Below are positions 1 through 32,000 of a DNA stretch of 32,000 nt, in pieces. Origin of the DNA: Candidatus Scalindua sp. (GTDB taxonomy: Bacteria; Planctomycetota; Brocadiia; Brocadiales; Scalinduaceae); the NCBI GenBank assembly GCA_031316235.1, contig JALDRA010000001.1, positions 3,090,001-3,122,000 on the forward strand. The letters run 5' to 3'. Made by a program: the position numbers and the translations under genes. Position 1 is the first letter of the stretch, and each line of letters starts with the position of its first letter. Below the pieces are notes generated by a model. That model saw only the letters and a list, made by a program, of their open reading frames with translations, was not told where the DNA came from and did no database searches.

Positions 1-1
1 T

Positions 2-1708
2 GTATTCGTATTGACATTATGTGTCAGCACTGATTTTTCAACCAAAGAGGCAGAGGCGGTTGAAATCATCACGCACTGGGTGCCGCACGAAGTATACGGT
101 ATGCCTGGCGATCCTGACAACTCTGGTAAGGTGTTCTTTTCAGGTCTGTATGCCAAATACATGGGGTATCCGGAAGGAGCGCCACCATATCCTGGTAAAT
201 ACAGCCGATTCTGGAGAACACTTCCAGCATATCGTTATTACCTCCCGGATTTCATGTATAACAGGGACGAGATCAGGCCGTCTAACCCAATCAAGGGGCA
301 GTTCAGACTTCAAGAATGTCTTGGCTGCCACTCAGTGGTTACCCCTGGTATCGTAAGGGATTATGAGAAGAGTGCACATGCCAAGGCTGAACCCAGCCCG
401 ACTGGATGTGACACTTGTCATGGTAATAACCATCAGAAGCTTTTGATGCCGAGCTCAAAATCTTGTGGTGTAAGCGATTGCCACGAAGAGCAGTATGTAC
501 AAAATATGCAAGGAGGAATCGGATCACACGGATCGTGTGCAAGCTTCGCTCAGATAGAATGTGCATGGTCAATTGAGAGACCTCCGGGAGATACAGCCGG
601 ATGTACTTTCTGCCATACAAGCTCAGAAGAGCGTTGCAGCACATGTCACCAGAGACATCAGTTCGATCCTGCAATAGCAAGACGATCAGAACAGTGCAAG
701 ACCTGTCACTGGGGTAAAGACCACAGGGATTGGGAAGCATATGATATCTCAATACATGGAGTTGTGTATCAGGTCAACAAGAACGATCCAAGCAACTTCG
801 ATTTCTCGAAGAAGCTTTCTGATGCTGATTACGTAGGACCTACCTGTCAGTATTGTCATATGAGAGGCGGCCATCACAATGTGCAGAGACTGTCAACCGT
901 ATACACCAGCATGGGTATGTCGAATGCGGACAGAGGTGCACCTCTTTGGAAAGAGAAGAGAGACACCTGGGTATCGGTATGCGACGATTGTCACTCACCA
1001 AGGTTTGCAAGAGAGAACCTGCAGGCGATGGACGAGGCATGTAAAGATGCCGGTCTTAAGTATACGGAGACGTTCAAGATTGCAGAGAACCTGCAGCTCG
1101 ATGGTATGGGCGAGCCTATGCCGAAGGATCTGGCACCTGACTGGAGTGGTCAGCACATATGGAGTTTGAAGATTGGTGCGTACCATGATGGCCCCGAATA
1201 CGGCGGAAAATCAGGTGAGTCTGGTGAGTTCAGAATGTCGAACTGCTCAGACATTGAAAGGGTCTGTTTTGAGAGTGTTGGATACTGGATGACTTACATA
1301 TTCAAAGGCATGGCACACGGTTCATGGAACGATGCAACCTACTGTGACGGTTCCTTTGGTATGGACAGATGGCTTGTGAAGGCAAAGGCAGCTGCTGAGC
1401 AGGCGAGAAGGTTTACGGCAATAGAGAAGAAGGTTGGAATCAACTGGGTGCCACAGGATTTCTGGAGGCATGGCGATTGGTTAGAACAGTTGTCTGGATG
1501 GAAGATAGTGAAGGAGTATCCTGGAAAGACAATATTCGATCTTTGTCCTGAGCCAGGCTGGCTTGATACACATCATGCACCAGCTGAGGAAGTGGAATAC
1601 ATAAACAGAAAGCTTAAAGAGCTGGGTATGACTGCCGGTTCACACAGTGCGCATGAGCAGCATTCCGGTGACCATGATCCTAATGCAAGATCCATGAAAG
1701 CACATTAA
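2..1708 (+). CDS. HAO-family (hydroxylamine oxidoreductase-like) octaheme cytochrome c, 5' end cut by the window edge
   Basis: The frame is open to nt 2, so the listed TTG at 11 is probably internal; VFVLTLCV looks like the tail of a signal peptide. Seven CxxCH motifs (CLGCH, CDTCH, CTFCH, CSTCH, CKTCH, CQYCH, CDDCH) plus one CX4CH (CGVSDCH, nt 464-484) give 8 heme sites. Size and motif order are typical of HAO-like proteins. The C-terminal tail is His-rich. Confidence 0.9.
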   Translation, partial: VFVLTLCVSTDFSTKEAEAVEIITHWVPHEVYGMPGDPDNSGKVFFSGLYAKYMGYPEGAPPYPGKYSRFWRTLPAYRYYLPDFMYNRDEIRPSNPIKGQFRLQECLGCHSVVTPGIVRDYEKSAHAKAEPSPTGCDTCHGNNHQKLLMPSSKSCGVSDCHEEQYVQNMQGGIGSHGSCASFAQIECAWSIERPPGDTAGCTFCHTSSEERCSTCHQRHQFDPAIARRSEQCKTCHWGKDHRDWEAYDISIHGVVYQVNKNDPSNFDFSKKLSDADYVGPTCQYCHMRGGHHNVQRLSTVYTSMGMSNADRGAPLWKEKRDTWVSVCDDCHSPRFARENLQAMDEACKDAGLKYTETFKIAENLQLDGMGEPMPKDLAPDWSGQHIWSLKIGAYHDGPEYGGKSGESGEFRMSNCSDIERVCFESVGYWMTYIFKGMAHGSWNDATYCDGSFGMDRWLVKAKAAAEQARRFTAIEKKVGINWVPQDFWRHGDWLEQLSGWKIVKEYPGKTIFDLCPEPGWLDTHHAPAEEVEYINRKLKELGMTAGSHSAHEQHSGDHDPNARSMKAH

Positions 1709-1774
1709 TATTTTTCATGGTTTCTTGAGATGTTTAGGTAATGAGCAGTTCTGTTAGCAGTTTATAAGTAGACA

Positions 1775-1808
1775 GGGAGCTGGGTATATACCCGGTTCCC
1801 CTGTTTTG
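1775..1808 (+). terminator. Putative rho-independent terminator after the HAO-like gene
   Basis: 11-bp stem GGGAGCTGGGT / ACCCGGTTCCC (two G.U pairs), 4-nt loop ATAT, followed by CTGTTTTGT. The T tract is short. Confidence 0.5.
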
Positions 1809-1868
1809 TATAATGTTATCATGAAAAAGCATCCATTTTTCTGTGGACTTTTTCATGATAACATTATA
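1809..1868. repeat. Perfect 21-bp inverted repeat with an 18-nt spacer
   Basis: TATAATGTTATCATGAAAAAG (1809-1829) and its exact reverse complement CTTTTTCATGATAACATTATA (1848-1868). The left arm contains TGTATAAT, an extended -10-like sequence. Confidence 0.9.
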
Positions 1869-2004
1869 GGCTATTGTCTGCGGTTTTCGGCTTTTGATTA
1901 CTTTATCATAATTTTGTGCACAGGGGTAAGTGTATTTCTAATTTTGAGTGATAAAAACTTATGAAAATTAGGTTGATATGCAGAAATATCGGGTGAGGAG
2001 AAAA

Positions 2005-3219
2005 ATGTATACGTGTATTGCGAGAAAAATGAGTGCGGTAAGTAGTTTGCTGATGGTTGTTTTCCTGATAGTAGTGACTGGTTGTGAAAAGGCAAAAAAT
2101 CATGTTGAGACGGGGCAGGCATTGCTTGATCAGGGTAAAGTTGAGGAGGCCTCGGTTGAATTCAAAAAGGCAGTAGAAAATGATCCCAAACTGGCAGAGG
2201 CGTATTTTAATCTGGGAAACGCCTATGTAAAGAAACAGATGTTTGATGAGGCGATCGAGAATTATAGAAAAGCGATCGGCATAAATCCTGAATACAAAGA
2301 TGCATATAAACAGATGGTCGACACTTTTGTTACAATCGGGCCACCTGCAACGGAGTTTGAGAAAAGGAGGAACAGGCTTGAAGAAGAGCCGGACAGCGTT
2401 ATGGCTCACCTGGATATGGGAGTATTTCTTCACAGTCTGGATCAGACAGAGAAGGCGATAGAGGAGTACGAACAGGCCCTGGCATTACAGCCTGAGAATC
2501 CTTTTATCTATTATAATCTGGCGGTCGCGTATCAGGATATGGCCCTCTTTGAGGAGAAGGCGATACCGCTTTATTTAAAGTCTATCGAATTAGATCCCTC
2601 GTATGACAAGGCTCACTACAACCTCGCGGTTTCCTACCTTAAGATCAACAACCTTGAAAAGGCAATGCAGGAATATGAGAAAACATTAGAAATTAATCCG
2701 AATTATGCTGACGTATATGTAGATTATGGGATGATCAGTATAAAAGGAAAAGACTTTGACAAGGCAATGGAACACTATGAAAAGGCCCTTGAGATCAATC
2801 CAAATTGCATAGCGGCATATTATCAGAAAGGTATTGTGTATGCTTTTCAGGAGAAATATGACGAGGCGTTGGCTCAAAACAAGAAGGTGTTAGAGCTGAA
2901 TCCTGACCACACAAACGCACAATTCAATATTGCTGTTGTCTACCACAAAAAGGGAGACCTGGAGAGGGCATTACAGGAATATAATAAGGTGATAATCATT
3001 GACCGAATTTACGAAGATGCTTATTATAATAGAGGTCAGGTATATGCATCAATGGGTGATACACCCAAGGCTTACAGCGATTACATAAGTTATAGCAGGA
3101 TTGTGAAAGCGAAGACTGGCAGAGAGGCGGCAGCAGTGGCATTGCGCGGTGTTGACGATGAGAAGGTCGAAAGCTTTATGGTTCCAAGTTTCAAGGACTG
3201 GCTGCTGGAATACGAATGA
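2005..3219 (+). CDS. TPR-repeat lipoprotein
   Basis: The ORF runs 1978..3219. ATG 2005 is preferred because GAGGAG lies 5 nt upstream. Signal peptide with lipobox VVTGC. Multiple 34-aa TPR units (AxxxYxxAIxxxP pattern). Confidence 0.8.
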   Translation: MYTCIARKMSAVSSLLMVVFLIVVTGCEKAKNHVETGQALLDQGKVEEASVEFKKAVENDPKLAEAYFNLGNAYVKKQMFDEAIENYRKAIGINPEYKDAYKQMVDTFVTIGPPATEFEKRRNRLEEEPDSVMAHLDMGVFLHSLDQTEKAIEEYEQALALQPENPFIYYNLAVAYQDMALFEEKAIPLYLKSIELDPSYDKAHYNLAVSYLKINNLEKAMQEYEKTLEINPNYADVYVDYGMISIKGKDFDKAMEHYEKALEINPNCIAAYYQKGIVYAFQEKYDEALAQNKKVLELNPDHTNAQFNIAVVYHKKGDLERALQEYNKVIIIDRIYEDAYYNRGQVYASMGDTPKAYSDYISYSRIVKAKTGREAAAVALRGVDDEKVESFMVPSFKDWLLEYE

Positions 3220-3484
3220 TGTGCCGGTAATGGTTGGATAACAATACAAGTACTCTGGATGTATGTAGATTTTCGTTTTACCGGTAAATAAATCAGCAGA
3301 TGACATTTTCTTGAGCCGAAGAACATGAGGCGCAGAGAAAATGGTGTGTAGCTGTAGCATGGAACGCTGCCCACTGTTCTACAGATCTGGCCGGTGGAGG
3401 TGAAGTTGCTATTTTAAAAGAGGTGCGCAGGGTGCGCTTGACCTCGATAATGTTTTTTTGGTGTTAAAATCAGGTAATAAGACA

Positions 3485-4708
3485 ATGAAAAAGTATGCTT
3501 ATGTTGTAGTTGTTTTTATGGTTTTTTTTATCATGAGTTGTGAAAAGGCCGCAGACCATGTTAAGATCGGCGATACACTCATCCTGGAGGGAAAGGCGGA
3601 GGATGCCATTGAGGAGTACAAAAAGGCTATTCAGATAGATGCCGATAAAGCGGAGGTATATTATAAACTGGGAGAGGCATATCTGAAAAAAGAGATGTTG
3701 GAAGATGCGGTGACGGTGTTCAGAAAAGCTGTTGAAATTCGTCCTGATTATGTTGATGCACATAAGAAACTGAATGAAACATTTGGGAAAATCGGTGTGC
3801 CGTTAGATGAGATGACTCTATGCAAAAATGCTATTGAGAGTAATCCAAAAGATATTGATGCCCGGTTGCGTCTGGGGGTATTATATCTGAAGTTAAGGAA
3901 TATGGAATCGGCCTTTGAGCAATTTAAGGCTGTTCTGGAAATAGTTCCTTATAATGCCGAAGCGCACTTTCTTCTTGGAGTAGCATATCAGGATTTTAAT
4001 CTGCTTGAAAATGCCATACCTTCTTACGAAAAGACAATTGAGCTGAAGCCTGGTCATGAAAAGGCGTATTATAACCTGGGCATTGCATATATTGCTACAG
4101 GCGAATACGATAAGGCGTTAAAGCACCTCCTGGAAGCAGAGGCATTGGGACCTGACAATAAAGATACCTACTGTAATTTGGGGCTTGTCTATTATCTCAA
4201 GGGTATGAGTGACGATGCTACAAACTACCTCAAGAAAGCACTGGAGATTGATCCCGATATGGCAGAGGCTCACTATTTTCTGGGTGTTCTTTATGCAAGC
4301 AAAAATATGTACCAAGAGGCGATAGAGGAGAATAAGAAGGTTATTGCTTCGAACCCCGATTATGTGAATGCCCATTTCAATCTTGGTACCTTGTATCACA
4401 AACAGGAACTGTTCGAAGAGGCAATTGCTGAGTATTCAAAGACGATCTCTATTGATCCAGGGTTTGCCGATGCGTATTACAACAAGGGGCAAGCCTTAAT
4501 CTCTTTAGGAAAAAAGGCTGATGCACGCGATGAATACGAAAAATACCGAATGGTAAGGAAAACCGAAAGAGGGTCTACCAGCCTCTTAGAGTTCGATTCC
4601 AAGATGATGGGTACTTTGGAACAATTTGAATATAATATGGAGCAGATGAAAAAAGATATCGCTAAAAAAGAGACGGAAAGGACTGTTTTACCAGAGGTAG
4701 CTCAGTAA
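3485..4708 (+). CDS. TPR-repeat lipoprotein, paralog of 2005..3219
   Basis: The ORF runs 3458..4708; ATG 3485 gives MKKYAYVVVVFMVFFIMSC (lipobox IMSC). Mature N-terminus CEKAADHVKIG aligns with CEKAKNHVETG of the upstream gene. Length and TPR layout are the same. Confidence 0.8.
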   Translation: MKKYAYVVVVFMVFFIMSCEKAADHVKIGDTLILEGKAEDAIEEYKKAIQIDADKAEVYYKLGEAYLKKEMLEDAVTVFRKAVEIRPDYVDAHKKLNETFGKIGVPLDEMTLCKNAIESNPKDIDARLRLGVLYLKLRNMESAFEQFKAVLEIVPYNAEAHFLLGVAYQDFNLLENAIPSYEKTIELKPGHEKAYYNLGIAYIATGEYDKALKHLLEAEALGPDNKDTYCNLGLVYYLKGMSDDATNYLKKALEIDPDMAEAHYFLGVLYASKNMYQEAIEENKKVIASNPDYVNAHFNLGTLYHKQELFEEAIAEYSKTISIDPGFADAYYNKGQALISLGKKADARDEYEKYRMVRKTERGSTSLLEFDSKMMGTLEQFEYNMEQMKKDIAKKETERTVLPEVAQ

Positions 4709-5028
4709 CGGTAGACCTAAAAGTCATTGTTTTTTGGTGAGGATTGTGTCCCGGTGGTTGTATCTCAGGAACAGTTACCTCTCTGGCAGTGTTGATTATG
4801 CGATGACTGTAGTAAGTCTGTCTGTAAACCATTAGTATTTTTTTCAGTAAAATCATCAGGTTCTCAGAGGGTTTTTGGATTACTCTCTCCTTCCGGTATC
4901 TCTGTAATGAGGAACAATCTGCCTGAGAAGGTACAGCTGATTCCTGTTTGGGATGATGAAATAACAGCATCCCTCAAGAGGATTCTGTTAGAGAAGGGTG
5001 TCAGATCTGACGTGACTCAATGAAAATG

Positions 5029-5062
5029 AAAAAAATCCGCCAGACTGATACGAGTCTGGCGG
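5029..5062 (-). terminator. Rho-independent terminator of the minus-strand FGE-sulfatase gene
   Basis: 10-bp perfect stem CCGCCAGACT (5037-5046) / AGTCTGGCGG (5053-5062) with a 6-nt loop. On the minus strand it is followed by A+T7 (plus-strand A-run 5029-5035). Confidence 0.75.
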
Positions 5063-5087
5063 AAAACTTCTTCGAACCCGAAAAGGT

Positions 5088-6446
5088 TTAATTTGAAGGG
5101 CTCACAACATCCTTGGCACATCTGAAGCCGACACTCTTGTTTCTCTCTCCCGGCTCTCCAAACATTCTTACCGCACAACGCATCTTATATACGTTGGCGG
5201 CAAACAGGGACCCCCCTCTTATGATACGTTTACCCGTTTTTGTTGCCGGGCCTTTTGGGTTTTTCCTGGGACTTTCGTAATAGTATGAAGGATGGTACCA
5301 GTCATTACACCATTCAGATACACTCCCTGACATATCACTGCAGCCATACACACTGTTACCTGATTCATAGCTTCCTACAGTGAGAATACCTTCCGGTCCA
5401 ATATTACAGTTCTTCATTTCCCACACATTACCCCAGGGGAATCTCCTCCCGTCAGTCCCTCTGGCAGCCTTTTCCCACTCTGCTTCAGTGGGAAGACGTT
5501 TTCCTGCCCATGCAGCATATGCATAAGCATCATACCAATCAACCCGTGTAACCGGATAGTCGGCATAATTATAATACTTATATTCGTATCCATTAAAAGG
5601 GCTGCCTGGTATATGGTTTTTATTAAGAGGCTCTCCAGGATAACATTTGCTGTGGTCACCTGTCCTCGTAATGTATTCCAGAAATTCCCAATATTGAGCG
5701 TTTGTTACCTCGTATTTATCAATATAATAGGCATCGAGAAATACCGTGTGCTGAGGCATCTCTTCCTGTATGAAATCCTCTTGACTGCTTCCCATGGTAA
5801 AATCAGAAGCAGGTACGAGGATCATCTCTTCCCACTTATCTCTATTCTTTTTCAGAGCTTCCATCATTTCGTCTTTTCTGTCAATGACTCTCTTTTCCGC
5901 AATCTTTTGTTTGTCATCTATCTCAAGAAACACCAATACTTTACCAATGAAATCATCAATCTTGTTTATCTGGTCTGATCCAGGTACCTGTTGACTCCTG
6001 CATATCTCTAAATGTTCTATAGCTTTCCTGTGGTTATTGAGCTTCCAGTACGTTCCGGCCATGTACCAATGTAGAGAAGCTAAATCAGGATTAAGCTCTT
6101 CAGCCTTTAAATATAATTCGAGGGCCCCCTTATAATCTCCCGAATTCTCACGAAGTGCATTCGCACTTTCTATGTATTTCCGGACTAGTAATGTTTTTTC
6201 ATCTTTAGGGTCCTCTTTCTCAGATTGAGGACTTTCCATTGCATCTTTCTGCGTTTGCATACTTGGATCTGCCGAAGGAACGAGCTCCAGTTTTTCCCCA
6301 TCCAGTGGGCAATACACGCTACTATCAGAAAATATTTTTTCGCATTTGGGACAGCTCTTTTTTTCTGCTCCCATTGATATCTCAGCGTATGTTATGGAAA
6401 CGAAAAGAAAGAGAATAATACGCAATGTTACAAAAACACTTTTCAA
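5088..6446 (-). CDS. FGE-sulfatase (SUMF1/EgtB/PvdO-type) domain protein with N-terminal signal/TM, zinc-ribbon-like CPKC..CPLDG and a TPR segment
   Basis: The C-terminal half has FGE-sulfatase hallmarks: YYIDKYEVTNAQY, RLPTEAEWEKAARG, RFPWGN, RGGS, VGFRCAKD. TTG start with AAGGAGG 5 nt upstream. Confidence 0.85.
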   Translation of the reverse strand: MKSVFVTLRIILFLFVSITYAEISMGAEKKSCPKCEKIFSDSSVYCPLDGEKLELVPSADPSMQTQKDAMESPQSEKEDPKDEKTLLVRKYIESANALRENSGDYKGALELYLKAEELNPDLASLHWYMAGTYWKLNNHRKAIEHLEICRSQQVPGSDQINKIDDFIGKVLVFLEIDDKQKIAEKRVIDRKDEMMEALKKNRDKWEEMILVPASDFTMGSSQEDFIQEEMPQHTVFLDAYYIDKYEVTNAQYWEFLEYITRTGDHSKCYPGEPLNKNHIPGSPFNGYEYKYYNYADYPVTRVDWYDAYAYAAWAGKRLPTEAEWEKAARGTDGRRFPWGNVWEMKNCNIGPEGILTVGSYESGNSVYGCSDMSGSVSEWCNDWYHPSYYYESPRKNPKGPATKTGKRIIRGGSLFAANVYKMRCAVRMFGEPGERNKSVGFRCAKDVVSPSN

Positions 6447-6585
6447 TGAAACCTCCTTATAAACGAAATCAATTAAGAATGATCTACTGTCTCATGCAGA
6501 ATAAAATAAATTACATTCGAATTATAACCATCGTATTTGATTAAATCAACCTTAAATAAACAAGCCATTTTGAGAGTAAAATGTC

Positions 6586-6614
6586 TTGATATTAGATTTC
6601 TTTTTTGGTAGTAT
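6586..6614 (+). promoter_or_regulatory. Candidate sigma-70 promoter in the divergent control region
   Basis: TTGATA (6586-6591), 17-nt spacer, TAGTAT (6609-6614). It would leave a ~255-nt leader before the cytochrome gene, so the assignment is uncertain. Confidence 0.3.
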
Positions 6615-6876
6615 CTTCGAAAATCTCATGTTCAGGTACTTTTACTTGCATTTCTGGATAGTGTATAGTGTATGCCTGTCGAGCAGCTTCTCTCTTTTTC
6701 CGATTGGATTTGGGGTTCATCCTTGATACTTCTGTCTGGAGTATTGACTTCGATTCTTAACGTTCAAGGGTGAAGACACCTGACTGAACATCTGATGTAT
6801 TGAAGAAAAAGGATCTATTTTACTATTTACCTTTACTGTATAGTTAGTACCAAAGTAACATTATAAGGAGGTTTCT

Positions 6877-8088
6877 ATGGATTGTGAGTCTTGCAAGGGC
6901 AAAATTAGGAATGTTTTAAAACTTGTACTGGATCAGGTAAAGAAACATAAAAAGTTGGTTGGACTTTTGTTTGTTGTCTTTGTAGCTGTTGCGTTGGTTG
7001 GGGGAAGAAAGTTCTATCATTATGCTGAGTCGAGTGAGTTCTGCGGCAGCTGTCATGAGATGGACGTCCATTATGATTCCTTTATGAGTTCGAAGCATAA
7101 TAATGAGCATGTTCATGCATGCCACACCTGTCACATTGGACCAGGATTAAAAGGCTTTCTGCATGCAAAATTGAGTGATGGTACCCATGACTCAATTGAG
7201 CATTTTAAAAAAACCTATCTTACGAGCAAGGATTCGGGATTGTTTATTGATATTGCTGAAGATAGTGTATCTATTGTTCATAACAATTGCGTTGATTGTC
7301 ATGTTAATGAAGAGTTTACAAAGGATAAAACCCATATTGAAAAGGTCTTGCTATCAAAGAAAACCGGGGAAGACGGTGCTCCTGCTGATTTTACCTGTAT
7401 GGATTGTCACCTTGGTCTTGTGCATCCGCACATGAAAGCAGATATGTTTAAGGCTTATGTGGATGAAAAGGTACCACCTTTCGGCACCTTTTCACAGGAA
7501 GACTGTTTCGCCTGTCACAGGCATGCTACTCCAGAGATCGTAAAAGAGTGGACAAACAGTTCTCATGCATTAAAAGGGGTGACTTGTCTTGGCTGTCATG
7601 GAGAAGACCACGGAGTGATTGTTGAGAGAAATGGTGAGGTGTTGCCAAGTCAGTGCGGTAAATGCCATGAAACGATGTTTAATGATTTCGCTCAGAGTAA
7701 ACATTACAATGGAAGAATAGTTGCAGAGTTTGATGGACTTGTGTCAAGTACAAAAAACCTGACGGTCAGGAAGGATTGTGAGGAGTGCCATATGCTTGGT
7801 TTAAACAAGTCATGGGATGATGGTTCCGGGGGAAGCTGTAACAGTTGTCACCCGAAGCATCTGTTTTCCCGTAAGGAGGCAGCGATGGCAAAGGTGTGTG
7901 AAAATTGCCATATAGGCGGACCACCTCATGCTCAACTTGATATGAATTTAAAGACGGTACACGGTAAAATCTACAAGGGTGGAGAACTTAATGGAGAAAC
8001 TTCATTCACCTGCCAGTCTTGCCATAGCGACCCGTATAACCATCACAATTTCACCAGAAATGTAAATGGGATTTCAGATGGTTCTTGA
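6877..8088 (+). CDS. Membrane-anchored undecaheme cytochrome c with a NapC/NirT-like N-terminal module
   Basis: AAGGAGG lies 7 nt upstream of the ATG. One N-terminal TM helix (LVGLLFVVFVAVALVGG). 11 CxxCH motifs: CGSCH, CHTCH, CVDCH, CMDCH, CFACH, CLGCH, CGKCH, CEECH, CNSCH, CENCH, CQSCH. The first four follow the TM helix as in NapC/NirT quinol dehydrogenases. Confidence 0.85.
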   Translation: MDCESCKGKIRNVLKLVLDQVKKHKKLVGLLFVVFVAVALVGGRKFYHYAESSEFCGSCHEMDVHYDSFMSSKHNNEHVHACHTCHIGPGLKGFLHAKLSDGTHDSIEHFKKTYLTSKDSGLFIDIAEDSVSIVHNNCVDCHVNEEFTKDKTHIEKVLLSKKTGEDGAPADFTCMDCHLGLVHPHMKADMFKAYVDEKVPPFGTFSQEDCFACHRHATPEIVKEWTNSSHALKGVTCLGCHGEDHGVIVERNGEVLPSQCGKCHETMFNDFAQSKHYNGRIVAEFDGLVSSTKNLTVRKDCEECHMLGLNKSWDDGSGGSCNSCHPKHLFSRKEAAMAKVCENCHIGGPPHAQLDMNLKTVHGKIYKGGELNGETSFTCQSCHSDPYNHHNFTRNVNGISDGS

Positions 8089-8160
8089 ATGGTTAGTGTG
8101 TACAACAGCCCTTCAGCTAAAAAGATAGCGGAAAAAGGGTTTTTTATTTCTTTACTATAA

Positions 8161-9144
<984 letters not shown>

Positions 9145-9342
9145 ATCGGTTGCCCCTTCAAGGGTAAGAGGGAAGCTCAACCTGGCCTTTTACTGAGCCC
9201 GATCCGATCCCTGCAGTCCACTCTGAGTGTCATTTTTATTCCTGAATTATCGTCATGTGCATACACCCAAAAAACCCGCTTCGTTTCCCTCCATAGTTGC
9301 TCTGGGAATGAGTAATCGAAAGAGTAAGAGGTATGAAACTCG

Positions 9343-9371
9343 TTGACACAACGAAGAAATGGAAATAGAAT
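9343..9371 (+). promoter_or_regulatory. Candidate sigma-70 promoter for the PAS kinase / sigma-54 regulator pair
   Basis: TTGACA (9343-9348), exactly 17 nt, TAGAAT (9366-9371), about 50 nt upstream of ATG 9422. Confidence 0.45.
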
Positions 9372-9421
9372 GAAACAGGAGCACCATATTTTTTCCATTT
9401 CTTCATTTTTCCATTTACGGT

Positions 9422-10510
9422 ATGAGAAGTCTTGCAAATAGTACGAGACACCTTCAGGAAGTAGCATTTCAAAATCTTATTGATGGTGTTTTTATTTTCG
9501 ATAAAGACAGGAAAATAGTAGTTTTCAACCCTGCCTGTGAACAGATTGTAGGATTTTCCAGAGAGGAGATATTGCGGAATAATTCTATCTGCCTTGATGT
9601 ATTTAAATGCCACTCGCCAAATAACAGCTGTCTTTCCTCATGTCCAGGCCTTGAGCTTTTTAACGGAAAACGCTCAAGTGTGTCACGGGAATATATTATA
9701 AAGACCAAGGAGGGGAGAGATAAGTGGGTGACAACAAACTATTCAATGATCAGGGATGAAAAAGGGAAGGCAGAATATGTTGTGGGTGTTATCCGTGATA
9801 TCACTGAAATGAAAAAGTTTAATGAAGAATTAATCAAATCCAAAACGCTCTCTATCCTTGGACAGTTCAGCCACGAATTGGTACATGAGATAAAAAACCC
9901 TTTAAATTCTATTACAATTCAGATGTTATTGTTAGAACGGGAGATCAGGAAAAAAGAGTTTAATCATGAAAAAGAGCTCTCTTCTGTTGTCAGAGTTGTC
10001 AGGGAAGAAATAAACAGGTTAAGCAGGTTAACAAAAGATTGTCAGGAATTTTCCAAAACAGGGCATCTGAAACGTAAAGATGATGATGTCTGCGAAATCA
10101 TTAACGAGCTCCACACCCTTATCAATCCTCATGCAGTCATGAACGGGATAAACGTTCATGTGACAATGCAGAAAAAACGGCAACACATCCTGCTTGATAG
10201 AGATAGATTGAAGCAGGCGTTGTTAAATGTTTTAATTAATGCGGTCGAAGCAATGCCGGGAGGTGGCGATTTATATCTGAGGGTCGCAAAAAAAGAGAGG
10301 CATATAATGGTATATATCAAAAATACCGGACCTGGTATTCCAAAGGAGTTAGAGAGTAAGGTCTTTAATCTATTTTATTCAACAAAAAGTGGTGGAACCG
10401 GTGTCGGTTTGGCGATAACGCAGAACATTATTCAGGCGCATGGTGGCAATATAAGATTTAAAAATGTAAGTGACGGAGTTGAATTTATAATAGAATTACC
10501 CTTAGACTGA
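9422..10510 (+). CDS. Cytoplasmic PAS-domain sensor histidine kinase (NtrB/AtoS-like)
   Basis: PAS region (GVFIFDKDRKIVVFNPACEQIVGFSREEIL), H-box SHELVHEIKNPLNSI, HATPase N and G boxes (NVLINAVEAM, GTGVGLAI). No TM segment. Confidence 0.85.
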   Translation: MRSLANSTRHLQEVAFQNLIDGVFIFDKDRKIVVFNPACEQIVGFSREEILRNNSICLDVFKCHSPNNSCLSSCPGLELFNGKRSSVSREYIIKTKEGRDKWVTTNYSMIRDEKGKAEYVVGVIRDITEMKKFNEELIKSKTLSILGQFSHELVHEIKNPLNSITIQMLLLEREIRKKEFNHEKELSSVVRVVREEINRLSRLTKDCQEFSKTGHLKRKDDDVCEIINELHTLINPHAVMNGINVHVTMQKKRQHILLDRDRLKQALLNVLINAVEAMPGGGDLYLRVAKKERHIMVYIKNTGPGIPKELESKVFNLFYSTKSGGTGVGLAITQNIIQAHGGNIRFKNVSDGVEFIIELPLD

Positions 10511-10524
10511 ATTTTGAGTAAGGC

Positions 10525-11883
10525 ATGAGAAAACCAAGATTACTGCTGATTGATGATGATGTGAATACGGTCAATGGCTTGAAGAAAATCCTCTCCCGTG
10601 ACAATTATGATACCAGTACGGCTCTTACCGGCCGTGATGGATTAAAAATGATTGAAAGGATACACTTTGATATCGTGATAACGGATATGAAGCTGCCGGA
10701 TATTGGGGGTTTTACTATTATTGAAGAGATAAAGAGGAAAGATGCAAACACCTCTGTTGTAATGATAACAGCATACAGCTCTATTCAAACTGCCATTGAT
10801 GCAATGAAAAAGGGTGCTGACCACTATTTGACAAAACCCGTTAATATTGATGAATTAGAATTGATTCTGAACAGGATATGGGAAAAACAGCTTCTCATAG
10901 TACAAAATAAGGAATTAAAGCAAAAGTTAAACGAAAAGTATAATTTTCACGGATTGATAGGCGGTACCGCTGAGATGCAGCAGGTGTTTAAGACAATTTC
11001 CGAAATTGCCCCGACAACGGCAACGGTAATAGTATATGGGGCAACCGGAACAGGGAAGGAGCTTATTGCGAATGCAATTCATTATAACAGCGACAGGAAG
11101 GAAAAACCTTTTGTTGCTCTCCATTGCGCGTCATTATCGGAAGGGATCCTTGAAAGTGAACTTTTTGGACATGAAAAAGGTGCTTTTACAGGAGCTATCA
11201 GCCAGCGAAGAGGCCGGTTTGAATTAGCAGATGGGGGGAGCCTTTTTCTTGATGAAATAGGAGAGCTGAATTCCCATGTACAGATAAAGCTCTTACGGGT
11301 CCTTGAAACGGGTTGTTTTGAAAGAGTTGGAGGAGAGACATCTCTCAATACTGATGTCAGGATTATTGCCGCAACAAACAAGGATCTGGAAAAAGAGGTA
11401 GAAAATGGGACGTTTCGGGAAGACCTCTATTATCGGCTTAATGTCATTAATCTCGTGATACCACCGCTTAAAGAGAGGCGGGACGATGTTGCATTGCTGG
11501 CTGACTATTTCCTCATTAAATATTCACAAAAGAATAATAAGAAAATTAAAGGATTCTTACCCCAGACCATGAGGTTGCTGAATAGTTATGACTGGCCAGG
11601 TAATGTGAGAGAACTGGAGAATATCGTTGAACGGGCAGTAGTGATGGCAAAAAAAGATCTCATAGAACCAGACAATCTCCCCTCTAAAATAAGCCTTAGT
11701 GTTAAAAAAGCCAACAGAGATGTTTTTTCTATACCATTTGGAACTACCCTGAAAGATGCAGAGAGGAAGATAATTACTGAGACACTGCAGGCAACGAATG
11801 GGAGTAAGTCAAAGGCAGCAAAAATCCTTGGTATCTCTACGCGGAAAATAGAGTATAAACACAAGGAGTGGTCAAAGGCTTGA
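10525..11883 (+). CDS. Sigma-54-dependent response regulator (NtrC family: REC + AAA+ + Fis-type HTH)
   Basis: REC domain (LLLIDDD..ITDMKLPD), Walker A GATGTGKE, GAFTGA loop (ESELFGHEKGAFTGA), RVIAATN, C-terminal HTH KSKAAKILGISTRKIEYK. Confidence 0.92.
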   Translation: MRKPRLLLIDDDVNTVNGLKKILSRDNYDTSTALTGRDGLKMIERIHFDIVITDMKLPDIGGFTIIEEIKRKDANTSVVMITAYSSIQTAIDAMKKGADHYLTKPVNIDELELILNRIWEKQLLIVQNKELKQKLNEKYNFHGLIGGTAEMQQVFKTISEIAPTTATVIVYGATGTGKELIANAIHYNSDRKEKPFVALHCASLSEGILESELFGHEKGAFTGAISQRRGRFELADGGSLFLDEIGELNSHVQIKLLRVLETGCFERVGGETSLNTDVRIIAATNKDLEKEVENGTFREDLYYRLNVINLVIPPLKERRDDVALLADYFLIKYSQKNNKKIKGFLPQTMRLLNSYDWPGNVRELENIVERAVVMAKKDLIEPDNLPSKISLSVKKANRDVFSIPFGTTLKDAERKIITETLQATNGSKSKAAKILGISTRKIEYKHKEWSKA

Positions 11884-12298
11884 TCGTTTAAATCGTAAAC
11901 ACACTGTCTAAATAGAAAACAGCTAACCACAGGGTTTTTAAAAATCTGTTGATTAAACGGAAAAAATGAACAAGAAGCCTCGTATCATTCCCCTTTACCT
12001 TTCCTGGCTGAAAACATAATCATTTCTCTCATTTAAACGAACGGTATCTCTTTTGAGTGGCAGAGAGCTTTCTCATATTTTTTGTTTTCCCTTTACCTCA
12101 GGGCTCAGGAGAAAACAACTTTCCATTTTCACCTCTCATTTTAAGGATATCTCCGTCCGCACTTCACCCTCACGATTGTTAGTCAGTAGAATCATATTAT
12201 GGAGTAGCAGGTTTAGCCTGCCGGACAGATCGGTCAGACCTGATCTGAAACTAAGTACGATACAATTCCAGGCTGTTTTTTTCTGAACCCTCAATCAA

Positions 12299-12314
12299 TG
12301 GCAACTATTTTGCG
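12299..12314 (+). promoter_or_regulatory. Sigma-54-type -24/-12 promoter match
   Basis: TGGCAACTATTTTGCG compared with consensus TGGCACG-N4-TTGCW: GG and GC are separated by exactly 10 nt, and both the TGGCA and TTGC cores are present. It lies between the sigma-54 activator gene and the next kinase operon. Confidence 0.4.
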
Positions 12315-12318
12315 ATTA

Positions 12319-12431
12319 TATACTAAAACCGATTTGGTTTTCGGTTTTTCTGAAAAACAAATCTTGGTTGCCGTTATACTCGCTCCGCTTTTACTCGGAT
12401 TTTATCCGAAAACTATTATGAAATGAGTATA
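12319..12431 (+). repeat. Structured ~112-bp intergenic repeat, copy A (most diverged)
   Basis: Aligns end to end with copies at 17789-17901, 25787-25898 and 30601-30712. Has TATACT...AGTATA termini. Confidence 0.85.
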
Positions 12432-12667
12432 CTGAAGTATTCAGGTCTGAATGAGGCTTTTACGGGTTTGATTCCGCTCTCATTTGTTCAGTGCAGACGC
12501 GGTTGAAAAATTTCTGTAATCTGGTCAAAAGTCATTGATTCCATACCGCTTATTTGCGGAGAAAAAACATTTGAGTGCGAGTTCCACAATCTACCGGGTG
12601 AATAATGCCTTTCTTCCCGACGGAGGGCGTATGCAGATACATTACAATAATGTTAAAGGAGACAAAG

Positions 12668-14023
12668 GTGAAAGAGTTACGCACGAAGAAGGCCTTAATT
12701 GGCATGGAGGAGTGTGGTGCCGATGCAAAAAACTCTGAATTGGCAACCATCAATGTGCAATTACAGCAAAGAATTGATAAACTTGAACATGATGAGAAAA
12801 CACTTCAGAGGTCAAATTCAGAAATTGAAAAGTTGCTCAATGTTATTCCATTGATATTGATCGGTGTGTCACGTGACGACAGGGTTACCCTCTGGAATAA
12901 AGTTGCGGTGACAACCTTCGGAATTCCAGCAGTAAATGCAATTGGTAAAAAGATTCATGAGTGTGATATACCATGGGAGTGGGAAAAGGTTGATAAATCG
13001 GTTGCAATGTCTCAAAGGACGGATAAACCCATACAAATTGATTGTGTTCGATATCAGATGTCCGATGGGGATTACGGTTTCCTGAATGTTACCCTCACTC
13101 CTGTTTCAAACGAAATGGTCGAAATTACACACGTGCTTCTCTTAGGGCGGGATATTACAGAATGGAAGAAAATGGAGAATCAAATGGTTCAGATTCAAAA
13201 GTTGGAGGCCATTGGTCAGCTGGCCGCAGGAATTGCCCATGAGATAAATACACCGACCCAATATATCAGAGACAACACGAGTTTTCTTGAAGAGGCCTTT
13301 GACAGTATTTGTAAATTACTTAACCGGTTTTCGCAGTTACTTGAATTGAGTAAGAATCAGGCAGTATGTTCAGATCTGCTTGCAGAAATACATTCTATGA
13401 TTAAGGAAGTCGATCTTGAATACCTGGTTGAAGAAATACCCGAAGCGATTGGACAATCTCAGGAAGGGCTTAAACGTGTCACAGAAATAGTAAAGGCAAT
13501 GAAGACCTTTTCGCATCCTGGCAATGAAGAAGTTGTGCCCATTAATATCAATGAGGCTATCAAGAGTACGATAACGGTTGCGAGAAACGAATGGAAGTAT
13601 GTGGCTGACATGAAGACTGACTTTGACCCTGAATTACCGATGATACCATGTTTTCCCGGTGAGTTCAATCAGGTAATTCTCAACATGATAATCAATGCTA
13701 CTCATGCCATTGAAGAGGTATCAAATAATGAGGATGAGGGGAAAGGTCTCATAAGCATTAGTACACATTTGAATAAAGATTGGGCAGAGATCCGCATTGG
13801 AGATACTGGAACAGGAATTCCGGAAAAATACAGATCAAAATTGTTTGATCCGTTTTTTACCACAAAGGAAGTAGGTAAAGGAACTGGTCAGGGGCTGGCT
13901 ATTGCACATTCTGTAATAGTTGGAAAGCATAAGGGGACAATCAGCTTTGAAACAGAGACAGGGAACGGTACAACATTTATCATACGTTTGCCCACGCTAT
14001 TACACAAGACTATAAAGGAGTAA
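12668..14023 (+). CDS. PAS-domain sensor histidine kinase
   Basis: The ORF is open from 12605. GTG 12668 is preferred (AAGGAG 6 nt upstream); ATG 12650 or 12605 are possible. Coiled-coil then PAS, H-box AAGIAHEINTPTQYI, HATPase (NMIINATHAI, DTGTGIP, GTGQGLAI). Confidence 0.85.
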   Translation: MKELRTKKALIGMEECGADAKNSELATINVQLQQRIDKLEHDEKTLQRSNSEIEKLLNVIPLILIGVSRDDRVTLWNKVAVTTFGIPAVNAIGKKIHECDIPWEWEKVDKSVAMSQRTDKPIQIDCVRYQMSDGDYGFLNVTLTPVSNEMVEITHVLLLGRDITEWKKMENQMVQIQKLEAIGQLAAGIAHEINTPTQYIRDNTSFLEEAFDSICKLLNRFSQLLELSKNQAVCSDLLAEIHSMIKEVDLEYLVEEIPEAIGQSQEGLKRVTEIVKAMKTFSHPGNEEVVPININEAIKSTITVARNEWKYVADMKTDFDPELPMIPCFPGEFNQVILNMIINATHAIEEVSNNEDEGKGLISISTHLNKDWAEIRIGDTGTGIPEKYRSKLFDPFFTTKEVGKGTGQGLAIAHSVIVGKHKGTISFETETGNGTTFIIRLPTLLHKTIKE

Positions 14024-14770
14024 TATCATGAAAAAACGGATCCTCTTCGTTGATGATGAACCGAATCTTTTGGATGGTTATAAACGTATATTGCGTAATA
14101 AACGTGATGAGTGGGAATTAGGTTTTGTCTGTAATGTTGATGCTGCTTTAGCCCGGTTAGAAGAAGAGAGTTTTGATGTCATTGTTTCAGATGTGAGAAT
14201 GCCGGGGAAGGATGGATTTGAATTTTTAAAGATACTCAAGGGGAATGAAAAGACCAGGCAGACACCTGTAGTTATTGTAACAGGCTGTAACGAAAATGAC
14301 CTCAAAAGTCGTGCCTTGACTCTGGGAGCTATGGATCTCCTGAACAAGCCCGTTGAGAGAGAAGATCTGGTTGCACGTCTTAACAGTATGATTCGTCTAA
14401 AATCATACCAGGATAATCTTGAAGACCAGAATAAAATACTTGAAGAGAGAGTCAGGGAGCGTACAGCTGAATTGGAGGATTCCAGGTTTGATATTATATG
14501 GAGACTTGGGAAATTAGCTGAATTCAGGGATGAAGATACAGGAAATCATGTCTTAAGGGTTGGCTCCTATTGTCGCACCCTCGCAGAGGTACTTGGGAAA
14601 AACAGGGATTTTGTTGAGATGATATTTTTGACAAGCCCTCTTCATGATATCGGCAAGGTAGGAGTGCCGGATAGTATTCTTTTGAAATGCGGGAAACTCG
14701 ATCCTGATGAGTGGGCAATAATGAAACAGCATTGTGAGATTGGTGCTGATATTTTTAATCTAGTGTCACG

Positions 14771-15466
14771 TCAATCATCAAGTGTCGGGTAAAGTTTAGA
14801 TAATCTTATCCTGGCATCAATCGTAGTAAACTGCCAGTTAGCCTTTGATTTCTTATTGTTTCTAAATTTCTGCCATGACTGTACTTCTTTTTTTATCTTT
14901 GTAATATTATCAATCCGCCTGTTTAAACACTGTCCAGCAAGTACATTCAACTCGATTTCTGCCATATTTAACCAGCTACCATGCTTTGGGGTGTAGACAA
15001 ACTCAAATTTATCTAAAATTTCCTTTGCTTTATCCGGCACAAACGTTTCATACAACGATCCAGCATCATGAGTATTCAAGTTGTCCATTACTAATGTTAT
15101 TTTGTTCGCATGACCATATGTATTAACAACGTCTTCCAGAAAATAGGACCAATCTTGTTTAGTTCTTCTTTCTGTTATTTTTACTATACGTTTCCCGGCC
15201 AATGGTTCAAAGGCCAGAAAAATATTACACACTCCACAACGCTTATATTCATAGTCATACTTAGCCGGTTGCCCTGGTGAAGCAGAAATTGGCATCTTTG
15301 TCTCTGATATAAGTTGCTTTGGTGACTCGTCCATACATATTACTGGATACTTAGCGTCATATGGACGTTTGTATACATCCAGCACCATTTCCATGTTAGC
15401 GACAAAACTGCCGTTTTCTTTTGGCGGTATTACCCAACCTTTTCGTTGCCAGGGCTTAATTTCGTT
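14771..15466 (-). CDS. IS630-family transposase, DDE catalytic part (orfB frame, -1 relative to orfA)
   Basis: The frame is open upstream of the listed ATG 15394 and reads KKNEIKPWQRKGWVIPP across the A8 run, a family-typical motif. DDE-type residues sit in ICMDES, VMDNLNTH and SWLNMAEIE. The stop codon lies inside the left terminal inverted repeat. Confidence 0.85.
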   Translation of the reverse strand, partial: NEIKPWQRKGWVIPPKENGSFVANMEMVLDVYKRPYDAKYPVICMDESPKQLISETKMPISASPGQPAKYDYEYKRCGVCNIFLAFEPLAGKRIVKITERRTKQDWSYFLEDVVNTYGHANKITLVMDNLNTHDAGSLYETFVPDKAKEILDKFEFVYTPKHGSWLNMAEIELNVLAGQCLNRRIDNITKIKKEVQSWQKFRNNKKSKANWQFTTIDARIRLSKLYPTLDD

Positions 15467-15903
15467 TTTTTTAATATACGGCGTATTGTTTCGTGGGAAA
15501 TTTTGTCAGTATATTCAAGTTCTACTACCTTGTCTGCTAATAATCGCAGAGACCATCTTGCAAAACCTTCTGGCGGCTCGCTACAACTTAACGCTACCAG
15601 GTGGGCTTCAAAGTCACCATCTGTCTTCTTTTCATATACTCGATTGCCTTTGCGTCCATTAAGCGCAACTTCAAAACCTTCTTCAACAAATCTTTTCTTT
15701 ACCCGGTCAATTTTCTTCATGCTTATTTTAAGAACACGGGCAATTTCAACGTTGGTCGAACGTTTGCCCTGATACTCACCCTGGTCGCAAGCTAATAATA
15801 GTAATGCATTGAGTATCTTTTGGGATCTATGCATCCCTTTAGACGTTAAAGCAACAAGCCTGTTACGTTCATCGCAATCAAGAGTTACTATGTATTTCTT
15901 CAT
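15430..15903 (-). CDS. IS630-family transposase, N-terminal HTH part (orfA)
   Basis: 157-aa ORF with HTH-like segments (RSTNVEIARVLKISMKKIDRVKKRF). It ends shortly after an A8 run. Confidence 0.85.
   Translation of the reverse strand: MKKYIVTLDCDERNRLVALTSKGMHRSQKILNALLLLACDQGEYQGKRSTNVEIARVLKISMKKIDRVKKRFVEEGFEVALNGRKGNRVYEKKTDGDFEAHLVALSCSEPPEGFARWSLRLLADKVVELEYTDKISHETIRRILKKTKLSPGNEKVG
15465..15472 (-). promoter_or_regulatory. A AAA AAA slippery site for a -1 frameshift joining orfA and orfB
   Basis: Plus-strand T8 equals minus-strand A8. In the orfA frame it reads TT-A AAA AAA-CG, the X XXY YYZ phasing. A -1 slip gives ..RRILKK-NEIKPW.. and a ~377-aa fusion protein. Confidence 0.6.
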
Positions 15904-16473
15904 AATCTAAATCTCCCGAAAAAAATTTAATTATGAAGATATTATAATCTATTATATACGACAATTCTAGCTTGACGTGACACTAGATGCCAAAACTATG
16001 CAGTCATTTTTTTCGTGGCGTGGTGACCGGTTTCATCCGGACAATAAAAGGAGTTACAATCCGCTTCATAAAATGGCTGCCTCTATTGCAATGTCACATC
16101 ATGAAAGATGGGACGGTAAAGGATACCCTGAAGGTCTGTCAGGAACTGAGATACCCCTTGAGTCCCGAATAGCTGCAATAGCAGATGTATACGATGCTCT
16201 GAGTTCTGTACGTCCATATAAGGAGGCTTTACCGGAAAGCAAGGTAATTGAGATTATGGAGAGTGAGCGGAGCAACCATTTTGATCCTGATGTGTATAAG
16301 GCATTTGAGGAGTCTTTTGATAAATTTAGAATAATTCGGGCAGAATTTGCCGATAATAATCATGAATCAGTTATTCATCAATAGTTTTGAGACCAGAATA
16401 ATCATTGATTCCTCTTTTTAATGGCATTTTCCTGGGTACGGAATAAATTTTCTTGTAATGAAAGCTATATGAA

Positions 16474-17775
16474 ATGAGAAGAATTCTCTTTGTAGATGAT
16501 GAACCGGAGATCCTTCAGGAATTTAAGCGAATGCTTCAACCCATGAGCCGGGAATGGGGTATGTCATTTGCCATTGGTGGAGAAGAAGCGCTGGATTTTA
16601 TGTCAAAGTCTGATTTTGATGTTGTTGTATCTGATATGCGTATGCCGAAAATGGATGGGCTGGAACTCCTTAATGAGGTTATGGAGAGATATCCCGATGT
16701 TGTACGCATTGTCCTTTCAGAGGATTCTGATAGAGACGTATTGTTACAATCTGTTAAATGTTCACATCAGCATTTGAAGAAACCGTGCAATATAGATACG
16801 GTCAAATATGTCATAACGCGGACATGCAAACTTAAGGATTTGTTGCAGAATGAGGCATTGAGAAAAATAGTGACAGGGATAAAGAAGTTGCCGAGTCTCC
16901 CGGCTTTGTACGGAATGATTGTTAAAGAGATGCAGTCTCCTGACGCATCTATTAAAAAAGTTGGCTATATTATTTCTCAAGATGTTTCAATGTCGGCAAA
17001 GATTTTACAGGTTGTTAATTCTGCCTACTTTGGTCTTCCACGGAAAATTTCTGATCCGCAGCAGGCATCGGTATATTTGGGTATAGAGACGTTAAAGGCT
17101 CTCGTCCTCTCCGTTCATGTGTTTTCATCATTTGCTGAAGATACAAAATTGTATGGAGTTTCCTTGAGAGAGATATTGGGACACTGCCTGCTGGTGGGGA
17201 GGCTGGCAAAGGAGATTGCACGCAGTGAAAAGGCGGAAACAAATATATTGGAAGAGGCATTGATAGCGGGAGTGCTGCACGATATAGGAAAGTTGATTTT
17301 GTTACAGCTTCCTGATCAGAACAGACAGGTAGAGGAACTGATCGAAACAACTGGTGTGAGTTCTGTAGAGTTGGAATATGAGGTCATGAAGAGCTCTCAT
17401 GCTGAACTGGGGGCATATTTATTAGGACTGTGGGGGCTCCCTGATAGTATCATTGAAATAGTGGCATTTCATCACAATCCATCAAAACTGCTGGAGGGTA
17501 TGTTTACAGAGACAGGTCTCTCGTGTGAAGATGAAGGAATTGTCAGGTCTGGCAAAGGGCATCCCGTCACACAATCTTCCGGAAAATATTTAATAGAATT
17601 CACCACACTGACTGCAGTACATGTCGCAAATGCCTTCTTGACTCAGAAGGAGATTACTCGAGAAACAACTGTCTTTTCACACATTGACCAACGGTATTTA
17701 AAAACGCTTAATTTGAAAGACAGGTTGCCTGTATGGTTAGAGCAGTATCACAAAATAATGCGGGAACAGATCTAA
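16474..17775 (+). CDS. Response regulator with REC + HDOD output domain
   Basis: REC (MRRILFVDDEPEIL..VVSDMRMPKMDG) followed by HDOD motifs (LPSLPALY, VNSAYFGLPRKI, LGIETLKALVL, GVLHDIGKLILL). Confidence 0.88.
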   Translation: MRRILFVDDEPEILQEFKRMLQPMSREWGMSFAIGGEEALDFMSKSDFDVVVSDMRMPKMDGLELLNEVMERYPDVVRIVLSEDSDRDVLLQSVKCSHQHLKKPCNIDTVKYVITRTCKLKDLLQNEALRKIVTGIKKLPSLPALYGMIVKEMQSPDASIKKVGYIISQDVSMSAKILQVVNSAYFGLPRKISDPQQASVYLGIETLKALVLSVHVFSSFAEDTKLYGVSLREILGHCLLVGRLAKEIARSEKAETNILEEALIAGVLHDIGKLILLQLPDQNRQVEELIETTGVSSVELEYEVMKSSHAELGAYLLGLWGLPDSIIEIVAFHHNPSKLLEGMFTETGLSCEDEGIVRSGKGHPVTQSSGKYLIEFTTLTAVHVANAFLTQKEITRETTVFSHIDQRYLKTLNLKDRLPVWLEQYHKIMREQI

Positions 17776-17788
17776 GAATTTGCACAAC

Positions 17789-17901
17789 TATACTCATCTC
17801 ATATTGGTTTTCTGATAAAATCCGAGATAAAATTGAGCGAGTATACCAGCAACCAAGATTTGGTTTCCGGTAAAACCGAAAACCAAATCGGTTTTAGTAT
17901 A
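17789..17901 (-). repeat. Structured ~112-bp intergenic repeat, copy B (inverted orientation)
   Basis: Its reverse complement matches copy C over the full length. The 33-nt main hairpin is identical. Confidence 0.9.
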
Positions 17902-18107
17902 TTCAATCACTTGAGTATGCTTCACCGTGAAATCTGAAATCATGACTTGATTGGCAAATTATCACGGAAAGCCATTTCATAATTACCAGTTATAGTAAAT
18001 TGAAAATCAGCGGCATGGATCGGTTAAGATCTCAAATTGTAATTTTTAAACAAATGTTTTTTTATTGAATATCTGGCAATGATCATTATCTTGAAAGGTT
18101 TTATGGT

Positions 18108-19412
18108 ATGAGAAGGATTCTCTTTGTAGATGATGAGGCGAATGTACTTCAAGGGTTAAAAAGAATGCTGCGTAAAATGCGCTACGAATGGGATACAGAG
18201 TATGTAAGCAGTGGAAAAGAAGCGCTGGATTGCATGGCCAAATCTCCATTTGATGTTGTTGTTTCAGATATGAGGATGCCGAGAATGGATGGTGTGGAAC
18301 TCCTTGGTACTGTTATGGAGCAATATCCGGAAACTGTCCGCATCATACTTTCTGGTCATTCTGATAAAGGGATGATAATGAAGACCGTAAAGTGTACGCA
18401 TCAGTTTTTAGTAAAGCCCTGTGATGCTGAAACTGTCAGGTACACCATAGAACGTGCCTGTAAACTTCAGGACCTTCTCAGAGATGAGAAACTGAAAAAG
18501 ATAGTAGCTGGCATAAAGGACTTGCCCAGTCTGCCCTCATTATACGGGATGATTGTCAAGGAGATGCAATCACCTGATGCTTCTATCAGGAAAGTAGGAG
18601 AAATTATCTCTCAGGATGTCTCAATGTCAGCAAAGGTCTTGCAGATTGTTAATTCAGCCTACTTCGGCCTTCCCAGGAAGTTAACAGACCCGCAACAGGC
18701 CGCAGTTTATTTAGGTATAGAAACCTTAAAGGCACTTGTACTTTCTATTCATGTTTTTTCTTCTTTTACAAAAGAGGCCGAGTTATTTGGGTTATCGTTT
18801 ACTCAAATGTGGAGACATAGTTTGATGGTAGCCAGGCTTGCAAAGGAGATTGCACGAGCTGAAAAGGTGGAGACGAAGGCTTTAGAGGAAGCATTTATTT
18901 CCGGGATATTGCATGACATAGGGAAATTAATTTTATTGAAGGTTCCTGGTCAATACAGGAAGATGAAGGATTTTGTTGAAATCACTGGGGGGAGTTCCCT
19001 GGAAGCCGAACAAGCTGTTTTGAAAACATCTCACGCGGAATTAGGAGCTTATTTATTAGGGCTCTGGGGGTTACCTGATCGCATCATTGAAACAATAGCC
19101 TTTCATCATGAACCCTCAAAGTTGATTGAAAATATATTCGTCAAATTAAACAAAGCATCTGATAATGGCGGGGAGAAGAGCGCTCCTGACGAGGGCCTGG
19201 TAAATTTGAAATCGATTAAAAACTATTCAACCGAATTTGCCACAATGTTATCCGTGCATGTGGCAAATGCATTGATGATGCAGGGGAAATGCACCCCGGA
19301 AACTACTGTTTTTCCCAACCTTGATATGTTATTTATCAGGACACTCAAATTATCAGACAAGTTACCCGAGTGGGTTTCACGTTATAACGATATAGTGAAG
19401 GAAGAGGAATAA
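18108..19412 (+). CDS. Response regulator with REC + HDOD output domain, tandem paralog of 16474..17775
   Basis: Same architecture and length (434 vs 433 aa). About two-thirds of residues are identical by eye, with many synonymous nucleotide differences. Confidence 0.88.
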   Translation: MRRILFVDDEANVLQGLKRMLRKMRYEWDTEYVSSGKEALDCMAKSPFDVVVSDMRMPRMDGVELLGTVMEQYPETVRIILSGHSDKGMIMKTVKCTHQFLVKPCDAETVRYTIERACKLQDLLRDEKLKKIVAGIKDLPSLPSLYGMIVKEMQSPDASIRKVGEIISQDVSMSAKVLQIVNSAYFGLPRKLTDPQQAAVYLGIETLKALVLSIHVFSSFTKEAELFGLSFTQMWRHSLMVARLAKEIARAEKVETKALEEAFISGILHDIGKLILLKVPGQYRKMKDFVEITGGSSLEAEQAVLKTSHAELGAYLLGLWGLPDRIIETIAFHHEPSKLIENIFVKLNKASDNGGEKSAPDEGLVNLKSIKNYSTEFATMLSVHVANALMMQGKCTPETTVFPNLDMLFIRTLKLSDKLPEWVSRYNDIVKEEE

Positions 19413-19415
19413 GCA

Positions 19416-22250
19416 ATGTTTAAGATCAGAGATAAAATGCTGGTTGCTTTTCTTCCGGTCTTAATTGTACCCATGTGTATTGTTGTCGCGCTGTTTTGCT
19501 TCTATACAATAAGTTATATGAAAGAGAACAGGGAAGACGAGATAACTCAGCAGACAAGAAAAAAAAAAGATAAAGTGATGCAGCATCTCTGTTCTGGAGA
19601 GAAAGACGTTCTTCTGCTGAGTAAGAATAGAGCCATTTTTAACTTAACAGATGCTGTTGACAGGAAAGATATTGAGCACATAGATTATTGCAGGACGGTA
19701 GTAGAAGATCTCTTTAAAGATTTTTTCGAAAGTAACAGGAACTATTGCCAGATACGGTATATTGATGAATCAGGTATGGAAATCGTTCGAGTTGAAATGG
19801 ATTCAATTGCTCCTCCTGGGAGACTTCAGGACAAAAGTCAGAGCTATTATGTACAGGAGATGTTGAAGCTGAAAGATGGAGATGTCTATGTTTCAGAACT
19901 TGACTTAAACAGGGAGCGGGGAATTATTGAAACACCTCACAGGCCAATGATAAGATATGCGGCTCCCGTCTTCAACAGTTCAGGCCGGGGGAGAGGGGGA
20001 GTTGTCCTGAACTCCAGGGCAGATTCTCAACTCTTTCCTGCATTAAAACAGGAATTCCATGAGAAGTCGGATACATTTTTGATTGATAGAGACGGTTCTT
20101 ATCTTATCCACCCTGATGGGGCAAAATGTTGGGGTGGCCAGTCTGATCTGAATACCAATGAGAACCTGAAAAATGATTTTTCCCCGGAGATATCGTCCCT
20201 TCTTCTGTCAGGGGAATCGGGAGATGTCCTGGTTAATGATCAGTATTACAGCTATATGCCGATTTCTTTTGATCAGTCAGATATCGGGAGATTTTGGGTA
20301 TTGGCTGTGAGTCTTCCAAAAGCTGCTCTCTATTCACCTGTCTATATTTCATGTATTCAGCTCGGGACTTCCGTATTACTTATGCTCGCCGTTGTTATCA
20401 CAGCGTTCTTTTTATTGTCCCGGAGAGTAACAAAACCCTTAAATGAGCTAGTCAAAGGCGTTATAAAATTAACAGAAACAGATTCAGACTTTCATATCCC
20501 TATTACGTCGAATGATGAGATTGCTTTTTTATGTTTTTCGTTTAACAAGGTCTTATATAAGTTAGGCAAGGCGAACAACCAGTTACAGGATTACGCAGAG
20601 CACCTGGAGAAAAAAATTGAAATAAAAACTGAGGAGATCTTTGGTAAGGCCAGGCAGCAAAAACTTGTAGCTGAGATTGGAAAATTACTCTGGTCCAATA
20701 TGAATCTTGAAGTCACAATGCACAGGGTGGTTAAGCTTGTTGCCAAGACCTTACGTATGGAATTCTGCAACATACTTCTGCTGGATAAATCACAGCCGGT
20801 TTTTACTATGGCGAGTGGTGTTGGAGGGGAAGACGGACTCGATGGCCACACCCAGGTCAGTGCTGGAGTGGAGACTCATGCCGGTTATACCCTGAAAGAA
20901 CAAAAACCGGTCGTAGTGAGGGATTTAAGAACGGAAACACGTTTTTCCGATTCACCACTTCTCAGAGAACGTGGGGTTGTTTCAGGCCTCAGTGTTGCCA
21001 TGGTAGTAAAAGGGAAAGCAATAGGTGTGGTAGTGGGCTATACAAAAAAAGAGAGGGTTTTTTCTAAATCTGATATTAATTTCCTGGAATCAGTAGGTCA
21101 AATTATGGCAGCAGCCATCGATCGGAAGAATGCTGAATATGAGATTGTCAGGAGAAAAGAATTTACTGATAAGTTAATAGAAACAGCACAGGATGCAATC
21201 GTTTGTATTGATGAAAATGGAATTATTACTATCTGGAACAAAGCAGCCGAAGTGATTTTCGGGTATTCACATGAAGAGATTATCGGACAGCAAATATTGA
21301 CTATTATTCCTGAAAAATATAAGGAAGATCATAAAAAAGGGCTGAAACTGTTTCTTGAGACCAATGAAACAAGAATTACTGGTAAAACGGTTGAAGTTGA
21401 CGGGAGAAAAAAGAATGGGGAAGAGATACCGATTGACGTGTCTCTTTCCTATCAGAAGGTGGATAACGGGAAATATATATTTACCGCTATAATACGTGAT
21501 ATATCATTCCAGAAAGAGGTAAAAAGGAGATTGCGTGAGAATGCAAGAAGTTTAAAGAAGGTGAACAGGGAATTAGGTGATTTTGTCTATATTGTTTCAC
21601 ATGATTTAAAAGAACCTCTGTTTGCAATTGACGGATACGTTTCGAGATTGTCAAAGATTTGTGGTGATTCACTTGATGAAAGAGGTAAACGCTATATTGA
21701 TAGAATTAAGGTGAATACGAAGGTAATGTCTAACAGGATTCACGAGCTTCTGGAAGTCATTAAGGTAGGGATGGTTGTATATAATTTCGCTGATCACAAG
21801 AGTAAAATTATTGTTGATACTATTGCCCACGAACTGGAAAGCCTTTTAGATAGAGAAAGAATTGAACTCTTCATCCAGGATGACCTGCCTACTGTTTTCT
21901 GTGACCCGAAAAGACTGAAGGATGTATTTTGGAATTTACTTACAAATGCAATCAAATTTATGGGTGAAAATGATACTCGGAAGATTAAGATCGGGTGTGA
22001 AAGAGAAAATGGCCACTACAAGTTCTTTGTCGAGGATAGCGGCATTGGGATAAAAGAGGAGTACCAGAAACAGATCTTTAAAATATTCAGGCGGCTAAAG
22101 GACATAGATGCGGAAGGAACCGGTATCGGTCTGGCAATAGTAAAAAAAATTATCGGCCTTCACCACGGAAAATTGTGGGTGGAAAGTCCGATTCATGACG
22201 GAAGGGGAGCAAAATTCTGTTTCACAATACCAACAGCTAATGAGTACTGA
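19416..22250 (+). CDS. Multidomain membrane sensor histidine kinase (periplasmic sensor - HAMP - GAF - PAS - HisKA - HATPase)
   Basis: Two TM helices flank a ~280-aa extracytoplasmic domain. HAMP-like RRVTKPLNELVKGV, a GAF-like region, PAS (AQDAIVCIDENGIITIWNKAAEVIFGY), H-box VSHDLKEPL, G-box EGTGIGLAIVKKI. The start is 4 nt after the upstream stop. Confidence 0.88.
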   Translation: MFKIRDKMLVAFLPVLIVPMCIVVALFCFYTISYMKENREDEITQQTRKKKDKVMQHLCSGEKDVLLLSKNRAIFNLTDAVDRKDIEHIDYCRTVVEDLFKDFFESNRNYCQIRYIDESGMEIVRVEMDSIAPPGRLQDKSQSYYVQEMLKLKDGDVYVSELDLNRERGIIETPHRPMIRYAAPVFNSSGRGRGGVVLNSRADSQLFPALKQEFHEKSDTFLIDRDGSYLIHPDGAKCWGGQSDLNTNENLKNDFSPEISSLLLSGESGDVLVNDQYYSYMPISFDQSDIGRFWVLAVSLPKAALYSPVYISCIQLGTSVLLMLAVVITAFFLLSRRVTKPLNELVKGVIKLTETDSDFHIPITSNDEIAFLCFSFNKVLYKLGKANNQLQDYAEHLEKKIEIKTEEIFGKARQQKLVAEIGKLLWSNMNLEVTMHRVVKLVAKTLRMEFCNILLLDKSQPVFTMASGVGGEDGLDGHTQVSAGVETHAGYTLKEQKPVVVRDLRTETRFSDSPLLRERGVVSGLSVAMVVKGKAIGVVVGYTKKERVFSKSDINFLESVGQIMAAAIDRKNAEYEIVRRKEFTDKLIETAQDAIVCIDENGIITIWNKAAEVIFGYSHEEIIGQQILTIIPEKYKEDHKKGLKLFLETNETRITGKTVEVDGRKKNGEEIPIDVSLSYQKVDNGKYIFTAIIRDISFQKEVKRRLRENARSLKKVNRELGDFVYIVSHDLKEPLFAIDGYVSRLSKICGDSLDERGKRYIDRIKVNTKVMSNRIHELLEVIKVGMVVYNFADHKSKIIVDTIAHELESLLDRERIELFIQDDLPTVFCDPKRLKDVFWNLLTNAIKFMGENDTRKIKIGCERENGHYKFFVEDSGIGIKEEYQKQIFKIFRRLKDIDAEGTGIGLAIVKKIIGLHHGKLWVESPIHDGRGAKFCFTIPTANEY

Positions 22251-22318
22251 TAGTCATTTCAAATGGATAGAGAAGGAAATGGGCGAATATATTGAAACAC
22301 TATGCAGGTTTGGTGGAT

Positions 22319-23182
22319 ATGCTGAAGGAAACCAAGAAAAAAGTCGTCCTCATAGAAGATGATTCTGATCATGCTGAGTTAATTGTTGATGTACTTCATG
22401 ATGAGGACGTCCACAATGAAATAGTATTATTAAAAGATGGACAAAAGGCAGTCAACTATTTTCAGAATAGAGGAGACAGTGAGAACCGTTTGCTATCTTC
22501 GCAAATTGATTTAGTGTTATTAGATATCAATCTGCCTAAGGTTCAAGGTTTGAATGTTCTCAAATTAATTAAGAGTCTGCCGGAGTTTGGTTCAGTGCCG
22601 ATAGTGGTTTTGACAACGAGTTCAGATTCTCATACAATTGAAAGAGTCTACAGGTATGGGGCGAACGGTTATGTAACGAAACCGATTTCTTATGATGATT
22701 TTGTAGAGAAAATAAGGATGCTGAAAGAGTATTGGTTGAATACTGAGAAATTGTTGTCACAGAAGAAAGCAAAGAAAGGAAGAGTTCTTCTTGCTGATGA
22801 TGATGAGATCTTCCTGCGGGTGACTTCTGCATTGCTTCGCCGTGAGGGGTATGAATGTGTTTGCGCAACCGATGCGGAGACCGTCATGGAGAATCTGAAA
22901 TCATGTTATTACGATCTTTTGATCTCTGACATCTACATGCCTGGGAACGAGGAATTAGAGCTTATTAAATATCTTCAAGGTGTTGGAGATGTTATACCCG
23001 CAATACTGGCGTCAGGGAATCCATCGATACACTCTTCGATTCAATCAATACAATATCCGGTTCTCGCTTATATGTTCAAACCATTTGCCTTTGACAAATT
23101 CCTGGCCCAGGTGAAAATATCAGTTGAAAGATATAGAGGAAGGGGTGAGAAAACAAAAAGAGAGAAACCTGTTGTTCTTTAA
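22319..23182 (+). CDS. Tandem double-receiver (REC-REC) protein without an output domain
   Basis: REC1: KKVVLIEDD..VLLDINLP..YVTKP. REC2: RVLLADDD..LLISDIYMPG..MFKP. The start is uncertain (TTG 22292 or ATG 22319). Confidence 0.8.
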   Translation: MLKETKKKVVLIEDDSDHAELIVDVLHDEDVHNEIVLLKDGQKAVNYFQNRGDSENRLLSSQIDLVLLDINLPKVQGLNVLKLIKSLPEFGSVPIVVLTTSSDSHTIERVYRYGANGYVTKPISYDDFVEKIRMLKEYWLNTEKLLSQKKAKKGRVLLADDDEIFLRVTSALLRREGYECVCATDAETVMENLKSCYYDLLISDIYMPGNEELELIKYLQGVGDVIPAILASGNPSIHSSIQSIQYPVLAYMFKPFAFDKFLAQVKISVERYRGRGEKTKREKPVVL

Positions 23183-23407
23183 CGTAACATTTTCAACCTG
23201 GAATAAGGGTTGCTCTCGATCGGAAAGCCTGCAGCGCTGAACAACTGCTTCTGAAAGGTGTCTGGTGTCTGCTGTAATAACAATAAGAAAAATATATTCA
23301 ATCACCCTGAAACCTGGCGTACGGAACACCGTTGCTGTAAATGGGGATTCACAGAGACGAGAGTCATGAGGTTTCTGGATCTGCCCAGGATGTTTTACCC
23401 CTATAAA

Positions 23408-23590
23408 CTACCTGTTCTCTCCTTTGAAATCATCATCGTTCAAGACATGATCAATTTGTGCCAACAACTCACGGCAAAACTCTTTTTCCGTATCGCTGCC
23501 GCTCAAAATAGCTGCGAGTTTGACTGTTTCTTCTTTGTTCAGTCCTATGGTAACCTCTGGTAAAACTCTTTTTCTATCAACAACTCTCAT
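23408..23590 (-). CDS. Small hypothetical protein (60 aa)
   Basis: Protein-like composition (MRVVDRKRVLPEVTIGLNKEETVKLAAILSG..), unlike the overlapping plus-strand ORF. No family recognised. Confidence 0.35.
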   Translation of the reverse strand: MRVVDRKRVLPEVTIGLNKEETVKLAAILSGSDTEKEFCRELLAQIDHVLNDDDFKGENR

Positions 23591-23738
23591 TTCACACACT
23601 CTTTTCTCATTTTCATGTTGCGGCTGGCTTACCTAATATTTCTGCAGGGTGCCCCAGTCCCTCAATTATCCTTGAATACTGTAAACTTTAACACCAGAAT
23701 TCTGGTATTGCAATGATAATTACCATAAATTTTATATA

Positions 23739-23767
23739 TTGACCGCTCCTGCCATTACTGATAAAAT
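23739..23767 (+). promoter_or_regulatory. Candidate sigma-70 promoter for the cupin-SHOCT gene
   Basis: TTGACC (23739-44), 17 nt, TAAAAT (23762-67). A second -10-like TGTATAAT lies at 23777-23784. Confidence 0.4.
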
Positions 23768-23807
23768 CGACCGCCATGTATAATAGATTTTTTGCAGGAG
23801 AAAAGAA

Positions 23808-24695
23808 TTGATAAAATCATACTGTTTCGCATATTTATTGAAAGGATTTACGTTATACCTGCTTTTTCTTTTATTAGCCGGCGGCTGCAGGACGCTGGAT
23901 ACACCTGCTGAATTTGTTGATTCGTTAAGGAGCCCCACCTCTTTTCCTGACCTGTTTTTCCCAATGGTAAAAGATGTAGATGAAATAATACAGGGGAATG
24001 AACTTCTAGAGGCTGAAACTGTTAAGATTACCCCCATGGGTAAGAATAAAAGTGCGAGTATCCATATCGTCCAGATTCGAGAGGGAGCTGAGATGGGTTT
24101 CTATTCGCATAACTTACATGATGAGCTGGTGTATGTTCATAAGGGCGGAGGCATAATAGAGCTTAATAATACGCGTTACAAGATGAAAGAAGGTATGGTG
24201 CTGATAATACCCAGGAAAACCTGGCACAAGTTGATTAATACGGGAGAAGGTTCTCTCGCCACGCTCTCTTTTTTTTCTCCTCCATTTAATAATGAAGATA
24301 TCAAGGTCCTGAAAGAAACTAAAATAGCAAGGAAAAAGAAAAAAACTATTTATGACAAGGCCATGAAAAAGGATGAAAAATCAGGGGGAGAGGAATCAGA
24401 AGGGAAGAAAAAATGGCTGGGTTTGTGGGATACAAAAGATGAGAACGCCAGCGTGGAAGAGGGTGGACAACCTATTGATGAAGTTGAAGAGCAGAAGATA
24501 CTGGTATTGACGGATGAAGGAAAGCGAAGGATTGCGGAAGTTCAGGAGAAAATGAAAGAAAAGGAAAAGGTATTGCTTGAAAAAATGATTATTGGTGAAA
24601 GGATCAAGGTTTTACAGAAATTAAAGGTTGAGGGACTGATCAGTCAGGAAGAGTTTGAATTGAAAAGAGACGAGATAATTAATGAGAGCAAATAG
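23808..24695 (+). CDS. Cupin-domain lipoprotein with a charged linker and C-terminal SHOCT-like motif
   Basis: TTG start with AGGAG 7 nt upstream. Lipobox LLAGGC. Cupin motifs (FYSHNLHDELVYVHKGGG; MVLIIPRKTWHKLIN). K/E-rich linker. C-terminus LKVEGLISQEEFELKRDEII resembles SHOCT. Confidence 0.75.
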   Translation: MIKSYCFAYLLKGFTLYLLFLLLAGGCRTLDTPAEFVDSLRSPTSFPDLFFPMVKDVDEIIQGNELLEAETVKITPMGKNKSASIHIVQIREGAEMGFYSHNLHDELVYVHKGGGIIELNNTRYKMKEGMVLIIPRKTWHKLINTGEGSLATLSFFSPPFNNEDIKVLKETKIARKKKKTIYDKAMKKDEKSGGEESEGKKKWLGLWDTKDENASVEEGGQPIDEVEEQKILVLTDEGKRRIAEVQEKMKEKEKVLLEKMIIGERIKVLQKLKVEGLISQEEFELKRDEIINESK

Positions 24696-24818
24696 TAGTA
24701 TGGTCTTTCCTGCTTTTCTCTTGTGGAATATGAGGAGGTGAGAAGCAGAATTTCCAGATGGAGGTGTCCCGGTATGGTTGCATTGTGACCGTCGGGTAAC
24801 GATTTAAGGAAAAATTGA

Positions 24819-25580
24819 ATGGAAATCCTTTTGACAAATGATGATGGTATTTATTCTCCCGGTATCCTGTTGCTGAAACAAGCGCTGTTGTCTATCGGTT
24901 CCGTGACTGTTGTCGCGCCTGATGTTCAACAAAGCGGTGTCGGACATTCAATAACATTCAGCCATCCGTTACGGGTACGGGATGTTCACCTCGATAGTGA
25001 ATTTGTTGGTTACGGGATTGATGGTTCACCCGCAGATTGCGTAAAGATTGGAGTCCGGCAAATCATGAAGGAACAACCTGATTTATTGGTTGCGGGTATA
25101 AATATTGGCGCGAATGTTGGTATTAATGTCTTGTATTCAGGAACGGTTGCAGCTGCGATCGAGGGTGCAGTCCTGGGTATTCCTGCTGTTGCAGTCTCGT
25201 TGGAAATTTCGGAATTGCCGCCGGATGTTAAGGGTGCTGCTGATATTGCAGGGGAGATGATTCGGCACATAGTTACGAGAGAGATTCCCAGAGGTACCCT
25301 GCTCAATGTTAATATTCCGCTTATTCCCAAGAAGGAGATTAAGGGGGTAAGGATTACGAAACAGTATTCGGGTGATTTTCATGAACATTATGAACGGCGT
25401 ACCGACCCGCGTGGGTCTGCTTATTATTGGTTGGCGGGAACAGGCTGGCCGGAAGAAGAGGTTACCGGTACGGATATGCATGCACTGAAGGGGGGATACA
25501 TCTCGATTACTCCGCTGAAGTACGATTTGACTGACAATGGATTTTTTAAGGAATTAGAGAGCTGGGATATGGAACTTTGA
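24819..25580 (+). CDS. surE: 5'/3'-nucleotidase SurE
   Basis: Canonical N-terminus MEILLTNDDGIYSPGI, GINIGANVG and YSGTVAAA motifs. 253 aa. Confidence 0.93.
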   Translation: MEILLTNDDGIYSPGILLLKQALLSIGSVTVVAPDVQQSGVGHSITFSHPLRVRDVHLDSEFVGYGIDGSPADCVKIGVRQIMKEQPDLLVAGINIGANVGINVLYSGTVAAAIEGAVLGIPAVAVSLEISELPPDVKGAADIAGEMIRHIVTREIPRGTLLNVNIPLIPKKEIKGVRITKQYSGDFHEHYERRTDPRGSAYYWLAGTGWPEEEVTGTDMHALKGGYISITPLKYDLTDNGFFKELESWDMEL

Positions 25581-25786
25581 CAATTACGCACACTCTACCC
25601 ATTGCAGAGTTATTTTCGGTTTTCAGAGGAACGATATCTTATTCTCAATCACAAAGTCCCCGGCGTTTTTTGCCGGAGGAAAATCTTCAACCTGGTATTA
25701 CCTGGTCCCGGGTTCTGTTCAATCGAAGATCAAAATTCCACGCAGGCTCATGCCCTGAAATTCCAAAGACCATTTTGCAATGGGGA

Positions 25787-25898
25787 TATACTAAAACCGA
25801 TTTGGTTTTCGGTTTTACCGGAAACCAAATCTTGGTGAAGGTATACTCGCTCAATTTTATCTCGGATTTTATCCGAAAACCATTGTAAGATGAGTATA
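25787..25898 (+). repeat. Structured ~112-bp intergenic repeat, copy C (taken as reference)
   Basis: TATACTAAAACCGATTTGGTTTTCGGTTTTACCGGAAACCAAATCTTGGTGAAGGTATACTCGCTCAATTTTATCTCGGATTTTATCCGAAAACCATTGTAAGATGAGTATA. It sits between the convergent surE and gspK-like genes. Confidence 0.9.
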
Positions 25899-25983
25899 AC
25901 GATAAGAACCCGGTCGGGAAAAGAGTATTTTTTAACCCGTATTGGGTATAGGCCCGGTATCTTGAATCGGGTATGTTTGATTT

Positions 25984-28395
25984 TTATTTCGTTATCCATC
26001 TGAAGTACCTGATCTTAATCGGATCGAGAGAGCGGTCAACAATTGCTAAAATTTTTCTTTCAGAGAAGATGTCGGTTTCTGAATCATTGGTAACCTGAGC
26101 AGTAACATAGACCGTAAAGACGTTGGAACGTGTCGTAATGAGATTTGAGATGGACCGGAATCTCTTTTCCCTGTCCCACTTATTGCCGGTACCGGTAATT
26201 TGAGTAATATCAGCAACGAAATCACCTATGCCCGTAAATGGTTTGTCTGCGCTGCTTTCAATTGCACTGGCTATGGTGGAATCTATATTTGGGAGCGATT
26301 GCAACACCTCCGAGGGCGCGGTATTGACATTTATCAAACCGGGAATACGATACTCTTTCCCGTTTATATCACCACTCTGTGAACCGGTATCCGATGAATC
26401 ACTGTCACCATCTCCATCATTATCAATACCGTCCATTGATGGATCTGTAATGGTAAGGTATTCCAGTACGCTCGGATAGGTAATAAATTGATCAACGTTA
26501 AAACTCTGCCACTGCCTTCCGGTATGGATAAAGCCCAGATACCCTTTATTTGAAAATATCCTGTTCGCTGCAGGAAAACTCAATGGCCAGGTCGGTGTGG
26601 TATTTTCCCAGCCATCACCGCCAACAGCAGGATCAAAACTACCATTTTCCTCACCTGCTGTTTCCAGTGATGTCGTCCAGCGCCACGGTATTGATGCATT
26701 TACGTTGGGTGTTCCATCTGTGTCTGTTAATGGTGTTGGCCTTGGATCATTTAACTGTCTCGTGTTCGTGGTATTATCAGCCTGACCGTAATGTGTCTTC
26801 TGAACAGTGCCACTTGTATCTGCCAAGGTTAAAACTTCACCTGCGGGTGTGAGCAAATTAATATTGAGGTCAGTTTGATCTGGAGGAGTTCCGCCTTCAT
26901 AAGCAAAAGTTGCATATGCAGCTGAATCATCTGCAATAACATAGTAGTCTTGAGCATTAATCGTTCCATTCAGTGTAACAGCAGGCATGGATGTGCCCGT
27001 AATTGTCCAGTTTGTTATGTCAATAGCCGTATCGTATGGGTTAAATAATTCGATAAATTTACCCAAGCCACCTGCTGTAACAACGTTTACTTCTGCCTCT
27101 ACCTCGTTTATGTATGGAGTTCTTTCAATACCGTAGTATGTATCTGTGCCATCAGAATATAGAGTTACAACAGTGTCAGAATCAATGAAATCCTTTGTGT
27201 TGACTGCCAGCTGATGACGTTCAACATAACCTGATGTACCTGACGACCCGGTTATGCCCCCTGATTCCAGCATGTCTGTGATCATCTCTACTTTTTTATC
27301 TGAATTGTACGTAACCGTATCGGTGTATGCACCTTCATTTGTTATAAGGAAATTCATGTTTAACATGGTTGTAGCTGTCCCGCCGTCGAGTTGATACGGT
27401 GGCGTAACGATGGTGTCAGCAGAACAGGTCGTGAACCACTCATTGAGAGAAGCCTGGTCACTTTGTGAGACACCTCTACTGTTGCAAATTGTTTCGAGTC
27501 TGCTTGTGAATGTTGAGGTACCCATGATTTCAGCTTCTGAAAGGAGACTGAACGGTCTATCATCACCAGGTGGATAAATCGGATTGAATTCGGTTGGTTC
27601 ATCCACAGCTTCATCTGCTTCATCAACATTGGTTTCACCTGAATCCGGTATTCCATTATTGTTGGTGTCGTGTACTGCGGAATTCCAATCTCCATCGTTA
27701 TCAACACCATCTGTCTGAGGATCAGGAGTTATCCCGGAATTGTCATTTACGGTACTGGTTCCCGGCTTCAGGTCGCTTCCTTGTCTTGTACCGATAATGT
27801 CGCTCGTTATAGCCGTGGCGGTACCACTTACCTGTAAGATCACGCTGGATAGATCAATCTCAAATGTAGACCATCCTTCATCAGAGGTGTGCGCATTGCC
27901 GATTCCAGCCTTGTTCCCTGTGACATTTATATTAATCCGGGCCTCTCTGTCATCCGTTATTAATATGGCATATCTGCCACGCAGTTTTCCTGGAAGTCTG
28001 ACGTCGTTTGTCGATACGGTGGCCGGAAAGTATATCCATTTCGAGTCGTTTGTGCCGTCTCCATCGTTATCATAATCTGTACCAGAGAAATCACTACCGC
28101 CGGGCATCCAGGTTTCGCCTGACCAGTCATAGTTTTCATCACCGTTATCGCTGTTATATGCAATATCGTCGTCTCCAAATTTATCTTGCCGGAGGATATA
28201 CAATGCATGTTCGAGGCCTGCTCTTGCAGCAGCCTCACATTTTATCGAGTCAGAGTAATTTCTCGTTGCCTTGGTTTCTATTCTTGACAGGGTGGCAAAG
28301 GTAATCGCCATCAGTGAAAGGATGGTAAAAACTCCAACGATAATGATCAGGATATATCCTTCCTCATTTTTTACGTATCCAACAGTTTTTTCCAT
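25984..28395 (-). CDS. Giant GspK-like minor pseudopilin (803 aa) with an inserted lamin-tail domain and acidic DNDGDG repeats
   Basis: N-terminal hydrophobic helix without Glu at +5 (EEG/YILIIIVGV). GspK-type motifs RYAILITDDREARININ and C-terminal LINVNTAPSEVLQSLPNI (helix-hairpin-helix). LTD-like segment YINEVEAE..KFIELFNPYDTAIDITNWTI..YYVIA..EVLTLADTSGTVQ (about nt 26785-27117). Three DNDGD motifs. Confidence 0.8.
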   Translation of the reverse strand: MEKTVGYVKNEEGYILIIIVGVFTILSLMAITFATLSRIETKATRNYSDSIKCEAAARAGLEHALYILRQDKFGDDDIAYNSDNGDENYDWSGETWMPGGSDFSGTDYDNDGDGTNDSKWIYFPATVSTNDVRLPGKLRGRYAILITDDREARININVTGNKAGIGNAHTSDEGWSTFEIDLSSVILQVSGTATAITSDIIGTRQGSDLKPGTSTVNDNSGITPDPQTDGVDNDGDWNSAVHDTNNNGIPDSGETNVDEADEAVDEPTEFNPIYPPGDDRPFSLLSEAEIMGTSTFTSRLETICNSRGVSQSDQASLNEWFTTCSADTIVTPPYQLDGGTATTMLNMNFLITNEGAYTDTVTYNSDKKVEMITDMLESGGITGSSGTSGYVERHQLAVNTKDFIDSDTVVTLYSDGTDTYYGIERTPYINEVEAEVNVVTAGGLGKFIELFNPYDTAIDITNWTITGTSMPAVTLNGTINAQDYYVIADDSAAYATFAYEGGTPPDQTDLNINLLTPAGEVLTLADTSGTVQKTHYGQADNTTNTRQLNDPRPTPLTDTDGTPNVNASIPWRWTTSLETAGEENGSFDPAVGGDGWENTTPTWPLSFPAANRIFSNKGYLGFIHTGRQWQSFNVDQFITYPSVLEYLTITDPSMDGIDNDGDGDSDSSDTGSQSGDINGKEYRIPGLINVNTAPSEVLQSLPNIDSTIASAIESSADKPFTGIGDFVADITQITGTGNKWDREKRFRSISNLITTRSNVFTVYVTAQVTNDSETDIFSERKILAIVDRSLDPIKIRYFRWITK

Positions 28396-28401
28396 GTTTC
28401 G

Positions 28402-29064
28402 TTACGGTATCGAATGTATCCTTGTAAATATCCTTGAGTACCTGTTGCGCATGTCAGAGATGGTTATGGTTACTTCTACAGCAGCAGGTAAATATCTTTT
28501 CGTGGTACTGTCCCATGAGTTTTTCCATGATCCATCAGTGTCGAGGTACTTAAATTGCAATGTATCAACATTGAATCCAAGCTCGAAACCCGTTGCCGTA
28601 TCAGGATCAAAACCTGACATATCAGTATTAAGTGTACTCTCAAGAGTAATCTCTGCTTTGTTCAGGATATTGCCGGTGGTCAGGAAATAGGTAATTAAGG
28701 CAATGGGTTTCCCCTCATGATTGGGAGTACTTGATAGGAGAGTGAGTATGTCGCTGCCCCCTTTTGCACTGATCGCAAGGTAGTCATTTGGATCAATATT
28801 GTCAGATGATTTGAACAATCCATAATTTGCATTTAAGGTTGAACCGGAAAGGTCTCTTTTCATGATGTCAAAAACCGATCTGGCGTTTTGATATACCTCG
28901 TTGCACGCATCAGATTCTGAGAAGACGGTGCTTGCCTGATTAAACAGCGTTACCGTAATGAGGATAATTATTGAAGCTAAAGATACCGCTACAATCAGTT
29001 CTACCAGTGTGAAGGCGGAATCTTTTAAATGATACTTTTTCTCTGGTGGAATTTCCTTATTCAT
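28402..29064 (-). CDS. Prepilin-type N-terminal domain protein, GspJ/PulJ-like minor pseudopilin
   Basis: SA/FTLVELIVAVSLASIIIL with Glu+5, then NARSVFDIMKRDLSGS (PulJ-like). It ends 6 nt before the K-like gene. The -1 residue is Ala, not Gly. Confidence 0.75.
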   Translation of the reverse strand: MNKEIPPEKKYHLKDSAFTLVELIVAVSLASIIILITVTLFNQASTVFSESDACNEVYQNARSVFDIMKRDLSGSTLNANYGLFKSSDNIDPNDYLAISAKGGSDILTLLSSTPNHEGKPIALITYFLTTGNILNKAEITLESTLNTDMSGFDPDTATGFELGFNVDTLQFKYLDTDGSWKNSWDSTTKRYLPAAVEVTITISDMRNRYSRIFTRIHSIP

Positions 29065-29219
29065 TACAAGGTCTTACCTCAAAAGAGTCAGAAAATGATT
29101 TCAGATTGTGGGTAAGTTTTTGAATTGGCCTGAGGTAAGATTTTTTTGCAGTCTTTCATTTTTTAAGGTGAATTCTCTCTTCTGACCTCTCGCTTTCAAA
29201 GCGTTTTCCCGAACCCTCA

Positions 29220-29924
29220 TTAATGTTTTGCCAGCATGGTTTCGTAGATGTCAATAATATCGTCTGTCGTGGTAAATGCAAGGCCTGCTCCAGAGGTTCC
29301 CGAAAATGGTCCTTCTAATATAATGGTTGAAGTGTCTGTGTCTATCGTATCTATTCTGGACCAGAAGGCTTCATTATCTTCCCGTATGTATTGTTTAGAA
29401 GTGAGTTGTGGTGGCAATGGTGTCGTATACGGTACATTTGTACTGCCTTGTGTGAAGTCAGCGGTTCCTGTTCCAAATTCAGATGGGGTAACGTTGAAAA
29501 ATATGGCAATTTGTGCCCTGATCAGGTTTGTGTCAGTAGTTTTGATGCTTTTTAAAACAGCCTGCCATGAATATTGAGCAAATACTCTGTTCCCGGAGGA
29601 GTCTTCAAAAAGTCTATCTTTATTTATATTGCTTATATCCGGATACGTATAAGCCTGGCCGGCAGTCATCGTTCCGACAATTCCAACAACATCAGCTGCT
29701 CTGAGTTCCGACAATGCTAATTCACTCAGGATAGAGGCATTGGAATGCCGGACTATCCTCTTTGTAGACTCAATTCCAATCGGAAATATAGCCAGGATAC
29801 CGGTAAACACCACACCAAGTATGAAAATGGCTATTCCAATTTCAATCAGGGTGAAACCTGATTGAGAGTGTTGAAGCCGTTCTGATTTTAGACGTATTGC
29901 TGAAATAGAAAATTTTCTTCTCAT
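29220..29924 (-). CDS. Prepilin-type N-terminal domain protein, GspI-like position (234 aa)
   Basis: QSG/FTLIEIGIAIFILGVV with Glu+5. 23-aa leader. Placed in the I slot of the G-H-I-J-K order. Confidence 0.7.
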   Translation of the reverse strand: MRRKFSISAIRLKSERLQHSQSGFTLIEIGIAIFILGVVFTGILAIFPIGIESTKRIVRHSNASILSELALSELRAADVVGIVGTMTAGQAYTYPDISNINKDRLFEDSSGNRVFAQYSWQAVLKSIKTTDTNLIRAQIAIFFNVTPSEFGTGTADFTQGSTNVPYTTPLPPQLTSKQYIREDNEAFWSRIDTIDTDTSTIILEGPFSGTSGAGLAFTTTDDIIDIYETMLAKH

Positions 29925-29979
29925 TAGTGCGTGAAGGTAAACCCTGTGATTGAACGAAAACTGCCTGGATACAGGGCGC

Positions 29980-30035
29980 GTAATAATTGCGTAACCGGAT
30001 CGTACAAATGTACTTGAGGATTACGTAATTATTAC
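29980..30035. other. Imperfect 15-bp inverted repeat in the gspH-like/gspI-like spacer
   Basis: GTAATAATTGCGTAA (29980-29994) and TTACGTAATTATTAC (30021-30035) match at 14 of 15 positions. The inner loop contains a GTAC-AAAT-GTAC hairpin. Confidence 0.5.
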
Positions 30036-30070
30036 AGCAACGCGGTAGATGGGTAATTCTCGTTCAACCA

Positions 30071-30544
30071 CTAATTACCTGAAATTTGCCCCGTATAGCT
30101 GATTATTCTCAGATTTTTTGAGTTTCCCTGCCTGTTTTTAATAGTAATCGTATCTGTACCAAAGGCCGAAAAGTCTGCAGAACCATTCGGATCAAAGTTA
30201 ACGGTGCTGGTTCCCGTAGTCCATGTCCCTGAACCCGTATCAAATTCTATACTATCTGGAAGGAACTCTTCTCTTCCTAATTCACTGTTATTTTCATCTT
30301 TGATTAACAGCCTGGAGTATGTTGAGTCGAAAACAAGCAGTCGTGTTTTTCTGGAATTAATAGCCATTGTTCTGGCAGCCAGGGCTCTTGCTTGAACGAT
30401 GCGTGCACCTTTACTCAAACTTTGCCCTTTCAGGAAAGGTGTTATTGCTGGCACGGTTATCACACCTACCAAAACAATGATTGCAATTACGACAAGCATT
30501 TCTACGAGTGTGAAACCGTATCTGGTATCTGTGAGTGATTTCAA
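30071..30544 (-). CDS. Prepilin-type N-terminal domain protein, GspH/FimT-like minor pseudopilin
   Basis: RYG/FTLVEMLVVIAIIVLVG, then SKGARIVQARALAARTMAI, typical of the GspH/FimT family. 157 aa. Confidence 0.75.
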   Translation of the reverse strand: MKSLTDTRYGFTLVEMLVVIAIIVLVGVITVPAITPFLKGQSLSKGARIVQARALAARTMAINSRKTRLLVFDSTYSRLLIKDENNSELGREEFLPDSIEFDTGSGTWTTGTSTVNFDPNGSADFSAFGTDTITIKNRQGNSKNLRIISYTGQISGN

Positions 30545-30563
30545 AATAATCTCGTTTGCATTG

Positions 30564-30586
30564 AAAACGTAAAGGTACGTTTTTTT
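30564..30586. other. AT-flanked hairpin just upstream of the gspH-like start
   Basis: AAAACGT-AAAGGT-ACGTTTT followed by further T residues on the plus strand and preceded by an A-run in minus-strand sense. Confidence 0.4.
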
Positions 30587-30600
30587 ATGAGAAGATATGA

Positions 30601-30712
30601 TATACTAAAAACGATTTGGTTTTCGGTTTTACTGGAAACCAGATCTTGGTGAAGGTATACTCGCTCAATTTTATCTCGGATTCTATCCGAAATCCAGTAT
30701 GAGATGAGTATA
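30601..30712 (+). repeat. Structured ~112-bp intergenic repeat, copy D
   Basis: About 90% identical to copy C by eye. It lies in the gap between the major (G-like) and minor (H-like) pseudopilin genes, antisense to that operon. Confidence 0.9.
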
Positions 30713-30880
30713 ATCTTAAAAACAAGGTAAAAATAGCACTTTATCCGGTTGAAATCAAGAGGAAACTGAAAGTTACGGAAGGTTTATGAAATGAGCGAAA
30801 GAGACTCTCCGTCTCTCTCTCTGTTTTCGTATAAGAAATCCTGCATCCCGAATCTATGCCGAGTTCCCGGATATTTAAGC

Positions 30881-31327
30881 CTATCGATTCCAGTTGTTTA
30901 TGTCGTCAATATCACTTCCGGAAGTTGTCGATATACCGTCCGGGCCTGGAGAATACAGGTCGTATGAACCGGTATTCTGATTTCCAGGAGAAACATATAC
31001 GAGAGGGTTACCCCAATAATCAACAATCGTATCACCGCTTACTGTATCATCATGTAATTCGATATACTGTCTTAAGGCGGTACCGGATGGTTGCAGCAGA
31101 GACTTGAGATTTGCTATATCCCCGGAAGGATAGGATCTGTTATCACTGTAATAGTGTTCAATCGCCATTTCCAGGCGATCGATCATTGTTCTGGTGGCCT
31201 TTATCTGGGTGTTTTTACTCAAACGGGGAACCACCGTCAAAACGGATGCGGTAATTACGAGGATTATGCTGATAACTACCAGAAGTTCTGTCAGGGTAAA
31301 TCCATTTTTACCAGTTTGTAATGTCAT
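30881..31327 (-). CDS. GspG-like major pseudopilin
   Basis: MTLQTGKNG/FTLTELLVVISIIL, then DRLEMAIEHYYSDNRSYP and a C-terminal DYWGNPLVYVSPG..YDLYSPGPDG..DDINNW (GspG calcium-loop signature). ATG 31327 is preferred over GTG 31336. Confidence 0.85.
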   Translation of the reverse strand: MTLQTGKNGFTLTELLVVISIILVITASVLTVVPRLSKNTQIKATRTMIDRLEMAIEHYYSDNRSYPSGDIANLKSLLQPSGTALRQYIELHDDTVSGDTIVDYWGNPLVYVSPGNQNTGSYDLYSPGPDGISTTSGSDIDDINNWNR

Positions 31328-31979
31328 CACTTGCACTGTTTCCTGAATCGTCTACCTTGTCAGGCCCGAATGAATATATATCAAACGAGGCGATATTGTG
31401 AGAAGGAGAGCTGCTTACGTATGAGTAATCACTGCCAAAAGGATCTTTATACTGGAAGACCTCTCTCGTTCCGTTGACTCCTTCTATACTGAGCGTTGCG
31501 GTATCTGAGGCAAAATCAGCACCCGATCCTTCAATCTGCGATCTCTTGAATTCTATATAGGGGCCGAATATCTCATTAAAACTCGTTGAATTGAACTTAA
31601 ACCTGCTGCCGAGAAAAAAGACAAGACATTTTGTGTCTGTATTGAGATCATCATCGCGAGGTATCTCTATACTGGCGAGAGAGATCATTGTATCTGCTGT
31701 TGTGTAGCTGTCGGGTGGAAAGAAACCAAAGTCACTCTCAAATTGCCTGAGTGCAAGCCCCAGCTGGCTTATCTGAGCAGCGGTAACGCCACTCTTTGCG
31801 TTGGTCTGGATAGAACTTACAACAGGTACGGTAATTCCAACAAGAACCATGATGATTACGAGAACAACTAACATCTCTACGAGCGTAAACCCGGTTGAAG
31901 AGTTCTTTTTTAACAGGGGGGAGGGAGGTACGGCAGGTTGTTCAGAACCCTGCGAGTCCATTAGTATCTCACTCGGCAT
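31308..31979 (-). CDS. GspG-like pseudopilin paralog with a long leader and central insertion
   Basis: STG/FTLVEMLVVLVIIMVLVG, LALRQFESDFGFFP, C-terminal FDIYSFGPDKVDD..DDITNW. The leader is 22-29 aa depending on start. The 3' end overlaps the next gene by about 20 nt. Confidence 0.8.
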   Translation of the reverse strand: MPSEILMDSQGSEQPAVPPSPLLKKNSSTGFTLVEMLVVLVIIMVLVGITVPVVSSIQTNAKSGVTAAQISQLGLALRQFESDFGFFPPDSYTTADTMISLASIEIPRDDDLNTDTKCLVFFLGSRFKFNSTSFNEIFGPYIEFKRSQIEGSGADFASDTATLSIEGVNGTREVFQYKDPFGSDYSYVSSSPSHNIASFDIYSFGPDKVDDSGNSASDDITNW

Positions 31980-32000
31980 CCTGTCACTAAAGTGTATCGA

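Follow-up and report, generated by a model that had tools for sequence, protein, structure and literature searches.

A probable 113-bp MITE with TA target duplication and IS630-like ends in the intergenic DNA of Candidatus Scalindua

Why does a hairpin-rich repeat that no gene explains recur four times between genes in a short piece of a Candidatus Scalindua genome? The question concerns positions 25787 to 25898 of a 32,000-nucleotide stretch (GCA_031316235.1, JALDRA010000001.1:3090001-3122000; the whole stretch is referred to here as the window). An earlier note, made from the sequence alone, had offered a nonautonomous transposon, a REP-like element, and a small-RNA/terminator module as possible identities. 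Our analysis favors, with a probability of about 0.9, a MITE with bipartite terminal inverted repeats (TIRs) and TA target duplication that is presumably mobilized in trans by an IS630-family transposase. All four copies reported by the earlier note were located, at 112 to 113 bp each:

Copy A, 12319-12431, + strand: 113 bp, with the flanking TA counted at each end; short form, TTGCCGT backbone variant.
Copy B, 17789-17901, - strand: 113 bp; short form, TTGCTGG variant.
Copy C, 25787-25898, + strand: 112 bp; short form, GAAGG variant.
Copy D, 30601-30712, + strand: 112 bp; short form, GAAGG variant.

Chance is excluded as an explanation for these copies, since the invariant 19-mer CGATTTGGTTTTCGGTTTT occurs 4 times in the window versus 0.02 expected and a 32-nt degenerate pattern of the repeat occurs 4 times versus 0.00 expected. 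Pairwise identity ranges from 0.84 to 0.95 over 112 core columns, with a run of 51 nt that is 100% identical between copies B and C, and the G+C content of the copies is 34 to 36% versus 41% for the window. The division into two subvariants, TTGCnGT and GAAGG, made by eye on four copies, is real: these are the two main backbone variants across the whole 113-bp family.

Across about 100 full copies, TATACT and AGTATA mark the exact limits of homology, beyond which the flanks are unrelated; the element proper is TACT...AGTA, about 109 bp in the short form. Its TIRs, which the earlier note had recognized but described as short, are about 26 bp long, imperfect, and bipartite (TATAC-N11-TGGTTTTCGG), with the terminal TATACT (6 bases) and the inner TGGTTTTCGG (10 bases) at the same offset in both. 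Identity between the 5' end and the reverse complement of the 3' end, TATACTCATCTCATAATGGTTTTCGG, is 18/26. Copy C is laid out as follows:

5' TIR, 25787-25812, + strand: TATACTAAAACCGATTTGGTTTTCGG; its first TA belongs to the target duplication.
Hairpin 1, 25799-25831, + strand: 15-bp stem with a 3-nt loop; inner TIR motif TGGTTTTCGG in the left arm, its inverted copy in the right.
Central TATACTCGCTC, 25842-25852, + strand: pairs with the 3'-end GAGATGAGTATA; in longer members, the GC-rich module G2 lies here.
Hairpin 2, 25862-25876, + strand: TCGGA-TTTTA-TCCGA; its loop holds module G3 in other genomes.
3' TIR, 25873-25898, + strand: CCGAAAACCATTGTAAGATGAGTATA; the target duplication is completed by its last TA.

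Each structural part singled out by eye is therein, from the 15-bp stem with its 3-nt loop and the small TCGGA-TTTTA-TCCGA hairpin to the TATACT at the 5' end, the further TATACT in the center, and the AGTATA at the 3' end. The predicted RNA fold of copy C reaches -40.3 kcal/mol on the + strand (z = -6.6 versus shuffles) and -34.6 kcal/mol on the - strand (z = -4.8). Two other loci (L061, ~6275-6331; L063, ~3043-3099) hold a 57-bp perfect fold-back made of the left end, hairpin 1, and the inverted left end, and the existence of this miniature version suggests that two small palindromic units were joined to make the 113-bp unit. The second half (TATACTCGCTC...GAGATGAGTATA) forms another such unit, which explains the central TATACT. 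With hairpin 1 consisting of the inner TIR motif and its inverted copy, and with a fold-back version on hand, the hairpins are best understood as intrinsic to the architecture of the element rather than as a host RNA gene.

The genes of the window specify multiheme cytochromes, two-component and sigma-54 regulators, SurE, and a type II/IV pseudopilin cluster, and the contexts that the earlier note had assigned to the four copies proved correct. Downstream of an NtrC-type activator gene lies a sigma-54-type -24/-12 match (TGGCAACTATTTTGC, 12299-12313, + strand), and copy A starts 5 bp later, so that this copy probably lies in the leader, or at the transcript start, of a histidine-kinase operon. 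The match is kept as TGGCAACGGTTTTGC in the orthologous intergenic region of L203, a region without a copy of the element. Copy B, on the strand opposite two tandem HDOD response-regulator paralogs, is found 14 bp past the stop codon of the first one. These paralogs (16474-17775 and 18108-19412, + strand), spaced 1634 bp apart on either side of copy B, have 71 to 77% nucleotide identity; at the syntenic locus L203, there is a single response-regulator/HDOD gene of that type. Copy C separates the convergent SurE and LTD/GspK-like genes, and the ORFs that overlap it (103 and 83 aa) have no Pfam match. Copy D occupies the gap between the GspG-like and GspH-like pseudopilin genes of an operon, again on the strand opposite both.

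A scan of representative genomes (596 Gb) with the 19-mer returned at least 119 blocks of 8 kb. At least 104 blocks holding the exact 19-mer fall in four Scalinduaceae genomes together, with at least 53 in Scalindua sp. RBC_AMX3, at least 32 in Scalindua sp. SCAELEC01, at least 18 in the Scalinduaceae genome CBDCUS01, and at least 1 in a Planctomycetota MAG (MFD09964). Among the matches listed, 15 blocks come from unrelated taxa; each is a single 19-mer, none matches the full element, and their number is roughly the chance expectation for 596 Gb. A profile built from copies A to D gave 170 matches on the listed blocks, 100 of them full-length copies, and two more syntenic genomes (L202 and L203) also hold copies. 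From the block counts, the 100 full copies, and the copies in L202 and L203, it follows that the family is genome-wide and spread across the Scalindua lineage, with on the order of 10^2 copies per genome. The earlier note had guessed at such a genome-wide family, and the guess holds. Almost all of the full copies (99/100) are intergenic in surroundings where about 70% of the DNA lies in long ORFs, and neighboring genes are on the strand of the element in 78 of 156 cases, i.e., with no orientation bias.

Duplication of a TA target, also guessed from the sequence of the window, was borne out by five comparisons of filled and empty sites, one of which involves copy D. The filled site reads GATATGA-TA-[element]-TA-ATCTTAAAA, and the empty orthologous sites have a single TA: GATATAC-TA-ACCGCAAAA in L203 and GAGATAT-TA-ACCGCAAAA in L202. 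Three further orthologous pairs of filled and empty sites (L024/L043, L044/L025, and L057/L076) have the same TA pattern. In L006 and L011, a copy is nested in another repeat, reading CCTTG-TA-[element]-TA-CCTGG versus CCTTG-TA-CCTGG in more than 20 unfilled paralogs.

Occupancy of sites C and D is different between syntenic loci, and this is probably so for site A as well. Site C is filled in the window and in L202, whose orthologous copy is 92.9% identical to copy C (126-bp alignment including short flanks), and has no copy in L201 or L203. Site D is filled in the window alone among the syntenic loci compared. In L203, site A yielded no copy; its intergenic DNA has diverged too far for an exact empty site to be delimited. 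Three contigs (L120 to L122) from a SurE-based scan of metagenome contigs were considered as empty C sites; they are without the repeat, but their downstream synteny is broken, and they were set aside as not clean. In L077 (429-2605, - strand), a MITE of another family (family 3, described below) splits a copy of the 113-bp family at a TA and itself holds a group II intron with a reverse transcriptase ORF (580-1827) and matches to Rfam RF01999 and RF00029. The repeats also break short-read assemblies, as exemplified by a Logan contig (L200, SRR28338161) that is 100% identical to window positions 17875 to 25811, starting inside copy B and ending inside copy C. Nested copies, a split copy, and assembly breaks are behavior typical of mobile DNA.

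Which enzyme might move the element? IS630 elements occur in anammox genomes (PMC7814187). The syntenic locus L201 carries, at 15947-17068, an IS630-family IS of 1.1 kb with one 343-aa ORF containing HTH_29, HTH_33, and DDE_3 domains. Three independent copies of this IS (in L201, L204, and L205) set its limits as TATAC...GAGTATA, the same termini as those of the element. Read inward, the right end of the IS is TATACTCATTACGAAATGGTTTTAGG, which matches the 3' end of the element (family consensus) at 21/26 positions and the 5' end at 19/26; over positions 6 to 26, 16/21 are identical, a value reached by 0 of 100,000 shuffles. The left end of the IS is a poorer match (13-14/26), and because of this and the 19/26 at the 5' end of the element, the partner assignment is based on similarity rather than identity. 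A Candidatus Scalindua contig of 4,149,782 bp has a recorded transposase, annotated as IS630 family, with 82% identity to that of the L201 IS. The window's LTD/GspK-like protein is identical to one annotated in a Candidatus Scalindua sp. MAG on a contig of equal length, so this transposase most likely belongs to the window's own genome.

Neither the window nor 0.95 Mb of repeat-bearing loci contained an IS of the partner type. An autonomous copy was likewise sought in these 0.95 Mb, where paired 5' and 3' ends all lie within 245 bp of each other, with one exception, the copy split by the nested MITE and group II intron. Long multicopy segments in the repeat-bearing loci were considered as possible transposase genes and turned out to be an HDOD regulator and a group II intron instead. 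The window does have an IS630-family IS of its own (14758-15988, - strand; 1231 bp, with 30-nt inverted repeats starting TCTAGTGTCACGTCAA). Its transposase is split into an HTH ORF (15430-15903) and a DDE_3 ORF (14771-15394), its target is likely CTAG/TA, and it splits a response-regulator/HD-domain gene (14028-14792 plus 15977-16384). This IS was rejected as the partner on two grounds: only 8-12 of 26 positions agree between its ends (TAGTGTCACGTCAA...) and the element, and a BLASTP comparison of its transposase with that of the candidate partner gave no significant similarity (E = 0.56).

The element is most likely moved, then, by a transposase of the IS630 family, as the resemblance of the ends would suggest. 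Under the mechanism that we propose, the 343-aa DDE transposase would be supplied in trans by the 1.1-kb IS with matching ends, bind both ends of the element, and cut it out; the excised element would be pasted into a new TA, which would be duplicated. Copies inserted into genes would be lost by selection, leaving survivors that are intergenic and in either orientation. The element has the features of a MITE: it is smaller than ~500 bp, lacks coding capacity, has TIRs, TA duplication, and IS630-like ends, and is dispersed in polymorphic copies. Of the three identities considered at the outset, the nonautonomous transposon is the one that empty TA sites, copy number, and IS630-matching ends support.

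Two further MITE families are represented in the window:

Family-3 MITE, 25594-25788, + strand: decayed copy of the ~183-200-bp type; BLAST-significant over 25711-25788, with the left part aligned by eye.
Family-2 MITE, 29925-30077, - strand: unrelated, ~157 bp; TIR TAGTGTTTGAACGAAAAC..., TA flanks.

Family 3 has the same type of TIR, TATAC-N11-TGGTTTTCGG, and matches the right end of the IS at 21-22/26. Its copy in the window abuts copy C, and the terminal TA is common to both; the earlier description of copy C is amended in this respect, as copy C adjoins another, related repeat (about 25594-25788). This family-3 copy carries a G+C-rich hairpin at about 25655-25680 (TCCCCGGCG...GCCGGAGGA) that resembles module G2 of the long copies of the 113-bp family. 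Family 2 gave 61 BLAST hits in the fetched Scalindua loci, with 46 near-full copies. One of its copies is present at the orthologous site in L201 (8176-8307), and those in L006 and L011 host the nested 113-bp element.

Many copies outside the window have lengths of ~140, ~167, or ~200 bp (up to ~204 bp), the extra length consisting of G+C-rich hairpin modules; long forms include L049 2932-3133, L105 5326-5526, L058 7079-7272, and about 60 other copies (L001 to L119). The modules are palindromes of 27 to 33 nt, carried by none of copies A to D, and their positions are fixed: the loops of hairpins 1 and 2, the center of the element, and, in rare cases, a fourth site. Those in the loops lie exactly 3' of TTTTA, without duplication. 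They share the termini CCYGTCYG...CRGGCRGG, with the same palindrome in both loops, and by a crude classification, most presence/absence combinations of the three main modules exist. Some are tandemly duplicated (L059 and L024) and others nested in inverted orientation (L013, L017, and L006). Counts inside and outside the element were 58/0, 21/0, 5/0, 31/3, and 15/2, and no free module was found in about 100 kb of less biased sequence. Ordinary free-standing repeats were accordingly rejected as the main explanation, the modules almost never occurring outside the element. Either the modules are loop-targeting mini-palindromes, or the short forms arose by repeated hairpin deletion from an ancestor of ~200 bp. 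The precise placement of the modules in hairpin loops hints that the fold matters to something. One tentative and rather unlikely proposal is that they form a second layer of mobile DNA that inserts without duplication 3' of TTTTA in single-stranded loops, possibly by HUH/single-stranded DNA chemistry on extruded hairpins; related to it is the idea that the fold of the MITE is selected as RNA or single-stranded DNA. A fold under selection would explain why inserts occur only at loop tips, why two loops hold the same palindrome, and why the core is so well conserved.

Could the repeat instead be a nonmobile family of stand-alone structured small-RNA genes or a cis-regulatory or terminator motif? 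A stable two-hairpin fold and strictly intergenic positions are what such a family would display, but the other evidence makes it very improbable. Rfam 15, a search of which the earlier note had recommended, had no described RNA family to offer: there was no match at the gathering score in the window, in copy C, or in the long-form loci (best subthreshold hit, E = 0.97, 20 bits versus a cutoff of 100), the only Rfam matches in long-form loci being group II intron models elsewhere in the locus. RNAalifold on 97 copies found 12 weak pairs and 0 compensatory changes, in a comparison of little power because the copies are too alike (90 to 94%). In L112 and L097, CGG is replaced by TAG together with CCG by CTA in hairpin 1. 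Sigma-70 promoter matches were at shuffle level, with just two 9/12 matches inside copies, and a terminator scan made no hairpin-plus-T-run call inside any copy. TA duplications with empty sites, TIRs that match an IS, equally frequent orientations, and nesting in other repeats all speak against the nonmobile RNA family as well. Scarcely credible for the 113-bp unit is a REP/BIME-like or IS200/IS605-type palindrome moved as single-stranded DNA by an HUH tyrosine transposase (RAYT or TnpA). Elements of this type (IS200/IS605 and REP/RAYT) have neither TIRs nor target duplication. The 113-bp unit has both, with a duplication of 2 bp, and matches an IS630-family DDE element at its ends; its length (113 bp or more) and A+T richness (34 to 36% G+C) set it apart from the 20- to 40-bp G+C-rich REPs, and in a nonexhaustive look, no RAYT or TnpA gene was seen adjoining any copy. 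High copy number, intergenic location, and abundant hairpins are shared with HUH-type elements, and the insertion of GC-rich modules 3' of TTTTA without duplication resembles their chemistry; this reading is conceivable only for the modules. On these grounds (no Rfam match, orientation bias, or promoter and terminator signal above background, no compensatory pairs in the low-power comparison, and the presence of TIRs and TA duplication), neither the small-RNA/terminator nor the REP-like option of the earlier note is supported.

A further possibility overlaps the MITE reading: an element of MITE origin that has been adopted by the host, as a whole or in many of its copies, or whose fold is functionally constrained over its whole length. 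Candidate roles would be a module for RNA stability, processing, or attenuation when cotranscribed, or a protein-binding site. What lends it weight is conservation. The 112 core columns of an alignment of 97 copies (5 genomes) gave one consensus per genome, and among four genomes these consensus sequences are identical at 106 to 111/112 positions (95 to 99%), with copies differing by 4 to 6% from the consensus of their own genome, whereas orthologous coding DNA of the same genomes differs by 13 to 20%. Likewise, the orthologs of copy C in the window and L202 are more conserved than the flanking genes (82.6% and 85.7%). Conservation extends beyond the ends to the whole element, which a requirement for TIRs only would not obviously predict. 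The fold is predicted to be strong on both strands, more so on the + strand, the G-U pairs of hairpin 1 become C-A mismatches on the other strand, and inserts of longer copies at loop tips leave the stems intact. Copy A, being 5 bp past a sigma-54-type match conserved in L203, is probably transcribed, and individual copies may matter when they are. Against adoption by the host stand the lack of orientation bias relative to genes, the gain and loss of copies at orthologous sites, promoter and terminator matches at background, and the 0 compensatory changes among the 97 copies, whose similarity gives that count low power. Conservation, moreover, could also come from element-level selection for mobilization (inner transposase-binding motifs), gene conversion, or transfer between co-occurring species. 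We regard host adoption as unlikely.

The 113-bp family and at least two sister families litter the intergenic regions of Scalindua, where they give rise to spurious ORFs and may be taken for regulatory RNAs or promoters. Assembly and annotation of anammox MAGs would improve if these elements were masked, and their insertion polymorphisms would provide cheap strain or species markers for uncultured marine anammox populations. Copies in leaders (A) or operons (D) could change the expression of two-component and pilus genes.

In our literature search, we came across no account of MITEs from Scalindua or any other anammox bacterium, and the 113-bp family seems undescribed, though it is an ordinary kind of element. 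To our knowledge, no pairing of a MITE with an IS630 element has been described in Planctomycetota, which gives the present MITE and its candidate IS630 partner some interest. Its unusual aspects are limited to the modular architecture with loop-specific GC hairpins and the whole-length conservation, both mostly outside the window.

Several known repeats share part of this design. REPs are 20 to 40 bp long and G+C-rich, lack TIRs and target duplication, and are moved by HUH tyrosine transposases. Like REP/BIME sequences, the Scalindua element is intergenic, palindromic, and abundant, but it lacks the distinguishing features of REPs, which only its GC-rich inserts resemble. BOX elements of Streptococcus pneumoniae and ERIC/IRU elements of enterobacteria are intergenic repeats that are modular or bear insertions, are predicted to fold strongly, and vary in the number of internal modules, and the Scalindua element is similarly intergenic, modular, and strongly folded. 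We know of no clear evidence of TIRs or target duplication, and of no transposase, for BOX elements; the Scalindua modules, unlike tandem boxB units, are G+C-rich hairpins at fixed loop positions. The Correia elements of Neisseria (CREE/NEMIS) are 100 to 155 bp long, are often cotranscribed with neighboring genes, carry an IHF site and promoter elements, and undergo RNase III processing. The likeness to them is closer, both being A+T-rich MITEs with TIRs of ~26 bp starting with TATA, TA duplication, and size classes that arise from an internal segment. Promoter scans of the Scalindua element, unlike Correia elements with their promoters, are at background, and a candidate IS partner exists for it, whereas we know of no partner transposase for Correia elements.

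The closest analogue is RUP with IS630-Spn1 in S. pneumoniae. RUP is a noncoding intergenic repeat of ~107 bp, present in about 10^2 copies, that inserts at TA and into other mobile elements; its TIRs resemble those of an IS630-family IS of the same genome, and trans-mobilization has been argued with IS630-Spn1 (PMC2229807). The Scalindua element parallels RUP in its 112 to 113 bp, its TA target, its IS630-like ends, and its nesting in or beside other repeats. It departs from RUP in having no sequence similarity to it, in its host phylum (Planctomycetota, anammox bacteria), in its bipartite TIRs and two internal hairpins, and in the 113-, ~140-, ~167-, and ~200-bp forms that GC-rich hairpin modules generate.

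What the first reader, a model, noticed from the sequence alone, without database searches (positions are those of the whole stretch)
25984..28395. GspK-like tip pseudopilin expanded to 803 aa with a lamin-tail domain and three DNDGD acidic motifs
Canonical GspK proteins are about 330 aa. This one keeps the GspK hallmarks: an N-terminal helix lacking Glu+5, RYAILITDDREARININ, and a C-terminal INVNTAPSEVLQSLP helix-hairpin-helix.

It has also acquired large insertions:
- an LTD-like Ig-fold segment (residues about 427-537, nt about 26785-27117);
- three thrombospondin-type-3-like motifs (YDNDGDGT, DGVDNDGDW, DGIDNDGDGD);
- long T/S/D/G-rich stretches.

GspK caps the pseudopilus tip together with GspI and GspJ. 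These additions would therefore be displayed at the filament tip. That suggests an adhesive or ligand- or DNA/polymer-binding type IV filament rather than a classical T2SS piston.
Basis: partly seen in the sequence, partly recalled or inferred. Interest (0 to 1): 0.65.

Follow-up and report, generated by a model that had tools for sequence, protein, structure and literature searches.

The report
Giant pilus-tip protein with lamin-tail domain
This anammox bacterium (Candidatus Scalindua) encodes an 803-residue version of the protein that caps secretion and pilus filaments, carrying an extra lamin-tail Ig-like domain and acidic calcium-type loops; this enlarged cap turns out to be widespread but unstudied in Planctomycetota, Verrucomicrobiota and related phyla, and probably gives the filament tip a binding function.

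Summary
ORF 25984-28395 (- strand, 803 aa) is the last gene of an E-E-F-G-G-H-I-J-K type IV filament operon.

It keeps the GspK scaffold:
- a prepilin-type N-terminus without Glu+5;
- the strand motif RYAILITDDREARININ;
- a DFIDSD motif and the INVNTA helix-hairpin-helix;
- three C-terminal strands.

A lamin-tail domain passes Pfam's gathering score and matches lamin Ig-folds structurally. It sits in a loop of the GspK alpha-domain. Three DNDGD acidic loops are conserved and far beyond chance. No thrombospondin type 3 (TSP_3) profile match was found.

- The expansion is not a local acquisition. Giant K-like proteins of 594-1602 aa form a family of hundreds of clusters, and most carry the same LTD module. 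They occur in Brocadiales, Omnitrophota, Verrucomicrobiota and Pirellulales.
- Databases already name these orthologs "GspK/PulK" or "lamin tail domain-containing protein". No held paper describes them.
- DNA binding is unlikely: net charge is -69 and pI 4.1.

Tip display is inferred from topology, not modelled. Both ATPases carry MshE-type c-di-GMP motifs. A close relative also has PilZ and GGDEF genes next to the operon. This mildly favours a regulated adhesive filament over a plain secretion piston. No secretin lies nearby.

Verdict: a new variant of a known kind (a modular K-type tip pilin), of moderate interest.

The parts
25984..28395 (-). K-like cap minor pilin gene, 803 aa, last gene of the operon
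   Evidence: ORF. NCBIfam GspK E 3.7e-12. Foldseek hits to XcpX and GspK. More than 100 orthologs at 53-88% identity.
28177..28395 (-). Prepilin-type leader (residues 1-13, ending in G13) and long N-terminal helix alpha1 (residues 11-73); position +5 is Ile, not Glu
   Evidence: Sequence. DSSP helix 11-73 in the AF2 model. G13 and Y14 nearly invariant.
28042..28077 (-). Acidic loop 1 (residues 107-118, DYDNDGDGTNDS), between alpha1 and the first pilin strand
   Evidence: D109 and S118 invariant. DxDxD kept in 63/79 orthologs.
27925..27975 (-). Pilin beta-strand plus the 'D..R-I-N-I-N' motif (residues 141-157), matching canonical GspK 'lrDaq.cFNLNaL'
   Evidence: Strand E138-147. Motif conserved in orthologs and distant homologs. 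Canonical sequences.
27685..27711 (-). Acidic loop 2 (residues 229-237, DGVDNDGDW), in a low-confidence segment that most distant homologs lack
   Evidence: 77/79 orthologs keep DxDxD; 10 of 13 distant homologs have a gap here.
27115..27366 (-). First part of the GspK-type alpha-domain (residues 344-427: MLNMNFL, helices, DFIDSD...YYGIERTPY)
   Evidence: hhalign to canonical GspK. D402, D405 and G422 invariant. T2SSK_1st hits at the same place in distant homologs.
26656..27114 (-). Lamin-tail domain (Ig-like beta-sandwich, residues 428-580) inserted into an alpha-domain loop
   Evidence: Pfam LTD 37.9 bits, above the gathering score. pLDDT mostly 81-95. Foldseek lamin Ig-fold, probability 1.00.
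26356..26433 (-). Acidic loop 3 (residues 655-680, DGIDNDGDGDSDSSD...), fits DxDxDGxxDxxD, immediately before the HhH
   Evidence: DxDxD in 79/79 orthologs and 10/13 distant homologs. D658, D660, D662 and D669 nearly invariant.
26131..26349 (-). Second alpha-domain part with the INVNTA helix-hairpin-helix (residues 683-755)
   Evidence: Pfam T2SSK E 0.0028 and HHH_3 E 0.035. NCBIfam GspK stretch 687-770. N689, N691 and A693 invariant.
25987..26130 (-). Three C-terminal pilin beta-strands (residues 756-803), including the conserved terminal strand IKIRYFRWITK
   Evidence: E759-770, E776-787 and E794-802. R796, Y797, F798, R799 and W800 nearly invariant. Role of GspK's C-terminal strand: PMC13533445.
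28402..29064 (-). J-like minor pilin (220 aa, Glu+5 present); its stop lies 6 nt before the K start
   Evidence: Pfam T2SSJ E 1.3e-6, above the gathering score. Verru_Chthon C E 2.9e-16. Weak EpsJ match.
29220..29924 (-). Pilin in the 'I' position (234 aa, GFTLIE N-terminus); GspI identity not shown
   Evidence: N_methyl only. Only N-terminal helix matches in the PDB. Syntenic in Scalindua and Brocadiaceae.
30071..30544 (-). H-like minor pilin (157 aa)
   Evidence: Pfam GspH E 3.3e-5, above the gathering score.
30881..31336 (-). G-like pilin 2 (151 aa), candidate major subunit
   Evidence: Pfam T2SSG E 2.4e-15; NCBIfam GspG E 1.3e-17.
31308..32000 (-). G-like pilin 1, cut by the window edge. 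The gene as called on contig L082 encodes 283 aa; its leader is unusually long and the true start is not established
   Evidence: L082 overlaps the window exactly and continues into GspF and two GspE/PilB ATPases.

Best explanation
The gene encodes the cap (K-type) minor pilin of a type IV filament machine. The operon runs two GspE/PilB-type ATPases, GspF, two G-like pilins, then H, I, J and K.

Shown:
- The protein has the GspK scaffold: a prepilin N-terminus without Glu+5, which is the mark of the most apical subunit, and a pilin sheet split by a large inserted domain. It ends in a conserved C-terminal strand of the kind GspK supplies in cis to license I-J-K tip assembly.
- A bona fide lamin-tail Ig-like domain and three conserved DxDxDG-type acidic loops sit inside that inserted domain.

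Inferred:
- The insertion host is the alpha-domain, which crowns the pseudopilus in solved GspK and XcpX complexes. The LTD and the calcium-type loops are therefore displayed at the filament tip.
- There they make the cap itself the ligand-binding or adhesive module, with no PilY1-type adhesin encoded. The logic resembles CpaL of Tad pili and the 'modular pilins'.
- The likely ligand is a surface, polysaccharide or cation-bridged matrix component rather than naked DNA, given the extreme acidity.
- Filament assembly is probably gated by c-di-GMP, because both ATPases carry the MshE-type binding motif.
For: Scaffold:
- NCBIfam GspK E 3.7e-12 in two stretches.
- Foldseek XcpX 5vtm_X and 9a1f_T, and GspK 3ci0_K, probability 0.87-1.00.
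- Model topology: alpha1 11-73, strands 121-123 and 138-147, about 610 inserted residues, then strands 759-802; pLDDT 76.9, pTM 0.78.
- Motif correspondence to K-12, ETEC and XcpX GspK.

LTD: Pfam above its gathering score; lamin Ig-fold is the top Foldseek hit.

Operon:
- H and J pass their Pfam gathering scores and G-like genes are present.
- J and K are 6 nt apart.
- E-E-F lie upstream in the same organism and in relatives.
- No PilY1-type gene appears in the operon gene lists.

Further support:
- C-terminal strand conserved; its role is described in PMC13533445.
- Canonical GspK binds 2-3 Ca2+ (PMC6211770).
- Acidic loops are conserved and non-random.
- c-di-GMP: NF053729 is above its cutoff in both ATPases, 59.1 and 45.5 bits against 38. 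A PilZ protein and a GGDEF response regulator lie directly upstream in an 86%-identical relative.
- Conservation of the LTD-in-K architecture across phyla argues for function.
- Modular pilin precedent: PMC8179133.
Against: - All GspK profile scores are below curated cutoffs: Pfam 18.4 against 24.2, NCBIfam 46 against 130.
- The profile-to-PDB sequence search gave GspK only E 0.39. hhalign probability was only 23%.
- Tip location rests on topology. No complex model or coordinates were available.
- The role of bacterial LTDs is unknown (PMC6085458), so 'adhesin' is a guess.
- No secretin, PilM/N/O, GspC/L/M or prepilin peptidase was found within about 20 kb upstream or 10 kb downstream in Scalindua. 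Whether the filament reaches the cell surface is therefore unshown.
- The MshEN motif also occurs in T2SS ATPases, so c-di-GMP control does not exclude secretion.
- There are no expression or localisation data.
Confidence: 0.55

Rival explanations
1. It is the tip pseudopilin of a true type II secretion system. The enlarged cap (LTD plus acidic loops) is a lineage-specific elaboration that contacts secreted substrates or the secretin gate. The pseudopilus stays periplasmic and works as a piston.
For: - Gene order E-F-G-H-I-J-K is the T2SS order.
- F scores best as GspF, 371 bits.
- G, H and J match T2SS Pfam families.
- K supplies its own C-terminal strand, as T2SS GspK does.
- No PilT-type retraction ATPase is in the operon.
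- Verrucomicrobial relatives have a secretin in the same cluster.
Against: - No GspC, D, L or M within reach in Scalindua.
- There are two ATPases, scoring PilB 608 and GspE 587 bits, both below equivalog cutoffs.
- The verrucomicrobial cluster has PilM_2, a T4P-type component.
- PilZ, GGDEF and extra large modular pilins lie next to the operon.
- A cap of about 800-1600 aa is hard to fit in a periplasmic piston under a secretin (inference).
Confidence: 0.3
2. It caps a DNA-uptake (competence-type) or eDNA-binding filament. The HhH motifs and the LTD bind DNA at the tip.
For: - The INVNTA HhH resembles ComEA, PsbU and EEPD1 HhH motifs.
- ComEA family hits appear in relatives.
- LTDs accompany extracellular nucleases and have been proposed to bind DNA (PMC4486849 and PMC6085458).
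- ComZ is a precedent for a DNA-binding insertion in a minor pilin (PMC8179133).
Against: - The HhH-like subdomains are a generic feature of every GspK alpha-domain.
- The protein has net charge -69 and pI 4.1; the LTD is at -14 and the HhH region at -1.
- No ComEA, ComEC or DprA genes in the neighbourhood.
- The LTD was dispensable for extracellular DNA degradation by ExeM in vivo, although its deletion slowed the purified enzyme in vitro.
Confidence: 0.08
3. It is not a filament subunit at all. It is a membrane-anchored or secreted LTD protein whose N-terminal hydrophobic helix is just a signal anchor, and the resemblance to GspK is superficial.
For: All GspK family scores are below curated thresholds. 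Several databases name the orthologs only 'lamin tail domain-containing protein' or 'hypothetical'.
Against: - Conserved position directly after the H-I-J pilins, with a 6-nt J-K spacing, in dozens of genomes.
- Both N- and C-terminal GspK segments match.
- Structural hits to three independent GspK/XcpX entries.
- Split pilin-sheet topology.
- Conserved G-1 and hydrophobic +1 to +20.
Confidence: 0.04

Closest known systems
GspK / XcpX, the T2SS tip minor pseudopilin (PDB 3CI0, 5VTM, 9A1F)
   Same: - Prepilin N-terminus lacking Glu+5.
- Pilin sheet interrupted by an inserted alpha-domain with two HhH-like parts.
- Motifs 'D...FNLN', 'DxIDxD...Y' and 'INxNTA'.
- Own C-terminal beta-strand.
- Last of a G-H-I-J-K gene series.
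- Calcium-binding precedent.
   Different: - 803 aa against about 327 aa.
- The alpha-domain carries an extra LTD beta-sandwich (about 150 aa), about 180 poorly ordered residues with an acidic loop, and a 28-residue acidic loop before the HhH.
- Profile scores are below family cutoffs.
- No GspC, D, L or M adjacent.
- Two ATPases carrying c-di-GMP motifs.
CpaL of the Caulobacter Tad pilus (PMC13533445)
   Same: A large (about 600 aa) minor-pilin-like tip protein. An adhesin-type middle region lies between an N-terminal pilin-like part and a C-terminal strand, which completes the protein's own sheet and licenses tip assembly.
   Different: A different filament class (Tad/T4c). No sequence relationship was shown here. 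CpaL's middle region is not an LTD within a GspK alpha-domain.
Modular pilins: S. sanguinis PilB (vWA) and PilC (lectin), T. thermophilus ComZ (beta-solenoid inserted in the sheet) (PMC8179133)
   Same: A generic, non-pilus functional domain is grafted onto, or inserted into, a minor pilin for display by the filament.
   Different: The module here is an LTD nested inside an already inserted alpha-domain. No paper held in the library pairs GspK with a lamin tail domain. The supplementary architecture list of PMC8179133 was not checked.
Verru_Chthon cassette protein A (NCBIfam TIGR02600, about 1300 aa) with cassette proteins C and D
   Same: Giant K-position proteins in pilin cassettes of PVC bacteria. 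Their N- and C-terminal ends match this family (E 2.2e-8 here, 1e-15 to 1e-16 in verrucomicrobial relatives). J-like matches cassette C (2.9e-16) and H-like matches cassette D.
   Different: Scores are far below the subfamily cutoff (32 against 332 bits) and only the termini align. The cassette family has no assigned function.
MSHA-type pili driven by the c-di-GMP-binding ATPase MshE
   Same: Both operon ATPases carry the MshE-related c-di-GMP-binding motif above the NCBIfam cutoff. PilZ and GGDEF genes are adjacent in a close relative.
   Different: No other Msh-specific components were identified. The motif also occurs in some T2SS ATPases (own knowledge: Wang et al. 2016, not verified here).

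Membership tests
GspK (T2SS minor pseudopilin K; Pfam PF03934/PF21687, NCBIfam NF037980) | Profile score above the curated family cutoff | tested here: not met
   Pfam T2SSK 18.4 bits against 24.2. T2SSK_1st not reported. NCBIfam 46.4 bits against 130, though E is 3.7e-12.
GspK (T2SS minor pseudopilin K; Pfam PF03934/PF21687, NCBIfam NF037980) | Prepilin-type N-terminus with no Glu at +5 | tested here: met
   ...EEG|YILII: +5 is Ile. The G, H, I and J proteins all have Glu+5. G13 and Y14 nearly invariant.
GspK (T2SS minor pseudopilin K; Pfam PF03934/PF21687, NCBIfam NF037980) | Pilin beta-sheet interrupted by an alpha-domain with HhH-like subdomains; fold similar to solved GspK | tested here: met
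   Model topology. Foldseek 5vtm_X probability 1.00 (E 5e-3), 9a1f_T 0.99, 3ci0_K 0.87. These are local alignments of about 120-196 columns with low TM, because the query is 803 aa.
GspK (T2SS minor pseudopilin K; Pfam PF03934/PF21687, NCBIfam NF037980) | Encoded after gspG-H-I-J and downstream of gspE-F | tested here: met
GspK (T2SS minor pseudopilin K; Pfam PF03934/PF21687, NCBIfam NF037980) | Part of a complete T2SS with GspC, D (secretin), L and M | tested here: inconclusive
   None found by phmmer with the E. coli proteins, or by Pfam, within about 20 kb upstream and 10 kb downstream in Scalindua. The whole genome was not searchable. GspC, L and M are too divergent for phmmer.
GspK (T2SS minor pseudopilin K; Pfam PF03934/PF21687, NCBIfam NF037980) | Forms the I-J-K tip complex and sits at the apex | not testable with these tools
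   No multimer prediction and no model coordinates were available. The 'I'-position protein shows only a generic pilin N-terminus.
Lamin tail domain (Pfam PF00932) | Profile score above the gathering score | tested here: met
   37.9 bits against 34.3, E 2.5e-9, residues 429-531. Precomputed LTD on nearly all orthologs.
Lamin tail domain (Pfam PF00932) | Ig-like beta-sandwich fold like the lamin A/C tail | tested here: met
   Foldseek 6rpr_B, 7yvd_C, 1ifr and 2lll: probability 1.00, target TM 0.54-0.67. pLDDT mostly 81-95.
Thrombospondin type 3 repeat (Pfam PF02412) | Profile match | tested here: not met
   No TSP_3 hit at E<=1.
Thrombospondin type 3 repeat (Pfam PF02412) | DxDxDGxxDxxD calcium-binding pattern | tested here: met
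   Site 3 fits fully: D658, D660, D662, G663, D666, D669. Site 1 fits DxDxDGxxD. Site 2 is DxDxD followed by W. Calcium binding itself was not tested.
Verru_Chthon cassette protein A (TIGR02600) | Score above the subfamily cutoff over the full length | tested here: not met
   32.5 bits against 332.3. Only residues 736-770 align.
Modular pilin (sensu Raynaud et al. 2021, PMC8179133) | Pilin module plus a domain not specific to pilus biology | tested here: met
   Prepilin N-terminus and pilin sheet plus Pfam LTD. Pfam N_methyl itself is not reported for K, as is usual for GspK.
T4aP PilX/PilK with a PilY1 adhesin | A PilY1/PilC-type protein supplies the C-terminal strand in trans | tested here: not met
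   No PilY1-type gene in the operon lists. K ends in its own conserved strand, 794-802.
MshE-type c-di-GMP-gated filament ATPase | MshEN c-di-GMP-binding motif | tested here: met
   NF053729 scores 59.1 and 45.5 bits against a cutoff of 38 in the two ATPases of the window's organism. A strict regex for the published 24-residue motif did not match. Binding was not tested.

The most novel reading that the evidence does not exclude
The LTD-bearing K cap defines a distinct, ancient class of type IV filament in PVC-type bacteria and allies (Planctomycetota including anammox bacteria, Verrucomicrobiota, Omnitrophota).

- The tip pilin is itself the calcium-dependent adhesin, with no PilY1.
- Assembly is gated by c-di-GMP.
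- In anammox bacteria this filament would mediate attachment and aggregation.
- It would also give bacterial lamin-tail domains a first defined role, as a filament-tip binding module.
Probability: 0.25. Interest if true: 0.65.

Novelty: new variant of a known kind. Interest (0 to 1): 0.42.

Why it matters
Tip proteins decide what a type IV filament touches. A conserved, giant K-type cap with an Ig-like lamin-tail domain and calcium-type loops occurs in hundreds of protein clusters from environmentally dominant but hard-to-culture phyla, including anammox bacteria, Omnitrophota and Verrucomicrobiota.

This points to an unstudied way of building a binding tip without a PilY1 adhesin. It also offers a concrete setting in which to work out what bacterial LTDs do.

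For anammox biology it is a candidate factor for cell aggregation and attachment, which matter in marine oxygen-minimum zones and in wastewater granules. However, this is an annotation-level insight into a known design principle (modular minor pilins), and not a new kind of system.

Tried and rejected
- Look-up of the window's first G-like ORF found nothing. The ORF is cut by the window edge; on L082 the gene is called as 283 aa.
- The window protein's own long contig was not retrievable, so I used L082 (identical overlap) and the relatives L002, L084 and L003.
- A profile of 92 homologs against PDB sequences gave only HhH-level hits (EEPD1, PsbU, ComEA), with GspK at E 0.39. Sequence alone does not tie it to solved GspK.
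- hhalign against K-12 GspK alone gave probability 1.2%. With a 3-sequence canonical alignment it gave E 9e-4 and probability 23%. I used this only for motif mapping.
- Pfam TSP_3: no hit.
A PDB profile search for it matched only the generic pilin helix, so its GspI identity rests on position alone.
- phmmer with E. coli GspC, L, M, O and HofM, N, O, P found nothing in any locus. These proteins are too divergent for this to count as evidence of absence.
- A strict regex for the published MshEN motif failed, but the NCBIfam domain model passed.
- The promoter and terminator scan was at or near shuffle expectation and uninformative.
- Literature searches for GspK plus 'lamin tail domain', and for Scalindua plus pseudopilin, pili or appendages, returned nothing.
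- van Niftrik et al. 2008 (PMC2223682) is not held. From memory it reports pilus-like appendages on Scalindua cells; I could not verify this.
- The DNA-binding reading was considered and down-weighted because of charge.
- A Scalindua-specific acquisition was rejected on distribution.


Full report
**Observation**

The window holds an ATG-initiated ORF at 25984..28395 on the - strand, encoding 803 aa.
- RYAILITDDREARININ, residues 141-157
- INVNTAPSEVLQSLP, residues 688-702
- YDNDGDGT, residues 108-115
- DGVDNDGDW, residues 229-237
- DGIDNDGDGD, residues 655-664

The N-terminus reads MEKTVGYVKNEEG|YILIIIVGVF.... It has a Gly at -1 and a hydrophobic stretch, and position +5 is Ile rather than Glu. 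The five upstream pilin-like ORFs all carry (G/A)FTL(V/I/T)E with Glu+5.

The composition is T 12.1%, D 9.7%, G 8.7%, S 8.1% and N 6.8%. An exact DNDGD appears in only 0.4% of shuffles of the sequence. Here there are three, and they are conserved. DxDxD is kept at site 3 in 79/79 orthologs, at site 2 in 77/79 and at site 1 in 63/79.

**What the protein is**

Family and structure evidence:
- Pfam reports the lamin tail domain above its gathering score: 37.9 against 34.3 bits, E 2.5e-9, residues 429-531.
- Pfam T2SSK is below threshold (E 0.0028, residues 688-728). No TSP_3 hit appears at E<=1.
- NCBIfam GspK matches at E 3.7e-12 in two stretches, but with 46 bits against a cutoff of 130.
- The ends of 'Verru_Chthon cassette protein A' also match.

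An AlphaFold2 model built from 92 homologs has pLDDT 76.9 and pTM 0.78. Its topology is:
- a long N-terminal helix (residues 11-73);
- two strands (121-123 and 138-147);
- an insertion of about 610 residues;
- three C-terminal strands (759-770, 776-787 and 794-802).

This is a pilin sheet split by a large insertion, which is the GspK design. Inside the insertion, residues 412-577 form a mostly confident beta-rich block. Foldseek against the PDB returns lamin A/C and B Ig-folds first (probability 1.00, target TM 0.54-0.67). It also returns XcpX (5vtm_X, probability 1.00), the XcpGHIJK filament model (9a1f_T) and ETEC GspK (3ci0_K, probability 0.87).

Sequence-only comparison with solved GspK is weak: E 0.39 and hhalign probability 23%. 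Homology therefore rests on the family profile, the fold, the motifs and the gene order taken together.

**Where the additions sit**

I aligned the family against K-12, ETEC and P. aeruginosa GspK. The correspondences, with K-12 GspK on the left, are:

| Canonical GspK | This protein |
|---|---|
| strand + 'RDAQHCFNLNAL' | 'ITDDREARININ' (residues 146-157) |
| 'IADYIDVDD...GAEDSFY...P' | 'KDFIDSD...TYYGIERTPY' (401-428; D402, D405 and G422 invariant) |
| 'SANQMLFLTGELRQIKG' | 'AANRIFSNKGYLGFIH' (609-624) |
| 'LP...SINLN' | 'DP...INVNTA' |

From this mapping:
- The LTD and its extension (about residues 428-605) are inserted in a single loop of the alpha-domain.
- Acidic loop 3 (655-680) is a 28-residue insertion just before the second HhH.
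- Loop 1 lies between alpha1 and the first strand.
- Loop 2 lies in a poorly ordered segment (161-343) that most distant homologs lack.

Distant homologs show the same order, T2SSK_1st then LTD then T2SSK/HHH_3, in Pfam. Canonical GspK binds two Ca2+ ions and XcpX three (PMC6211770). Extra DxDxDG loops are therefore a plausible elaboration of an existing property. Calcium binding here is inferred, not shown.

**Context**

The gene is the last in an operon. On the - strand the window holds, in order:
- a G-like gene (31308 to the window edge);
- a second G-like gene (30881-31336);
- an H-like gene (30071-30544);
- an 'I'-position pilin (29220-29924);
- a J-like gene (28402-29064, 6 nt before K);
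- the K gene itself.

Downstream is a convergent surE. A contig from the same organism overlaps the window exactly. It continues upstream into GspF and two 564/570-aa ATPases.

These ATPases score almost equally as PilB (608 and 605 bits) and GspE (587 and 600 bits), below both equivalog cutoffs. Both carry the MshE-related c-di-GMP-binding domain above its cutoff.

In an 86%-identical relative, the next genes upstream are:
- a GGDEF response regulator;
- a PilZ protein;
- three large prepilin-type proteins with FecR and MopE-like domains.

No secretin, PilM or GspC/L/M-like gene was found within about 20 kb upstream or 10 kb downstream in Scalindua. Verrucomicrobial relatives do have a PilM_2 fusion protein and a secretin about 1-7 kb downstream of their K-like gene.

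**Distribution**

The word-indexed search found more than 100 orthologs at 53-88% identity, 740-860 aa long, in Ca. Scalindua and Brocadiales. Nearly all have a precomputed LTD. Several are already named 'lamin tail domain-containing protein', 'General secretion pathway protein K' or 'PulK'.

Representative genomes from several phyla encode full-length relatives of 695-1140 aa. These are other Brocadiaceae, Omnitrophota, Ratteibacteria, Verrucomicrobiota, Auribacterota, Pirellulales and Phycisphaerae.

An exhaustive profile search gave 423 cluster representatives at E<=1e-30 and 4352 at E<=1e-10. I examined 147 of the 150 listed representatives:
- 109-116 have both the N- and C-terminal K scaffold, with lengths of 594-1602 aa.
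- 62 of the 109 (strict threshold) or 90 of the 116 (lenient threshold) have the LTD module between the two ends.

The enlarged, LTD-bearing cap is therefore the norm in these lineages, not an innovation of this genome.

**Mechanism**

Absence of Glu+5 marks the most apical subunit. A conserved terminal strand supplied in cis is what licenses I-J-K assembly in T2SS, Com and Tad systems (PMC13533445). The alpha-domain caps the tip in solved complexes.

I therefore infer that the LTD and acidic loops are presented at the filament apex. There they would act as the binding module of a PilY1-less filament, analogous to CpaL and to the modular pilins (PMC8179133).

The protein is extremely acidic: net -69 and pI 4.1, with the LTD at -14. 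That argues against direct DNA binding and for cation-mediated interactions. c-di-GMP features tilt the reading towards a regulated adhesive filament, but a T2SS with an elaborate cap remains a serious rival. The function of bacterial LTDs is unresolved (PMC6085458).

**Novelty and score**

No paper in the held library links GspK with a lamin tail domain, or describes pili genes of Scalindua. The design principle of a functional module inserted into a tip minor pilin is established, and databases already label these proteins. I rate it a new variant of a known kind, with moderate interest (0.42).

Noticed in passing
L084:1-7503 (86%-identical Scalinduaceae relative, upstream of the operon); also L003:48-1115 (S. 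japonica): Three large ORFs (more than 544, 892 and 634 aa) lie just upstream of the filament operon. Two of them (the 892-aa one has no N_methyl hit) combine a prepilin N-methylation motif with FecR and repeated Cu-binding_MopE-like domains. They may be further 'modular pilins' with metal-binding-type repeats that resemble the DNDGDG loops of the K protein.
   Followed up: partly
L084:7865-9684 and L082:94-3510 (continuation of the window beyond 32000): A PilZ (PilZNR+PilZ) protein and a response-regulator-GGDEF protein sit directly upstream of two tandem ATPases. Both ATPases carry an MshE-type c-di-GMP-binding domain above the NCBIfam cutoff, suggesting a c-di-GMP control module for the filament.
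   Followed up: partly
window 14028-16384: An IS630-like element (DDE_3 ORF 14771-15394 and HTH ORF 15430-15903, - strand) appears to split a response-regulator-HD gene. The REC domain plus the N-terminal HD half lies at 14028-14792, and the C-terminal HD_5 half at 15977-16384.
   Followed up: no
window 16474-19412: Two tandem paralogous response-regulator-HDOD genes (433 and 434 aa). They are followed by a Cache/HAMP/GAF/PAS histidine kinase (19416-22250) and a double-receiver protein (22292-23182), forming a dense signalling cluster next to the pilin operon.
   Followed up: no
window 11-1708 and 6877-8088: A multihaem cytochrome c (Multi-haem_cyto family) and a NapC/NirT-type tetrahaem/c3-type cytochrome. 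With tandem TPR proteins and an FGE-sulfatase-domain protein, they fit an anammox planctomycete.
   Followed up: no
L035:13914-22180 (Verrucomicrobiota relative); similar in L042, L043 and L051: Downstream of the giant K-like gene lie an 863-aa PilM_2-containing fusion protein, three ORFs without family hits, and a secretin of about 910 aa. In this phylum the K-like cap belongs to a cluster with T4P-type PilM and a secretin.
   Followed up: partly
window 31308-32000 / L082:5077-5928: The first G-like pilin is called with an unusually long leader, about 88 residues before the GFTLVE cleavage motif (283 aa in total). The true start codon may be internal.
   Followed up: no
L073 and L075 (MAGs labelled Actinomycetota/Actinomycetes): K-like proteins of 889-920 aa with the LTD module occur in bins labelled Actinomycetota. 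This could reflect mis-binning or a wider distribution.
   Followed up: no
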